A stretch of 60,893 nucleotides of DNA, counting the filler. It is 3 parts of 3 records of this genome, joined end to end, with 100 filler letters (N's around TTAATTAATTAA, not from the genome) between each part and the next. Parts side by side here need not be neighbours in the genome. Positions count along the whole stretch, not along the records: positions 1 to 24,305 come from SRR20825006_590; 2 more parts are not named here. One strand, written 5' to 3'. The notes beneath the pieces were generated by a model. It worked only from the letters and a program-made list of their open reading frames with translations, did no database searches and was not told the DNA's origin. Shown piece by piece: positions 1 through 60,893 of the stretch. The stretch's first letter is position 1. Every line of letters starts with the position of its first letter. The position numbers were made by a program, and so were the translations under genes.

Positions 1-238
1 GTTTGCCGCCAAGCTGCATCGACGGGAACAGTTGGATGTCAATCGCGCCCTCGGAGGCGGTGCGAATTTCCTCGATCCAGGGTTCAAAAAACTGCGTGTT
101 CATTGTTGCCGGGGCGGGCAACATCGAATGGAGTTTCAGGGTCACTTCGGCGGCATTGGCGCGCTTCAAAAACGCCGGGGTGGCCAGTGCCGCCCCCATG
201 CTCGCCAAAACCGTGCGGCGGGTGAATGATGTGGTCAT
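1..238 (-). CDS. dctP: TRAP transporter substrate-binding protein DctP family, Tat-exported (3' end outside window)
   Basis: Not in ORF track; manual translation from ATG at 238 gives MTTSFTRRTVLASMGAALATPAFLKRANAAEVTLKLHSMLPAP...FFEPWIEEIRTASEGAIDIQLFPSMQLGGK. Twin-arginine signal, DctP N-terminal motif, GGAGGAG RBS upstream. Confidence 0.88.
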   Translation of the reverse strand, partial: MTTSFTRRTVLASMGAALATPAFLKRANAAEVTLKLHSMLPAPATMNTQFFEPWIEEIRTASEGAIDIQLFPSMQLGGK

Positions 239-347
239 GTGGGTCTCCTCCCTTGTGTTCCGACGGCGTTGCGCCGGTCATGCGTTGGTGCGCTTCAATC
301 TGGCCTGCGCTTTGCCGCCTCCTCCTGCGGCAAAGGGGCCGTTTCGG

Positions 348-662
348 TCAGTCCACGGTAACGGGCAAATGCACCACAAGCCCGTCTAAATCCTCGCTCA
401 CTTTGATCTGACAGCTCAACCGCGAGCTGGGCCGCACCTCGTCTTCGGCACAGTCCAACAAATCCTCTTCGCCTTGGCTCGCCTCTCCGGTGCGTGCGTC
501 TTCAATGTAGCAATGGCAGGTGGCGCACATCATTGCGCCGCCGCATTCGGCGAAAATACCGTCGATGCTATGGGCCAGTGCCGTCTGCATCACGCTGTCT
601 CCTGCGCGTGCGCTGACGGTCTGGCTGCGGCCGTCGGGTTGGACGAATGTGATTTTCGTCAT
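348..662 (-). CDS. 2Fe-2S ferredoxin, putidaredoxin/adrenodoxin type
   Basis: CGGAMMCATCH and SRLSCQI motifs; directly downstream of the P450. Confidence 0.95.
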   Translation of the reverse strand: MTKITFVQPDGRSQTVSARAGDSVMQTALAHSIDGIFAECGGAMMCATCHCYIEDARTGEASQGEEDLLDCAEDEVRPSSRLSCQIKVSEDLDGLVVHLPVTVD

Positions 663-695
663 GGTTTAGTCCTCATTTAGTGCGTTATATTGATA

Positions 696-1871
696 TTAGG
701 CCAATGTGACTGGCAGGTTCAGTGGGCCACGAAAGCCAAAGCCACTCCAAATCACCTCCTTCGGGTCGGTCAGGGCCATGTTGGGAAAGCGCTCGAACAA
801 AAGCGGCAACATGATCTGCCCCAGCGTGCGGCGCGCGACCTGCGCCCCGGCGCAATGATGCGGGCCGCTGCCAAAGGCCTGATGCGGATGTTTGTCGCGA
901 AACACGTTGAACGCCTCGCCATCGGCATAGATCGCCTCATCGCGATTGGCGGAGGCTTGGATGGTCATCACCGTCTCGTTTGGGCCGATCACATGATCGC
1001 CGATCTGCACCTCTTGCGTGGTGCGCCGACCCGACACCTGAATGGGCGCGACCCAGCGCACACCCTCCTCGAAGGCGTCAAGCCATGCCTCTTGGCGTTT
1101 GACCTCTTCGAGTTGCTCAGGGTTGGTCAACAGCCCGTAGAGAATGGTCGCCAAAGCATCGCGCGGTTCGTTGATGCCGCCGCCAATGGCGATTTTGATA
1201 TTGGCGTACATCTGACTGACCGGGATCGGTATTTTCGCATTCAACATGACGGAAAAGGCCGAATTGTTTGGCGCGGCGATGTGACGGGGCATGACCTGTT
1301 CGAACAGCGCGTTCATTTCGGCATTGGCCGCGTCGGAGAGGGCAAAAAGTTCAGGGTCATTGCCAAAATTGCCCGCCCCGTCGATCAGGCGCTGGGACCA
1401 GCGTTGCATCTGTTCGTCCGTGGCCTCTTCCAGCCCCAACATATGCGCCAGAATGCGCGCGGCGATCGGGCCGCAAAGGTCGGCAAACAGGTCCACCGTC
1501 TCACCTTTGGGCAGGCGCGAGACATAGTCTTCTGCCAGTTTGGTATAAAGCTCGGCCCAGTCGGTGCGGATCACTTTCGGCGAAAAGGCGGGCTGCATCG
1601 CCATGCGTTCGGCCCGGTGTTCGTCACCATCCTTGCGCATCAATGTATGGGCCTGAAACGCCGGTTTCATCGGAGTCATTGGATCATCCGAGCTGAAAAT
1701 CTCCGGGTTTTCCTTGATCCATTTTGTGTGCTCAAACCGGGTGACGAAAATCCGATTGGTCTGCGCCACGCGCACCACAGGCGTCTCGGCCCGCATTTGG
1801 CGATAGATCGGGTATGGGTCTCGGGTGAGATCGGCCAATGTGACCGCCTCATTCACGGGAATGTCCAACAT
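696..1871 (-). CDS. Cytochrome P450 with atypical I-helix motif GGINEP
   Basis: Heme motif FGSGPHHCAG and ExxR (EGVR). Start placed at ATG 1871 after GGAGGAG; ORF track uses TTG 1889. Confidence 0.95.
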   Translation of the reverse strand: MLDIPVNEAVTLADLTRDPYPIYRQMRAETPVVRVAQTNRIFVTRFEHTKWIKENPEIFSSDDPMTPMKPAFQAHTLMRKDGDEHRAERMAMQPAFSPKVIRTDWAELYTKLAEDYVSRLPKGETVDLFADLCGPIAARILAHMLGLEEATDEQMQRWSQRLIDGAGNFGNDPELFALSDAANAEMNALFEQVMPRHIAAPNNSAFSVMLNAKIPIPVSQMYANIKIAIGGGINEPRDALATILYGLLTNPEQLEEVKRQEAWLDAFEEGVRWVAPIQVSGRRTTQEVQIGDHVIGPNETVMTIQASANRDEAIYADGEAFNVFRDKHPHQAFGSGPHHCAGAQVARRTLGQIMLPLLFERFPNMALTDPKEVIWSGFGFRGPLNLPVTLA

Positions 1872-1924
1872 CAACAGATCTCCTCCCAAAGCTGTGATCC
1901 TGTCAGGAAAGCAGGGCAGAGTTC

Positions 1925-1970
1925 ATCAATCAATGCGATCAATTTGATTTCACATATCTACCAAATAGAT
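1925..1970. promoter_or_regulatory. LysR-type operator boxes (ATC-N9-GAT) in the P450/LysR divergent region
   Basis: ATCAATCAATGCGAT at 1925-1939 and dyad ATCTA-CCAAA-TAGAT at 1956-1970; both fit the T-N11-A rule. Confidence 0.65.
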
Positions 1971-2008
1971 TTATAAAGCTGCTCAACCATGGCCCAAAGG
2001 AGCGTGAC

Positions 2009-2911
2009 GTGAGCAAGCCCATCGACCTTCTGGCCACAGATTTTCGCGCCCTTGATGTGTTGGTCCGGGTTTACCGCTTTGGCTCATTCACGCGCGCCGC
2101 CGAAGATCTTGAGATGAATCAATCGGTTGTCAGCTACACCATCGATAAGCTCAGAGGCGTGTTCGACGATCCACTGTTTGTTCGCGAGGCGCGTCGGCTG
2201 ATCGCGACGCAGCGCTGCGAAGAGGTGGTGGCGGAGGCGGGTCAGTTGTTGGAACGGTTTTCCCAACTGACGGCCAATCGCGATTTCGATCCGAAAGAAA
2301 GCACTCAGACGGTGACCATTGCCTGCAACTACTATGAGCGCGAGTTGATCATTCCGCACCTGGCCCATTTGATCCGCGCCGAAGCGCCGAACCTTAAAAT
2401 CGAGATTATCGATTCTTCCTATCTCGGCCATGATAAACTGTTGCGGATGGAGGCGGATTTGCTGATCGGTCCCTTCGTTCAACTGGGGGCCGCGTTTTAT
2501 ACGCGCACGCTCTATGAGGACCATTATGTTTGCATGATGGACCCGGCCCATCCAAAGGCCAAAACGGCGCTGACGATGGAGGATTACCTGACCCTCGATC
2601 ACGTCTACATCACCTACGGCGGCAAATGGAAATCGGGCTATATGCAGACCTTGGAACAAGAGGGCCACGAGATTTCCATCGCGATGCGCACGCCCAGCCC
2701 GGCGGGCATTCAAAGTCTGATCAAAGGCACCGGACTTGTCGCGACGGTGCCCGAGCGCCTGTCGCGCAAACTTGGGACGGGGCTTTTCATTGCGCGTTGT
2801 CCGGTGCCAACACCGGTGCAAATTCAGATGGTGTGGACCGCGCGCACCCATGCCTCGCGGATGCACAAATGGCTGCGCGATCTGGTGGTGCAAAGCGCGC
2901 GCAGGATGTAG
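2009..2911 (+). CDS. LysR family transcriptional regulator (NahR/DntR/NodD-like)
   Basis: N-terminal HTH SFTRAAEDLEMNQSVVSYTIDKLR...DDPLFVR; LysR substrate-binding domain; divergent from the P450. Confidence 0.93.
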   Translation: MSKPIDLLATDFRALDVLVRVYRFGSFTRAAEDLEMNQSVVSYTIDKLRGVFDDPLFVREARRLIATQRCEEVVAEAGQLLERFSQLTANRDFDPKESTQTVTIACNYYERELIIPHLAHLIRAEAPNLKIEIIDSSYLGHDKLLRMEADLLIGPFVQLGAAFYTRTLYEDHYVCMMDPAHPKAKTALTMEDYLTLDHVYITYGGKWKSGYMQTLEQEGHEISIAMRTPSPAGIQSLIKGTGLVATVPERLSRKLGTGLFIARCPVPTPVQIQMVWTARTHASRMHKWLRDLVVQSARRM

Positions 2912-2922
2912 TCCGCGGACAG

Positions 2923-4530
2923 TTAGACCGGGTTTTTGAGCCGGTAATCCAATTTCGGACGGCTCAGGCCCAATAGGCGGGCGGCGGCGGAGACATTGCC
3001 ATCGGCCTCTGCCACCGCCCGCTGTTCGATCCGCGACACCAATGCATCCACACCGATCCCCGCCTCAAAGAGTGGCACAAGCTGATCCCAAAGCTCGACA
3101 AAATCATCCTCGCCCTGCGACAGTGAGGGGGCCGAAGGCCGTGGATCAAGTCGCGCGGAGTCGAGATCATTGCGGTCAATCACCGGCGGCGCGGCGGCAC
3201 AGAGCGCGGCGCGCATCAGGGTCGCACGCAATTCGGGCAGGTTTCCGGGCCAAGCGGCGGTGCGGATGAAAGCCTTCGCCTCTTCTGTGAGCGAGGGTGC
3301 CTCAAGCCCCGGTTTTGGCCGCATCTGGGCCAGATAACACTCTGCCAGATCGGCAAGGTCATCCGGGCGCGCGGACAGCGGCGGCATTGCGGCAGGCAGG
3401 ACAGAGAGCGCGTACATCAACTCGGACCGCAGCGCCGTGTCGCGCCTTAACAGTTGCAGCGGCAGATGCGATAACCCGATGACAAGAAGGTTTTCAGGGG
3501 GGATGCCATCGGTTTTGATCATGTCGATCAACGCCACCTGAAGATCATCCGCCAACGCGTCGATCCCCTCGATGATCAACGTCTGCCCGCGCACGCCGGG
3601 GGCGGAGATGGTTTGGCGCAGGCTGTCCAAAAGCGCGGGCAGCTGTGGCGATGTGGCGTGACAGCGGTGGGTCTTGCCGTGACCAAACCGCGCGACATGG
3701 AGCCAATCGGCGGCGATGCGACAGCCCGCCCCCTCTGGTCCGGTGATCAACGCGTTCAGCCCAGCGTGAGCGATTTTTTCCAATGTGTGACGAACGGGAG
3801 CGACAACCCGGTCTTCCAATCCCGCGCCCTCCATCGGCGCGGACTTGCCCGCAGCCTTTCGGAGGCGCGAGGGCATTTCGGCCCGGTTGACCAAGACCTC
3901 ATCCAGGAACATCCGAACAAAGGGATCATCCTTGCCCCAACCGTCCACGGTCTTGCCCACCACGCGGCAGGATTTGTCACCCATCGCCGCACAGCTCACC
4001 TCTTTGTAGAGCACGAGTTTGCGAAAAAAGACGCTGGCGTAACCTGCCGCATAGCCGGTTTGGGCCCAGCAGACCGGGGCAAGCGCGCGCCCGTGGCGGC
4101 GTTGATATTCGACGGCTTCGACGGATTGATGCCATAGGAAGTCACCGGAAAACCGATCTGTTTTGAAATCAAAGTCGTTGTGCAGGGTCTCTACCCGCAC
4201 GGTGCCCGTCACCATATGTAGCCGAGTTCCGGCGGTGAATGCGTCGCCAATGTCCAGATTCGGCCAGCCTTGGCGAATGAATTCCGCATCCTCGCGCCCG
4301 TTGCGATAGCCCAAGCGCATCAGGAGCACCTTGGCCTCGTGTTCGCCAAACCGGCGGACCAATTCGTCCTGAAGGTCGGCGCCAAAGGTCGCGCGAGACA
4401 GCACCATCCGTGCGCCATGTAGCTCAATCGCGCCTTTCGAGGGGCTGAACTCAAGCGTGTCGATCAGGTCCGCCAGGGTCGGACGGCCCCCGCGGTGGAG
4501 GAGTTGTTCTTCGTCATCTGATGTTTTCAT
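2923..4530 (-). CDS. XylR/DmpR-like regulator: XylR_N + V4R sensor, degenerate AAA+ domain, Fis HTH
   Basis: XylR_N (LEFSPSKGAIELHGARMVL), V4R (VCWAQTGYAAGYAS...KEVSCAAMGDKSC), C-terminal GNVSAAARLLGLSRPKLDYRLK; AAA+ motifs degenerate. Confidence 0.9.
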   Translation of the reverse strand: MKTSDDEEQLLHRGGRPTLADLIDTLEFSPSKGAIELHGARMVLSRATFGADLQDELVRRFGEHEAKVLLMRLGYRNGREDAEFIRQGWPNLDIGDAFTAGTRLHMVTGTVRVETLHNDFDFKTDRFSGDFLWHQSVEAVEYQRRHGRALAPVCWAQTGYAAGYASVFFRKLVLYKEVSCAAMGDKSCRVVGKTVDGWGKDDPFVRMFLDEVLVNRAEMPSRLRKAAGKSAPMEGAGLEDRVVAPVRHTLEKIAHAGLNALITGPEGAGCRIAADWLHVARFGHGKTHRCHATSPQLPALLDSLRQTISAPGVRGQTLIIEGIDALADDLQVALIDMIKTDGIPPENLLVIGLSHLPLQLLRRDTALRSELMYALSVLPAAMPPLSARPDDLADLAECYLAQMRPKPGLEAPSLTEEAKAFIRTAAWPGNLPELRATLMRAALCAAAPPVIDRNDLDSARLDPRPSAPSLSQGEDDFVELWDQLVPLFEAGIGVDALVSRIEQRAVAEADGNVSAAARLLGLSRPKLDYRLKNPV

Positions 4531-4768
4531 GACGGGATATTACGCAAATGATAAAGTCATTTCACCATATAATTAATCTGCACCGCAGAAAGACTGCGAC
4601 ATTCTGGCACAATGCGAAGTTTTTATCGCAGGTAACCCCATGACATAAATCGCAATTCCTGGGCATTTTGCCCGTGCTGCAAAGCGGCGTAAATTATTTG
4701 CTTTGACGCAAATCCTCCCGACCGATCTGTTGAGTGCTGCCCTTGAAAACGGGCGAAAGGGAGGACTT

Positions 4769-5284
4769 ATGACACAGCAAAACCTTATCACGAAACTGCC
4801 GCCGGAGCCGCATGAGGCGATGATCAATCGCTTTGGCAAAGAAGGGGCGTTCATCCCCGGAGATGACAAAAATAACCCTTGGGTGCCGTTTGGCGACAGT
4901 GCCGCGATCAAACATCTGGCCTTTGATGTGCGCAGCAATTCGGTGGCCAATATTCTCTGGGTCAAAGGCGGTGGACGGATCGGCACGCACAAACATCGCG
5001 GTGTCGTTTCGGCGGTCACATTGGAGGGATCTTGGGGCTATTACGAATACGACTGGATTTCTCGTCCGGGCGATTTTGTTTATGAATTGCCGGGCACGGC
5101 GCACACGCTCTATTCCGACGATCCCAATGGCATGAAGGCGCTGTTCTGGATCAACGGGGCGATCGAATTTTTTGACGATGAAGCCAAGTATGATTTCACG
5201 GCGGATGTGTTTTGGTTCATCGACCATTACGTCAAGCATTGTGAGGCCAATGGCCTAGAGATCAACAAAGATATGTTCATCTGA
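4769..5284 (+). CDS. 2,4'-dihydroxyacetophenone dioxygenase (DAD)-family cupin
   Basis: HKHRGVVSAVTLEGSWGYYEYDW...GDFVYELPGTAHTL, with a three-His metal site as in DAD-like cupins; RBS AGGGAGGA before ATG 4769. Confidence 0.8.
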   Translation: MTQQNLITKLPPEPHEAMINRFGKEGAFIPGDDKNNPWVPFGDSAAIKHLAFDVRSNSVANILWVKGGGRIGTHKHRGVVSAVTLEGSWGYYEYDWISRPGDFVYELPGTAHTLYSDDPNGMKALFWINGAIEFFDDEAKYDFTADVFWFIDHYVKHCEANGLEINKDMFI

Positions 5285-5312
5285 TCCTGCGGGACCGAAG
5301 GGAGGAGACCGC

Positions 5313-6149
5313 ATGTCTTTGGAGAGCATGTTCGATGTGGCAGGCAAATCTGTCCTTGTGACGGGGGCCGCTTATGGCTTGGGTCGGGCCTATGCCGAGA
5401 TCATGGCCGCGCAGGGCGCGCATGTGAGTTTGCTTGATCTGAACGCGGATCAGCTTGCGCGCACCGTGGCGGAGATCGCCGCCACAGACCCGCGCGGCAC
5501 GATCCACGCAGAGGTGGTTGACGTGACCGACCGCGCGGCAATGGATGCGGTGTTTGACACCGTCTCAGTGCGTCAGGGCGGCATCGACGTGGTGTTTGCC
5601 AATGCGGGTGTGGATGCCGGGCCGGGGTTCTTGACCCCCGAAGGCCACCGCAACCCGGACGGCGAGATCGACAATCTCGATGACGCCCATTGGGATAAGG
5701 TGATCGGGATCAATCTGACCTCGATCTACTACACGATGAAACTTGCCGCCCGGCATATGAAACGGCAAGGACGCGGCGGGTCGATCATCGCCACCTCGTC
5801 AATTGCGGCCTTTTATGTCGATGGCATCGTCGGCACGCCCTACATGCCCGCAAAGGCCGGGGTCAGCCATCTGGTCAAACAGTTGGCGATGGAGCTTGGC
5901 CGCTACGGCATCCGCGTCAATGCGATCTGTCCGGGGCCGTTCATCACCAATATTGCCGGGGGGCGGATGGCGAATGCGGAGGATCGTCAGGCTTTCGTTC
6001 GCTGGTCCTGTCTGGGCCGTGTGGCCGAGACCGAGGAGATCAAGCCGCTGGCGCTTTATCTGGCCTCGAACGCCTCCGGCTATGTCACCGGATCGCAAAT
6101 GGTGATCGACGGCGGGCTGATCCTACGCCCCGCGCCGGAACTCGACTGA
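5313..6149 (+). CDS. SDR family NAD(P)-dependent oxidoreductase
   Basis: TGAAYGLG, ANAG, catalytic YMPAK, VNAICPG, VIDGG. Confidence 0.93.
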   Translation: MSLESMFDVAGKSVLVTGAAYGLGRAYAEIMAAQGAHVSLLDLNADQLARTVAEIAATDPRGTIHAEVVDVTDRAAMDAVFDTVSVRQGGIDVVFANAGVDAGPGFLTPEGHRNPDGEIDNLDDAHWDKVIGINLTSIYYTMKLAARHMKRQGRGGSIIATSSIAAFYVDGIVGTPYMPAKAGVSHLVKQLAMELGRYGIRVNAICPGPFITNIAGGRMANAEDRQAFVRWSCLGRVAETEEIKPLALYLASNASGYVTGSQMVIDGGLILRPAPELD

Positions 6150-6262
6150 CCACGGCGTGCGGCCCGCGAAGGCCGCCCGCCATACAGCACGACATAGCAC
6201 AGGCGTCACGACCAAGGGCTTGGAGGAGCTCCGTGACGCATAAAATTAAGGGAGGACCTAAC

Positions 6263-7561
6263 ATGACACTGAACATCCATCCGCACAGCCATCTTGACCG
6301 GCGCAGCCTGCTTAAGGGGTTGGGGGCGGTCACCGCCGCCACCATCGCACTGCCCCATGCGGCACGGGCCAAGGGGGCAAAGACCATCAAGATCGGGGTG
6401 ATCAGCCCAATGACCGGACCGCTGTCGCTGTTTGGCGACACCGATGATTATACCGTCACCAAGATCATGGATTTGGTCAAAGACGGGATCGAGATCGGCG
6501 GAGAGACCTATAATGTTGAAATCCTGTTGCGGGATGCGCAATCGAACCCCAACAAAGCGGCCGAACTCGCCGGTGATTTGATCCTCAACGACGAGGTGCA
6601 TTTTATGTTGCCCGCCTCGGCCACAGACATCAACAACCCGACCGCAGATCAGTGCGAACTCTACGGCGTGCCCTGTATCTCGTCGAACTCGCCCTGGCAG
6701 GCCTTTGTCATGCCGCGTGGCGGGGCCGAACAGCCGTTCGATTGGACCTATCACTTCTTTTGGGGTCTTGAGGACGTGTTGGGCACGTTCACCGGCATGT
6801 GGAAATCCATCGACACCAACGGCAAGGTCGGGATGCTGTTCCCACGCAACGCCGACGGTGAAACCTGGGGGAGTGACGAATACGGTCTGCCGCCTGCCGT
6901 GCGGGCCGCGGGCTTTGAGGCCTTCGCGCCGTCGATGTTTGAGCCGCGCACCAATGATTTCTCCGCCCAGATCGCAGAGTTCAAAAACAACAATTGTGAG
7001 ATCGTCGGTGGCATCACCTATGTCGCTGATCTCAAAACCTTTATCACCCAGTGCAACCAACAAAACTATCACCCCAAAGTGGTGACTGTGGCGGCGGCAC
7101 TTTTGTTCCCGTCCGGGATCGAGGCGATGGGCGATTTGGGCGTGGGGATGTCCTCTGAAGTCTGGTGGACGCCTGCCTTCCCTTACACCTCTTCGCTAAC
7201 TGGCCAAACCAGCCGCGACATTGCAGATGCTTGGGAGGCGGAAACCGGCAATCAATGGACCCAACCTTTGGGCTATGCGCATGCACTCTGGGAGGTCGTT
7301 CTCGACACCCTCAAACGCTCTGAGGACCCGCTGGACCGGGCGGCCAACCGCGATGCGCTCAAATCCACCGATCTCGACACGCTTGTTGGCACCATCCGCT
7401 TTGGCGATGGCCCGCATCCGAACATCTGCAAAACGCCGATTTTTGGCGGCCAATGGGTTAAAGGCGAAACATGGCCGTTCGATCTCAAGATTGTGGACAC
7501 GTCGCTTCATCCCGATGTGCTTCAACCCGAAGCGGAAATGCTCCCGCTGGACTGGTCATAA
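6263..7561 (+). CDS. LIV/HAAT-type ABC transporter substrate-binding protein, Tat-exported
   Basis: DRRSLLKG twin-arginine signal; IKIGVISPMTGPLSLFG; DFSAQIAEFK; heads the ABC operon. Confidence 0.9.
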   Translation: MTLNIHPHSHLDRRSLLKGLGAVTAATIALPHAARAKGAKTIKIGVISPMTGPLSLFGDTDDYTVTKIMDLVKDGIEIGGETYNVEILLRDAQSNPNKAAELAGDLILNDEVHFMLPASATDINNPTADQCELYGVPCISSNSPWQAFVMPRGGAEQPFDWTYHFFWGLEDVLGTFTGMWKSIDTNGKVGMLFPRNADGETWGSDEYGLPPAVRAAGFEAFAPSMFEPRTNDFSAQIAEFKNNNCEIVGGITYVADLKTFITQCNQQNYHPKVVTVAAALLFPSGIEAMGDLGVGMSSEVWWTPAFPYTSSLTGQTSRDIADAWEAETGNQWTQPLGYAHALWEVVLDTLKRSEDPLDRAANRDALKSTDLDTLVGTIRFGDGPHPNICKTPIFGGQWVKGETWPFDLKIVDTSLHPDVLQPEAEMLPLDWS

Positions 7562-7570
7562 GGCGCAGCC

Positions 7571-8299
7571 ATGACAGATCAGGCGATTTTGTCAGCGAAA
7601 GGGCTGACCAAGCGCTTCGGCGCACTCACCGTGGTGGAAGACGTCAGTTTTGACGTTGGCCGCGGTGAGGTGCTGGGCATTCTCGGGCCGAATGGTGCGG
7701 GGAAAACCACGTTGTTCAACCTGATCAGTGGCGATTTGGCCGCGAATGGGGGGGAGCTGTCTTTGGACGGCTCTCCACTGCGGGCCGAGCCGCCGTTCAA
7801 ACGCTGCAAACGTGGGATTGGGCGCACCTATCAGGTGCCCCAACCCTTTGGCGCGATGACAGCCTTTGAAAACCTGTTGGTGCCGGCGATGATGAGTGCG
7901 CGGATGAGCGAGGCGGAGGCCAATGACCATTGTGCCGAGGTGCTGCGTGACTGTGGGCTGTTGCCCTATGCCAACACGGCGGCGGGCAGTCTGACGCTGT
8001 TGAACCGCAAACGGCTTGAACTGGCGCGTGCACTTGCGGGGCGGCCCAAACTTTTGCTGCTCGACGAGATCGCGGGCGGTTTGACCGAAGCGGAAGGCGC
8101 CGAACTGGTCGAATTGGTGCGCCGGGTGCGCGACCAAGGCGTGACCATCATTTGGATTGAACATGTGCTGCACGCGCTCATGGCGGTGGCAAACCGGGTC
8201 ATGGTGCTCAATTTTGGCGTCAAAATCGCCGAAGGCACTCCCGACGCCGTCATGCAAGACGCCGAGGTGCAGCGCGTTTACATGGGGATCGAAGCATGA
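7571..8299 (+). CDS. LIV-type ABC ATPase (LivG-like)
   Basis: GPNGAGKTT, LLLLDEIAGGL, IEH motifs. Confidence 0.93.
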   Translation: MTDQAILSAKGLTKRFGALTVVEDVSFDVGRGEVLGILGPNGAGKTTLFNLISGDLAANGGELSLDGSPLRAEPPFKRCKRGIGRTYQVPQPFGAMTAFENLLVPAMMSARMSEAEANDHCAEVLRDCGLLPYANTAAGSLTLLNRKRLELARALAGRPKLLLLDEIAGGLTEAEGAELVELVRRVRDQGVTIIWIEHVLHALMAVANRVMVLNFGVKIAEGTPDAVMQDAEVQRVYMGIEA

Positions 8300-9030
8300 G
8301 TGACACACCCATTTTATCGACGCATGGCCTCACAGGAGGCTACGGCGATTTTCAGGCGCTGTTTGGCATCGACATGCACATTGATGCGGGCGAAGTCGTT
8401 GCCCTGATCGGTGCGAACGGAGCCGGGAAATCGACGTTTCTGAAATCCATTTTCGGCCTCTTGCCGGTGGATCGGGATATGGTGAAATTCGAGGGCAACC
8501 CTGTTGGCGGGACGCCCGCCCATATGATGGTTCGGCGCGGCATCGCCATGGTGCCCGAAGGACGCAGGCTTTTTGTCGGCATGACGGTCGAGGAAAACCT
8601 GCGCATCGCGATTGACAATGCGCGCCTGCCGGAAGGCGAGGGGCCATGGACCCGCGAGCACCTGTTCGATCTGTTTCCGATCCTGCGTGAAAAACGGCGG
8701 CAACCGATTGAAGATCTGTCCGGCGGACAACAGCAAATGGTTGCGATTTCGCGCGCGCTTTTGTGCCAGCCCAAGGTGCTGTTGTGCGACGAGATCAGTC
8801 TGGGTCTTGCGCCCAAAGTGATCCGCGAAATTTACGAAATCCTCCCGGAAATCTGCGCCTCTGGCACCGCCATTGTGTTGGTCGAACAAGACGTAGGCCT
8901 CGCGCGAGAGGCCTCAAATCGGCTGTATTGTATGCTCGAAGGACGTATCACATTGACTGGCGTCTCACAGGACATCTCCCGCGACGCCATCGCCGCGGCC
9001 TATTTTGGAGCGTCTCATGCAGTGGCTTGA
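8296..9030 (+). CDS. LIV-type ABC ATPase (LivF-like)
   Basis: GANGAGKST, VPEGRRLF, LSGGQQQM, DEISLGLAP. Confidence 0.93.
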   Translation: MSDTPILSTHGLTGGYGDFQALFGIDMHIDAGEVVALIGANGAGKSTFLKSIFGLLPVDRDMVKFEGNPVGGTPAHMMVRRGIAMVPEGRRLFVGMTVEENLRIAIDNARLPEGEGPWTREHLFDLFPILREKRRQPIEDLSGGQQQMVAISRALLCQPKVLLCDEISLGLAPKVIREIYEILPEICASGTAIVLVEQDVGLAREASNRLYCMLEGRITLTGVSQDISRDAIAAAYFGASHAVA

Positions 9031-9877
9031 TGCAGTGATCCAGGGCGTCCTTTTGGGCGGAATGTATGCGCAATATGCGCTGGGCATGGCGTTGATGTTT
9101 GGCGTGATGCGGATCGTCAATATCGCCCATGGCGATGTGATGATCCTCTTGTCTCTCATCGCCGTCTCATTGGCTGGGGTGCTGCCCTTTGGCAATCTCG
9201 GGCTCATCGTTGTGATCGTGCCGATCGCGGTGGTGATCGGGTGGATTTTACAAAAGTTCATCCTGAACAAAGTGGTCGGTGCCGATCCTTTGCCCTCGCT
9301 CATAGCCACCTTCGGCCTGTCCATCGCCTTACAGAATTTCATGTTGGAACTCTGGTCGGCGGACACGCGCAGCCTGCCCAATTCCGACATCGCCAGCGCG
9401 AGTTTTCAGATCGGTTCGATCTATGTCGGGCTCTTGCCGGTGATCGTTTTGATCACGGCTCTGGTGCTGACCGGCGGGTTGGACGCGGTGCTGCGGTTTT
9501 CGCGCTTTGGTCGCGGCCTACGCGCCGCGGCCGCCGACACAGAAGCCGCCGCGATGACCGGGGTCGACCCCAAACGCATTTATGCGATCGCCACAGCCAT
9601 TGCCGTTGGCATTCTGGGGCTGGCCGCCGTGTTTGCCGCATTGCGGGCCACGGTGTCGCCCTCTGATGGTTCGGCCCAGTTGATCTACGCGTTTGAAGCG
9701 GTGATCATCGGTGGCATGGGCTCGGTCTGGGGGGCGTTTCTGGGCGCGATGGTGCTTGGCGTGGCACAGGCCATCGGTCTTCGGATTGATCCGGGTCTGG
9801 GTATTCTTTTCGGACATCTCGTCTTTCTCGCGGTGCTGGCCACACGGCCCGAAGGCATCATGGCGCGCAAAAAATGA
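9017..9877 (+). CDS. LIV-type ABC permease (LivH-like)
   Basis: FGVMRIVNIAHGD, IIGGMGS; hydrophobic. Confidence 0.92.
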   Translation: MQWLDAVIQGVLLGGMYAQYALGMALMFGVMRIVNIAHGDVMILLSLIAVSLAGVLPFGNLGLIVVIVPIAVVIGWILQKFILNKVVGADPLPSLIATFGLSIALQNFMLELWSADTRSLPNSDIASASFQIGSIYVGLLPVIVLITALVLTGGLDAVLRFSRFGRGLRAAAADTEAAAMTGVDPKRIYAIATAIAVGILGLAAVFAALRATVSPSDGSAQLIYAFEAVIIGGMGSVWGAFLGAMVLGVAQAIGLRIDPGLGILFGHLVFLAVLATRPEGIMARKK

Positions 9878-10899
9878 GGCAGGGACACATGACATCAAAA
9901 ACACATCACACCGAGGTCGTCCGCGCGACCCGATCCAGCCGGATCGCCATGACGCTGTGCCTCGCTCTTCTCTTGGCCCTCATCGCCATGCCGTGGTGGG
10001 CCAGTTCGGGCAATATCCGCTGGGCCATCGAACTGTCGTGCTACATCGCCATTGCGCAGATGTGGAACTTGCTGGCGGGCTATGCCGGGCTGGTCTCCGT
10101 CGGCCAACAAGCCTTTATCGGCGTCTCGGGCTATCTGCTTTTCGTTCTGGCGCAGAATTTTGGCGTGAACCCATTTGTTGCTGTGCTTCTGTCGCTGATT
10201 GCGCCTGCGATCTTGGCGGTGCCGACCTACCTGTTGCTGCGGCGTCTGGACGGGCCGTATTTTGCCATCGGCACATGGGTTGTGGCCGAAGCGGTGCGGC
10301 TGGCGACCTCGAACATTGATTATGTCAACGCGGGGGCGGGTCTGACCTTGCGGGTGATGACCCAATATAGCCAGCATGAGCGCGAGGTCGGCTTTGTCCT
10401 GCTCTGTGCGCTCCTGCTGCTCACCACCATTGGCGGCAGCTATTGGTTGTTGCGTTCGCGCATTGGGCTTGCACTGACGGCGATGCGTGACAATCCAGTG
10501 GCCGCTGCCAGCCAAGGCGTCAATGTCGGTCGGTTGCGGTTCTACATCTTTATCGCGGCGGCGGTTGGCACAGGCTTTGCCGGAGCGATCTATTATATGG
10601 CGCAGCTCAGGATCACACCGTCGGCGGGCTTTGATCCGTTTTGGGGCTCGATGTCGATTTTCATCGTCATGGTGGGTGGCATTGGTGCGATTGAGGGCGT
10701 GTTGATCGGCGCGTTGATCTATTTCCTCGCCGACCGTCTGTTTGGCGAATTCGGCTCGGCCTATTTGATCGTGCTGGGCCTGCTCACCTTGGTGATTGCG
10801 CTCTACGCGCGGGGCGGGGTCTGGGGTCTTCTCCAAAAATGGGGAGATCACGCGTGGTTCCCGGTTCGGCGTAAATTGATCGTGGAGGAAAACCCATGA
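9874..10899 (+). CDS. LIV-type ABC permease (LivM-like)
   Basis: WNLLAGYAGLVSVGQQAF, RLDGPYFAIGT, MVGGIG. Confidence 0.92.
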   Translation: MRQGHMTSKTHHTEVVRATRSSRIAMTLCLALLLALIAMPWWASSGNIRWAIELSCYIAIAQMWNLLAGYAGLVSVGQQAFIGVSGYLLFVLAQNFGVNPFVAVLLSLIAPAILAVPTYLLLRRLDGPYFAIGTWVVAEAVRLATSNIDYVNAGAGLTLRVMTQYSQHEREVGFVLLCALLLLTTIGGSYWLLRSRIGLALTAMRDNPVAAASQGVNVGRLRFYIFIAAAVGTGFAGAIYYMAQLRITPSAGFDPFWGSMSIFIVMVGGIGAIEGVLIGALIYFLADRLFGEFGSAYLIVLGLLTLVIALYARGGVWGLLQKWGDHAWFPVRRKLIVEENP

Positions 10900-11906
10900 A
10901 GGCCGCCGTTTTCAAGGCTTTGGGCCAACCGCTTTGCCTCAATGAGGTGGCGCAACCCGAGGCGGGGCGTGGGCAAGTGCTGCTCAAAGTCTGTCGATGT
11001 GGCATCTGTGGCTCGGATTTGCACATGACCGAAGACGCCACCTTTGGCCTTCAGGGCGGCGAGGTGATTGGTCATGAATTTTCGGGAGAAGTGATCGACG
11101 TGGGCGCGGGTGTGACCCACCTCAAACCCGGAGATCACGTCTCGGCCGCCCCACTCAAAGGCTGTGGCACCTGTCCCGCGTGCCTGCGTGGCGAACCGGC
11201 GTGGTGTCCAAAGTTTACCCTCATTGGCGGTGGCTTTGCCGAATATGCCGCGCTGGATGAAATGCAGTGCCGCAAATTACCGTGGGGTATTTCCGCCACT
11301 GACGGCGCTTTGGCCGAACCTCTGGGCGTGGCGCTGCATGGGATCATGCGGGCAAAGATGAGGCCGGGCGCGCGCGTGGTGATCATTGGGGCCGGGGCCA
11401 TCGGCCTTGCCGTGGCGTTTTGGGCGCGGCGCATGGGCGCGGCCTGCGTCGTCGTGGTCGACATGCATGATCACCAACGCGAGCGGGCCATGCAACTCGG
11501 CGCGACGGATTTCATCGTGTCAGACCTGGAGCTTGCTCACAAACTGACCCAGGCCTGCGACGGCCCGCCAGAGATGGTGTTCGAATGCGTTGGAAAACCG
11601 GGGCTGATTGACCATTGTGTCGATCTTGTTGCCCCACGTGGAAAGGTCGTTGTTCTGGGGCTTTGTACTGCTCCCGATCACATGAACAGCTTTCGCGCCA
11701 TCTCCAAAGAGGTCGAGATTGTGATGTCGGTGTTTTTCAACATGGCAGAGTTTGAAATGGCGATCCGCGCGCTGGATGCCGGAACCTATGCGCCGCAGCA
11801 TTTGATTTCGGACACGGTGACGCTCGCCGAGATGCCACTGGCGTTTGAGGCGCTGCGTCAGCGCACGACACAATGCAAAGTGATGGTCGATCCAAGTGCC
11901 GGCTGA
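10896..11906 (+). CDS. Zn-dependent medium-chain alcohol dehydrogenase
   Basis: CGICGSDLH, GHEFSG, structural Zn site CGTCPAC...C, GAGAIG; overlaps the permease stop codon. Confidence 0.93.
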   Translation: MKAAVFKALGQPLCLNEVAQPEAGRGQVLLKVCRCGICGSDLHMTEDATFGLQGGEVIGHEFSGEVIDVGAGVTHLKPGDHVSAAPLKGCGTCPACLRGEPAWCPKFTLIGGGFAEYAALDEMQCRKLPWGISATDGALAEPLGVALHGIMRAKMRPGARVVIIGAGAIGLAVAFWARRMGAACVVVVDMHDHQRERAMQLGATDFIVSDLELAHKLTQACDGPPEMVFECVGKPGLIDHCVDLVAPRGKVVVLGLCTAPDHMNSFRAISKEVEIVMSVFFNMAEFEMAIRALDAGTYAPQHLISDTVTLAEMPLAFEALRQRTTQCKVMVDPSAG

Positions 11907-11949
11907 CATGGGTTCGGTGAACCCGGCAGACATATCGTGCTACGTGTGT

Positions 11950-12861
11950 TTAAAGAGGAGAAGCGCCCGCATTTGGGCGTTTCATGTCGCGTTTGAGCCA
12001 GGTGAGGCACGCGATCAGGTGCGGGTGATTCGCGCGCTCTTCTGGGCGCAAAACCCAATAGCTCTCGGGGGACGTCACCGCTGGCCCAAATGGCTCCCAA
12101 AGTCGCCCTTGGCGAAGGTCGTCTTCGACATAAAGCCGCGGCACCACGGCCAATCCGAGCCCAGCACGGGCTGCTGGGGTAAGCAGGCCACTGTGGCCCA
12201 GCCGCACGCCCCGGATCGCGCCGCTGTGCGCGGTGCCCGAGAGGCGCAGCCATGTCATCCAAAGACTCGGACGGGCGGCATTTTGCAGCGTGGGGATCTG
12301 TGCGAAATCGAGATGATCCAAAGGGGCGCTGGGCGGGATCAGCGTGGGAGCGGCGACGACGGTGAGTGTTTCGGCGCAGAGCCGATCACTGCGTACATCA
12401 GAAACCGCACCGGTGCCTCGCACAATGGCCAGATCGGCGGGAGATGTGGAAAAGTCACAGGCCCCCTCCGCCTCGATCACCTCTAAAATAACCTCTGGGT
12501 GGGCGGCGAGAAATCCGCCGAGCCGCGGCAAAAGCCAACATGCGGCAAACCCAGGACTGGTCTGAAGAATCAAAGCCTCTTCGCGCCGTTGCCCGCGCAC
12601 AGCATCCAGCGCCGCTTTTTCCAATCTGGCCAAAAGCGGGTCAATCTCGCGCCAATACTGCGCCCCGACCTCGGTCAGCACCAGCCGCGATCCAATCCGT
12701 TGAAACAGGCGCACCCCGAGAAACTGCTCCAGCGTGCCGATCTGTCGGCTCACCCCGCTTTGGGTGAGGCCAAGGTCTTCGGCGGCGCGGGTAAAGCTGC
12801 GATGGCGCGCGGCCAGATCAAAGCACTCAAGTGCGGAGAGGGAGGGGATGAAACGGCGCAA
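11950..12861 (-). CDS. LysR family regulator, GcvA-like
   Basis: RRFIPSLSALECFDLAARHRSFTRAAEDLGLTQSGVSRQI. Likely TTG start at 12861 after AGGAG; ORF track starts at 12915. Confidence 0.92.
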   Translation of the reverse strand: MRRFIPSLSALECFDLAARHRSFTRAAEDLGLTQSGVSRQIGTLEQFLGVRLFQRIGSRLVLTEVGAQYWREIDPLLARLEKAALDAVRGQRREEALILQTSPGFAACWLLPRLGGFLAAHPEVILEVIEAEGACDFSTSPADLAIVRGTGAVSDVRSDRLCAETLTVVAAPTLIPPSAPLDHLDFAQIPTLQNAARPSLWMTWLRLSGTAHSGAIRGVRLGHSGLLTPAARAGLGLAVVPRLYVEDDLRQGRLWEPFGPAVTSPESYWVLRPEERANHPHLIACLTWLKRDMKRPNAGASPL

Positions 12862-12898
12862 GGACGCGCTCCTTTTGGAACAGGCATGGTGAAGATTG

Positions 12899-12970
12899 TC
12901 ATGAGTAAAAGTCATGACAGAATGTACATTTCAACCATTTTATTTTCTCTATCATGTGTCATTGTCATGA
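12899..12970. promoter_or_regulatory. Twin LysR operator palindromes TCATG-N9-CATGA
   Basis: TCATG-AGTAAAAGT-CATGA at 12899-12917 and TCATG-TGTCATTGT-CATGA at 12952-12970. Confidence 0.7.
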
Positions 12971-13038
12971 AAGATGTCCGGTCGTGCCACAGGCAAAGGG
13001 ACCACATCACAGTCTTTCTGATTTCAAATGGACCCGTC

Positions 13039-14331
13039 ATGACACAGCCGCAGGGCAAACATATCGCCGTCATCGGCGCCGGAATTGTCGGCATCAGCAC
13101 CGCCGCCGCACTTCTGAAAGATGGGCACCGTGTAACGGTGATTGACCCGGCCTCGCCCGGAGGCCCCCATGCCGCCAGCTATGGCAACGGCGCGTTCATC
13201 AGCCCGGCGTCGATCCTGCCGGTGTCGCAACCCGGTCTGTGGCGCAAAGTGCCGAAAATGCTGGCCGATCCACGCGGGGCGTTGACCATCCGCTGGCGTG
13301 ATCTGCCTGTGCTGATGCCGTGGCTTGTGCGGTTTCTCTGGGCCGGGGCGACCAGAGAGAAAGTGGCACGGACGGCGCGTGCACTCTCCAGTCTTTTGGC
13401 GGATGCGCCGAAGCGCCATGCCGATCTGGCCGCCCGTGCGGGACTGTCGGATATGATCGTCCAAAACGGCTTGCTCTACGCCTTTCGGGAGCGGGCGGAG
13501 TATGAGGCGGAGGCGTTTGGCTGGGGGCTGCGCCGCGACACTGGCGTGGCGATGGCTGAGATTGAGGGGCAGGCTTTGCGCCGCGCCGCCCCCGCGCTTG
13601 ATCCTGCGTATCGGTTTGGCGTCCTGATCAACGACGGGGCGCATTGCACCGACCCCGGCGGCTATGTGGCCGGGCTTGCCGACTGGCTAACCGGGCAGGG
13701 CGTGGTGGTCCGGCGGGGCCGGGTGATCGGGTTTGACCTCTGCGTGGGGCGATTGCGCGGGCTGCGCTGTGCCGATGGCAATCTGGCCTGCGATCTGGCG
13801 GTGATTGCGGCGGGTCTGGCCTCCGCTCCGCTTGCCGCGTCCTTGGGAGACCCGGTGCCTTTGGCCGCCGAGCGCGGCTATCATGTGGAGCTCAGAGAGG
13901 CGCCGTTCACGCTCGACATTCCGATCATGCCGCAGGATGGCAAAATGGCCAATGTCACCACCCGTGGCGGCCTGCGCGCCGCAGGACAGGTGGAACTCGC
14001 CGCGCCAGATGCGCCGCCAAATTGGGCGCGGGCCGAAATCCTTTTTGAGCATCTGAAACAGAGCTACCCGGCTCTGTCAGGGGCGACAGTTTCACAGGCG
14101 GCGCGCTGGCAAGGCAATCGGCCCTCGACGCCGGACGGCAAGCCCGTGATCGGTCGATCCACCCGGTCCAAAGATGTGGTCTACGCCTTTGGGCACGGCC
14201 ACATCGGCCTCGCATCGGCTCCGATGACCGCGGCGTTGGTCGCGGATTTGGTCGCTGGACGCCACCCCGCCCGCGACCTAACGTCTTTCTCACCGACCCG
14301 CTTTTCCCTGAGACAAAGAGAGACCCGATGA
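13039..14331 (+). CDS. FAD-dependent D-amino acid dehydrogenase/oxidase (DadA family)
   Basis: IGAGIVGIS, ASYGNG, ERGYH, GNRPSTPDGKPVIG, AFGHGHIGL. Confidence 0.9.
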   Translation: MTQPQGKHIAVIGAGIVGISTAAALLKDGHRVTVIDPASPGGPHAASYGNGAFISPASILPVSQPGLWRKVPKMLADPRGALTIRWRDLPVLMPWLVRFLWAGATREKVARTARALSSLLADAPKRHADLAARAGLSDMIVQNGLLYAFRERAEYEAEAFGWGLRRDTGVAMAEIEGQALRRAAPALDPAYRFGVLINDGAHCTDPGGYVAGLADWLTGQGVVVRRGRVIGFDLCVGRLRGLRCADGNLACDLAVIAAGLASAPLAASLGDPVPLAAERGYHVELREAPFTLDIPIMPQDGKMANVTTRGGLRAAGQVELAAPDAPPNWARAEILFEHLKQSYPALSGATVSQAARWQGNRPSTPDGKPVIGRSTRSKDVVYAFGHGHIGLASAPMTAALVADLVAGRHPARDLTSFSPTRFSLRQRETR

Positions 14332-15986
14332 CATCCTCCAAACCTCTGACCGCTTTCGGTCCTGATTTCACCTTTGCCTATGATGATTGGCTCGCCCATC
14401 CGGCCGGGTTGGGCACCGTGCCGGGTGACAGCCATGGTGCGCAGGTGGCGATCATTGGGGCTGGTGCCGCAGGCGTGATTGCGGCCTATGAGCTGATGAA
14501 ACTGGGGCTGCGCCCGGTGATTTACGAGGCCTCGCGTTTTGGTGGGCGGCTGCGCTCTGAGGTGTTTGATGGCACCCAAGATGTGATTGCAGAGATGGGA
14601 GGGATGCGGTTTCCGATCTCGTCCGCGAGCTTTTATCACTACCTAAACTTGATGGGATTGCAGACAAAACCTTTTCCAAATCCGCTCACAAAGGCCGCAG
14701 GGTCCACTGTGATCGACCTTGAGGGCGAGACGCTTTTCGCGCGCGATCTCAATGATTTGCCCGATATGTATCGCGAAATTGCGGCAGCTTATAGCGATGC
14801 TTTGGAGCAGGGGGCCGGTTTTGGCGCGTTGCAAGCGGCCATTCGGAACAAGGACGCAGTGCAGGTCAAGGCGCTCTGGGACCCCATCGTCGAGGCCTGG
14901 GATGAGCGCACGTTTTATGACTTTGTCACAAGCTCGCAGGCCTTTCAAAACCTGAGCTTTCGCCATCGCGAGGTCTTTGGCCAAGTCGGATTTGGCACCG
15001 GTGGATGGGATTCAGATTTCCCCAATTCCATGCTCGAAATCCTGCGGGTCAATCTTTTGGGCTTCGATGACGATCAACGCTATGTGGTCGGTGGGGTCGA
15101 GAGTGTCTTGCGCCGCCTTTGGACCGCCACGCCGCCCTGCGCGCATTGGCCCGAGGGCACCTCGCTGGCCTCTCTGCATGGTGGCGCAACCCGGTCTCGG
15201 GTGACGCATATTTCCCGTGCGGCGTCTGACACATCCTTCACGGTGCGCGACCAATGGGACAACGAAGTCGCCTATGAGGCGGTGCTCGCAACCTGCCAGA
15301 GTCACCTTTTGACCACAGCGATTGATGTCGAAGAAGACCTGTTTGCCCAACCGCTTTGGATGGCACTTGATCGCACGCGCTACATGCAGGCGGCGAAGAC
15401 ATTTGTGATGGTGGATCGACCATTCTGGAATGACATTGACCCCGCTACAGGGCGACCTCTGTTGTCGATGACGTTGACCGACCGGATCACGCGGGGCACC
15501 TATTTCTTTGACAACGGGCCGGACGCGCCGGGGGTGATCTGCCTGTCTTATTCCTGGATGACGGATGCATTGAAGCTTCTGCCGTTGTCGGATGAAAAGC
15601 GGGTTGATTTGGCCTTGAACGCCTTGGAGAAAATCTATCCCGGCGTGGATATTGCCTCTCATATTCGTGGCGTGCCGAAATGCATCAGTTGGGAGGCGGA
15701 CGAGAATTTCCTTGGGGCGTTCAAGGGCGCTTTGCCGGGGCATTATCGCTATAATCGCCGTGTCTATGGCCATTTCATGCAGGCGGATCAGCCCGCCGCA
15801 CATCGCGGTATGTTCCTTGCGGGCGACAGTGTGAGCTGGACGCCAGCATGGGTCGAAGGCGCGGTTCAGACCGCTTTGAACGCGGTTTGGGGCATCATGA
15901 CCCACTTTGGTGGGGCCTCAAATGCGGTCAATCCGGGGCCGGGCGATGTCTATCAGGATCAGGGTCCGGTGGCCCTGTCTCAGTAG
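14328..15986 (+). CDS. Flavin amino-acid 2-monooxygenase (lysine 2-monooxygenase DavB / tryptophan 2-monooxygenase IaaM family)
   Basis: FGPDFTFAYDDWLAHPAGLG, EMGGMRFP, FGQVGFGTGGWDSDFPNSMLEILR, GAFKGALPGHYRY, AWVEGAVQTALNA. Confidence 0.88.
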   Translation: MTSSKPLTAFGPDFTFAYDDWLAHPAGLGTVPGDSHGAQVAIIGAGAAGVIAAYELMKLGLRPVIYEASRFGGRLRSEVFDGTQDVIAEMGGMRFPISSASFYHYLNLMGLQTKPFPNPLTKAAGSTVIDLEGETLFARDLNDLPDMYREIAAAYSDALEQGAGFGALQAAIRNKDAVQVKALWDPIVEAWDERTFYDFVTSSQAFQNLSFRHREVFGQVGFGTGGWDSDFPNSMLEILRVNLLGFDDDQRYVVGGVESVLRRLWTATPPCAHWPEGTSLASLHGGATRSRVTHISRAASDTSFTVRDQWDNEVAYEAVLATCQSHLLTTAIDVEEDLFAQPLWMALDRTRYMQAAKTFVMVDRPFWNDIDPATGRPLLSMTLTDRITRGTYFFDNGPDAPGVICLSYSWMTDALKLLPLSDEKRVDLALNALEKIYPGVDIASHIRGVPKCISWEADENFLGAFKGALPGHYRYNRRVYGHFMQADQPAAHRGMFLAGDSVSWTPAWVEGAVQTALNAVWGIMTHFGGASNAVNPGPGDVYQDQGPVALSQ

Positions 15987-16015
15987 CGAAACAGGACGTT
16001 TTTGCCAGCCGCTTT

Positions 16016-16044
16016 ACCCCTAAGTCCGTGACGGATTTAGGGGT
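16016..16044. repeat. Inverted repeat (terminator or REP-like hairpin)
   Basis: ACCCCTAAGTCCGT-G-ACGGATTTAGGGGT, 14-bp arms with one G-T mismatch, 30 bp after the monooxygenase stop. Confidence 0.6.
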
Positions 16045-16138
16045 GTTAAATGTGATTTAAGATGTTGTTTTTTATTTACAAAAATTTATTTTGATGGTTG
16101 TTTTGGTGAGCTTTCCTCCTGACAAAAGGCCCGCCTCC

Positions 16139-16915
16139 ATGACCGAACATCACAGTGCTTCGCAGCGTAAAATTGGCATCATTGGTGCGGGTAAAATCGG
16201 CTGCGCCATCTACGAGGCCCTGGCCGAGATGGCGGGGGTTGAGATCTCCTATATGCTGGCCGGTCGGCGCCGTCCCGAAGGGGTGCCCGAGGCGCTGATC
16301 CTGACGGACATGGCGCAGGCGCTGGCCCGAGATGTGGACTTGGTGATCGAAGCCGCCGTGCCGGAGGTGATCCACGAACACGGCGCGGCGATCTTGGCCA
16401 AAAGCGATCTGTGCGGGTTTAGCTGTACCGCGCTGTCCGTGCAGCAGACCGAGCAGGCGTTGCGCACGGCCTGTGCCACACATGGCACGCGGTTTTTTGT
16501 CCCCCATGGCGCGGTTCTGGCACTGGATGGTTTGGCCGATGGGCGCGATGTGATTGAACGCGTGAGCATCACGACGATCAAAAGCGGGCCGAGCCTTGGC
16601 CTGTCTGAGACGGCCGAGGGGGCGGTTTTTGAAGGCTCGGCGCGTGAGGCCTGTCTTACATTCCCGCGCAATGTGAACGTGCATGCCGCCGTTGCACTGG
16701 CCGGGCTTGGATTTGACCGCACGGTCAGCCGAGTGGTGGCCGAGCCGGGTAAAAAGACGATGGAGCATCATATTCACGTTGAAGGGCAGGGGCTTGAATG
16801 GGACATCCGTGTGGCGTCGCAGTCCTTGGGCGGGGTGAGCGGGGCCTATACGCCGCGGTCTGCCGTGGGCACGGTGCGGCGTATTCTGGGTGGGGCGGGC
16901 GTGACCATCGCGTAA
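16139..16915 (+). CDS. Aspartate dehydrogenase-like protein (NadX/DUF108 family)
   Basis: IGIIGAGKIG, DLVIEAA, VPHGAVLALDG, FEGSAREAC...FPRNVNVHAAVALAG. Confidence 0.85.
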   Translation: MTEHHSASQRKIGIIGAGKIGCAIYEALAEMAGVEISYMLAGRRRPEGVPEALILTDMAQALARDVDLVIEAAVPEVIHEHGAAILAKSDLCGFSCTALSVQQTEQALRTACATHGTRFFVPHGAVLALDGLADGRDVIERVSITTIKSGPSLGLSETAEGAVFEGSAREACLTFPRNVNVHAAVALAGLGFDRTVSRVVAEPGKKTMEHHIHVEGQGLEWDIRVASQSLGGVSGAYTPRSAVGTVRRILGGAGVTIA

Positions 16916-16932
16916 CGCCCGTGCGCCACTGG

Positions 16933-17757
16933 TCACATTGAAAAGGCTTTCATCAACATCCGCGCGGCGGTGATCAACAGGAAGACGGCGAAAATCCGTT
17001 TGAGCTTTTGCGCCGGAAGCCGATGCGCCAAAGCCGCGCCCATTGGAGCGGAGATCAGCGTCATCGAGATGGTAGCGGCAAAGGCCGGGAGGTTGATAAG
17101 GCCCAGCGAAAAGGGTGGCTTGCCTTCAAGTGCCCAGCCATGCAGCGCGAAACTCACCGAAGATGGCAGCGCGATCAAAAGGCCAAAGCCCGCCGCCGTG
17201 CCGACCGCGCGGTGCATCGTCAGGCCCGATAGCGTCAGGACCGGCACCCCAAAAGAGCCGCCGCCAATGCCCATGAGCACCGACAGAAAACCAATAGCCG
17301 TACTCAACGCCGAGCGAAACGGTTCGCGCGGCGGACGTTCGGTTCCGGTCTCTTTGAGGCCGCCAAAGGCCATTTGGGCCGAAACGATCATGCCCAAGAC
17401 ACCGAAGATGCCCAACAGGATTTGCGAGGACAGCCGGGTGGCGACGAAAGCGCCAATCACCGCGCCGATCACGATGCCGGGCGCCCAAGTTTTCAGGATG
17501 TCCATATCGACCGTGCCGCGTTTGCGATGCGATTGAACCGAGCGCAGGGAGGTCACGACAATGGTGGCCAACGAGGTGGCAACGCAGACCTGCATCAGAT
17601 GCGCGCTCTCATATCCCATTGAGGAAAAGAGAAAATAAAAGGCGGGGACAAGAACAATGCCACCACCAAGGCCCAAAAGTCCGGCAATAATGCCCGCGAT
17701 GAAACCGGTGGCGATGAGCACGGCGGCCAGTTCGAGGTAGAGCGTGATGTCGGTCAT
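16933..17757 (-). CDS. TauE/SafE (TSUP) family membrane transporter
   Basis: Duplicated GLLGLGGGIVLVP / LMGIGGGSFGVP motifs; very hydrophobic. Confidence 0.9.
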   Translation of the reverse strand: MTDITLYLELAAVLIATGFIAGIIAGLLGLGGGIVLVPAFYFLFSSMGYESAHLMQVCVATSLATIVVTSLRSVQSHRKRGTVDMDILKTWAPGIVIGAVIGAFVATRLSSQILLGIFGVLGMIVSAQMAFGGLKETGTERPPREPFRSALSTAIGFLSVLMGIGGGSFGVPVLTLSGLTMHRAVGTAAGFGLLIALPSSVSFALHGWALEGKPPFSLGLINLPAFAATISMTLISAPMGAALAHRLPAQKLKRIFAVFLLITAARMLMKAFSM

Positions 17758-17765
17758 GGTCTGGA

Positions 17766-18530
17766 TCAGCCTAGGGTTAAGCCGCCATCGACATGCACGG
17801 TCGCGCCGGTGATCTGACTGGCCTCTGAGGACAGCAAGAAGGCGATGGTTGCAGCGATGTCGGTGGGTTCGGTGAGCCGCCCGGTGGGGGTGGCGGCCAT
17901 GGCGGCAGACAGAGTGTCTGTTGACACCGCGAGATGGCCACCGCCCTGTTTGCGGGTGAAGCCCGGTACCACCGCATTCACTGTTGTGCCTGAGGGCGCA
18001 AGTTGCAGCGCAAGGGCGGCAACCAAGGCCTCTAGGGCGGCTTTGGCGGCGGAGGTTGTGGGAAAGCTTGTGCCCGCTTTGCCGTGAACATGGGCGACGA
18101 AAGAGCTGATGGCGACCACGCGACCGCAGGGCGAGCGTTCAAGATCGCTTAGGGCTTCTGACACCAAAAGCGCAAATGCGCCGGGCATCATCGCAAAGTC
18201 GCGCATCAAATCATCATGGGTGAAGCTGCCGAAAGGGGCCTTTGAAGCCTTTCCAGCGTTGCTGACGATCTGGTCGATCTGGCCGAACGCGGATTGAGCC
18301 GAGGCGATCAAGCGGCTGCATGTGGCAGGATCAGCAAGGTCGCCGAGTTCCAAAACCACGTCTGAACCCGCCGCGCGGCAGTCTTGGGCGACCGCGTCAA
18401 GAGCGTCGGCGTTTTTGCCCGTGTGAAGCAGAAGGGCGGTGTCAGGAGCGGCAGAGCGCCGGGCGATGGCTGCGCCGATGCCGCTCGCAGCGCCGGTGAT
18501 TAGGAGGGTGCGTTTCATTGGGTCAGTCAT
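17766..18530 (-). CDS. Atypical SDR family oxidoreductase lacking the catalytic Tyr
   Basis: ITGAASGIG, SNAG, VNAVVPG, HVDGG; the YxxxK position reads TSAAK. Start uncertain. Confidence 0.85.
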   Translation of the reverse strand: MTDPMKRTLLITGAASGIGAAIARRSAAPDTALLLHTGKNADALDAVAQDCRAAGSDVVLELGDLADPATCSRLIASAQSAFGQIDQIVSNAGKASKAPFGSFTHDDLMRDFAMMPGAFALLVSEALSDLERSPCGRVVAISSFVAHVHGKAGTSFPTTSAAKAALEALVAALALQLAPSGTTVNAVVPGFTRKQGGGHLAVSTDTLSAAMAATPTGRLTEPTDIAATIAFLLSSEASQITGATVHVDGGLTLG

Positions 18531-18693
18531 GTCTTTCGTTGCGCGTGTCCGCCGCAATCTTTCGGTCAGCCGCCTTGAAAGCGCCGCGCCGAACGCGTCG
18601 GGCGGGGCAGTCATATGGGATCTGTCAGTCGCAGTGCGGCACTTTGTGCGGCGTATTTTGGAGCTTGAGGGGTGGGAATGCCTAAACTCAATT

Positions 18694-18714
18694 TTTTGTA
18701 TATGGTATACTAAA
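18694..18714. promoter_or_regulatory. Candidate GntR-type operator palindrome
   Basis: TTTTGTATA-TGG-TATACTAAA in the AT-rich divergent intergenic region. Confidence 0.45.
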
Positions 18715-19151
18715 TTGACTGACAAGTGATTTTCAGACTACCGAGTTGTTTGGTCGGAAAATGCACACTATCTAACGCTACGTCATGCGGCATGCCTTTA
18801 TTTTTAACGTAAGTAGCGTCTCTAGGCGGCTGAATCCGTGCGGGGCATCGTTTGGTGAAACGCTCTCTTCCGATTCTGCTGCACTGCAATATTGGATACA
18901 GATTTTGGGATTTTCCGCGCTCACGCCCCGCGTTTCGTATTCTGTTTCGCGTGTTTGACGCCTGAGGTGTGGTGATTTTGCATAATAATTGTGCGAAAGT
19001 TGAAAGCTGCCGTCCCCTGGCCTTTTTGTTGTCACGAAGTCGTTGACAGTTTTTTCGACTGCTTCCTAGGCTGGGTCAGGGAATGTCGGGACTCGTCAAA
19101 AAAACACCTGAGCCAATCAGGCCATGACCTCCTTAGCCAACGGGAAAAAAG

Positions 19152-20651
19152 ATGAACGCACTTACACGCACCGCTTTCCGGGCCACGCTTTCGCGTGCGC
19201 TCTTATCCTCGCTCTTTCTAAGCGCCGCCGTCCCGCTCTATGCCGCCGGACTGACCATTGCCATCGGGTCTGAGCCGACCACCCTCGACCCGCAACAGCG
19301 CGACGACGGGGCGGAGCGGGCCATCACCGACAATATTTTTGAAACGCTGTTGGAGCGCACCCCTGATGGCGTGCTCATCCCTGGCCTTGCCGCAGAGATG
19401 CCGACACAGGTCGATGCGCTGACCTGGGAATTCAAGCTGAAGCCCGATGTCAGTTTTACCAACGGCGAGCCGTTCAATGCCGATGCCGTTGTCACCTCTG
19501 TCCTGCGGATCATCAACCCGGATTACAATTCGGAACAAATGGCCTATCTGGGCACGATTGAAAGCGCCACAAAAGTGGACGATCTGACCGTGCATATCAC
19601 CACCAAATCCCCCGACCCGGTGCTGCCGGCGCGGATGTATTGGATGAAAATGGTTCCGGCGAGTTATTCCGCAGATCCCGAATTTGGCATGAAGCCCATC
19701 GGCACGGGTCCTTATGAGATCTCCGGTTGGGAGCGTGGTGAAAGCATCACGTTGGTGCGCAATGACGCCTATTGGGGCGATGTGCCGGAGATCGACGATG
19801 TCACCTATCGCTTTGTTAGCGAGCCGGGCACGCGCCTGTCGGGGTTGATGGCCGGGGAGTTGGACGTGATCCGCAACCTCTACCCCGAATTTGCCGCAGC
19901 CGTGCCAAAAGCGATCACCGCGCAGGGGCTTGAGACCTCGACGCTGGTGCTGTCCACGGCCAATCCGGTGATGCAGGACCCGAAAGTGCGCAAGGCGATG
20001 AACCTTGCGATTGACCGTGCGGCTTTGGCCGAGGCCTTGTTTGTCGGCAATGCACAGCCGGTCAAAGGCCAGCTTGTGAACCCGAAAAGTTTTGGCTTTA
20101 ACACCAGCTTGCCCGCCTACAGCTATGATCCAGAGCAAGCCAAGGCGCTGATCGAAGAGGCGGGGGCCACGGGTAAAAAGATCACCCTCGTCGGGGAATC
20201 TGGCCGGTGGTTGAAAGACCGCGAGTTGATCGAGGCCGTGGGGTCGTATTGGTCGGAAATCGGTCTGGATGTGGACATACGCATCGAGGAATTCGGCGAA
20301 TACCTCAATCAGCTCTTTGATAAGAACAGCCGTCCTGACGCAATTTTTGTGACCAATTCCGACGAGTTGCTTGATGCGGACCGTCCGCTGACCGCAGCTT
20401 TGGAATTTGGCGCAAGCTATGCCTCCAACGTCGATGAAGAGATGGCCGCCGCCATTCAGGCTGCCCGTTCCGAGACCGATGTCGAGGCCCGCGCCGCGCT
20501 GTATGACGAGATCACGCAAAAGGCCTATGATCTTGACTACTTGGCACCGCTGCTCAATCAAGAAGACGTTTATGGTCTCAGCGAGCGGTTGAATTGGACG
20601 CCCCGCATCGACGCCAAACTTTTGGTCAAGGAAATGTCCGTGATCGAGTGA
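19152..20651 (+). CDS. Peptide/opine/nickel ABC transporter substrate-binding protein (family 5, DppA-like)
   Basis: Signal peptide; EPTTLDPQ, PGLA, WEFKLKPDVSFTNGEPFNADAV, PIGTGPY. Confidence 0.93.
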   Translation: MNALTRTAFRATLSRALLSSLFLSAAVPLYAAGLTIAIGSEPTTLDPQQRDDGAERAITDNIFETLLERTPDGVLIPGLAAEMPTQVDALTWEFKLKPDVSFTNGEPFNADAVVTSVLRIINPDYNSEQMAYLGTIESATKVDDLTVHITTKSPDPVLPARMYWMKMVPASYSADPEFGMKPIGTGPYEISGWERGESITLVRNDAYWGDVPEIDDVTYRFVSEPGTRLSGLMAGELDVIRNLYPEFAAAVPKAITAQGLETSTLVLSTANPVMQDPKVRKAMNLAIDRAALAEALFVGNAQPVKGQLVNPKSFGFNTSLPAYSYDPEQAKALIEEAGATGKKITLVGESGRWLKDRELIEAVGSYWSEIGLDVDIRIEEFGEYLNQLFDKNSRPDAIFVTNSDELLDADRPLTAALEFGASYASNVDEEMAAAIQAARSETDVEARAALYDEITQKAYDLDYLAPLLNQEDVYGLSERLNWTPRIDAKLLVKEMSVIE

Positions 20652-20676
20652 TCGGTCGATATTTTCCAACCTCACA

Positions 20677-20705
20677 GGCAGAGCGGACCATAGGTCGGCT
20701 CTGCC
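20677..20705 (+). terminator. Intercistronic stem-loop after the SBP gene (mRNA stabiliser or attenuator)
   Basis: GGCAGAGCGGACC-ATA-GGTCGGCTCTGCC. Confidence 0.5.
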
Positions 20706-20735
20706 CCTCGCAATTTTCAGGAATGGAGCGGACTC

Positions 20736-21656
20736 ATGGGGACGTTCATATTAAGGCGATCTCTTCAGGGATTCCTTGTGGTGCTTGGCGTAACGATTGT
20801 GGTGTTTGTCGCAACCCGAATGATTGGCGATCCGGCGCAAGTGATGTTGCCGCTGTCGGCCACGGATGCACAACGCGCCGCGTTTGAGCAACAATTCGGG
20901 CTGGATCGCCCGCTGGATGCGCAGTTCATCAGTTTTGTTGGCGATCTAATGCGGTTTGATTTTGGCGAAAGCCTGTGGCAGCGCCGCGCGGCGCTTGAGG
21001 TGGTGCTTGAAAAACTGCCCAAAACCCTCGAACTGATCGGGGTGGGGCTGTTGCTGGCGACGGTGGTTGGTATTCCGCTTGGCGCTTTGGCGGCCGTGCG
21101 CCCGGATGGTCTGTTTGACCGTGTCGTTGTCGGGCTGAGCCTGACGGGGCTGTCCGTGCCGCAATTCTGGCTTGGGCTTTTGCTGATCATGGTGTTCGCG
21201 GTGGGGCTTGGTTGGGTGCCGACCTTTGGCTCCGGCTCACTCGCCCATATGATCCTTCCGGCGATCACGTTGGCGGTACCCTCAATGGCGCGGATCATGA
21301 TGCTGGTGCGCTCCTCGGTGATCAACGAGTTGAACCAACAATATGTACGCACCGCAAAAGCGCGCGGAATGCCGTTTGGCCGGGTGCTGTTTCAACACGC
21401 CATGCGCAACGCGCTTGTGCCGGTTTTAACGCTCGTCGGCTGGGAAGTGATCAGCGCATGGGCGGGTTACACGGTGGTGGTCGAGACGGTTTTTGCCTGG
21501 CCTGGCCTTGGCTTCACCGCGATGAAGGCGATCAACCACAGCGATCTGTTCTTACTGCAAGCCATCGTTTTTGTCGTCGCTGTCGGCATCGTCTTGGTCA
21601 ATATTGGGCTCGATGTGCTGTTTAAACTGATCGACCCACGGATCAAGGAGGCTTGA
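20736..21656 (+). CDS. Peptide ABC permease (DppB-like)
   Basis: GDPAQVML, SVPQFWLG, YVRTAKARG, HAMRNAL, VETVFAWPGLG, IDPRI. Confidence 0.93.
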   Translation: MGTFILRRSLQGFLVVLGVTIVVFVATRMIGDPAQVMLPLSATDAQRAAFEQQFGLDRPLDAQFISFVGDLMRFDFGESLWQRRAALEVVLEKLPKTLELIGVGLLLATVVGIPLGALAAVRPDGLFDRVVVGLSLTGLSVPQFWLGLLLIMVFAVGLGWVPTFGSGSLAHMILPAITLAVPSMARIMMLVRSSVINELNQQYVRTAKARGMPFGRVLFQHAMRNALVPVLTLVGWEVISAWAGYTVVVETVFAWPGLGFTAMKAINHSDLFLLQAIVFVVAVGIVLVNIGLDVLFKLIDPRIKEA

Positions 21657-21659
21657 CCC

Positions 21660-22640
21660 ATGACAATCACCTCATCCTCGATGTCTGACCGTTCCACGAC
21701 ACCCTCCATGATACAAGGGGCTCTCATGTCAGTCGCACCCCTCGGGCGCTTTCTCAAAGAGCTGTGGCGGGACAAGGCGGGCTTTACCGGCTTTGCCTTT
21801 CTCGTCCTTTTGGTGCTCGCCGCCCTGTTTGCGCCTCTGCTGGCACCCCATGATCCGGCGGCGCAATCGGTGTTGGCCCGGCTCAAACCGCCGATTTGGA
21901 TGGAGGGCAGCGTCAGCGGCCATTTGCTTGGCACCGACATGCTGGGCCGCGACATTCTTTCTCGGCTCTTGTTTGGCGCGCGCTCGTCCTTGTTGGTCTC
22001 CGTGTCCGTTGTGGCGCTGGCCGGGTCTTTCGGCGTCATGGCCGGGCTTTTGGCGGGGTACAAAGGCGGGTTGACCGATGCGTTGATCATGCGGGTCGTC
22101 GATGTTCAGGTCGCCTTTCCGGGCCTGCTTTTGACCCTGCTTTTGGTCGCCGTGATCGGGCCATCCACCGCGACGATCATCATCGTTTTGACCTTTTCCA
22201 ACTGGATGATCTACACCCGCGTCGTGCGTGGGATCGTGATGTCGCTGCGCCAAACGCCCTTTGTCGAAGCGGCAGAGGTCGTTGGTTGCAAAAGCGCGCG
22301 GATTATCCTCAAACACATCCTGCCAAACTTGATTTCGCCGCTCCTCACGCTGGCGATCCTTGAGTTCACCAACATTATTTTGGCCGAAGCGGCGCTCTCA
22401 TTTCTGGGTCTCGGGGTGCAACCCCCGGCGACAAGTTGGGGCCTCGATGTAGCGGGTGGCAAAAACTACATGATGATCGCGTGGTGGCCGATCACCTTCC
22501 CGGGGCTTTGCATCGCGATGACGGTGCTTTCAATCAACCTTTTCGCCAACTGGCTGCGCGTCACGACGGAACCTGCCGAACGTGAAAAACGCTACGCCCG
22601 TGGCCGTGCCGCCAAAATGCGGCGCGCAAAAAAGACCTGA
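21660..22640 (+). CDS. Peptide ABC permease (DppC-like)
   Basis: HLLGTDMLGRDILSR, FVEAA, HILPN, EAALSFLGLG. Confidence 0.93.
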   Translation: MTITSSSMSDRSTTPSMIQGALMSVAPLGRFLKELWRDKAGFTGFAFLVLLVLAALFAPLLAPHDPAAQSVLARLKPPIWMEGSVSGHLLGTDMLGRDILSRLLFGARSSLLVSVSVVALAGSFGVMAGLLAGYKGGLTDALIMRVVDVQVAFPGLLLTLLLVAVIGPSTATIIIVLTFSNWMIYTRVVRGIVMSLRQTPFVEAAEVVGCKSARIILKHILPNLISPLLTLAILEFTNIILAEAALSFLGLGVQPPATSWGLDVAGGKNYMMIAWWPITFPGLCIAMTVLSINLFANWLRVTTEPAEREKRYARGRAAKMRRAKKT

Positions 22641-22668
22641 CATCAGATCAGATCGGAAAGTGAAAAAA

Positions 22669-23694
22669 ATGGCATACGCACAACCCACTCCCATCCTGGA
22701 AGTCCGCGATCTTCATGTGGAATTCGATACAATGTCGGGTCTCGTTCAGGGCCTGCGCGGGGTTTCTTTTTCGGTCATGCCGGGGGAAACTTTGGCGCTG
22801 GTCGGTGAAAGTGGCTCCGGCAAAAGCGTGACGGCGCAGGCTGTCATGGGGCTTATTGGCCTGCCGGGATCTATCGTCTCGGGGGATATTCTTTGGAAAG
22901 GCCAGTCGCTTTTGACGCCGGAAGGGCAAAAAAAGGCGGCCAGTTTACGCGGCAAGTCCCTGTCGATGGTGTTCCAGGATCCGATGACCTCGCTCAACCC
23001 GCTGATGACCATCGGCGCGCATCTGGTTGAGGTATTGCGGCGGCATATGAAGCTCTCGAAACCCCAAGCCTTTGCGCGCGGGGTAGAGTTGCTGGAGGCC
23101 GTTGGCATCACCGAACCGCGCCGCCGTATGGCGCAATATCCGCATGAGTTTTCCGGCGGGATGCGCCAGCGCGTGATGATCGCTCTGGCCATCGCCTGTG
23201 AGCCGGAGCTTTTGATCGCGGACGAACCGACCACCGCGCTTGATGTGACCATTCAGGCGCAAGTGCTTGATCTTTTGGCCGATTTGCAAAAATCCATGGG
23301 GCTGTCCATTGTTTTGATCACTCATGATCTTGGCATCGTGGCCGGGCTATGTGAGCGGGTAGCGGTGATGTATGCGGGCTCGATTGTCGAGGCGGGCAGT
23401 GCGGCCACCGTGTTTGAGCAGGCCGAACATCCTTACACCCAAGGCCTCATTCGCTCGACCCCGCGTCTGGACGATCGTCGTGATCGGCTCGTGTCCATCG
23501 AGGGCGCGCCGCCGAGCCTGTTGCACCCGCCAAAAGGCTGCGCGTTTCAGTCGCGTTGTCCGGTCGCGTCACGCCAATGCGACACCAAACCCGCCCGGCA
23601 AGAAACGCCAGCGGGCGGGTCGGTGTCCTGTTGGACGCCCTCACTTCCGGCTTGGGCAGATGTGGCGAAAACCACGGAGGTCCATGCCCGATGA
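22669..23694 (+). CDS. Peptide ABC ATPase (DppD-like)
   Basis: GESGSGKS, FQDPMTSLNP, YPHEFSGGMRQR, ADEPTTALD, HPYT, C-terminal Cys cluster. Confidence 0.94.
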   Translation: MAYAQPTPILEVRDLHVEFDTMSGLVQGLRGVSFSVMPGETLALVGESGSGKSVTAQAVMGLIGLPGSIVSGDILWKGQSLLTPEGQKKAASLRGKSLSMVFQDPMTSLNPLMTIGAHLVEVLRRHMKLSKPQAFARGVELLEAVGITEPRRRMAQYPHEFSGGMRQRVMIALAIACEPELLIADEPTTALDVTIQAQVLDLLADLQKSMGLSIVLITHDLGIVAGLCERVAVMYAGSIVEAGSAATVFEQAEHPYTQGLIRSTPRLDDRRDRLVSIEGAPPSLLHPPKGCAFQSRCPVASRQCDTKPARQETPAGGSVSCWTPSLPAWADVAKTTEVHAR

Positions 23695-24305
23695 CCGATT
23701 TATCCAACCGATTCAACCCCGCCCAACCTGTGCCATCCGAGCCGCCGATTTTATCGGTGCGCGGGCTGTGCGTGACCTTCGATGGTCCACGCGAAGGCCT
23801 TTGGGGGCCACCGAAAAAGGTCCAGGCGCTCGACAATATCACCTTTGATTTGGCGCGTGGAAAGACGCTTGGCCTTGTCGGCGAGTCCGGTTCCGGCAAG
23901 TCCACGCTGGGCCGTGCGATCATGCGCCGCCTGCCCTTGTCGAACGGGCGGGTGTTTTTTGAGGGCAAGGATATCACGGCCGTCAAAGGTGAGGCGCTGC
24001 GGCGTCTGACCCGCAACATTCAGCTCATTTTCCAAGACCCTTACACCAGCCTCAATCCGCGGATGACGGTGCTTGAACTCATTGCTGAACCTCTGTTGGT
24101 GCATGGTCTGGTGTCCTCCATCGACGAGGCGCGCGATCAGGTGGTCGAGCTGTTGCGCTTGGTGAACCTGCCCGTGGAGACCATCGACCGGTTTCCGCAC
24201 AGTTTTTCCGGTGGCCAACGGCAACGCATCGGCATCGCGCGGGCACTGGCGCTCAAACCGCAGCTCATCATCGCCGACGAACCTGTCTCGGCGCTGGATG
24301 TGTCG
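23691..24305 (+). CDS. Peptide ABC ATPase (DppF-like), truncated at contig end
   Basis: GESGSGKST, FPHSFSGGQRQR, ADEPVSALDVS, then N run. Confidence 0.92.
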
Positions 24306-24405
24306 NNNNNNNNNNNNNNNNNNNNNNNNNNNNNNNNNNNNNNNNNNNNTTAATTAATTAANNNNNNNNNNNNNNNNNNNNNNNNNNNNNNNNNNNNNNN
24401 NNNNN
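24306..24405. other. Artificial contig linker
   Basis: N44-TTAATTAATTAA-N44; stops in all six frames; truncated genes on both sides. Confidence 0.98.
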
Positions 24406-24996
24406 GCGGCGCTTGTCGATGATCGCCAGATCGGCGTTCAGCGGCTTGGCCAGCGCGCGGGCGCGCACGACACCGCCGACATCGGGCGAAACGATGGTGA
24501 TTTGCTCGTCGCCGTAACGGTCCGTGATGTCCTTGTGGAAGACGGGGGCGGCGAACAGATTGTCCGTCGGGATATCGAAGAACCCCTGTATCTGGCCAGC
24601 ATGGAGATCCATGGTCAGCACCCGGTCAGCGCCGGCCGTGGTGATCAGATTGGCGACCAGCTTGGCGGATATCGGTGTGCGGGAACCTGATTTCCGGTCC
24701 TGACGGGCATAGCCGTAATAGGGAATGACCGCCGTGATGCGCCGTGCCGAGGCCCGCTTCAGTGCATCGAGCGTGACCAGCAGTTCCATCAGGTTGTCAT
24801 TCGCCGGATAGGAGGTTGGCTGGATGACGAAAACGTCTTCCCCGCGCACATTCTCCTGGATCTCGACGAACACTTCCATGTCCGAGAACCGGCGGACGTC
24901 GGCCTTCGTCAATGGCATGTTGAGGTAGGCGGCGATTGTTTCCGCCAGTGGCCTGTTACTGTTACAGGCCAGGATCTTCATACGAACGTCTGACAT
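24406..24996 (-). CDS. prs: Ribose-phosphate pyrophosphokinase (3' truncated)
   Basis: [46 protein letters not shown]. Confidence 0.97.
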
Positions 24997-25123
24997 TCGT
25001 GCCCTGTGATCTCGGTTGGGGAAGGAGCGGTGAAATCCTTATCTTGCTGTGCCGGATCTTCAAGAAATCAGCATCAGTAGAAGCGGGCGGAACATATCAG
25101 CGCGTGTTGAAAGCGCGCAAGGG

Positions 25124-26053
25124 TTATTGCCGCTTTGTGACAGGTTTCTCGCCTATTCTCTGGCGTCCATACGCGCGCAGCAGGGGCAGAAGGCCTTGCA
25201 TGGCGCCGTCAGCAATGAGTGGCGAGGCGGAAACCCAATTTTCTTCCATGCTGCCGGCGGACACCGCGTTCTGCTGGTCGATGACCCCGATTTCCCGGTC
25301 GGCGGGATCGATAAGGCGCCAGGAAATGGCAACGATATCGGTGTCCGCATTGATTGGTTTGATGTCGATCTTGCCTTTCAGGGACAGTGCGCCTTCCGGG
25401 ATGGTGCCGCTGTTTTCTATGGCCACGCCGCGGGCGCGGAGCTTGCGCAGCAGGGCCTGGCGCAGGATGGCGTTCCCGCTGCCGGACTTGCCTTCGATCA
25501 GATCGACATAAAGTCCGGGAAGATCGGCTGTGGCGAGCGTTTCTATCTGCGGGAGCAGCCAGGCCGCGATATCCGGTGCATTCTGGTTGGAGATGTCTTT
25601 GAAATGGGCGGCGTCAGGCGCTTCCCAGAACGCGGCGGGCGGAATCGAGGCGACGCGTTTCTCGCCGATGACCTTGCCGGACGGGTCGCTCAACTCCCAA
25701 TCGAGAATAAGTTCGGAGGGCTGTCCGACATGGAGTTGCTGATAGCCCTGGCCCTTGAGAACATAGCTGCGCTTGTTCCGGGCGCTGGCGCTGGCAATGA
25801 CATTGTGTTTGACCAGCGATTTCGAGAGCGCCGCCGCCATGGCTTCTCCAACCCAGCCCACAGGTCCCTCGATCGGCTCGACATAGATGCCGGCGGCTTC
25901 GGGGGCGAGAAGCAACTCGACGTCTGATTTCTGGTAAGGCTCACGGCTGAACGGGCGCGGTATTTCTCCGCAGCCGGTCAGGAAGAGCACCAGCAGGACC
26001 GGCAGGATGAGGCGGCGTGCGGAGAAGTCCCGGCACGGGGAACTGTCTTTCAT
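25124..26053 (-). CDS. Hypothetical lipoprotein with two internally similar domains
   Basis: Lipobox LTGC then GEIPRPF; repeated W-x-L-x-D-P-x-x-x-x-I-G motif (WELSDPSGKVIG / WRLIDPADREIG). Confidence 0.7.
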   Translation of the reverse strand: MKDSSPCRDFSARRLILPVLLVLFLTGCGEIPRPFSREPYQKSDVELLLAPEAAGIYVEPIEGPVGWVGEAMAAALSKSLVKHNVIASASARNKRSYVLKGQGYQQLHVGQPSELILDWELSDPSGKVIGEKRVASIPPAAFWEAPDAAHFKDISNQNAPDIAAWLLPQIETLATADLPGLYVDLIEGKSGSGNAILRQALLRKLRARGVAIENSGTIPEGALSLKGKIDIKPINADTDIVAISWRLIDPADREIGVIDQQNAVSAGSMEENWVSASPLIADGAMQGLLPLLRAYGRQRIGEKPVTKRQ

Positions 26054-26158
26054 GGTGCGGGACTTAAATCACCAGGACGCAACTGACAAGCAGCCCGAGG
26101 ACGGTCGCCGCGAACAGGATATGGAGATGAGGCATGTTTCGGCGTCTTCCCCGGAGTG

Positions 26159-27307
26159 TTATTTGCGAACAAGGTCGAGCGGCAGCCTGGAAAGCCGCTC
26201 GTTTCCATCGTCGGTGACAATGAAGGTCTCGCCGAGGGTCATGGCAAGATCCTTGTTGCTGTCCATCAGAATCATGTGTGCGAAGAACACCATGCCGGGA
26301 CGGATTTCAACAGGGTTGCCGTGATAGAACATCGGGAAGTCCATCCACATCGGAGCGAAGACGGCGCCGAGGGAGTAGCCGCAGGCATTCATCCGGGCAT
26401 GGCTGTAACCGCGCTGGTCCATGACGCCGGCATGCGCGTCGAACACCGAGCCGACGATATTACCGGGGCGTAGTGCCGCGCGGCAGGCCTCCAGTGCTTC
26501 AACGCAGGCGCCGTGCATGTCGTCATGCTCTGGCCTCGGTGCTCCGATGGGGAGCGTGCGCATCATGCAGGCATGGTAGTGCCGGTATGCCCCGGCAAAC
26601 TCCAAAGTCAGTTGATCCTCGGCCTCCAGCGTGCGGCGGCCGGTGAAGTAGCGGCACAGCAGGGCGTCGGAGCCGGAGCCGATGATGAATTCGTTGCCGG
26701 GATAATCTCCGCCGCCCTTGAAGACGGCGCCCTGCATGGCGGCGAGTATGTCTCCCTCGAAGGCGCCCGGGCCGGTCAACTCCTGTCCGGCTATGAGGGC
26801 GTCGTCTGCCAATTCGGCGGCACGCCGGACATAGGCCAGCTCCGCCGGTGACTTGACCACGCGCAGCTCGGAGACCAGCTCGGAACTGTCGATCAGTTTG
26901 CAGAAACCGTCCAGCTCCGCATTGATCGCCATGCCGTTCCGTGCGGTCAGACCGTAGGCCTCGTATTCAATGCCGAAGGTTTTTCCGGCGCCGCCAAACT
27001 CGCCCAGCATTGCTTTCAGCTCGCTTGCCGGTGTGGCGCCGTCCCGATCGACCCAGATCCGGATATCCTGGATCATGCTGGTGTTCTGCGCCTGCCGGAG
27101 ATCCGGCGCCCGGGTCATCAGGGCGAGACGCCCGTCCGCGCCGAGATAGAGGCACTGGAAGAAGCAGAAACCGAACGTGTCATACCCCGTGAGGTAGAAC
27201 ATGCTCTCCTGGCGGAACATCAGCAGGCCGTCGAGGCCGCGCCGCTGCATCAGATCTATGGTCCGCGCGCGGCGGTCCGCGAGCTCCTGCTCGGTGAAAT
27301 GCAGCAC
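26159..27307 (-). CDS. M24 / creatinase-fold hydrolase (Xaa-Pro peptidase family, metal ligands altered)
   Basis: Creatinase_N domain (MFYLTGY), LRVVKSPAEL, EFAGAYRHYHACMMRT, GYSLG. Confidence 0.85.
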   Translation of the reverse strand: MLHFTEQELADRRARTIDLMQRRGLDGLLMFRQESMFYLTGYDTFGFCFFQCLYLGADGRLALMTRAPDLRQAQNTSMIQDIRIWVDRDGATPASELKAMLGEFGGAGKTFGIEYEAYGLTARNGMAINAELDGFCKLIDSSELVSELRVVKSPAELAYVRRAAELADDALIAGQELTGPGAFEGDILAAMQGAVFKGGGDYPGNEFIIGSGSDALLCRYFTGRRTLEAEDQLTLEFAGAYRHYHACMMRTLPIGAPRPEHDDMHGACVEALEACRAALRPGNIVGSVFDAHAGVMDQRGYSHARMNACGYSLGAVFAPMWMDFPMFYHGNPVEIRPGMVFFAHMILMDSNKDLAMTLGETFIVTDDGNERLSRLPLDLVRK

Positions 27308-27310
27308 AGG

Positions 27311-28075
27311 CTACTCCGATATGACGATGGTTGAGAGCTGCCGTCCGTAATCCGGCTCATTGCGCAGGCGCGAGCGCCGGTAGCTGAAAAAGTTAGGCTC
27401 GTCCCTACAGGTATCACAATCAAGCCGGTAGAGCTCGCCCAGACCGAGACGGGACAGGCGGGAGGCGCAGTAGTTCGAGAGGTCGAACTGGAAGTGCCCC
27501 TCGCGATTGCCGGCACTGAAGAAGGCGGCGTTGTTCTTGTCCTGCTCGAGGAACGGCTGCGGGAATTCCGGGCCGACCTCGTAGGAGGCCTGACCTATGC
27601 AGGGGCCGACGGCGACCTGGATGTTGTCCGCACGGGCACCGAGTTCGATCATCGCATCGACTGTCGCTTCCATGACGCCGTTCAGCGCGCCGCGCCAGCC
27701 TGCGTGGCAGGCGCCGATGATGCCATCTCCCGGATCGGAGAACAGGACCGGTGTGCAATCCGCCGAGAGGACGCCGAGGGCAATGTTCTTGCGTGCCGTC
27801 ACCATGCCGTCGGCGCGTGGCGGCTCGTCTGGCCGTTCGTCGCTGTCGATGACATGGACGATTGCGGAATGGATCTGGTTGCAGGTGAAGAGAGCCTCGG
27901 CATCGCAATCGAGTGCCGCCATGGTCCGTGCCCGGTTGGCGACGACGGCCTTTCGCGTGTCCCCGGATCCGAGCCCGCAATTGAGCGAGCGGTAGATGCC
28001 CTGACTGACCCCGCCGCGTCTTGTATAGAAAGCGTGGCGGATCTTGTCCGTATTCATCTCGTCAAGTTGGATCAC
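27311..28075 (-). CDS. pgeF: Peptidoglycan editing factor PgeF/YfiH (laccase-domain nucleoside phosphorylase)
   Basis: TRRGGVS, QIHS, ADCTPVL, HAGWRG, GPCIG, FFSYRR. Confidence 0.93.
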   Translation of the reverse strand: MIQLDEMNTDKIRHAFYTRRGGVSQGIYRSLNCGLGSGDTRKAVVANRARTMAALDCDAEALFTCNQIHSAIVHVIDSDERPDEPPRADGMVTARKNIALGVLSADCTPVLFSDPGDGIIGACHAGWRGALNGVMEATVDAMIELGARADNIQVAVGPCIGQASYEVGPEFPQPFLEQDKNNAAFFSAGNREGHFQFDLSNYCASRLSRLGLGELYRLDCDTCRDEPNFFSYRRSRLRNEPDYGRQLSTIVISE

Positions 28076-29202
28076 CTTGAAAAGGCTCCCGTTTCACGCA
28101 TCGACCTGTTTCGTGGCGGGCCGAAACCGGGAAGAGTGTCCATTCCCGGCGCGGTAATCGCCACAGCCTTGAACAGCGTGCCCATTTCGGTGGGCTCGAT
28201 CAAGCGCCGCGCGCCGCTACGGATTGTCGCCGCTTGGGCGGGGGAGGCTTTTTCGACAAGGGCCTGGGCCCGGGCTTCCATGCCAAGCGCGGAGAGGAAT
28301 TGCCCCTGTGTCACGGTGCCGAAGCAGATGCAGCCGCCGGACGCGGCACTTTCCAGCAAAGCGCCGAAATCGACATGGGCGGTCAGATCCGCAGTCCCGG
28401 GCTTCTCCAGCACGTCCACATATTGATGGCCGCGCAGTGCCTGGAAGGTATCGCCGAAAGCGCTTTTGCCGTGTCCGTAATCAAGGAACAGTCCGGCGCC
28501 GCCACAACGGGTAATGTGCCGTGCGATCTGTTCCGTGATCATCCGGCCGTCCACGCAGATCTCGAATATGTCACCCTCTGCGGGTATCAGGGCGGAAGGC
28601 ACCAACCTGATCAGGTCGGTCGGTGCCGGCATATCCGACCAGCCAAGGGCGTCATTCCCGGCATCCCGGACGATGCAGCGCTCCCGCCACGCACCGTCGC
28701 GGTGGATCAGGTGCCGGATGGGCAGGGCATCGAAAAACTCATTGCCGAGAATGAGGGAAGGCTGGTCCGGGAGAGTGTCCAGTGTGTCGTGCCAGACCAT
28801 CTCGATACCGGACAGTGTCTCGCGCTGGAGGGCGCGGAGCCGGGGGCTGGCTTCGACGAGATGGACCTCAATGGCATCGCGGAAGCCCGGCACGATGCGG
28901 GCGGCGCGCAGTGCGTCGGCCATCAGCGTGCCACGGCCGGGACCGCATTCGACCAGCGCGATTTTATCCGGACTGCCTGACTGCTGCCAGACAGCGGCGC
29001 ACCAGAGGCCGATCAGCTCGCCGAAGATCTGGCTGATCTCCGGTGCGGTGATGAAGTCGCCCGCCACTCCGAACGGCTCGCGCGTCGTGTAATAGCCGTG
29101 CTCCGGATGCAGCAGGGCTTCCCGCATATAGCGCGCCACGGTGAGCGGGCCGTCCGTCTCGATCAGGGCCTTCAGATGTGCCGATAGCGGGCTTGCCGTC
29201 AT
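28072..29202 (-). CDS. SAM-dependent methyltransferase, MidA/NDUFAF7 family
   Basis: GYY...GDFITAPEISQIFGE, ECGPGRGTL, NEFFDALP, DLTAHVDF, MGTLFK. Confidence 0.93.
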   Translation of the reverse strand: MTASPLSAHLKALIETDGPLTVARYMREALLHPEHGYYTTREPFGVAGDFITAPEISQIFGELIGLWCAAVWQQSGSPDKIALVECGPGRGTLMADALRAARIVPGFRDAIEVHLVEASPRLRALQRETLSGIEMVWHDTLDTLPDQPSLILGNEFFDALPIRHLIHRDGAWRERCIVRDAGNDALGWSDMPAPTDLIRLVPSALIPAEGDIFEICVDGRMITEQIARHITRCGGAGLFLDYGHGKSAFGDTFQALRGHQYVDVLEKPGTADLTAHVDFGALLESAASGGCICFGTVTQGQFLSALGMEARAQALVEKASPAQAATIRSGARRLIEPTEMGTLFKAVAITAPGMDTLPGFGPPRNRSMRETGAFSR

Positions 29203-30014
29203 GAATTATCCGGGAGCGGAGGACGGCGGAGAGCCCAGATCATCACCCCGACCCCGACCAGGATCATCGGCAGCGAAAGAAGCTGTCCCATGGTCGCGCC
29301 TGCGAACAGGAAGCCGAGTTGCGCATCGGGTTCCCGGAAGAACTCGACGATGAAGCGGGCGGTGCCGTATCCGGCAAAGAACAGGCCGCCGATTGCACCG
29401 GGATAGCGCCTGATATCGGTACGGGCGATCAGCAGGGCAATAAGGGTGAACAGCACCAGACCTTCCAGCGCGGCTTCATAAAGCTGGCTCGGATGCCGGG
29501 GCATGGGGCCGCCATTCGGAAACACCATGGACCAGGGCACATCGGTGGCGCGTCCATAAAGCTCGCCATTGATGAAGTTCGCGATGCGGCCGAAGAACAA
29601 CCCGATCGGTGCTGCCGCCGCCACGATGTCGCCAACCAGGAGCGAGTTGATGCCGCGCCGCCGGGCGAACAGGAACAATCCGGCGAGCGTGCCGAGCATA
29701 CCGCCATGGAAAGCCATGCCGCCTTGCCAGACCATCAGGATCTGCATCGGATTTTCGAGATAGTAGGGGAGGTTGTAGAACAGCACGTAGCCGATGCGGC
29801 CGCCGAGCACCACGCCGAGCGTGGCATAGACCAGCAGATCGTCCAGCGAGGACGGATCCATGAAACGTGGTGTGCGGCGGCACAGATGCACGCAATAGCG
29901 CCAGCCGAGGATCAGACCGGCTATGTAGGCGAGGGCGTACCAGCGGACGGCGAACGGTCCGACGGAAAAGATCACCGGATCGATATTCGGGAAAGGCAGG
30001 CCAGCCTGCTCCAT
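29199..30014 (-). CDS. lgt: Prolipoprotein diacylglyceryl transferase
   Basis: GGRIGYVLFY, GGMAFHGG, GRIANFINGELYGR, RHPSQLYEA, EFFREPD. Confidence 0.97.
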   Translation of the reverse strand: MEQAGLPFPNIDPVIFSVGPFAVRWYALAYIAGLILGWRYCVHLCRRTPRFMDPSSLDDLLVYATLGVVLGGRIGYVLFYNLPYYLENPMQILMVWQGGMAFHGGMLGTLAGLFLFARRRGINSLLVGDIVAAAAPIGLFFGRIANFINGELYGRATDVPWSMVFPNGGPMPRHPSQLYEAALEGLVLFTLIALLIARTDIRRYPGAIGGLFFAGYGTARFIVEFFREPDAQLGFLFAGATMGQLLSLPMILVGVGVMIWALRRPPLPDNS

Positions 30015-30031
30015 AAGGGACGCTCCAGCGA

Positions 30032-31024
30032 TCAGCGGTAGGGATCTTCAGTGTCGAGATAGTCCTGAACGTAGCACCGAATGCCTTCTTCAAGCGGGGT
30101 GAACTGGCCGGGATACCCGGCATCCCGCAGCTTCTCCATGCGCGCTTCGGTGAAATACTGGTAGCGGTCCCGGATCTCCACCGGCGTATCGACGAAATCG
30201 ATGCGCGGGTCCTTGCCGAGAGCGACATAGACCGCGCGGGCGAGATCGGCGAACGAACGGGCCTGGCCGGTACCGAGATTGAACAGGCCGGAGACATCCG
30301 GCGTGTCGTGCAGCCAGATCATCACGTCGACACAATCGCCGACCCAGACGAAATCGCGGAGCTGGCCGCCATCCTCGTAATCCGGGTTGTGGGAGCGGAA
30401 CAGCGTCGCCGGCAGGTTGGCGGCCGCGCGCGGGTAGATCTGCGCCACCACGCTTTGCTGGCCGCCCTTATGGGATTCATTAGGGCCGTAGACATTGAAG
30501 AACTTGAGCCCGGCCCATTGTTTCGGCGTCTTGCGTCCCTCGGCAACCAGGCGGGCGATCCGGCGGTCGAACAGATGCTTGCTCCAGCCATAGGGATTGA
30601 GCGGCTGCAGTCCGGCGAGGCCGTCGATGCTGGCATCGTCCTCGAAACCCTCGCTACCGTCGCCATAGGTAGCGGCGGACGAGGCGTAGATCAGTCTTGC
30701 GTCATTCTCGGCGCACCATGTCCACAGATCGACGGAGGTGCGGAAATTCTGTTTCACGATGAAATCGGCATCGCGTTCGGTGGTGGAGGAGCTGGCACCA
30801 AGATGAAACACGGTCTCGACCACGTCCTTGTGCCTGTCGAGAAAGTCGAACAGATCCTCGGGCGGGATGATGTCGGCCAACTCGCGCTTTGCAATGTTGC
30901 GCCACTTCTCTCCGGCACCGAGCGTGTCGCAGACCACGATGTCCCGCGCCAGATCCTCGCGTTCGCTGAGGGCGGCGACCAGGTTGGATCCGATAAATCC
31001 GGCGCCGCCTGTAACGACAATCAT
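30032..31024 (-). CDS. hldD: ADP-L-glycero-D-manno-heptose 6-epimerase
   Basis: MIVVTGGAGFIGSNLV, YASSAATYG, PLNPYGWSK, FFNVYGPNESHKG, RDFVWV, YQYFTEA. Confidence 0.95.
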   Translation of the reverse strand: MIVVTGGAGFIGSNLVAALSEREDLARDIVVCDTLGAGEKWRNIAKRELADIIPPEDLFDFLDRHKDVVETVFHLGASSSTTERDADFIVKQNFRTSVDLWTWCAENDARLIYASSAATYGDGSEGFEDDASIDGLAGLQPLNPYGWSKHLFDRRIARLVAEGRKTPKQWAGLKFFNVYGPNESHKGGQQSVVAQIYPRAAANLPATLFRSHNPDYEDGGQLRDFVWVGDCVDVMIWLHDTPDVSGLFNLGTGQARSFADLARAVYVALGKDPRIDFVDTPVEIRDRYQYFTEARMEKLRDAGYPGQFTPLEEGIRCYVQDYLDTEDPYR

Positions 31025-31180
31025 GCTCGTTCCTCCGATCCTAACTCTATATGGATGTTTCTCGCCCGACGCGGATTGCTTTCGCAAGCTCGAAAGTAGT
31101 AGGTCTGGGGACGGACGCTGCTTGTGCCCCGAGGATTTGCCCAATATCCGGCAGCCGGGCCAGACCAGGAGGAGCCGCCG

Positions 31181-31528
31181 ATGCAGACGAATAACAGATT
31201 TTTCGATGACATCGCCAAGATGGCGAACGGCGCCATGTCCGCCGCCGCCGGTGTCCGCGAGGAGATGGAGCAGCTGATTCGTCAGCAGTTCGAGCGCTAT
31301 CTCGGTGAGCACGATCTTGTGACTTACGAGGAATTTGCGGCCGTTCGCGAACAGGCGAGCAAGGCGCGCTCCGAACAGGAAGCGCTTGCGGAACGTGTTG
31401 CAATGCTTGAAAAGGAGCTCGCAAGCCTAAAGGAGGCCAAGGCGAAGACCACGCGCCGGGCACCAAAGCAGGCAAAAACAACGACTTCCGCCAAATCCGC
31501 TGCGCCGGATACGGCACAGAATAAATAA
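31181..31528 (+). CDS. ubiK: Accessory factor UbiK / BMFP family protein
   Basis: MQTNNRFFDDIAKMANGA...DLVTYEEF, followed by coiled coil and basic tail. Confidence 0.8.
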   Translation: MQTNNRFFDDIAKMANGAMSAAAGVREEMEQLIRQQFERYLGEHDLVTYEEFAAVREQASKARSEQEALAERVAMLEKELASLKEAKAKTTRRAPKQAKTTTSAKSAAPDTAQNK

Positions 31529-31757
31529 GCCGCTGTTTTGTAAAGAAAACTAAATAGACCAATATTTCGGACGCGACCCACGAAATATAGGTTGATCGCG
31601 GGTTTCGCATTTGAGAGGCTACTTCTCGTGGTACTTGGCGATTGGTATCACGCTAGATCTAGTCAGGCTGTTAATCGCGGTCTGACGGACCAAGCTTCCC
31701 TGTCTACGATCGTCCCGGAGCGCCGGACAGCGCACCTCTCAGAGGGGGTTTGATAGT

Positions 31758-32261
31758 ATGTCTCTGACTTACGTCGAAACGGTTGAAGTTCCCCGTAATC
31801 CGTTAGACCTGATGGAGGAAATTGTCGGAGCCAATGATTGGGCTCACGAGCGTGCAAGCACAGACGAGCTTGCCGTCGAAATCCAAGGCCGCTGGGCTGA
31901 CTACCGGCTCTTTTTCCTCTGGCAGGAGGATATGGGAGCGCTTCACTTCTCGTGCATTTTCGAAAGCCGGGTTCCGGTCGAGAAACGGCGCGAGGTCCAT
32001 TCCCTGCTTGCAATGATCAACGAGAAACTCTGGCTCGGTCATTTCGACCTCTCCACCGAAGACGGAACACCGATGTTTCGTCAAACCTGTCTGCTGCGTG
32101 GCGCGCATTCCGCGAGCGTCGAGCAGCTTGAGGATCTGGTGGATGTCGCCCTGACCGAATGCGAGCGCTTCTTCCCTGCGTTCCAGTTCGTCATCTGGGG
32201 CGGAAAATCGGCGGAAGAGGCGATGCAGGCCTCCCTGCTGGATGTTGTCGGAGAAGCTTGA
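31758..32261 (+). CDS. YbjN-domain protein (DUF1790-like)
   Basis: NPLDLMEE, INEKLWLGHFD, ECERFFPAFQFVIWGG; typical position upstream of proC. Confidence 0.85.
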   Translation: MSLTYVETVEVPRNPLDLMEEIVGANDWAHERASTDELAVEIQGRWADYRLFFLWQEDMGALHFSCIFESRVPVEKRREVHSLLAMINEKLWLGHFDLSTEDGTPMFRQTCLLRGAHSASVEQLEDLVDVALTECERFFPAFQFVIWGGKSAEEAMQASLLDVVGEA

Positions 32262-32268
32262 CCTTCCA

Positions 32269-33081
32269 ATGAACAAATCTCTCCTGCTGCTTGGATGCGG
32301 CAAAATGGGCGGCGCCCTTCTTCAAGGCTGGCTTGAAAAAGGCTACGCCGCTCATGGCATCTGCGTGATCGAACATTCCGAAGCCGCGACGGCTCAGTTT
32401 GATGGCATCGACGGTGTGACTGTCGTCCGGGATATCTCGGACGTTCCGGAGGATTTCCATCCGGGAATGGTCATGCTGGCGCTCAAGCCACAAATGATGG
32501 ACGCGGCGGCACCGCTGGCCCGCTATGCCGGTCCGGAAACGGCTTTCCTGTCGATCGCGGCGGGCAAGACCATCCAGTATTTCGAAAGCCTGCTCGGCTC
32601 CGATGCGGCGATTATCCGCTCCATGCCGAATACCCCGGCTGCGGTCGGGCGCGGGATCACCGCCTATGTCGGCAACAATGCCGCCAGTCAGGCGCAGATG
32701 AACCTGGCTGGTGATCTGCTGTCCGCTGTCGGTGAAGCGCTGGAGGTCCCGGAAGAGGGAATGCTCGACGCGGTGACAGCGGTTTCCGGCAGTGGCCCCG
32801 CCTATGTGTTTTATGTCATCGAGGTGATGGCGGCGGCTGGCGAGAAACTTGGCCTGCCGGCCGATCTCGCCATGCGCCTTGCATCGGCCACGGTGTCCGG
32901 CGCTGGGGAGCTTGCACGGCAATCCTCCGAGCCGGCGGCGCAGCTTCGGCAGAATGTCACCAGTCCCGGCGGAACCACAGCCGAAGCACTGAAAGTGCTG
33001 ATGGCGGATGACGGTATTGGTCCGGTCTTCGAAAAAGCGCTGAAAGCAGCGGCGGACCGGTCGCGGGAGCTTGCCGGGTAG
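32269..33081 (+). CDS. proC: Pyrroline-5-carboxylate reductase
   Basis: GCGKMG, SIAAG, RSMPNTPA, TAVSGSGPAY, NVTSPGGTT. Confidence 0.96.
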   Translation: MNKSLLLLGCGKMGGALLQGWLEKGYAAHGICVIEHSEAATAQFDGIDGVTVVRDISDVPEDFHPGMVMLALKPQMMDAAAPLARYAGPETAFLSIAAGKTIQYFESLLGSDAAIIRSMPNTPAAVGRGITAYVGNNAASQAQMNLAGDLLSAVGEALEVPEEGMLDAVTAVSGSGPAYVFYVIEVMAAAGEKLGLPADLAMRLASATVSGAGELARQSSEPAAQLRQNVTSPGGTTAEALKVLMADDGIGPVFEKALKAAADRSRELAG

Positions 33082-33146
33082 GCTGTTCCCTTGCTCCCTG
33101 TTCTTGAAGACCCATATCGTGGAGGTACACACGATATGGATGAGCC

Positions 33147-33761
33147 ATGGCACCGGCGGACAGCGAGACGATCCTCGATAAAGTCCTGGAGATAGCAGGC
33201 GATAAAGGCTGGACCGGGTTGACCATGGAGATGGTTGCCGAGGGCGCCGGGGTGCCGCTTGCCGATCTGATCCGGGCCTACCCCCGCAAATCCACCATAC
33301 TGAACGCCCTGGCGGACCGGTTTGAGCAACTTGCCGAAGTGGCCACGGATCCGGAGGCTTGCGACCCGTCCCTGCCTGTGCCGGAGCGACTCTTTGACGC
33401 AATCATGACGCGCTTCGAGCTGATGCAGGAGCATCGCGACGGCTATGTCGCGATCATCGGCGCGGCGCGCCGGGATCCCTGCATGGCCTTGACCGGAGCA
33501 ACCCGGCTACAGCCCGCAATGGGAATAATCCTGCGCCAGACCGGTCTTGAAGGCAGGGGCCTCTCCGGGGTTCTGCGCCGCAAGGTGTTGAGCCTGCTCT
33601 ATCTTTCTGTTCTTCAGGTATGGCTGAAGGATGAGAGCGAGGATCTTGGCCCGACCATGGCGGCACTGGACAAACGGTTGAGGCAGCTTGATGAGATCGT
33701 GATGGCTACGCCTTTCAGGGGAAAAACGCGGCGGAGTGAGGATTCGAAAGCCGGTGCATGA
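33147..33761 (+). CDS. TetR/AcrR-like regulator
   Basis: N-terminal HTH-like GWTGLTMEMVAEGAGV; ERLFDAIMTRF; DLGPTMAALDKRL. Confidence 0.7.
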   Translation: MAPADSETILDKVLEIAGDKGWTGLTMEMVAEGAGVPLADLIRAYPRKSTILNALADRFEQLAEVATDPEACDPSLPVPERLFDAIMTRFELMQEHRDGYVAIIGAARRDPCMALTGATRLQPAMGIILRQTGLEGRGLSGVLRRKVLSLLYLSVLQVWLKDESEDLGPTMAALDKRLRQLDEIVMATPFRGKTRRSEDSKAGA

Positions 33762-33770
33762 GTGTTTTGT

Positions 33771-33858
33771 TGCAGTGCAGCATAAGGCTTGACATTTTCC
33801 TCAAATACCCCGATATCAATGGTGATGATGCGTTGCAACATAACGCTGCACCGCAGGA
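33771..33858 (+). promoter_or_regulatory. Phasin promoter with three PhaR-type boxes (TGC-N3-GCA)
   Basis: TGCAGTGCAGCA 33771-33782, TGCGTTGCAACA 33829-33840, TGCACCGCAGGA 33847-33858; TTGACA -35 at 33789-33794. Confidence 0.75.
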
Positions 33859-33925
33859 AACAACCAGCGTATTCCGGCCTGAACGGTTCGCGTAATACGT
33901 GGTCAAAAAATTACGGAGACGTTCA

Positions 33926-34351
33926 ATGGCCAAGCAGGAAAACCCCTTCATCAATCTCGATTTCCAGAAAATGATGACGGATTTCAAAATGCCGGGCATC
34001 GATGCAGACGCGCTGATGAATGCGCAGCAGAAGAATATTGAAGCCATCGCCAGCGCCAATCAGCTGGCCGTGGAAGGCATGCAGGCTATTGGCAAGCGTC
34101 AGGCCGAACTCTTCCAGCAGGCTGTCGAGGAGTCCCAGAAGACTCTCGGTGAGCTGATGACGCAGGGTGCGCCGGAAGACCGTATTGCCAAGCAGGCCGA
34201 GACCGTGAAAACCACGATCGAGCGTACGGTGACGAACCTCCGTGAGATTTCCGAGATGCTCGCGAAGTCGAACCAGGAAGCTTTCGAAGTGATCAACAAG
34301 CGGATCACCGAAAGCCTCGAAGAAGTTCAGTCCCTCGCCGGCAAGAAATAA
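33926..34351 (+). CDS. phaP: Phasin (PHA granule-associated protein)
   Basis: DFKMPGIDADALMNAQQKNIEAIASANQLAVEGMQAIGKRQAE...KSNQEAFEVINKRITESLEE. Confidence 0.9.
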   Translation: MAKQENPFINLDFQKMMTDFKMPGIDADALMNAQQKNIEAIASANQLAVEGMQAIGKRQAELFQQAVEESQKTLGELMTQGAPEDRIAKQAETVKTTIERTVTNLREISEMLAKSNQEAFEVINKRITESLEEVQSLAGKK

Positions 34352-34372
34352 GCTTTCCCCCGAGAGAGTGCG

Positions 34373-34415
34373 AAGAGCCGTCGGAGCCTCTGGTTCCGGC
34401 GGCTTTTTGTTTTTT
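34373..34415 (+). terminator. Rho-independent terminator of phasin gene
   Basis: GAGCCGTCGGAGCC-TCT-GGTTCCGGCGGCTT followed by a T tract. Confidence 0.8.
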
Positions 34416-34487
34416 CGGGCCGGGTAAAACCCACTTCACGGCATAGGAATGAACGCATAAGGTCCGCTTCCGAACAGGGAGCTACTT

Positions 34488-34823
34488 ATGACCATCGAAT
34501 TTTCCGATTTTCAAAAAGTTGAAATCCGCGTCGGCACCGTGACCGATGCCCAGCCCTACCCGGAGGCGCGCAAGCCGGCGATCAAACTCTGGATCGATTT
34601 CGGACCGGAGATTGGCGAACGGAAGACGTCAGCGCAGATCACCAAGCACTACACGCCGGAAGGCATGAAGGGCAAACAGGTGGCTGCCGTCGTGAACTTT
34701 CCGCCGAAACAGATCGGCAAGTTCATGAGCGAATGTCTGGTCGTCGGGTTCCCGGACGAGGACGGCGAAGTTGTGCTGCTCAGCCCGACGCTGACCGTCC
34801 CGAACGGCGGCCGTCTTTATTAG
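34488..34823 (+). CDS. csaA: tRNA-binding / secretion chaperone CsaA
   Basis: [37 protein letters not shown]. Confidence 0.92.
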
Positions 34824-36181
34824 ACCGGCATCCGGATCCGCACTCGAAGGCCGCCGAGCGGCGAGTCTTCCAGGCCGATTTCGCCGCCATGGCTGTGCAC
34901 GATATCCCGGGCAATGGTCAGGCCCAGACCTGTGCCGCCTGTCTCCGGGTTCCGTGAGGGATCGCCGCGATAGAAGGGTTTGAAGACGCGCCCGCGTTCG
35001 GCTTCCGGAATGCCCGGCCCATCGTCATCAACGAAAATCTCATAGGCGACGTCGGACGCATCCAGTGTGATGCGGACGGTCTTCGCGTACCGGCGCGCGT
35101 TGGAGACCAGATTGGTGAGCGCCCGCTTCAGGGATTGCGGTTTCATCTCGACCGGCGGCAGCGGTTTCCCGATCATTTCCAGCTCAAGCGTCATGCCGCC
35201 GCGCCGCTCGCCGATGGCGAAGTCGGCAACCAGAGCTTTGACGTCCGTCGTGACGGCGGCCTCCGTTCCCTCACCGCGGGCAAAGGCGAGATAGCCTTCG
35301 ACCATCCGCTCCATGTCCTGCACGTCGGCCTGGAGCTCCTGAACGGCCTTGTCCTCGCCGAGCATGGCGAGTTGCAGCTTCATCCGGGTGAGCGGCGTGC
35401 GCAGGTCGTGCGAGACACCGCTCAGCATGTCGGTGCGCTGTTTGATCTGGCGCCGGATCCGGGCCCGCATCTGCTGGAAGGCTTCGGCGGCCTGCCGGAC
35501 TTCGTGCGCGCCTTCCGGCTTGAAGTTGGTGACCTCGCGTCCGAGGCCGAAGGCCCGGGCGGCGATGGCGAGTCTTCGGATCGGCCGGATCTGGTTGCGC
35601 ATGAAGATCAGCGCGATGGCGAACAGGATCAGGGCACTGCCCAGCATCCACATGACGAAGATATAGGTGGTCGAGGTGTAGAGGCGTTTTTCATGCGCGA
35701 GCACTTCGAGAACGCCATCCGAAATCTGCACGGTGATGGCGATCTGCCTGTCGCCCGCTTCGGTGTCGATCATGAAGGGGCGGCGTACCTGCTCGGTCAT
35801 GGCATGGCGCATCTGGCGCAATGTGGGGTCAAAAATGGTTACGGTGCCGCGGTTTTCCAGAATGGCGCCCGACCGGTAGGTGACGATCAGGCCAAGGTGA
35901 TTGCGGGAAAGCCGGTCGATCCGGGCCAGGGAGGCCGGGCTGGAATCCGCTTCGATTTCCGTGACGATCAGGGCGATGTCCCCGGCAAGCGAGGTTGCAA
36001 GCCGCCGCACCATCGTATCCCAGTGCCGATCATAGAAAACAAAGGTCGAGATCGCCTGCATCAGGATCAGCGGTGTCAGGAAAATCGCCAGCGCCCGTCC
36101 GAACAGGGTCTTCGGCATGCGGCGCTTCAGCCAGGATCGGCGCTTGGTCTGTGGAGCGTTTTCGGCAAGGGTTGCCATCAA
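34820..36181 (-). CDS. EnvZ-like sensor histidine kinase
   Basis: Two TM segments, HAMP, H-box [24 protein letters not shown]. Confidence 0.93.
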
Positions 36182-36281
36182 TCGGATGCCGTTCTCTGTG
36201 TTGGCGTTCAGGCCCGCTACATGGGGGATATGGTAGGATAAATCAGCTCGTACCGATAGCGGTGCGCGTCAGGGGAGTGGC

Positions 36282-37001
36282 TCAGCCGTCGCTGGTATTC
36301 GCTTTCAGAACATAGCCCTTGCCGCGCACGGTTTGCAGGAAGCGCGGGAATTTCGGATCTTTCTCGATTTTCCGGCGCAGCCGGTTGATCTGTACGTCGA
36401 CGGTGCGCTCGTGCCCGTTCACCGCGTTGCGGGCGACCAGGTCTTCCCGGCTCAGCGTGCGGCCCGGCGTTTGGGCAAAGCAGCCAAGGAGCACGGCTTC
36501 CGACTCGGTCAGGTGCACCACGCGATCCTCCTTGCTCAACTCGGCCGCTGTCCTGTCATAGACATAGGGGCCAAAGGTGACGCGTGACGGCATGTCCGAC
36601 ATGACCGGGGCTGTGCGGGTGCGGCGCAGGATCGTACGGATGCGCAATAAAAGTTCGCGTGGCTCGAACGGCTTCGTCAGATAGTCGTCGGCCCCGGTCT
36701 CCAACCCCTCTATGCGGTTCTCCATCTCGCCCATGGCGGTGAGCAGCAGGATCGGCAGGTCACGGGTCTGGCGCATGGAACGGGTCAGCTCGAAGCCGGT
36801 TTCTCCGGGCATCATGACATCCAGGACGATCAGGTCGTAATCGATCGCCGCCAGCTTGCGCCGGGCATCGGCGGCATCGCCCGCAGCGGTTATGCGGAAC
36901 CCGTTCTCGCTCAGGAAGCGGGTCAGCAGATCGCGCAGCCGGCTGTCATCATCGACGACAAGAATATGGGGCTGATCATCGCCGTCCATCCGGATGCTCA
37001 T
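36282..37001 (-). CDS. OmpR-family response regulator (PetR-like)
   Basis: ILVVDDD, LDVMMPG, GADDYLTKPF, ERTVDVQINRLRRKIE, QTVRGKGY. Confidence 0.94.
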   Translation of the reverse strand: MSIRMDGDDQPHILVVDDDSRLRDLLTRFLSENGFRITAAGDAADARRKLAAIDYDLIVLDVMMPGETGFELTRSMRQTRDLPILLLTAMGEMENRIEGLETGADDYLTKPFEPRELLLRIRTILRRTRTAPVMSDMPSRVTFGPYVYDRTAAELSKEDRVVHLTESEAVLLGCFAQTPGRTLSREDLVARNAVNGHERTVDVQINRLRRKIEKDPKFPRFLQTVRGKGYVLKANTSDG

Positions 37002-37516
37002 CCTTTGCTGCGGCGTTGCGCCGGCATGGCGGGCGTGACGATCTCGAAACGTTCCTGGTCGCCGGGATCGATGATGCCGCGCATGACCTCGCGGAATCCC
37101 TGAACGGCTTCCGCCCCCGCGGCGCGGTAGGCACGGGCGATGCGCTTGCGCTGGTTCTCCGTCAGCCGGTGCTCGAGATGGACGCCTTTTTCGGTCAGGG
37201 TCAGCAGCTTCTTGCGCCGGTCTCCCTGATCCGTCGTCTGGTCGATATAGCCCTCATTGACGAGCTGGCTGAGAACCCGGGAAAGGCTCTGTTTTGTGAT
37301 CTTCAGGATCTTCAGCAGGTCGGTAACGGTGATTCTGGGATTACGCCCGACGAAGTAGATGACCCGGTGATGGGCCCGTCCGAGATCGATCTCCGCAAGA
37401 ATGGCGTCCGGCTCACCCGTGAAGTCCCGATAGGCAAAGAACAGCATTTCGATGCCTTGCCTGAGTTCCTCCTCCCGCAGGAAAAGCGGATTGGCCATGC
37501 TTTTTACGTCAACCAT
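36998..37516 (-). CDS. MarR family regulator (PetP-like)
   Basis: LFFAYRDFT, GRAHHR, ITKQSLSRVL, DRRK; alternative start ATG 37498. Confidence 0.9.
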   Translation of the reverse strand: MVDVKSMANPLFLREEELRQGIEMLFFAYRDFTGEPDAILAEIDLGRAHHRVIYFVGRNPRITVTDLLKILKITKQSLSRVLSQLVNEGYIDQTTDQGDRRKKLLTLTEKGVHLEHRLTENQRKRIARAYRAAGAEAVQGFREVMRGIIDPGDQERFEIVTPAMPAQRRSKG

Positions 37517-37522
37517 GTTGAC
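37508..37522. promoter_or_regulatory. Palindromic operator, probably for the adjacent MarR
   Basis: GTCAAC-CAT-GTTGAC perfect dyad; extra GTCAAC half-site at 37585-37590. Confidence 0.55.
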
Positions 37523-37640
37523 TTAATTCCTTTTGAATGTTAGCTCTTGGCCCTACTTTGGGTAACAATCTAACCAAAGCGCCCGTCAACATGAACATTT
37601 CGAACGGGTTAGGCTTTGGAGCTTGCTGGGATGAAACCTC

Positions 37641-38546
37641 ATGAGCCTGCTTCCTTTCGATGATCGCGACGGTGCCATCTGGATGGATGGTACCTTGTTG
37701 GACTGGCGTGACGCCAAATTGCATGTACTTAGCCACGGACTGCATTATGCCAGTTCGGTGTTCGAGGGCGAACGGGTTTATAGCGGACAGATCTTCAAGT
37801 CCCGCGAGCATACCGAACGCCTGCACCGTTCCGCCGGAATTCTCGGCTTCAAGATCCCTTACGATGTCGATGCCATCGAGGCCGCCAAACAGGCCGTCAT
37901 CGATAGCATGGGGATCGTCGATGGCTATGTCCGTCCGGTTGCCTGGCGCGGCAGTGAAATGATGGGTGTGTCCGCCCAGCAGAACACCATTCATCTGGCC
38001 GTCGCCGCCTGGGAATGGCCGTCTTACTTCGATCCGGAAGCGAAGATGAAGGGGATCAATCTGGATATCGCCAAGTGGCGCCGTCCGGCCCCCGACACCG
38101 CGCCGACGAACAGTAAGGCTGCCGGTCTCTACATGATCGCCACCATGTCCAAGCATGATGCCGAAGCGCGCGGTTTCCACGATGCGCTGATGCTGGATTA
38201 TCGCGGCTATGTCGCTGAGGCCACGGGCGCCAACATCTTCTTCCTGATGGATGACGGCCGGCTGCACACGCCGACCCCGGACTGCTTCCTCGACGGCATC
38301 ACCCGACGCACAGTGAAACAGCTCGCCATCGATCTCGGCTACGAGATCGTCGAACGGCATATCCGGCCGGAAGAACTTTCGCGGGCAACCGAATGCTTCC
38401 TGACCGGCACGGCTGCGGAAGTTACCCCGGTCGGCACCATCGGCACCTACAAGTTCACGCCGGGCGAGGTCACCCGCAAGCTGGTCGATGCCTATGACGC
38501 GGCGGTGCGGGCCCACGCGACGAGCGTGCAGGTCGCGGCCGAGTAA
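37641..38546 (+). CDS. ilvE: Branched-chain amino acid aminotransferase
   Basis: HGLHYASSVFEGER, KAAGLY, EATGANIF, LDGITR, FLTGTAAEVTPV. Confidence 0.95.
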   Translation: MSLLPFDDRDGAIWMDGTLLDWRDAKLHVLSHGLHYASSVFEGERVYSGQIFKSREHTERLHRSAGILGFKIPYDVDAIEAAKQAVIDSMGIVDGYVRPVAWRGSEMMGVSAQQNTIHLAVAAWEWPSYFDPEAKMKGINLDIAKWRRPAPDTAPTNSKAAGLYMIATMSKHDAEARGFHDALMLDYRGYVAEATGANIFFLMDDGRLHTPTPDCFLDGITRRTVKQLAIDLGYEIVERHIRPEELSRATECFLTGTAAEVTPVGTIGTYKFTPGEVTRKLVDAYDAAVRAHATSVQVAAE

Positions 38547-38630
38547 GAAACCGGCCCGCCGGGGCAGGGAGAACGATCCCGTTCTCTGCTGGCACTGGAC
38601 AACACTTTGATAAACGGGGGAAGCTGACAT

Positions 38631-39383
38631 ATGACAGCTTCCCCCGTTTGCACATTCGACGGCACCCACTGGGTTCCGGGACCGCTCGCCAAGGGACCTT
38701 TCCCGGGGCTGCATGGTGGCGTCGTCGGCGGATTGCTCGCCGCCGAGATGGAAAAAACGTCCCATGAAAATGGTGGCGGGATGGGATTGCAGATGTCCCT
38801 GTCCCTGCTGCGCCCGACACCGATGGAGCCGGTCACGATCTCCGTCCGGATCCTGCGACAGGGCCGACGCTCCCTTCAGCTCTCTGCGGAACTCGTTGCC
38901 GATGGCAAGACCTGCGCCGTGGCGAGCGCCCTGTTTCTGACTCCGGAAATGTTGCCCTTTGTTGAGGAAGCGCCGGCCGAACGGGTTCCTGTTGCCGGCA
39001 AGGATTTCCATGTTGGCCGGAGGATGGGGCAGCCCTGGTTTGCCGATGCCTGCGAGATGCGCCGGGAAGAGGGCGGCCGGATCTGGATGCGTCACCTCAA
39101 TCCGGTGGTGGACGGCATGGGGCCGTTGACCCGCGTTCTCTCATTGGCGGACTGGGCGACCGGCCTTTCCCGTCCTGACTGGGTGGATGGGGAGAAGGTG
39201 GTCTTTCCGAACCCGGAGATCAGCATTCACCTGCACCGCCCACCCGCAGGCGCCTGGCTGGGTGTGGATTCGGAACCGTTCTGGAATGCCAGCGGCCTCG
39301 GTATCACCGCGAGCGACCTCTATGACGAGGCGGGGTATCTCGGCCGGGCAACGCAGCCGGTTGTGCTCGCGGTGATGAAGTAA
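38631..39383 (+). CDS. Double hot-dog acyl-CoA thioesterase-like protein
   Basis: GPFPGLHGG, LLRPTP, ADWATG, FPNPEISIHLHRPPAGAW. Confidence 0.8.
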   Translation: MTASPVCTFDGTHWVPGPLAKGPFPGLHGGVVGGLLAAEMEKTSHENGGGMGLQMSLSLLRPTPMEPVTISVRILRQGRRSLQLSAELVADGKTCAVASALFLTPEMLPFVEEAPAERVPVAGKDFHVGRRMGQPWFADACEMRREEGGRIWMRHLNPVVDGMGPLTRVLSLADWATGLSRPDWVDGEKVVFPNPEISIHLHRPPAGAWLGVDSEPFWNASGLGITASDLYDEAGYLGRATQPVVLAVMK

Positions 39384-39407
39384 GCGCGGTCGCGCTTTTC
39401 AGGTCTC

Positions 39408-39435
39408 CATCATCCCTGCACCTGCAGGGATGATG
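39408..39435. terminator. Hairpin between convergent genes (possible bidirectional terminator)
   Basis: Perfect 13-bp arms CATCATCCCTGCA-CC-TGCAGGGATGATG. Confidence 0.6.
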
Positions 39436-39443
39436 TCTTAATC

Positions 39444-40685
39444 TCAGATACAGACGCTGGCGAGTGGCGGCAGGCCGTTGAAGGCGACCGAGGAATAGGT
39501 CGTCGTGTAGGCGCCGGTGCCGAAGATCCAGACCTTGTCGCCGACTTTCAGGTCAAGCGGCAGCGGGTACGGATTTTTCTCATACATGACATCGACGCTG
39601 TCGCAGGTCGGCCCGGCCAGAACGGCGGGTACGGTGTCTCCGGTGCGGATGGTTTCGATCCGGTAGCGGATGGCTTCGTCCATGGTTTCGGCGAGGCCGT
39701 TGAACTTGCCGATATCGAGATAGACCCAGCGTGGTGCGTCGCTGTCGTCCTTCCGGGATACCAGCACGACTTCCGCCTGAATGATGCCGGCATCGGCAAC
39801 CAGTCCCCGGCCCGGCTCGATGATCAGGTCGAGTGCCCGGTCGCCGAACTGCTCGCGCACCGCCGCCATGACGACCGCGCCATATTCCAGCAGGTCCGTC
39901 TCGCCATTGTCGTAGGTCCCCGGCATGCCGCCGCCGAGATTGATCATGCGCAGGCTGACGCCGGAGCGGTCGAGCCGCTGCATCAGCCTGGCGACATCGG
40001 CAAGGGCCTCGCGCCAGGCGCGCGGGTTCTTCTGCTGGGAGCCGACATGGAAGGAAACGCCATAGGCATCGAGGCCGAGACGATCCGCTTCGATCAGCAG
40101 GTCACCGGCCATTTTCACGCAGCAGCCGAACTTGTGGGACAGTGGCCAGTCGGCGCTGTCGTTCTCCGCCAGGATGCGGCAGAAAACGGAGGCGCCGGGG
40201 GCGGAGCGGGCCAGCTTCTCAAGCTCGCCTTCGCTGTCGAAGGAGAACAGCCGGACGCCGCAATCGAAGGCTTTGCGGATCACGCTTTCTTTCTTGATGG
40301 TGTTGCCGAAGCTGATCCGGCTCGGGCTGACGCCCCGGCTCAGCACCAGGTCGATCTCGCCCATGCTGGCGCAATCGAAATACCCGCCGAGCGCGGCCAC
40401 CCGGTCCAGAATCTCGACCGACGGGTTGGCTTTGATGGCGTAGAAAATATCGGCACCGCGAAAACCGGTGGCGAGAATGTTGTAGCGGGCTTCCACCAGC
40501 TCCAGATCGACCGCCAGCTGCGGGCCATCGATCACTTCATTCGCAAAATAATCTGCCAGACGCGCGGACACGGAAGAAACTGCGCGCGCTACGGGCTCCT
40601 GCTCCAGCTCAACAAGCTGAACGGCGGTGTTTTGGTTGTTGGAATACGGAACAGCGGCGAAGGCGCCGCGTTTCGGCTCAAGCAT
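39444..40685 (-). CDS. speF: Ornithine/lysine decarboxylase, fold-type III PLP enzyme
   Basis: FYAIKANP, FDCAS, KFG, GVSFHVGSQ, NLGGG, EPGR, GPTCDS, GAYT. Confidence 0.88.
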   Translation of the reverse strand: MLEPKRGAFAAVPYSNNQNTAVQLVELEQEPVARAVSSVSARLADYFANEVIDGPQLAVDLELVEARYNILATGFRGADIFYAIKANPSVEILDRVAALGGYFDCASMGEIDLVLSRGVSPSRISFGNTIKKESVIRKAFDCGVRLFSFDSEGELEKLARSAPGASVFCRILAENDSADWPLSHKFGCCVKMAGDLLIEADRLGLDAYGVSFHVGSQQKNPRAWREALADVARLMQRLDRSGVSLRMINLGGGMPGTYDNGETDLLEYGAVVMAAVREQFGDRALDLIIEPGRGLVADAGIIQAEVVLVSRKDDSDAPRWVYLDIGKFNGLAETMDEAIRYRIETIRTGDTVPAVLAGPTCDSVDVMYEKNPYPLPLDLKVGDKVWIFGTGAYTTTYSSVAFNGLPPLASVCI

Positions 40686-40801
40686 CGGTGCTTCCCTCTC
40701 GGAACCGGTCCCCTCGGGACCTGAGTTTCAAAAAGGACGCCTCGTCGTTGCTTAACCTGCTGGGCTGTCTCGCCTGGGCCAGTGGCACGTGCGCGCGTCG
40801 T
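40686..40801 (-). ncRNA. Probable speF-leader cis-regulatory RNA
   Basis: 5' UTR contains CGTGCCACTGG...GGTTAAGCAACGACGA...CTTTTTGAAAC blocks resembling the alphaproteobacterial speF leader as recalled (no covariance model run); sits directly upstream of the ornithine decarboxylase. Confidence 0.6.
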
Positions 40802-40807
40802 CAGCCG

Positions 40808-40836
40808 GATATGAACGTGTTCCCGGATTTATGCAA
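40808..40836 (-). promoter_or_regulatory. sigma70-type promoter for speF
   Basis: Minus strand (C)TTGCAT-N17-CATATC, the alphaproteobacterial housekeeping promoter pattern. Confidence 0.6.
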
Positions 40837-40862
40837 GCGGAAAAGGAGCGCAAAAAGTGCGC

Positions 40863-41585
40863 TCAGATGCGAAATGCCTTTGCGTGGACATCGCGAATGC
40901 GCGCAGCGGTTTTCGGTGTCAGGGCACCCGTCAGATCCTGTGCTATCCAGCGGCGTTGAAAGGCCAGCAAGACACTGCGCGCGGACTGGCTCATCAGGGC
41001 CGTTTCCGGCGCGGCATATCCGATTTCCGAAAGCAGCCGCATTGCCTCCGAAAAACTCATCGCGTCACGTGCTGTGGGAAGAGAGGCGGGCCAGAGGCCA
41101 ATGCCGTTGCGGGCCAAACTCTCCCAGTCGAACAACTCTCCTGGGTCTTCCTTGCGGTCCGGGGCGACATCGGAATGGGCGAGAACGCGTGCCGGCGGAA
41201 TGGGGTGGCGCTGAAGGGTCGCTTGTGACAGGCGGATGAGGCATTCCATCTGCCGGTCGGGGAAGGGCCGGTAGCCGAACTGGTGGCCCGGATTGACCAG
41301 CTCGATGCCAATCGAGCGGGCATTGATATCCGTCGCGCCCTGCCATGAGGCGACACCGGCATGCCAGGCCCGCCGGTTCTCGTCGACCATCCGGTAGCAG
41401 CGGCCGTCCTCGTTGATCAGATAATGGGCGCTGACCTTGGCATCCGGATCGGTTAGCCGGTCGAGGGCGGCTTCGGCGGACTGCATGCCGGTATAATGCA
41501 GCAGCAGGATGTCGATAACGGTCCCGTCCGGCCGTGCGTCATGGTTCGGGGAAGGGTGTTCGATGATCGTGTCCATTCCCTCCAT
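40863..41585 (-). CDS. N-acetylmuramoyl-L-alanine amidase (AmpD/AmiD, Amidase_2) with C-terminal PG-binding domain
   Basis: LLHYTGM, VSAHYLI, RAWHAG, SIGIELVN, HSDVAPDRKEDPG, AFQRRW. Confidence 0.92.
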   Translation of the reverse strand: MEGMDTIIEHPSPNHDARPDGTVIDILLLHYTGMQSAEAALDRLTDPDAKVSAHYLINEDGRCYRMVDENRRAWHAGVASWQGATDINARSIGIELVNPGHQFGYRPFPDRQMECLIRLSQATLQRHPIPPARVLAHSDVAPDRKEDPGELFDWESLARNGIGLWPASLPTARDAMSFSEAMRLLSEIGYAAPETALMSQSARSVLLAFQRRWIAQDLTGALTPKTAARIRDVHAKAFRI

Positions 41586-41592
41586 TGCGCGC

Positions 41593-42258
41593 TTATCCCC
41601 TGGCTTCCGCTTCTATTTTTGGTGCGGGCCCCGTCCGGCCTATGGTCACGGCGCCAACCCCGATGATGGTAAGGGCGGCTCCGGAAAGCTGGAAGGCGTC
41701 CATATGCTCGCCAAGGAAGACAATGCCGGAAGCGGCACCGACAAGCGGTGCCAGGATGGTCAACGGCATGGTCTGGGATACGTCGTATTTTTGCAGGATT
41801 TTATACCAGATGCCGTAGCCGAAGATGGTAACGCCCACGGCCATATAGATCACGCCGCCCCAACCGGCGGCTCCGGCGGTCTGAATTGATTCCCATTGAC
41901 CGTCCTCGAGCATCAGCGAGGAGCCGAGCATCATGGGCGCGGCCAGTACCGACATCCAGGCATTCAGCACGAACGGGTTCACGGCCCCCATCCATTTCAC
42001 CTGAATATGGGCAAGGCCCCAGAGCAGCGCGGCGATGATGACGAGGCCGAGATTGAACAGGCTGCTGGAGGTTTTCGGAGCGCCTGCCAGCATGGCCACG
42101 CCGGCAAAGGCGATGGCGATGCCAAGGATCTGCCGCCGGTTCGGACGCTCGCGGAAGAAAATGACAGCAAGAATGACGGCAAACGGCACCTGGATCTGCG
42201 CCGCGATGGCGGCGAGCGAGGCGTCGGTGCCCTTGAGGCCGGTGAACATGAAGGCGAA
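41593..42258 (-). CDS. EamA/DMT family transporter (5' truncated at contig end)
   Basis: Hydrophobic repeats with FFRERP and VFLGEHM loops. Confidence 0.85.
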   Translation of the reverse strand, partial: FAFMFTGLKGTDASLAAIAAQIQVPFAVILAVIFFRERPNRRQILGIAIAFAGVAMLAGAPKTSSSLFNLGLVIIAALLWGLAHIQVKWMGAVNPFVLNAWMSVLAAPMMLGSSLMLEDGQWESIQTAGAAGWGGVIYMAVGVTIFGYGIWYKILQKYDVSQTMPLTILAPLVGAASGIVFLGEHMDAFQLSGAALTIIGVGAVTIGRTGPAPKIEAEARG

Positions 42259-42358
42259 NNNNNNNNNNNNNNNNNNNNNNNNNNNNNNNNNNNNNNNNNN
42301 NNTTAATTAATTAANNNNNNNNNNNNNNNNNNNNNNNNNNNNNNNNNNNNNNNNNNNN
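42259..42358. other. Artificial contig linker
   Basis: N44-TTAATTAATTAA-N44. Confidence 0.98.
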
Positions 42359-42502
42359 AATGATGTCGTAGTCATAGAGTCGGCCAATTTCGAGGCCGTC
42401 TTCTCCGTGTTCCGTCACATCAACCACAAACCCTTCGGCTTTCAGCATGAGCTCAATGCTCTGGGCTGTGGCGAAATCGTCTTCTACCAAGAGTACGCGC
42501 AT
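42359..42502 (-). CDS. ctrA: Cell-cycle response regulator CtrA (N-terminal fragment)
   Basis: [27 protein letters not shown]...[16 protein letters not shown] matches the CtrA N-terminus. Confidence 0.92.
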
Positions 42503-42533
42503 GGAACTCTCCCTCTATAACCTTGAGACAAAG

Positions 42534-42650
42534 GTTAACGTGCTAAGATAAACAAACCGTTAACCTGCGCCGGCGCGCCTGGTCGAAAACGTGCCAGGCG
42601 TTCTCGTTAGTGCTAAACTCCCAGTGTAGGACAGTTAACGGCGCGCTTAA
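42534..42650. promoter_or_regulatory. CtrA-box-like sites in the ctrA/fliI divergent promoter
   Basis: TAAA-N7-TTAAC at 42549-42564; GTTAAC half-sites at 42534 and 42634; TTAA-N8-TTAA at 42635-42650. Confidence 0.6.
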
Positions 42651-42679
42651 AGCGTTGCAGGTGTAAGGAGAGCATTCGG

Positions 42680-44044
42680 TTGGTCACTGCCCTCGGAAAT
42701 CTGGCATCCGAAATCGACAAGATAGCCGAATTCCGGCTCTACGGACGTGTGACCGCCGTGTTGGGCATGATGGTCGAGGTCGGTGGTGTGGACCGGGCGC
42801 TTTCGATCGGCGACAGACTGCACCTTCAGGCCAGGGGCGGGAAGCGCGTTAGCTGCGAAATTGTCGGCTTCAAGGATGGCAGGGCATTGGCCATGCCTTT
42901 CGGTGCGCTCGACGGGATCGGTATCGGAAGCCGGGCTGAAATTTCGGACGCGGCGCCGGTGATCTTTCCGCATGAAGGCTGGCTCGGACGGGTCGTCAAC
43001 GCGATGGGCGATCCGGTGGACGGGAAGGGGCCGCTCGGAGACGGACCGCGCGGATGCCCGGTAAAGACCCAGCCGCCAGCGGCCCATACACGGCAGCGGG
43101 TTGGGGAAAAACTCGACCTCGGTGTTCGCACGATCAATACATTCGCCTCTGTCTGCAAGGGGCAGCGCATGGGGATTTTCGCCGGCTCCGGTGTTGGCAA
43201 GTCCATGTTGATGTCGATGATCGCGCGCTTTACCCAGAGCGAGGTGAACGTCATCGGCCTTATCGGCGAGCGTGGCCGCGAGGTGCAGGAATTCATCCAG
43301 GACTATCTCGGCGAAGAAGGCCTGGCCCGCAGTGTGGTCGTTGTTGCGACCTCTGATGAATCTCCGCTTATGCGGCGCCAGGCAGCGCATCTGACATTGG
43401 CCGTCGCCGAATATTTCCGCGATGAAGACAAGACCGTCATGTGCATGATGGACAGTGTTACCCGTTTTGCCATGGCCCAGCGAGAGATTGGTCTTGCCAC
43501 GGGGGAGCCGCCGGCCTCCAAGGGCTATACGCCGACCGTGTTCGCGGAGCTTCCCAAATTGCTTGAGCGGGCAGGGCCGGGAGCGGGAGCGGGCACGATC
43601 ACCGGCCTGTTCACGGTTCTGGTTGAAGGCGATGACCATAACGAGCCGATATCCGACGCCGTTCGCGGGATTATCGACGGCCATATCGTGCTGGAGCGGG
43701 GGATTGCGGATCGGGGCCGCTATCCGGCAATCAATGTGCTGCGCAGCGTGTCCCGGACGATGCCGGACTGTAATACGGCGGAAGAAAACGCACTGGTCCG
43801 CCGGGCGAAGGCCTTGATGGCCACTTACGACAACATGGCCGACATGATCCGACTGGGAGCTTACCGCAAGGGCAGCGACCCGGAAGTGGACGAGGCGATC
43901 CTGTATCACGCTTCGCTGGAGCGCTTCATGTCCCAGGACAAGAATGAGCCGGCATCTCTTGAATCCGGATATGCCCAGCTCGATGCCATTCTTTCCATGG
44001 TCGGTGGTGACACGCACCATCAGGAAGAGCAGGGTGAGCCGTGA
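42680..44044 (+). CDS. fliI: Flagellar export ATPase FliI
   Basis: GQRMGIFAGSGVGKS, LIGERGREV, DSVTRFAMAQREIG, GRYPAINVLRSVSR. Confidence 0.97.
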   Translation: MVTALGNLASEIDKIAEFRLYGRVTAVLGMMVEVGGVDRALSIGDRLHLQARGGKRVSCEIVGFKDGRALAMPFGALDGIGIGSRAEISDAAPVIFPHEGWLGRVVNAMGDPVDGKGPLGDGPRGCPVKTQPPAAHTRQRVGEKLDLGVRTINTFASVCKGQRMGIFAGSGVGKSMLMSMIARFTQSEVNVIGLIGERGREVQEFIQDYLGEEGLARSVVVVATSDESPLMRRQAAHLTLAVAEYFRDEDKTVMCMMDSVTRFAMAQREIGLATGEPPASKGYTPTVFAELPKLLERAGPGAGAGTITGLFTVLVEGDDHNEPISDAVRGIIDGHIVLERGIADRGRYPAINVLRSVSRTMPDCNTAEENALVRRAKALMATYDNMADMIRLGAYRKGSDPEVDEAILYHASLERFMSQDKNEPASLESGYAQLDAILSMVGGDTHHQEEQGEP

Positions 44045-44457
44045 GCCAGTTTGAGCAGCTGATCCGGCTCCGGACCTGGGAGCTGGACGAAAAGCGCCGG
44101 GCCATGGGCGTGCTCCTGCAGGAAGAGGCCGCGTTTCTCGCCGAATCCGATGCCATGCAGCATGAATTCGATCGTGAAAAGCAGGCTGCGGCCGGCTCTC
44201 TGGAAGCACGCCGAACGCTCGAAGCCTACATGCATCATTTCAAGGCCCGGACGAAGGCTCTGGAGGAACGGATCCAGGCGAAGCGCCGCGAGATAGATGC
44301 GGCAAACGAGGAAGTGCTGGATTGCTATCAGGAGCTGCGCAAGGCCGAAGCCGTCATGGAAGAATATAAGGCGCGCGAGGCGGAGCGGATCGGACGGCTC
44401 GAGCAGATGGAGATAGACGAAATCGCGCTCAATATGATGAAGCGGCGGCGCGGCTAG
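44041..44457 (+). CDS. fliJ: Flagellar export chaperone FliJ
   Basis: Coiled coil, LIRLRTWELDEKRR...EQMEIDEIA; overlaps the fliI stop. Confidence 0.85.
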   Translation: MSQFEQLIRLRTWELDEKRRAMGVLLQEEAAFLAESDAMQHEFDREKQAAAGSLEARRTLEAYMHHFKARTKALEERIQAKRREIDAANEEVLDCYQELRKAEAVMEEYKAREAERIGRLEQMEIDEIALNMMKRRRG

Positions 44458-44475
44458 GTCTGAGACCGCGGGCTG

Positions 44476-46932
44476 TCAGGCATAGACATCCGGATTTTGG
44501 CGCCCATCCGGCATAAGATCGGCGATAGGCAGGGGCGGAAACTCCTTCTGAACCTTGAAGCTCACCGCGCCGGCCATGCCGGTGCGGCCTGCCGTCTTTT
44601 CAAAAATTTCAATGATATCCGCCCGCATCTGCGGTTGCAGGGCACGGTGCGTGCGGATCAGCAGAGACATGGACTGCTTCGCGACGGAACCGTCTATCTG
44701 GAAAGGGCCGAGGCCGCTGAGCATTAGATCGACGACAAATCTGGTTTCGGCGTCGCCGCCGTTATTGCTGTTCTCTTCGCCTTCGCCGCCTGTCTCCTCC
44801 TCGTTGCGCTCAAAAGGAGGCGGCAGGATGAAGAGGCGCATCTGTTCCAGGGCGTCCTGGTTTTGTATCGGCATGAAGAACGCGCGCCAGCCTGCGGTCT
44901 CCGGTCCGCCTTCGCTCGCACGAGAGAGGGATTGGAAATCGCCGGAAAGGGTCGACAGCAGTCGGCCATGCGACTTCTCAAGCGCCTGACTGGTGTCTTT
45001 TCCGAGCCAGCCGCCGAGGGAGCCACCACGCACCGCGGCAAGGAAGAACAGCATGGAAGCGGCCAATTGAGGCCCGGGCCGGGCGATTGCAGCAGAAAAC
45101 TGTGCCGCACTCTGTGGCGCCGATACTTCAAGAGCGCGGAGGCTTTCTTCCAGCGCGGGCCACTCCCGGGAGAGGATGGAGAGGGGAGTTTGCGATCCGC
45201 CCTCAATCCGGCCGCGCATGTCGCTTTCCGAGCGGCCCAGGATTTCCATGCGGATGGCTGACTGCATCTGTCCTGCCTCGGCGCGCGCCGCGACGTCGAG
45301 CAGACCGACGGATGAATTCACAATCGCCTGCCCGCTTCCGCCGGTCGCGACAATGGTTCCGGAAATCACCGTACCGCCGCTGCCGGGCTGTGCGGGCAAT
45401 GCGTTGCTGCTCTGCGCCCCGACGGACAAAACCCGTATGGGAAAATCCGCTCCAGGGGGGAGGGCATTGCCTGGTTTTGGTGCTGATGCCCCTGCGGTAG
45501 CCGCCCCGCTTGTAGCCGCTGTGTTTGTTACCTGTCCGGCGAGCGCTGCCGTGGCCGCGCGGTTTTCGGAGCCACCTTGTGTAACCGTCTGTGGTGTTTG
45601 CGCGACACTACTGCTCGGCACGCTCCCGGGGCGGCCGGTTGCTGCGGGAGCGGCTGCTGTTGTTGTAGCAGGGAGCGATGGCGCCTGAGGAGCGCTTGCG
45701 GTATTGCCCGGCGATGGTGGTGGCGTGTTTTGAGAAACTGGCGTCGCCCCTGTGCTGACCACCGTGCCTGTGCTGACCGTGCCTGTCTGGGCCTGTGCCG
45801 GTGACCGGATAGTGGCGGGCGGGCTTTGCTGACCTGACGCCGGTTGTGCCGCAGGGGGCTGTGCTTGCTGCACTGTATTGGAAACGGGCTGTGCACCGGT
45901 TGGTGCCGGCGATGGCGGCGTTGCTTGCGGCAGCACGGCTTGCGGTACGGTGGGCAAGGGGCTGGAAGGTTTCAGGTGCGGACTGGATGCCAGCAGGTAT
46001 CTAGCGGCAGCTTGGGCCGCTTGCTGTGGGTTGATACTGCTTGCCGTGGCGGGGATCGGGCCGCTGGCTATGCCTTGGGGCAGCGAGGTCGGGCGCAAAA
46101 CGATGGCCCGGGCAACTTGCCCGTCCGTGAGTGGCGGTAACGTTCTCGGGGCTGAGGCGGTTGTGGAGGTGGCGCTGCCCGCCGCGGCGGTGCTGACTTG
46201 CTGAGTCTCGGATACAGGTTTCGCAGCGGCATTGCCTGGCACAGGAGAGCGAGGCTGCAAGAGGGCCTGCAATCCGTTCTCCGTTCTCTGCAAAATCAGG
46301 CTGACGACGGTGCCCGGGCGGACAAAGGCCGGAATTTGCCGGGGATTGATCTGGATTGTCGCTTCGCCTGCCGCTGTGCGGACATTCACGCTGCCGTCGG
46401 TTCGGACCCGCGTCACGGTTACATCCTGGGCCGATGGTTGTTGGGCGGCGGGCTGCTGGGCTTTTGCGGGTTGCTGGGGCTGCGGGGTAGGCGCGGAAGC
46501 CGGTGCCGGGCGCGCGCCCTGTCCAGATGTGCTTTCAGCAGGGGGCGGCGCAGAATTTTGCGGGCCGGGAGGCGGGGGAGCGGAATTCTGGGGCGCCGGG
46601 GTTTGTGCGGGCAGTGGCGCCGAAGATTGTGCGGGCGAGGGTGGTTGCGCCTGTGCCTGTGCTGCTGGCTGGCCTTGCGGCGGTTGAGCTTGAGGTGTGG
46701 CTTGGGACGGTTGACCTTGAGGAGCCTGGCCCTGTGCGGTCTGCTGCCCTTGTGCAGGTTGCGGCGCTTGCGGCTGAGGCTGTGGAGTTGTGCTCTGGGC
46801 TGCGGGCCTGGTCTGGCTACCTGACTGAAGTGCGTCCGCACCACTGGTCACCCGTCCCTCAACCGGCGCATTGGCCAGTTGGGAGGAACGTGTCGCCTGC
46901 GGGGCAGGCGCGGTGGGTTGAACGGTGCTCAA
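44476..46932 (-). CDS. Large Pro/Gln/Ala-rich hypothetical protein with FliK_C-like C-terminus
   Basis: Low-complexity N-terminal two-thirds; C-terminal WRAFFMP...TRFVVDLMLSGLGPFQIDG; immediately downstream of flhG. Confidence 0.7.
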   Translation of the reverse strand: MSTVQPTAPAPQATRSSQLANAPVEGRVTSGADALQSGSQTRPAAQSTTPQPQPQAPQPAQGQQTAQGQAPQGQPSQATPQAQPPQGQPAAQAQAQPPSPAQSSAPLPAQTPAPQNSAPPPPGPQNSAPPPAESTSGQGARPAPASAPTPQPQQPAKAQQPAAQQPSAQDVTVTRVRTDGSVNVRTAAGEATIQINPRQIPAFVRPGTVVSLILQRTENGLQALLQPRSPVPGNAAAKPVSETQQVSTAAAGSATSTTASAPRTLPPLTDGQVARAIVLRPTSLPQGIASGPIPATASSINPQQAAQAAARYLLASSPHLKPSSPLPTVPQAVLPQATPPSPAPTGAQPVSNTVQQAQPPAAQPASGQQSPPATIRSPAQAQTGTVSTGTVVSTGATPVSQNTPPPSPGNTASAPQAPSLPATTTAAAPAATGRPGSVPSSSVAQTPQTVTQGGSENRAATAALAGQVTNTAATSGAATAGASAPKPGNALPPGADFPIRVLSVGAQSSNALPAQPGSGGTVISGTIVATGGSGQAIVNSSVGLLDVAARAEAGQMQSAIRMEILGRSESDMRGRIEGGSQTPLSILSREWPALEESLRALEVSAPQSAAQFSAAIARPGPQLAASMLFFLAAVRGGSLGGWLGKDTSQALEKSHGRLLSTLSGDFQSLSRASEGGPETAGWRAFFMPIQNQDALEQMRLFILPPPFERNEEETGGEGEENSNNGGDAETRFVVDLMLSGLGPFQIDGSVAKQSMSLLIRTHRALQPQMRADIIEIFEKTAGRTGMAGAVSFKVQKEFPPLPIADLMPDGRQNPDVYA

Positions 46933-46949
46933 TCTGCTCTCTTCGGCTG

Positions 46950-47741
46950 CTATAGCAGCTTGTCGACGATGGCCTCCACGTCGGTCGCCGCCGGGGCCGA
47001 CGGATAGCGGTTCAGGATCGGGCTCTGGTTCCGGATCGACTCGATGACTTTCCGGTCGCGGCGGATGATCCCGAGCAATTGGGGCTCGAACTTCAGGAAG
47101 TTCATCGCGGCCTTGCGCAGGGTTTCATAGGTTTTCCGGCCATCATTCACCGAATCCGCGCTGTTCACGACGATGGAAACCTCGCAGTTCGGATCGCTCT
47201 GATGCGCGACCTTGACGAAGGCATAGGCGTCGGTCAGCGATGTTGGCTCGGCAGTGGTGACAACGATGACTTTACCTGCCCGGGCCGCGAGCATGCGCAC
47301 CGTCCTGTCCAGACCCGCCCCGAGATCCATGACCACGCGGTCATAGGTGTCGGATAGGTGGACGAGTTCGGTCCCCAGAGATTGCAGCCGGTTCGATGGC
47401 AGGGTTGCCAGACTTCCGGAGCCGGAGCGGCCGGCAATGATATCGAAATTGCCGTCGTCATAACGAATCTTTGCCTGAGCCAGGGACAGCCGGCCGGCGA
47501 TAACGCCGCCCAGATCGCGCTGGGGCATCAGGCCAAGCTGGATGTCGACATTGGCGAGGCCAAGGTCGGCATCGAACAGAAGCACCCTCTGGCCCATCTT
47601 GCTGAGCCCGTGCGCCAGCGTGACCGAAAACCACGTCTTGCCGACCCCGCCCTTGCCGGAGGCGATGGCGAGAATGTTGGCGCCCTTGGTGACGGGGCCA
47701 CTGGCCGCTGTTGGTCGGGGCTTGTCTGCGGGCGACATCAT
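46950..47741 (-). CDS. flhG: FlhG/FleN MinD-like ATPase
   Basis: ASGKGGVGKT, DADLGLAN, DLGAG, EPTSLTDAYA; follows flhF. Confidence 0.9.
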   Translation of the reverse strand: MMSPADKPRPTAASGPVTKGANILAIASGKGGVGKTWFSVTLAHGLSKMGQRVLLFDADLGLANVDIQLGLMPQRDLGGVIAGRLSLAQAKIRYDDGNFDIIAGRSGSGSLATLPSNRLQSLGTELVHLSDTYDRVVMDLGAGLDRTVRMLAARAGKVIVVTTAEPTSLTDAYAFVKVAHQSDPNCEVSIVVNSADSVNDGRKTYETLRKAAMNFLKFEPQLLGIIRRDRKVIESIRNQSPILNRYPSAPAATDVEAIVDKLL

Positions 47742-47777
47742 TGGACTGATCCTTGGGTCCGTTCCATCAAAGCGACC

Positions 47778-48773
47778 TCAACCATAGGCACCTCGTGCCG
47801 TTTGCTGTTCGTCGTCAAAACTCTCCACCACCGATTTGGGCAGCAATAACCGTGCCAGCGTCACGGGATTCATTGGCCTGAGGCCATCCGCCACGCTGGG
47901 GCCAATACCGACATCGGTCATTTGCAGCCCCGTAAGCGCGGCTGCACTGAGGTATGATCCGAAGCGTCGCGTCATGTCGAGCCGGGTCAGAAGCAGGCGG
48001 CGGGCGCCCAGTTCACGATAGATCCCGGCGATCTCGGCGGCTTCCATCGGGTCGATACCACCGGCCATGACCAGGACCACATCCGCGTCCACGGCCTTTA
48101 TCAGGCGTGCCTGCCGGTCAATATCGTCATTATCGAAAGGATTGCCGCCCGGACAGTCGATCAGAATATGCCCGCGGCCTTCGGCACCGGCGACGGCGGC
48201 TCTCAATTCTCCGGGTGTTCCGGCACTGATCAGGTTCAGCTTCAGGATCTTGGTGAAGGCCTCAAGCTGGGCGAAGCCACCGGCGCGGACCGTATCCGTG
48301 GTGATGACGCGCACCGCCTGTTTCTGCATGACGATCCGGGTGGCGAGCTTGGCAATGGTGACGGTTTTTCCCGCACCGGGCATACCGACCAGAAGAATTG
48401 GTTTGTCGGCGGTGCCGAGAGGCATCGGTGTGAAGGCGAAATACCGGTCAAGGGCGCCAGCCAGAGCCAGGATTGGATCGTCCATCGACAATTCTTCGGC
48501 GGCGCTGATCAACTCGTCCGATATTTGCGGCGGGACGCCATTATTGAGGAGGGCATCCGTGATGATCTCCACCGGATCATCATAGGCCTCGTCGTAATGA
48601 TCTTCCTCGTATTCGAATTCGTCTTCGACCTGATCAATGGCGGCGGTTATGCGAACGCCAATGCCGTCTTCACCTGACTGGGTGGAGACAATGATGGCAT
48701 CTTCGCCAAAATGCTCTTTCACGAGCGCCATGGCTTCGTTCATCGTGTCGGCGGAAAAAGTCTTCAGGCGCAT
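47778..48773 (-). CDS. flhF: Flagellar biosynthesis SRP-type GTPase FlhF
   Basis: MRLKTFSADTMNEAM, GAGKTVTIAKLA, TDTVRAGG, TRLD. Confidence 0.92.
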   Translation of the reverse strand: MRLKTFSADTMNEAMALVKEHFGEDAIIVSTQSGEDGIGVRITAAIDQVEDEFEYEEDHYDEAYDDPVEIITDALLNNGVPPQISDELISAAEELSMDDPILALAGALDRYFAFTPMPLGTADKPILLVGMPGAGKTVTIAKLATRIVMQKQAVRVITTDTVRAGGFAQLEAFTKILKLNLISAGTPGELRAAVAGAEGRGHILIDCPGGNPFDNDDIDRQARLIKAVDADVVLVMAGGIDPMEAAEIAGIYRELGARRLLLTRLDMTRRFGSYLSAAALTGLQMTDVGIGPSVADGLRPMNPVTLARLLLPKSVVESFDDEQQTARGAYG

Positions 48774-48821
48774 GGAAACCTCACCGGCGACGCGCGCCCG
48801 TTTCTCAGCCCCAGACTAAAA

Positions 48822-50960
48822 TCATACTTGGCCAAGGGTCTTGATCCGTGCCTTTGGGTGAATTTCATTTTGAGACATTACCACAGTCTGCGGCCGGAAA
48901 CGCTCAACGATGGAGCGCACGTAGGGCCGGATACCGGGAGAGGTGAGAACCGTCGGGAATTCACCGACCTCGGCAAGCTGGTCAAGAGCGTTGCGCAGCG
49001 CCGTGATGAAGTCCTGTAGCTGGCTCGGCGGCATCGAAAGCTGCTGTTCCTCGCCCTGACCGACGATCGAATTGGCGAACGCCTGCTCCCAGTCCGGTGA
49101 CAGGGTGACCAGATGAATAACGCCGTCATCCGCCGTGTTCTGCTCACTGATCTGCCGGGCGAGGCGTGTCCTGACATGTTCTGTGATCAGGGTGATGTTG
49201 CGGGTGAAGGTGGACGCCTCCGAAACACCTTCAAGAATGGTCGGCAGATCACGCACGGAAACGCGCTCGCTCAGCAGGTTCTGCAGGACGCGTTGCAGGC
49301 CGCCGATGGAAATATTCGACGGCACCACGTCCGTAACCAGCTTCTGGTACTGGTCCGGCAACTCGTCGAGCAGCTTCTGGGTCTCGGTGTAAGACAGCAG
49401 ATCGCGCATGTTGTCGCGGATCAGCTCCGTCAAATGGGTGGTAACCACGGTCGACGGATCGACCACGGTGTACCCCTTGAAAAGGGCTTCCTCGCGCTGC
49501 TCCGGGCCGACCCACATGGCGGGCAGGCCGAAAGTCGGCTCGCGCGTGTCCGTACCGGCGAGATCAATCTGGTTCCCGCCCGGATCCATGACCAGCAGAC
49601 GGTTCGGACGGATATCGCCACGCCCAACCTCGATTTCCTTGATGCGGATGACGTAGGTATTGGCCGGAAGTTGCAGATTATCCTGGATACGGACCTGCGG
49701 CATGATGAAGCCGCTTTCCACGGCAAGTTGCCGGCGCAGGGCCCGGATCTGGTCCGTCAGCCGCTGGCCCTCGGTCGTCTCGTTGACCAGAGGCAGCAGA
49801 CCGTACCCGAGCTCAAGCCGGACCAGATCGATATGCAGCGCGGCGGAGATCGGCTCTTCCGGCGGCGGTGCGGCGGCTTCGTCCGCTTCGCGTTGCACCA
49901 CTGCGGCGGCTTCGCCTTCGTGCTTGCTGTAGATCATGAAGGCGAGGCCGCCGACGATCGCGGCGAGTGTCAGAAAGATGAAGGTCGGAAAGCCGGGAAG
50001 CAGGGACAGGATCGCCAGCAGAACGGCGCACAGGGCGAGGGCCTTGGGGTAGCCGCCAAGCTGTCCGAAGACCGCCTTTTCCGTGGTGCCGGTGGTGCCG
50101 CCCTTGGTGACCAGCATACCGGCGGCGGTGGAGACGATGAGAGCGGGGATCTGACTGACCAGACCGTCGCCGACCGTCAGAAGCGTGTAGGTCGAGAAGG
50201 CATCCGCGAAGCTGACACCCTGCTGGGCGATACCGATGACCATGCCGCCGATAACGTTGATCACCGTGATGAGCAGTCCGGCGACGGCGTCTCCCCGGAC
50301 GAATTTGGAGGCACCGTCCATGGCACCGAAGAAGGTGCTCTCGGAGCTCAACTCCTCACGCCGGTTCCGTGCCTGATCCTCATTGATCAGACCGGAGGAA
50401 AGGTCTGCGTCGATTGCCATCTGTTTGCCGGGCATGGCGTCAAGGCTGAAGCGGGCGGCGACTTCCGCAATACGGCCCGAACCCTTGGTGATGACGATGA
50501 AGTTTACGATCACCAGGATAGAGAAGACGATAATACCGATAGCGGCGTTGCCGCCCATCATGAAGCCGCCGAAGGCCTGAATCACATCGCCGGCCGCGTC
50601 CGTACCAGTATGGCCCTCGGCCAGGATCAAGCGTGTCGAAGCCAGGTTAAGCGAGAGCCGTAACATGGTCGCGATCAGCAGGATCGTCGGAAACGAATTG
50701 AAATCCAGAGGCTTTTCGATGAACAGAACCGTCATCAAAATAACCACGGACAAGGCGATCGAGACCCCGAGAAGGATATCGAGCAGCATTGTCGGGACCG
50801 GCAAAATCAGAACCGAGATAATGCCGATCACGCCAAGAGCGAGGTAGATATCCCCCCGCTTTGCCGCAGCCTTCAGATTGGCAAAGTTAAAAGACGGCAA
50901 GGCCGTTCCGCCGCCGCCTCCACCTTCCGGCTGCGGAGCTTGATTGGAGGCGTCGGTCAT
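48822..50960 (-). CDS. flhA: Flagellar export gate protein FlhA
   Basis: FIVITKGSGRIAEVAARFSLDAMPGKQMAIDADL, GAMDGASKFVRGDA. Confidence 0.98.
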   Translation of the reverse strand: MTDASNQAPQPEGGGGGGTALPSFNFANLKAAAKRGDIYLALGVIGIISVLILPVPTMLLDILLGVSIALSVVILMTVLFIEKPLDFNSFPTILLIATMLRLSLNLASTRLILAEGHTGTDAAGDVIQAFGGFMMGGNAAIGIIVFSILVIVNFIVITKGSGRIAEVAARFSLDAMPGKQMAIDADLSSGLINEDQARNRREELSSESTFFGAMDGASKFVRGDAVAGLLITVINVIGGMVIGIAQQGVSFADAFSTYTLLTVGDGLVSQIPALIVSTAAGMLVTKGGTTGTTEKAVFGQLGGYPKALALCAVLLAILSLLPGFPTFIFLTLAAIVGGLAFMIYSKHEGEAAAVVQREADEAAAPPPEEPISAALHIDLVRLELGYGLLPLVNETTEGQRLTDQIRALRRQLAVESGFIMPQVRIQDNLQLPANTYVIRIKEIEVGRGDIRPNRLLVMDPGGNQIDLAGTDTREPTFGLPAMWVGPEQREEALFKGYTVVDPSTVVTTHLTELIRDNMRDLLSYTETQKLLDELPDQYQKLVTDVVPSNISIGGLQRVLQNLLSERVSVRDLPTILEGVSEASTFTRNITLITEHVRTRLARQISEQNTADDGVIHLVTLSPDWEQAFANSIVGQGEEQQLSMPPSQLQDFITALRNALDQLAEVGEFPTVLTSPGIRPYVRSIVERFRPQTVVMSQNEIHPKARIKTLGQV

Positions 50961-51027
50961 TCAGTGCCTCGCATCATGCGGTCCCGTTTCTGCATTGCAT
51001 ATCGCCTGAAGCTATTCTGGTCGTGCT

Positions 51028-52503
51028 TCAGACTGTCGCCCGATCTGCTTCGCCCGGCGGAGGCACATTAACGCCTTCCCCGGAATACGCTTTGAGCTTG
51101 TTGCGCAGCGTCCGGATGGAGATGCCGAGAATATTAGCGGCATGAGTCCGGTTGCCGAGGCAATGGCTGAGCGTATTGATGATCAGCTGGCGCTCGACAT
51201 CGGCAACGGTGCGGCCGACGAGATCTCCGCCGGTCCCGCTTTCCTGTCCGGGCGTAGCCGCTGCCGGTGCTGGAGGGGGCGGGGTCGCTTCCGGCTCGTC
51301 ATCGAAAGAGGCTGGCTGAAACGCATTTGGTGCCGGAGGGGCAGCTGGTTGAGGTGCCGGTGTCGCGCGCAATGGCGGCGCTTCTTCTGCGGCCGGAGTC
51401 ATTTGCTCCCCGGTCAGGATAATGGCTTCGGCTCCGATCTCGTTACCGGAGGCAAGCAGGACCGCGCGATGCAGGGTATTTTCCAGCTCGCGCACATTGC
51501 CGCGCCAGTGATGGCCCTGCAGGCGGGTAACCGCCTCGGCGCTCAGCGGGCGCTCGGGAACGCCATTGGCCTCGGCATATTTCTTTGAGAAATGAGTTGC
51601 GAGCAGCTTGATGTCGGCCGGGCGCTGACGCAGCGGCGGGAGCTGCAGGTTGAAGACGTTGAGGCGGAAATAGAGATCCTCCCGGAAATTACCTTCCCGG
51701 ACATGCCGCTCGAGATCCCGGTTCGAGGTCGCAAGCAGGCGGATGTCCACTTTGACCGGCTGGTTTCCGCCGACCCTGTCGATTTCGCGTTCCTGGACCG
51801 CCCGAAGCAGCTTGGCCTGCAAGCGGATATCCATTTCGCTGATTTCATCAAGCAGCAGGGTGCCGCCGTTTGCTTCCTCAAATTTTCCGACGCGGCGGGC
51901 CACGGCGCCGGTAAAGGCGCCTTTCTCATGCCCGAATAACTCGGATTCCAGAAGGTTGTCCGGGATCGCGGCGCAGTTGACGGAAACGAACTGTTTGTCG
52001 GACCGCTTGCTTTTCTCATGCAGGTATCGGGCGAGAACTTCCTTACCCGTACCGGACTCGCCGGTGATCAGTACGCTTGCATCCGATGGTGCGATCTGGT
52101 CGGCGAGTTTGAGAACAGCCCCCATGATCGGGTCCTGGAAAATCACCGAGCTCTGTTCCTCGGTAACGGCTGCGAGCACGGCGGCAATCAGCTCGGCGTT
52201 CGGGGGCAGGGGAATATATTCCTTGGCGCCCGCCTTTATCGCGGCAACAGCGGCATCGGAATCGTTTTCGAGACCGCAGGCGACAACCGGCGTGTTGATG
52301 TGCTCCTGGTTCATCGCCCGGAGCAGTTTGGCTACAGGCTGGGCCACGTCGATCATGACGAGATCAGCGCCCTGGCCGCTGCGCAGCGCATGCATTGCGC
52401 CCTCGACATTGTCCAGGTGACTGACTTTAGCGCCTTTTTTCAGGGCTATCTGACCGGCTGCGCTAATATGTCCGCCGAGTGTGCCGACGATCAGCAATCG
52501 CAT
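51028..52503 (-). CDS. flbD: sigma54-dependent flagellar regulator FlbD
   Basis: Atypical receiver; GESGTGKE, ESELFGHEKGAFTGA, GNRTHAANILGISIRTLRNKL. Confidence 0.92.
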   Translation of the reverse strand: MRLLIVGTLGGHISAAGQIALKKGAKVSHLDNVEGAMHALRSGQGADLVMIDVAQPVAKLLRAMNQEHINTPVVACGLENDSDAAVAAIKAGAKEYIPLPPNAELIAAVLAAVTEEQSSVIFQDPIMGAVLKLADQIAPSDASVLITGESGTGKEVLARYLHEKSKRSDKQFVSVNCAAIPDNLLESELFGHEKGAFTGAVARRVGKFEEANGGTLLLDEISEMDIRLQAKLLRAVQEREIDRVGGNQPVKVDIRLLATSNRDLERHVREGNFREDLYFRLNVFNLQLPPLRQRPADIKLLATHFSKKYAEANGVPERPLSAEAVTRLQGHHWRGNVRELENTLHRAVLLASGNEIGAEAIILTGEQMTPAAEEAPPLRATPAPQPAAPPAPNAFQPASFDDEPEATPPPPAPAAATPGQESGTGGDLVGRTVADVERQLIINTLSHCLGNRTHAANILGISIRTLRNKLKAYSGEGVNVPPPGEADRATV

Positions 52504-52551
52504 CTGTCAATTCTCCCGTTTGGGCGACCGTATCCGGGTCAGCCCTGTCCT

Positions 52552-53409
52552 TCAATCGTAGTAGTCGAGCCGCTGCGATGGCGGCAGTTTGGTATTCAGC
52601 ATGCGCTCGAGAAGCCGAGGGTTCTCCTGCCGGGCGATCGACATTGCGCAGGCATGGTAGATTTCACATTCGAGCAACTCTGCTTCAGCGTTGCGCTCCA
52701 GTTTCGCCGCAATCGGTGCCAGCACCATGTAGGCGAGAATGGCGCCATAGAAGGTCGTCAGCAGGGCAACGGCCATGGCCGGGCCGATGGAGCCTGGATC
52801 GTTCAGGTTTCCGAGCAACTGGATGAGCCCGATCAGGGTGCCGATCAGCCCCATGGATGGAGACACCTCAGCGGCCCGCCGGAGCACGCCGGCGTGACGG
52901 TGCCGGATGTCCTGTATGGCGTCGATTTCCTGGGCCAGAACCTGGTCGATCTGATGCGGCGTCGCCCCGTCCACCGCCATGGCGACGGCACGTTGCAGAA
53001 AAGGCTCGCTATCGACGGAGGGAATCACGGCATCAAGAGCAAGAACGCCATTCTCCCGTGCGATGGCCGCGAGATTAAGCGACCGTTCGCCGGCAAGCCG
53101 CGGATCATGACGGTGCGGCAGCAATGTTTCCAGAACGGCGCCGATGGCACCGAACAATTCGGAAATGCTGTAGGAGACAAGGGTTACGGCAAAGGTGCCG
53201 ATGAGGACGATCAGAACAGCCGGAAGATTGTAGAAGGAACTGACCGAGCCGCCGAGCACCAAGGCCGTCATGACCAGTCCAAAAGCAACCGACAGGCCCA
53301 GGATCAGGGCGATATCGATCGTACGTCCACTTGCCGGAACGTCGAACGTTCTGGTTTTGACTGGACGCGGACGATCTCCGCCATTTTCCACGGTCGCGCG
53401 ATCTGCCAT
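52552..53409 (-). CDS. motA: Flagellar stator protein MotA/PomA family
   Basis: ARENGVLAL, PSMGLIGTLIGLI, GPAMAVALLTTFYG. Confidence 0.9.
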   Translation of the reverse strand: MADRATVENGGDRPRPVKTRTFDVPASGRTIDIALILGLSVAFGLVMTALVLGGSVSSFYNLPAVLIVLIGTFAVTLVSYSISELFGAIGAVLETLLPHRHDPRLAGERSLNLAAIARENGVLALDAVIPSVDSEPFLQRAVAMAVDGATPHQIDQVLAQEIDAIQDIRHRHAGVLRRAAEVSPSMGLIGTLIGLIQLLGNLNDPGSIGPAMAVALLTTFYGAILAYMVLAPIAAKLERNAEAELLECEIYHACAMSIARQENPRLLERMLNTKLPPSQRLDYYD

Positions 53410-53429
53410 GTCTTTTCTGATCCCGCCGC

Positions 53430-53804
53430 TTAGCCGGTTCTGTCGGATTTGATGATTTCCGTCATGGTCACGCCAAGGCGTTCGTCGACGATGACGACTT
53501 CTCCGCGGGCCACGAGGCGGTTGTTCACGTAGATATCGATCGCCTCGCCAACCTTGCGGTCCAGCTCGACGACGGCGCCGCGGCCAAGCTTGAGAAGCTG
53601 GCTGACCTGCATGCTGGACTTGCCGAGCACGGCGGAGACTTGCACCGGAATATCGTAGACGGCTTCAAGTTCGCGCGCGCTGATCTGCTGGCGGGATTCT
53701 TCCGGAACAACCTCCGGCGTTTCGTCTGCGGCCTGCTGCTCCATGGCGGCGGCCATATCCAATTCTTCGAGATCTTCGAAATCGACATCGGTTTCGTCGG
53801 ACAT
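53430..53804 (-). CDS. fliN: Flagellar motor switch protein FliN
   Basis: DIPVQVSAVLG, LDRKVGEAIDIYVNNRLVARGEVV. Confidence 0.95.
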   Translation of the reverse strand: MSDETDVDFEDLEELDMAAAMEQQAADETPEVVPEESRQQISARELEAVYDIPVQVSAVLGKSSMQVSQLLKLGRGAVVELDRKVGEAIDIYVNNRLVARGEVVIVDERLGVTMTEIIKSDRTG

Positions 53805-53832
53805 ATCGCTCTCCTCTGGCGGCCAGGCGGCG

Positions 53833-54714
53833 CTAGTTCTGAATCAGTTCAGGTTCGCTGGAATTGCCGTCCTCGTCCACACCTGTATCGGGTGCTTCCG
53901 GGACCGCATCGGATGGGGCGGGGGTGGGGGCATCTTCCATTCCCGGCAGATCATCGCTTACCGCATTCATTTCGGGCTCTGACAGCTTTTCTGGTGTGAC
54001 CTGATCGTCTGCTTCGGTCGCCGGGGGAATATCGGAGCCTATATTGGACCGGACGGGAAGGGCGGAAAGAGTGCGTTCGATCATCTCGTCGATCTCGCTC
54101 CAGGTCTCGTCCAATGCCCGCTCGACCGCGCCGGCGGCCCAGGAGACGCGGCAATCGGTTGCGACAAGTTCCGGGTCGCCCACCAAGACCACTTCACCTT
54201 CATAGCCGACGCGGGATGCCATCAGCTGGACCTTGTCGCGCAGCGGCGCTTCCAGCTCTGCTGCGACGCGGATCATCACCTTCGGCTGTTCGGTCAAGAA
54301 CTGAAACGCCTGATTGATGACATGTTCTATCTGGGGCAATTCCGTGCCGCGTATCAGCTCCGGTGCGAGCTTGCGCATGATGGTTGCGGACAGGCGAACC
54401 GCATCGCGCTGTATTTCCGACGTCCATTTGCGGTGTGTCTGGTTGAGTTCGTCAATCTTGCTGAGAACGCCCTCAAGCGAAACGGAAACCTGCTGCTCAA
54501 TCCCGGCCATTGCAGAAGACATGCCTTCCTGCCGGCCAAGCTGGTAGGAGGCCTCCTTGGCTTCGTCGACCTCTTCCTGGCTGTAGGTCGGCGGTGCGTG
54601 TTCCTCGGCCTCAAGCTCTGCCATCCGCGCAGCCTCTGCCGCGCGGCGCATTTTCTGCTGATATTCCTCGTCGAAAATATTGTCGAACAGGAAGCGTGAT
54701 TTTTGCGTGGTCAT
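53833..54714 (-). CDS. fliH: Flagellar assembly protein FliH (FlbE) with acidic C-terminal tail
   Basis: N-terminal RFLFDNIFD, PPTYSQEE, DCRVSWAAGAVER. Confidence 0.85.
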   Translation of the reverse strand: MTTQKSRFLFDNIFDEEYQQKMRRAAEAARMAELEAEEHAPPTYSQEEVDEAKEASYQLGRQEGMSSAMAGIEQQVSVSLEGVLSKIDELNQTHRKWTSEIQRDAVRLSATIMRKLAPELIRGTELPQIEHVINQAFQFLTEQPKVMIRVAAELEAPLRDKVQLMASRVGYEGEVVLVGDPELVATDCRVSWAAGAVERALDETWSEIDEMIERTLSALPVRSNIGSDIPPATEADDQVTPEKLSEPEMNAVSDDLPGMEDAPTPAPSDAVPEAPDTGVDEDGNSSEPELIQN

Positions 54715-54754
54715 GCTGCCCGACCTGTTCCGGTGAAAGCGTTTTCAGTCGTCG

Positions 54755-56446
54755 TCAACCGCCGGCTCCGGAGTTGCCTGCTTCCTGGTACATCCAGTTC
54801 CGGATGATGGCGACAGCTTCTTCGGGGTGTTTCTCCACGATCTCGCCGATTTTCTTCAGGGAAGACGCACGAACCCGGCCCTCGACCTGATTGATATCGA
54901 TCATCTGATCAAGCAGGCTGTCCTCTTCGTCGTCGCCTTCCAGAAGTTCGGCCATATCGGCGGTGGCGCCTGGTCCGGTGAGCTGGGCGATGGCATCCGC
55001 GCCGGCAATCATGCCGCCCGGCCCGCCGCTTGCGGCAAGGGTGGTCGGCATCGATTCAAAGAGGCGTGTCAGCACGGGCCGTACGACCAGCAGGATCACG
55101 AGAAGGCCGACGACGGCCAGTACGAGAACTTCGGCAAGCTGCAGGAATTCGTCCTTGGAAATGCCAAACAGGAGGGAGCCGTCATCCAGGTCAAGCGGCT
55201 CAAGCTTGACGAACTGCATGTTCACGACTTCAACCGTGTCACCTCGGCTTCCATTATAGCCGACGGCGGAGCGCACGAGCGTGGCGATCTGCTCCAGCTC
55301 TTCTTCGGTTCGAGGCTGGTAGACCTTTTCCCCGTCTTCGTTTTCGACATAGCGTCCGTCAACCAGGACGGCTACGGAGAGATTCTGGATCTCTCCCGCT
55401 TCCTTGACGCGGTTGCGCACGGTGCGGCTGATTTCGAAATTGACGGTTTCCTCAGTGCGGGAAGAGTCGGAGCGGGCGGACAGATCGCCAGCTCCGGCAT
55501 TGGCCTCGGCTTCCGGCAGGTTGTTCTCTACTGAAACCGTGTCCTGCTTGTTTCGTTCCTGGGAGCTTTCGCTTTCTTCGATGGTCTGCGTCGAGCGGGC
55601 GACCTGGCTGTCCGGATCGTATATCTCCGATTGCTCGGTGAAACGGTCATAGTCGATATCGGCGCTGATCTCCGCACGGACACGGCCAAGCCCGACAATA
55701 CGTTCGACCAGTTCCTCGACGGAGCCGCGAATGCGATTCTCGAAGGCCAGCCGCATTTCCTCGGAACTTTGGCCGGGAAGGGTGCCGTCCTCGTCATTGG
55801 TTCCCCGGGCCAGCAGCTGGCCCCGGCTGTCGAGGATGGAAATGTTCTGCGGTTCCATGTCCGGAACGGCGGCGGCAACAAGATGCTGGATTGCCAGAAC
55901 CTGTTCACGGCCAAGGCGGCCGGCCCCCTGAACCTGGAGCACGACGGATGCGCTCGGCTTGCGGCGTTCGCGGCTGAAGAGTTCGCGCTGCGGCAGCACC
56001 AGATGAACACGGGCGCCGCGCACATTGTTCATTGCGCCGATGGTCCGCCCAAGCTCGCCTTCGAGCGCGCGAACCAGATTGACGTTCTGAACAAAATTGG
56101 TGGTTCCGAGGCCATCGGACTTGTCGAAGATTTCGTACCCCATGGTCCCGCCGCCCGGCACGCCTTGCTCGGCGAGGGTCACGCGGAGTTTCAGGACTTC
56201 GTCGCCGGGGACAAAAACCTGCTGGCCTCCAGCCTTCAGTTCGTACTGAATATTGCGGGATTCGAGTTCCTTGACGATGGCACCGCTGTCGGCGGGATCG
56301 AGGTCGCCATAAAGCAACGACATCCCGCCCGTGGAGAGGCGGGAGGCAAGGAAGATGAAGAATCCAAGCACTGCAACCGCTGTCCCGACCAGGGCGGCGA
56401 TACGGATGGGGCCGAGATTACGAATCAGGTCGACAAGAGGATTCAT
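54755..56446 (-). CDS. fliF: Flagellar MS-ring protein FliF
   Basis: GYEIFD, RALEGELGRTI, ARVHLVLP, LSVAVLVDG, RGDTVEVVNMQF, IRNWM. Confidence 0.97.
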   Translation of the reverse strand: MNPLVDLIRNLGPIRIAALVGTAVAVLGFFIFLASRLSTGGMSLLYGDLDPADSGAIVKELESRNIQYELKAGGQQVFVPGDEVLKLRVTLAEQGVPGGGTMGYEIFDKSDGLGTTNFVQNVNLVRALEGELGRTIGAMNNVRGARVHLVLPQRELFSRERRKPSASVVLQVQGAGRLGREQVLAIQHLVAAAVPDMEPQNISILDSRGQLLARGTNDEDGTLPGQSSEEMRLAFENRIRGSVEELVERIVGLGRVRAEISADIDYDRFTEQSEIYDPDSQVARSTQTIEESESSQERNKQDTVSVENNLPEAEANAGAGDLSARSDSSRTEETVNFEISRTVRNRVKEAGEIQNLSVAVLVDGRYVENEDGEKVYQPRTEEELEQIATLVRSAVGYNGSRGDTVEVVNMQFVKLEPLDLDDGSLLFGISKDEFLQLAEVLVLAVVGLLVILLVVRPVLTRLFESMPTTLAASGGPGGMIAGADAIAQLTGPGATADMAELLEGDDEEDSLLDQMIDINQVEGRVRASSLKKIGEIVEKHPEEAVAIIRNWMYQEAGNSGAGG

Positions 56447-56557
56447 GGGTTATAATCCCCGCAGTTGCGCGCAGCTGAGGCCCGAAATTTCATCGGGAGG
56501 GTTTCGCGAATACATTGCATTTTATATGTATCTTTCGAAAATTGAAAGAACCCTCTG

Positions 56558-56652
56558 GGCAAAAACTGCCTAGTCAATATATCTGACTGTGAATCGAAAG
56601 AGAACAATTAATTAGCGGCTGAACTTGTGGTATTGGTTAAGGAATATTTGAC
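56558..56652. promoter_or_regulatory. ftr-like palindrome and CtrA box between fliF and the TPR-glycosyltransferase gene
   Basis: GGCA-AAAAC-TGCC at 56558-56570; TTAA-GGAATAT-TTGAC at 56637-56652. Confidence 0.55.
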
Positions 56653-56710
56653 CGTATGTCTATCTGGTGGGATCTGATGTGTCCCACACATGCGTCGCGG
56701 AGAGGTGATA

Positions 56711-58273
56711 ATGGCGAAAAGTGAATCTCCGAAAGGGATGCCGGGCAATTCGCAGATGACGGCCTCTTTCAGCGGCGCGGTGGATGTATCGCGGTCGCGT
56801 CATGTCACCATGGCGACCAAGGCAACGCATCTTCTCAAGCAAGGGCAGCTTGAGCCGGCTCGCAAATTGTTCACAGAGATTTTAAGCGAGAACGAGGATG
56901 ACGTGTTCGCAATGCATGGTATCGCTCTCGTTGCCCGTGATATGGGGCGATTGCCAACCTCTGTGGAGCTGATGAAGAAAGCTCTTGCGCTAGATCCGCG
57001 AAACCCAATGATTTCCAGCAATCTCGGGACAATTCACGAGGCAATGAAAGAGTATGAAGAAGCGCTGACCTGTTACAGGAATTCGCTCAAATGGGGCATT
57101 CGCGATGCTGCCATTCATAACAATATCGGTAGTGTTCTCTCAAAACTCGGACGCCGGACAGAGGCGCTTATTGCCTTCCGCAAGGCTCTAAAAGCGGGCG
57201 TCGAGTTTCCCGAGGCCATGACCAATATGGCGACGATGCTTGGTGATCTCGGGGATTTCAAGCAGGCGGACTATTACTTTCGCCGCGCTCTGGAACTGGA
57301 TCCGGAGAACCCGCATGCGCACCACAATCTCGGTTTTATGATGCTGCGTCAGGGACTCTGGGAAGAGGCCTGGTTTCATTGTGAATGGCGGATGGTGGCA
57401 ACCAATAAAGGAGTGCCGTGGCGGAAATTTCCGCAACCGCTTTGGAACGGGAATCCGTTTCAGGGCGCCCGGCTCATGCTTTATGCAGAGCAGGGGATTG
57501 GTGACGAGATACGGTTTGCGAGCATGATTCCGGAAGCTATTGCCCGCGGCGGCGAAGTGGTTGTCGAATGCGCTCCCCGCCTTGTGTCGCTCTTTCAGCG
57601 TTCCTTCCCCCAGGTTAGGGTCGTTCCCGCGAAATATTGGCCTGCAGAGGAAGGTGTGGAGCCGTTTGATATTGCGTGCCCCTTCGGAACCCTCGGGAGG
57701 TTGTTCAGGCAGGATAAAGAAAAATTCCCGGTTCATTCCGGATATATCAAGCCTGATCCGCAACTGGTCGAGGAGTTCCGGGAACGTCTGAAAACAGCCG
57801 GGCCGGGGCCATATGTAGGGCTGTGTTGGCGAAGTGGTCTGAGGGGAGCTTACCGAACCGAGTATTATTCCGAGATTGAAGACATGCGCGCTCTCATGAA
57901 GGTTGATGGTGTGACCTTTGTGAATTTGCAGTACGACGCAACTGCTGAAGAGCTGGAAACCGCGAAGTCGGAATTCGGTGTCGACCTCATTGCCTGGGAC
58001 GATGTGGATCTGAAGAATGAGCTGGAGAAAGCTGCCGCGCTCACGAGTTGCATGGATCTTGTTGTGAGTCCCGCGACTTCGGTTTCTGTTATGTCTGGAG
58101 CACTTGGTGTCGAGACGATCGAGTTCCGGCCATTCCCGATCTCAGATAGTTATTTCAAGAATGGCCGGTGCCCGTGGTTCCCGAGCGTGAGATATTTTGC
58201 GAAACGGCAATCCGAAAAATGGAACAAGGTTTTGCGCACCATTGCCGTCGAAATCGAGGCTTTAAAAGACTGA
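56711..58273 (+). CDS. TPR + GT-B protein, FlmG(FlbA)-like candidate flagellin glycosyltransferase
   Basis: Several N-terminal TPRs, then AEQGIGDE, APRLVSLFQRSFP, VGLCWRS, FVNLQYD, DLKNELEKAAALTSCMDLVVS. Confidence 0.75.
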   Translation: MAKSESPKGMPGNSQMTASFSGAVDVSRSRHVTMATKATHLLKQGQLEPARKLFTEILSENEDDVFAMHGIALVARDMGRLPTSVELMKKALALDPRNPMISSNLGTIHEAMKEYEEALTCYRNSLKWGIRDAAIHNNIGSVLSKLGRRTEALIAFRKALKAGVEFPEAMTNMATMLGDLGDFKQADYYFRRALELDPENPHAHHNLGFMMLRQGLWEEAWFHCEWRMVATNKGVPWRKFPQPLWNGNPFQGARLMLYAEQGIGDEIRFASMIPEAIARGGEVVVECAPRLVSLFQRSFPQVRVVPAKYWPAEEGVEPFDIACPFGTLGRLFRQDKEKFPVHSGYIKPDPQLVEEFRERLKTAGPGPYVGLCWRSGLRGAYRTEYYSEIEDMRALMKVDGVTFVNLQYDATAEELETAKSEFGVDLIAWDDVDLKNELEKAAALTSCMDLVVSPATSVSVMSGALGVETIEFRPFPISDSYFKNGRCPWFPSVRYFAKRQSEKWNKVLRTIAVEIEALKD

Positions 58274-58274
58274 G

Positions 58275-58589
58275 CTAATTTCCGTTCCGCAGCCGTCTTG
58301 AGGCTCGACGATAATCTTGCACCCGTGTTGCTCTGAGGGCTCGCGTTCCGTGCGACTTTATCAACTGGCACCAATGCGCGAATTCCTCGTGGCTGAGGCT
58401 GTATCGTTCACATGCCTGGTCGAGTGTAATCAGGCCGTCCTCGACGGCACGCACAACCTGTGCCTTGCGGCTGACGACCCACCGTTTGGTGTTTGCCGGC
58501 GGAAGTTTGGCAAACGGATCGTTCGAAGCCGGATTGGGTTCGATTGAATTTGGGGGCGATTTTATATTCTGCTGCTTTTCTGCGGTCAT
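58275..58589 (-). CDS. sciP: CtrA inhibitor SciP (DUF1153)
   Basis: LPPANTKRWVVSRKAQVV...ACERYSLSHEEF...LRATRVQDYR. Confidence 0.9.
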   Translation of the reverse strand: MTAEKQQNIKSPPNSIEPNPASNDPFAKLPPANTKRWVVSRKAQVVRAVEDGLITLDQACERYSLSHEEFAHWCQLIKSHGTRALRATRVQDYRRASRRLRNGN

Positions 58590-58642
58590 CTTTTCAACGC
58601 ATGATCAAAATGCCGGTCTCATGTAAAAATAAGCCGCGCTCC

Positions 58643-58657
58643 CTAAAAAAACCTTAA
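58643..58657 (-). promoter_or_regulatory. CtrA box upstream of sciP
   Basis: Minus strand TTAA-GGTTTTT-TTAG (TTAA-N7-TTAA with one mismatch). Confidence 0.65.
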
Positions 58658-58685
58658 GAGCCAGGACTTTCCGAAAATATTGAGT

Positions 58686-58714
58686 AAAAAAAAGCCCCGG
58701 CGAAACGCCGGGGC
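58686..58714 (-). terminator. Rho-independent terminator of flgE
   Basis: GCCCCGGCG-AAA-CGCCGGGGC hairpin with an A8 tract that reads as a U tract on the minus strand. Confidence 0.85.
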
Positions 58715-58750
58715 ATAAGAAAATCGGTAGAAAATGAGCGGAGGAGCCAC

Positions 58751-60061
58751 TTACCGCTTGATGCGGATGATTTCGTCCAGCAGCTCGTCACCGGTTGTGA
58801 TTATGCGAGTTGCAGCGGAATAGGCACGCTGCGTCACGATCAAATCGGTGAACTCGGTTGCAATATCGGTGGTCGAGTTCTCCAGAGCGCCAGATTGTAT
58901 CCGGCCCGTACCGCCGTTCGTCGGAATGCTGAGAACGATGTCGCCAGAGGTTGAGGTGACCCCGTAGGCGTTACCGTTCAGGGCACTCAATTCTGTCGCG
59001 GACGGGACTGTCCCGAGTGGCAGTCGATAGATGTTTCGGGTTTGCCCGTTGGCAAAGTTCGCTGCGACCAATCCGTCTTCAGTGATCGAAACACCTGTCA
59101 GAGCGGATGGGCCGGAGCCATCCTGGTTCAGCAGTGAGGTTTCAAACTCACCATTGAACTGCGACATGCCTGTCGGTTGGCCGAATGTGCCCCAGTTGAT
59201 TGTGATTGTGGCGGTATCAACCACGCGGCTGAATTCACCTGGGCCGATGGTCAAAGTCTCGGTTGCGGCTTCGTTCGTTGCGCCGGGGGCGACACCGTCC
59301 ACTGCCCGCAAGCTGCCATCGGTATTAAATACCATGGTGTGCGCACCGCCGCCAATCGAGACGGAGACGGCGGACGTCGTGCCCGGGTTCTGAACCAGAT
59401 CATAACGATATGTCCAGGTGTTTGCGGCAGCCGATTTTGTCCATGTCGTCCGGAGCAGATAGTCGAAGCCCTGGGAGTCATAAATCGTGATGTTGGTGAC
59501 GACCGACTCACCGGTGGCGGCGCCTGCTGGTACGTTGGCGTTTATGGTGACATCGTCCGTGGCGTTCGCGATCTGACCGAACTGGGACAGGTCGACTGTC
59601 TCAAGGCTGGTCAGCAGGTCGCGTGTGTCCTCGTTGACGATATTGCCGGAGACATCTGTGCGCCAGCCCTGCAGGTAATAGCCCGCCGTATTGACCAGGC
59701 GACCGTTCTCGTCCGTGTTGAAAGCACCGGCCCGGGTCAGCAGGTACTCGTCGTCCGCTCCCGGGTCCGCTGCGCCGTTGACTACGAAGAAGCCATTGCC
59801 GTCGACGGCGATGTCTGTCGTGCTGGTCGTGCCCTGCAGCAGGCCTTGTCGGCTCGGATCCGTCAGCGGCTTGCTCTGCACGCCACCGGGCGTAAAGGCC
59901 GTTGCGGTCGGGCTGCGGGTGACCAGGGTCTGGAACCGTGCTTGCGTCTCTTTATAGCCGACGGTTTGCGAGTTCGCGATGTTGTCAGAGATAATTCCGA
60001 ATGCGGTTGCTTGCGACGCGATCGCCGCAACACCCGCAAAAAGTCCACCGGTAACACTCAT
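58751..60061 (-). CDS. flgE: Flagellar hook protein FlgE
   Basis: ISDNIANSQTVGYK, DIAVDGNGFF, TRAGAF, LENSTTDIATEFTDLIVTQRAYSA. Confidence 0.95.
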   Translation of the reverse strand: MSVTGGLFAGVAAIASQATAFGIISDNIANSQTVGYKETQARFQTLVTRSPTATAFTPGGVQSKPLTDPSRQGLLQGTTSTTDIAVDGNGFFVVNGAADPGADDEYLLTRAGAFNTDENGRLVNTAGYYLQGWRTDVSGNIVNEDTRDLLTSLETVDLSQFGQIANATDDVTINANVPAGAATGESVVTNITIYDSQGFDYLLRTTWTKSAAANTWTYRYDLVQNPGTTSAVSVSIGGGAHTMVFNTDGSLRAVDGVAPGATNEAATETLTIGPGEFSRVVDTATITINWGTFGQPTGMSQFNGEFETSLLNQDGSGPSALTGVSITEDGLVAANFANGQTRNIYRLPLGTVPSATELSALNGNAYGVTSTSGDIVLSIPTNGGTGRIQSGALENSTTDIATEFTDLIVTQRAYSAATRIITTGDELLDEIIRIKR

Positions 60062-60170
60062 GTTAAATCTCCATTCACAAGGCCGGGGCGTAACCCGCCG
60101 GCCGTTTCTACCGATGATGCCGGTCTGGCATCGTGGCCGGGGGCTTCTCTATGGCCCCGGTCCTTCCGCC

Positions 60171-60839
60171 TTAAACGGCGGAAACGCGTGTTATTTCATT
60201 CATCTCGACGATGATCTTTCCGACCATCAGGCTTGGTCCGTCCTCGCCGGTGACAACACCGGTTACCAGTCCGACAGCCTCGACCTCGGCCGTTATGCCT
60301 TCGTTGTCGGCGTCGAGTGCATTGATCTGAATTGAATAGGGCCCGTTCGGTAGCTTTTCGCCATCCTCATTGGTACCGTCCCAGTTGAACTCAAAGCGTT
60401 CGCCGGAACCGGTCTGGCCTTCTTCCGAATAAACCAGATCACCAGCCGCGTTGAAGACGTTGACGGTGGTCGAGTTCGCCTCGGATTCGAGCAGGTAACC
60501 CCAACTCGCACCGTCATCGGTGAGATTGGTGTTGTTACCGTTGAAGATCACATGCTCGCCGATATAGTTGACCGCTGCCGCGTTCGTGTTTGCTGCCTGT
60601 GCGGAAACCAGGGACGCCAGGGACTTGTTGGTCTCGATTTGCTGCTCGACGGCGGTGAACTGGACCAACTGGTTGGTCATCTCGTTCGTATCCATCGGAC
60701 TGGTCGGATCCTGGTTTTGCAGCTGCGTCAGAAACAGCGTCAGGAACTGGTCGCGCTCGTCTTCGAGCCGCTCCTCTGTTGTCTGCTGTGCCGCGAAGAT
60801 GCTGGAGCCGCTTGTTGTGCTTGAAACTGCGTCCGCCAT
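60171..60839 (-). CDS. flgD: Flagellar hook capping protein FlgD
   Basis: FLTLFLTQLQNQDPTSPMD, QLVQFTAVEQ, FNWDG. Confidence 0.95.
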   Translation of the reverse strand: MADAVSSTTSGSSIFAAQQTTEERLEDERDQFLTLFLTQLQNQDPTSPMDTNEMTNQLVQFTAVEQQIETNKSLASLVSAQAANTNAAAVNYIGEHVIFNGNNTNLTDDGASWGYLLESEANSTTVNVFNAAGDLVYSEEGQTGSGERFEFNWDGTNEDGEKLPNGPYSIQINALDADNEGITAEVEAVGLVTGVVTGEDGPSLMVGKIIVEMNEITRVSAV

Positions 60840-60851
60840 GTCATCAGCCTC

Positions 60852-60893
60852 CTAGGCTACCAGGTTCAGCGACCCGTCGTCGCCGATACCGTC
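60852..60893 (-). CDS. C-terminal end of the upstream gene, probably hook-length control protein FliK
   Basis: Reads DGIGDDGSLNLVA* and stops at the flgD RBS; fliK-flgD-flgE order is common. Confidence 0.45.
   Translation of the reverse strand, partial: DGIGDDGSLNLVA

Follow-up and report, generated by a model that had tools for sequence, protein, structure and literature searches.

What is degraded by a gene cluster that joins a dioxygenase-like cupin to two dehydrogenases and an ABC importer, and to which product? The window, a whole stretch of 60,893 nucleotides (filler included) joined from three records, comes from a strain of the marine bacterium Celeribacter baekdonensis and carries eight co-oriented genes on the + strand at positions 4769-11906. 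These encode a 171-aa 3-His cupin resembling 2,4'-dihydroxyacetophenone dioxygenase (DAD), which is a predicted Fe(II) dioxygenase (4769..5284, with a GGAGG ribosome site), a classical SDR (5313..6149), a LIV/HAAT-type solute-binding protein (SBP) of an orphan subfamily with a twin-arginine leader (6263..7561), a LivG-like (7571..8299) and a LivF/UrtE-like (8296..9030) ABC ATPase, a LivH/UrtB-like (9017..9877) and a LivM/UrtC-like (9874..10899) ABC permease, and a Zn-dependent MDR dehydrogenase (Zn-ADH) of the polyol/diol type (10896..11906). The successive gaps are 28, 113, 9, -4, -14, -4 and -4 bp. Gene number, shared orientation and outer coordinates agree with an earlier sequence-only reading, as does the divergent V4R regulator, which is of XylR/DmpR type (XylR_N, V4R, degenerate AAA+, and Fis HTH) and lies on the - strand at 2923..4530. 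The scanned window ORFs, 35 of them from 17.8 kb on, include no ring-cleavage enzyme, in line with the earlier description of a peripheral funnel. Its product must be passed to genes outside the operon; in the nearest genomes, pobA and pcaH are located on a different contig.

DAD is the best characterised sequence match of the cupin (E 1.5e-18; profile 8e-29). The cupin model (pLDDT 95.8) matches 3EBR (Z 22.1), 4P9G (Z 19.9), and 5BPX (Z 19.7), which places DAD of Alcaligenes sp. 4HAP (4P9G/5BPX, 32-33% identity, PMC4219425) in the top fold group, with a superposition of 2.3 A rmsd over 144 residues (Z 19.9). The three iron-binding His of DAD and its Tyr and Glu (H76/H78/H114, Y93, and E108) are present as H74, H76, H112, Y91, and E106, and the ring-stacking Phe43/Phe129 are shared as well. 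The three His and the Tyr/Glu pair are kept in 81/81 clade cupins from 80 loci (the best 80 among 188 loci with a confirmed cupin), while H112 is conserved only at the level of at least 90% across 95 database homologues. Cleavage of an alpha-ketol as in DAD is a likely activity. However, the Trp61/Asp63 pair that binds the 4'-OH in DAD is replaced by V59/N61, and seven or more pocket positions are changed (S49I, W61V/A, D63N, W137F, F148A, Y153F, M156H). Several of these changes (S49I, W61V/A, D63N, and Y153F) map to the part of the pocket that, according to PMC4219425, holds the ring, a pattern that a ring with other substituents would lead one to expect. Orthodox DAD-type genes of the same loci retain the W/D pair. 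In a quick ML tree, with long branches flagged and Alcaligenes DAD left out, DAD-type sequences group on a separate branch (SH-aLRT 97) outside the clade of the window cupin. Judged by this changed ring pocket and separate clade, the window cupin is not a DAD orthologue; unlike DAD, it shares its operon with genes for two dehydrogenases and an importer. Some clusters contain orthodox DAD beside a member of this clade, although no orthodox DAD was found in genomes G001 and G002. No characterised enzyme of its clade appeared in the literature searched.

The SDR has a YMPAK catalytic motif and an acidic cofactor residue predicting NAD+, and is predicted to act as a C-alpha (benzylic) alcohol dehydrogenase. 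The Zn-ADH, with CGICGSDLH, GHE, and Glu as third ligand, is predicted to be a second, stereocomplementary alcohol dehydrogenase. Neighbourhood analysis bears out the earlier linking of the two dehydrogenases to the cupin, of which they are conserved partners: orthologues of both (at least 44%) occur in 62/80 loci, and 56 of these 62 also contain the SBP (best 80 of 188). In 4/80 loci, a GMC oxidoreductase takes the place of both. Because cupin, SDR, and ADH, mostly with the SBP, recur together in six gene orders, spread over Alpha-, Beta- and Gammaproteobacteria (best 80 of 188 loci), their grouping is more than chance. The ABC importer is swapped for an MFS transporter in Pseudomonas, Marinomonas, Salinisphaera, and Paenalcaligenes loci, and on Rhodococcus plasmids non-orthologous SDR and 'butanediol dehydrogenase' genes have been recruited beside related cupins.

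The importer is less telling. The Tat-signal match of the SBP is weak (PF10518, E 6e-4, below cut-off), and the protein shares at most 19% identity with every solved protein among the matches listed, though of the same fold. Amino-acid binders and aromatic binders tie in the fold search, so the aromatic ligand that had been argued from the LIV-type SBP receives no support from this side.

More can be read from the regulator. Its H105 and W133 are equivalents of the phenol-OH anchors H106/W134 of MopR, the C-E-C-C zinc site is kept, and the anchors occur in 53/54 regulator matches; MopR P103 is replaced by Thr. This sensor resembles those of MopR, PoxR, and DmpR (PMC9556785, PMC6449761), and paired AphR-like palindromic operators (motif from PMC6449761) are likewise shared: an AphR/XylR-type site of the TTnATCAnnTGATnAA pattern lies at 4540..4555 and another at 4561..4576, 21 bp after the first, each with 2 mismatches. 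The spacing is mostly 21-22 bp in module loci versus 29-42 in the known systems. In contrast to those systems, GAFTGA is present in 0/48 regulators of the window type, and a -35 box stands where they have -12/-24. Walker A is broken in the window regulator, and no sigma54 (-12/-24) pattern was detected in 46 intergenic regions. The conserved TTGACG box at 4703..4708 (+ strand) is a predicted sigma70 -35 element; it was not called by a generic promoter scan, and in 46/46 loci a TTGAC lies 61 to 91 bp upstream of the cupin ATG.

The downstream routes of module genomes also point to a phenolic product. The gene pobA is present in 50/50 module genomes versus 201/301 Rhodobacterales, while benA (7/50, at least 738 bits) and boxB (17/50) are both absent from 26/50, G002 among them. 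Among the 22 Rhodobacterales-type module genomes, LigM (counted above its curated cut-off) occurs in 13 and the P450 discussed below in the other 9, with no overlap; LigM or P450 is therefore found in 22/22, versus 56/197 pobA-positive controls, a comparison to be read with the kinship of module genomes and the many demethylase-type genes of rich aromatic degraders in mind. VanA-like genes were called on weak matches (33-39% to a query that is itself divergent; 57/301 in the background), and 5/50 module genomes have no candidate O-demethylase. The cupin probably yields a methoxylated product, a feature that may link the adjacent P450 to the operon.

Relatives of the module have been linked to lignin. 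According to PMC10866074, the G-II/L-III cluster of Novosphingobium sp. MBES04 (MBENS4_1161-1158) has the order DAD, a second small gene of 534 nt, SDR, and a GroES-type ADH-like protein, which we read as a Zn-ADH; the 534-nt gene is annotated 'tRNA modification GTPase', a mis-name also carried by several window-clade members. In that study, GGE raised the expression of the cluster 3-45x and lignin 8-89x, vanillin did not induce it, and its promoter responded to GHP, the strongest inducer, and to DHA. This cluster differs from the window operon in its orthodox DAD, its AraC neighbour and the lack of an ABC importer, and is likened to it by the order, size and annotated names of its genes rather than by sequence; that study gives no enzymology. 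In strain SG61-1L, SDR 474 (SZ64_16365), encoded between two DAD-like genes and an alcohol dehydrogenase, oxidised only alpha-S GGE, with NAD+ and at C-alpha (PMC4651090), although it was assayed on the dimer only and with low efficiency, and its orthology to the window SDR is suggested by context. Since these two reports cover the sphingomonad version, the earlier label 'undescribed' is only partly true. Sphingomonad clade cupins have Y61/M131/N135/L148 versus V-A61/I-L131/I135/A148 in the window subclade, and with these four pocket differences the sphingomonad evidence transfers only in part.

Taken with these findings, it is somewhat more probable than the reverse that the operon funnels a guaiacyl (4-hydroxy-3-methoxyphenyl) glycol to vanillate by import, benzylic oxidation, and O2 cleavage. 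A phenolic effector would likely activate the XylR-type regulator at the two operators and the sigma70-type promoter. Judging from context, the ABC importer would take up a neutral aryl-glycol, such as vanillyl glycol (MHPG), guaiacylglycerol or guaiacylpropane-1,2-diol, whose (S) and (R) C-alpha alcohols the SDR and Zn-ADH would oxidise with NAD+ to an alpha-hydroxyketone, as the alpha-S preference of the context-equivalent SDR suggests. The Fe(II) 3-His cupin would then cleave this ketol as DAD does, giving the aryl acid and formate, glycolate or acetate by side-chain length; H-type analogues may also be accepted. Vanillate would be demethylated elsewhere by LigM, VanAB or, in the window strain, probably the adjacent P450, and passed on to pcaGH. 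Such a pathway would fill a known gap in bacterial conversion of such lignin-type fragments to vanillate. The core of the earlier mechanism, in which dehydrogenases make an alpha-hydroxyketone and the cupin cleaves its C-C bond, is thereby supported, while its proposed test substrates phenylethanediol and benzoin were poor guesses.

The same chemistry on an H-type (4-hydroxyphenyl) glycol or glycerol would give 4-hydroxybenzoate, with the demethylase link a by-product of rich aromatic degraders. The ubiquity of pobA, PobA-type genes within 10 kb in 2/80 loci (best 80 of 188), the reported induction of the MBES04 promoter by DHA and the five genomes lacking a candidate demethylase fit this substrate, but we consider it unlikely: the 4-hydroxy C2 ketol belongs to orthodox DAD, a separate paralogue beside the window clade in 4/80 loci (best 80 of 188) and 27/38 long sphingomonad-type loci, the phenol-binding W61/D63 pair is replaced, and the LigM-or-P450 excess was seen over controls already pobA-positive. 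Distinctly unlikely is a cupin acting as Dke1 (3BAL, PMC4019311), also a 3-His Fe(II) cupin cutting an aliphatic C-C bond, where, in an arylpropane-1,3-diol or beta-hydroxypropiovanillone, C-alpha would be oxidised by the SDR and the terminal alcohol by the Zn-ADH or a GMC oxidoreductase before cleavage of the resulting beta-ketoaldehyde. The role of GHP as strongest MBES04 inducer, the close Dke1 fold (Z 17.2), glyoxalase-family genes at 23/38 sphingomonad-type loci, and the absence of VceAB homologues for later steps in N. aromaticivorans (PMC11837543) speak for it, together with a GMC oxidoreductase replacing both dehydrogenases in 4/80 loci (best 80 of 188), with chloramphenicol-inactivating oxidoreductase as a close solved relative. 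Yet MBES04 accumulates GHP without using it for energy despite the induction (PMC10866074), the ADH resembles secondary-alcohol polyol dehydrogenases, and identity is 33% to DAD, with Tyr93/Glu108 kept, versus 13% to Dke1. Dke1 itself acts on a beta-diketone, superposes with an rmsd of 5.1 A, and gave no match by phmmer or profile.

An imported beta-hydroxy-arylethylamine (octopamine/normetanephrine type) or its deamination product, cleaved as amino- or hydroxy-ketone, seems very unlikely; in its favour, the importer belongs to the amino-acid (HAAT) class, the top fold match of the SBP binds pyroglutamate, and the module adjoins a quinohemoprotein amine dehydrogenase cluster at one locus (L058), but such a neighbour occurs in just 1/80 loci (best 80 of 188), the recurrent neighbours include no deaminase or amine oxidase, and the lignin induction data concern nitrogen-free compounds. 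Highly improbable, too, is an unsubstituted or non-aromatic substrate (phenylethanediol, benzoin, cyclohexane-1,2-diol, or butanediol) yielding benzoate or an aliphatic acid. Although the phenol contacts of DAD are lost and the two dehydrogenases give scores, each below cut-off, with models of butanediol, inositol and sugar dehydrogenases, this class is not supported because the phenol-OH anchors are kept and 26/50 genomes lack a benzoate route; module genomes are, besides, enriched in pobA and demethylase genes. Hardly credible, finally, is an incidental grouping of a non-catalytic ChrR-like cupin with a branched-chain amino acid importer, to which the Pfam match (Cupin_7, ChrR-like) and the LivG/F/H/M-like components might point. 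The cupin is a single domain with no N-terminal anti-sigma domain, scores 19.2 bits against TIGR02451 (ChrR; cut-off 124.5), and has a fold Z of about 20 for DAD versus 13.6 for ChrR, so that, with its residues kept, it can be regarded as DAD-like, as first proposed, and by sequence as catalytically intact; the SBP reaches 38.9 bits against the LivJ/K family model NF011933 (cut-off 477), and the module stays together in six gene orders, with an MFS in place of the ABC importer in the four genera named above.

Beyond the guaiacyl glycol-to-vanillate funnel, a wider scheme can be put forward tentatively, with more doubt than confidence. DAD would belong to a set of side-chain dioxygenases that divide the lignin units among them, with orthodox DAD serving H-type, the window clade guaiacyl and a Gly129 clade syringyl ketols. 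The operon would be the missing route to vanillate for guaiacyl glycols, arylglycerols and the Hibbert ketols GP-1 and GD, would range from marine Roseobacters to rhizobia, and would be switched on by a XylR-type activator independent of sigma54. In many Roseobacters, a hitherto undescribed P450 would take the place of LigM as vanillate O-demethylase.

This candidate O-demethylase for the funnel product (696..1874, - strand) is accompanied by a 2Fe-2S ferredoxin, its likely partner (348..662, - strand), and by a divergent LysR regulator (2009..2911, + strand). The P450 matches 6G71 (E 6e-77), which we take to be CYP1232A24, and SyoA (E 7e-51), and the NE pair of its I-helix lines up with the NE pair in 6G71 and the QE pair in SyoA. 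An I-helix amide-acid pair, here Asn-Glu, is shared with the CYP255 (GcoA, SyoA)/CYP1232 O-demethylases (PMC11842817), from which the window P450 differs as a member of an uncharacterised Rhodobacterales family with a separate ferredoxin and a substrate suggested by context. It adjoins the module in only 3/80 loci (best 80 of 188). Its carriers are pobA-positive in 48/48 cases, with pobA/pcaC/pcaQ, pcaGH, and purU among its neighbours, and a divergent LysR-type ORF, recognised by N-terminal sequence, flanks it in several other genomes.

The eight-gene operon begins with a cupin gene (4769-5284), which is followed by an SDR (5313-6149) and an SBP (6263-7561), while the remainder consists of genes for two ATPases, then two permeases, and lastly a Zn-ADH, which ends at 11906, and an XylR_N/V4R regulator (2923-4530) is read in the opposite direction. 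The intergenic gaps along the operon are 28, 113, 9, -4, -14, -4 and -4 bp. All eight genes were located as ORFs where the sequence-only reading had placed them, and its statement that ring-cleavage genes are absent was borne out, since no ring-cleavage enzyme was found among the scanned window ORFs. The window genes are 99-100% identical to those of Celeribacter baekdonensis B30 (locus L001). In the C. baekdonensis-type genome G002, pobA and pcaH occur together, on another contig than the operon. The RNA-labelled runs proved to be contigs with even depth over genes and spacer, and so indicate presence only, not expression; a generic promoter and terminator scan gave counts at chance level. 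Elsewhere in the window, a separate cluster (11950-18725) encodes a LysR regulator, a D-amino-acid-oxidase-like flavoprotein, a flavin amine oxidoreductase, an aspartate-dehydrogenase-like protein, a membrane protein and an SDR, and its first genes lie beside the module (cupin, SDR and Zn-ADH) only in two C. baekdonensis loci. The flagellar genes clustered at 44476-60839, which include one for a sigma54 activator, are unrelated to the operon.

Among solved proteins, the best sequence matches of the cupin are 2,4'-dihydroxyacetophenone dioxygenase (DAD; E 1.5e-18; profile 8e-29) and 3EBR, which is uncharacterised. The cupin model (pLDDT 95.8) reaches Z 22.1 against 3EBR, 19.9 against DAD (rmsd 2.3 A over 144 residues), 17.2 against Dke1 and 13.6 against a ChrR, and Foldseek agrees. 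According to the residue roles described for DAD in PMC4219425, all 81 clade cupins of the analysed loci keep the iron ligands H76/H78/H114 together with Y93 and E108, and almost all retain F43/F129. We infer that the window cupin works like DAD. It is not a DAD orthologue; orthodox DAD-type genes are set apart from its clade (in a quick tree with long branches flagged), and the changes S49I, D63N, W137F, Y153F and M156H are fixed clade-wide in the pocket, with W61 replaced by Val/Ala and F148 mostly by Ala in the window's subclade. In DAD, W61/D63 were modelled as holding the 4'-OH, and S49 and Y153 lie at the pocket's far end (PMC4219425). Orthodox DAD shares a cluster with a clade cupin in five loci (L029, L030, L044, L046, L081) and accompanies it in 27 of the 38 long metagenome loci of sphingomonad type; such stable coexistence implies different substrates. 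No orthodox DAD was found in the C. baekdonensis-type genomes G001 and G002.

Two loci (L044:5355-10516 and L081:11340-17604) hold three cupin types in a single cluster, namely orthodox DAD, a Phe129 clade and a Gly129 clade, and the L081 cluster additionally contains genes for a PCMH-like flavocytochrome c and for a CoA ligase. Several database members of the clade (P0004, P0013, P0048, P0069) are mis-annotated as 'tRNA modification GTPase', and an Atlas search returned automatic DAD-family names only. In the openly searchable literature, neither this cupin clade nor the operon was found to have been characterised; subscription journals or bioRxiv supplements may contain such work.

Of 188 relatives of the cupin confirmed by genome scan, the best 80 were analysed. 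Orthologues of both SDR and ADH (at least 44%) lie within 10 kb of the cupin in 62 of these 80 loci, 56 of which also possess the SBP, and the module occurs in six gene orders among the best 80 of 188. An SDR without an ADH call was seen in five of the 80 (three loci that are short or cut and two whose ADH is just below threshold), and one of the 18 loci lacking the full pair is a 3-kb contig. A GMC oxidoreductase lies directly behind the cupin, instead of both dehydrogenases, in four loci (L037, L038, L042, L045), while an MFS gene takes the place of the ABC importer in Pseudomonas, Marinomonas, Salinisphaera and Paenalcaligenes loci. These swaps indicate that the constant core is a cupin plus alcohol oxidation. 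Eight distant Acidobacteria/Actinobacteria loci (52-58%) are without these dehydrogenases; three of them adjoin CoA-ligase/thiolase genes and one a PobA-like gene. Two Rhodococcus plasmids carry related cupin pairs, and behind one of these lie SDR and 'butanediol dehydrogenase' genes that are not orthologous. The module is patchy, with a close cupin in 4 of 301 sampled Rhodobacterales.

The SDR carries an acidic cofactor residue and the motif YMPAK, the latter in 63 of 65 sequences, and the ADH motifs CGICGSDLH and GHE are present in 63 of 63. The ADH resembles sorbitol, butanediol and threonine dehydrogenases, and neither SDR nor ADH reached a family cut-off. The SBP has a LIV fold but shares no more than 19% identity with any of the structures listed, amino-acid and aromatic binders being interleaved among its matches; the structure comparison names no ligand. 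Inferring the substrate from the nearest structures of SDR, ADH and SBP was rejected, as all are distant and uninformative.

The nature of the product was approached through the downstream genes of 50 module genomes, out of 63 listed. The gene pobA is present in 50 of 50, versus 201 of 301 Rhodobacterales. Phenylethanediol and benzoin, of the kinds put forward as test substrates from the sequence alone, are argued against by the benzoate routes, which were found in only 24 of the 50 genomes (benA in 7, four above cut-off; boxB in 17); neither gene was found in G002. At least one candidate O-demethylase is present in 45 of the 50 (LigM-like 20; VanA-like 19, with a weak query; window-type P450 10). 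Among the 22 Rhodobacterales-type module genomes (21 so titled plus one unplaced MAG), LigM exceeds the curated cut-off in 13 and the other nine carry the P450 (at least 57% identity), without overlap (Fisher 2e-6, the genomes being kin of about 17 lineages). In the background, where fewer candidates per genome were scored than in the module search, LigM or P450 occurs in 56 of 197 pobA-positive genomes (four module carriers removed), and the two are not mutually exclusive (two genomes with both, 3.3 expected). Five rhizobial-type module genomes have no candidate demethylase; VanA was rejected for the five genomes without a candidate, as only weak VanA_C matches were found. A clade cupin lies close to vanA in L060 and to desA and vanA in L083, and a VanA-like gene is present in 12 metagenome loci.

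The P450 itself is encoded with a ferredoxin and a divergent LysR regulator at 348-2911. It is closest to 6G71, SyoA and GcoA, and the I-helix amide-acid pair is kept. The family was found in 48 of 301 Rhodobacterales, exclusively in pobA-positive genomes (48/201 vs 0/100), and adjoins pobA/pcaC/pcaQ, pcaGH or purU in some. No ferredoxin reductase lies behind the P450 in the window, unlike the P450 neighbourhoods L193, L195 and L200. This family is a candidate undescribed aromatic O-demethylase, and its distribution, complementary to that of LigM, points to an O-demethylase that is open to testing and relevant to the use of land-plant aromatics by coastal bacteria. Taken together, pobA, the LigM/P450 pattern, the kinship and contexts of the P450 and the vanA/desA neighbours speak for a methoxylated product, with vanillate as the simplest choice.

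In MopR, the phenol OH is anchored by H106 and W134 (PMC9556785). The equivalents of both residues and the zinc ligands are kept in the window regulator and in 53 of 54 hits, while MopR P103 is Thr in 48 regulators. GAFTGA is absent from 48 of 48 regulators of the window type, whereas GAYTGA is present in five canonical ones (four gammaproteobacterial loci and the second regulator of L053). A palindrome like TTnATCAnnTGATnAA occurs in 46 of 46 divergent spacers (shuffles 10%), with at least two in 39 of 46, mostly 21-22 bp apart (shuffles 0.7%), counts that are partly circular since the pattern was derived from the same 46 spacers; it matches the AphR motif published in PMC6449761. TTGAC lies at -61 to -91 in 46 of 46 spacers (shuffles 22%). 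Judging from these sequence features, the regulator is likely a phenol-sensing, sigma54-independent activator, and the GAFTGA-less regulators likely form a sigma70-dependent branch of the phenol-sensor family. The arrangement at 2923-4768, a GAFTGA-less XylR/DmpR-type regulator with predicted operators spaced by two helical turns and a predicted -35 box, is conserved in 46 loci.

In the proposed pathway, guaiacyl glycol would be taken up, SDR and ADH would oxidise both C-alpha epimers, and the alpha-ketol would be cleaved with Fe(II)/O2 to vanillate plus formate (C2) or acetate/glycolate (C3); vanillate could then be demethylated by LigM, VanAB or P450 and its ring cleaved by pcaGH. Genes, motifs, fold and co-occurrence form the observed basis. 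Alpha-ketol cleavage of some phenolic substrate is probable on these grounds, and the guaiacyl version has somewhat better than even chances. Because several pocket changes lie at the ring end, a different ring on a C2 side chain is slightly favoured; as a counterweight, sphingomonad cupin paralogues differ again from the window subclade at four pocket positions. A PCMH-like flavocytochrome gene, which would allow entry from alkylphenols, lies inside the module in N. humi and in six of 38 sphingomonad-type loci, but as a generally required upstream step it was rejected, with a strong match in 1 of 50 module genomes (3 of 50 at E<=1e-40). Sequential C3-to-C2-to-C1 shortening with orthodox DAD is not needed, as G001, G002, G014 and G021 have no DAD orthologue.

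A four-gene cluster of Novosphingobium MBES04 (DAD, a 534-nt gene named 'tRNA modification GTPase', SDR and a gene for a GroES-type protein) was reported to be 2.9-44.6-fold up with GGE and 7.6-88.6-fold with lignin, but not with vanillin; GHP and DHA induce its promoter, although GHP is not an energy source for the strain (PMC10866074). The 534-nt gene bears the same mis-name as several clade cupins, and the gene order is that of sphingomonad loci, a likeness of context and not of compared sequences. In SG61-1L, SDR 474 lies between two DAD genes and an ADH and oxidises alpha-S GGE only, with NAD+ (PMC4651090). Side-chain cleavage of GP-1/GD to vanillin/vanillate was ascribed to 'unknown enzymes', and cleavage of guaiacyl ketol/diol side chains is an acknowledged gap, according to PMC8612281. 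Since the chemistry is already known, the operon does not represent a new type of system; what the analysis adds is a form outside the sphingomonads that has an importer of its own, the replacement of the dehydrogenases by GMC, a regulator lacking GAFTGA together with its predicted operators, and the complementarity of LigM and P450. If the pathway holds, three small soluble enzymes would turn mixed aryl-glycol stereoisomers into a single aryl acid with no need for CoA or ATP, a useful trait for lignin funnelling, and the DAD family would gain its first physiological pathway beyond a single enzyme.

Other genes accompany the module in some loci. A further SDR (SDR2) is found in nine (L029, L030, L044, L046, L051, L052, L057, L060, L068), with orthodox DAD present or absent, and several of these have an AraC regulator in place of the XylR type. 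A MetE-like (Meth_synt_2) gene lies near six more distant cupins, all at most 64% identical (L065, L070, L071, L072, L075, L077). At L058:1820-8332, the module is inserted beside a cluster that encodes a quinohemoprotein amine dehydrogenase and an aldehyde dehydrogenase.
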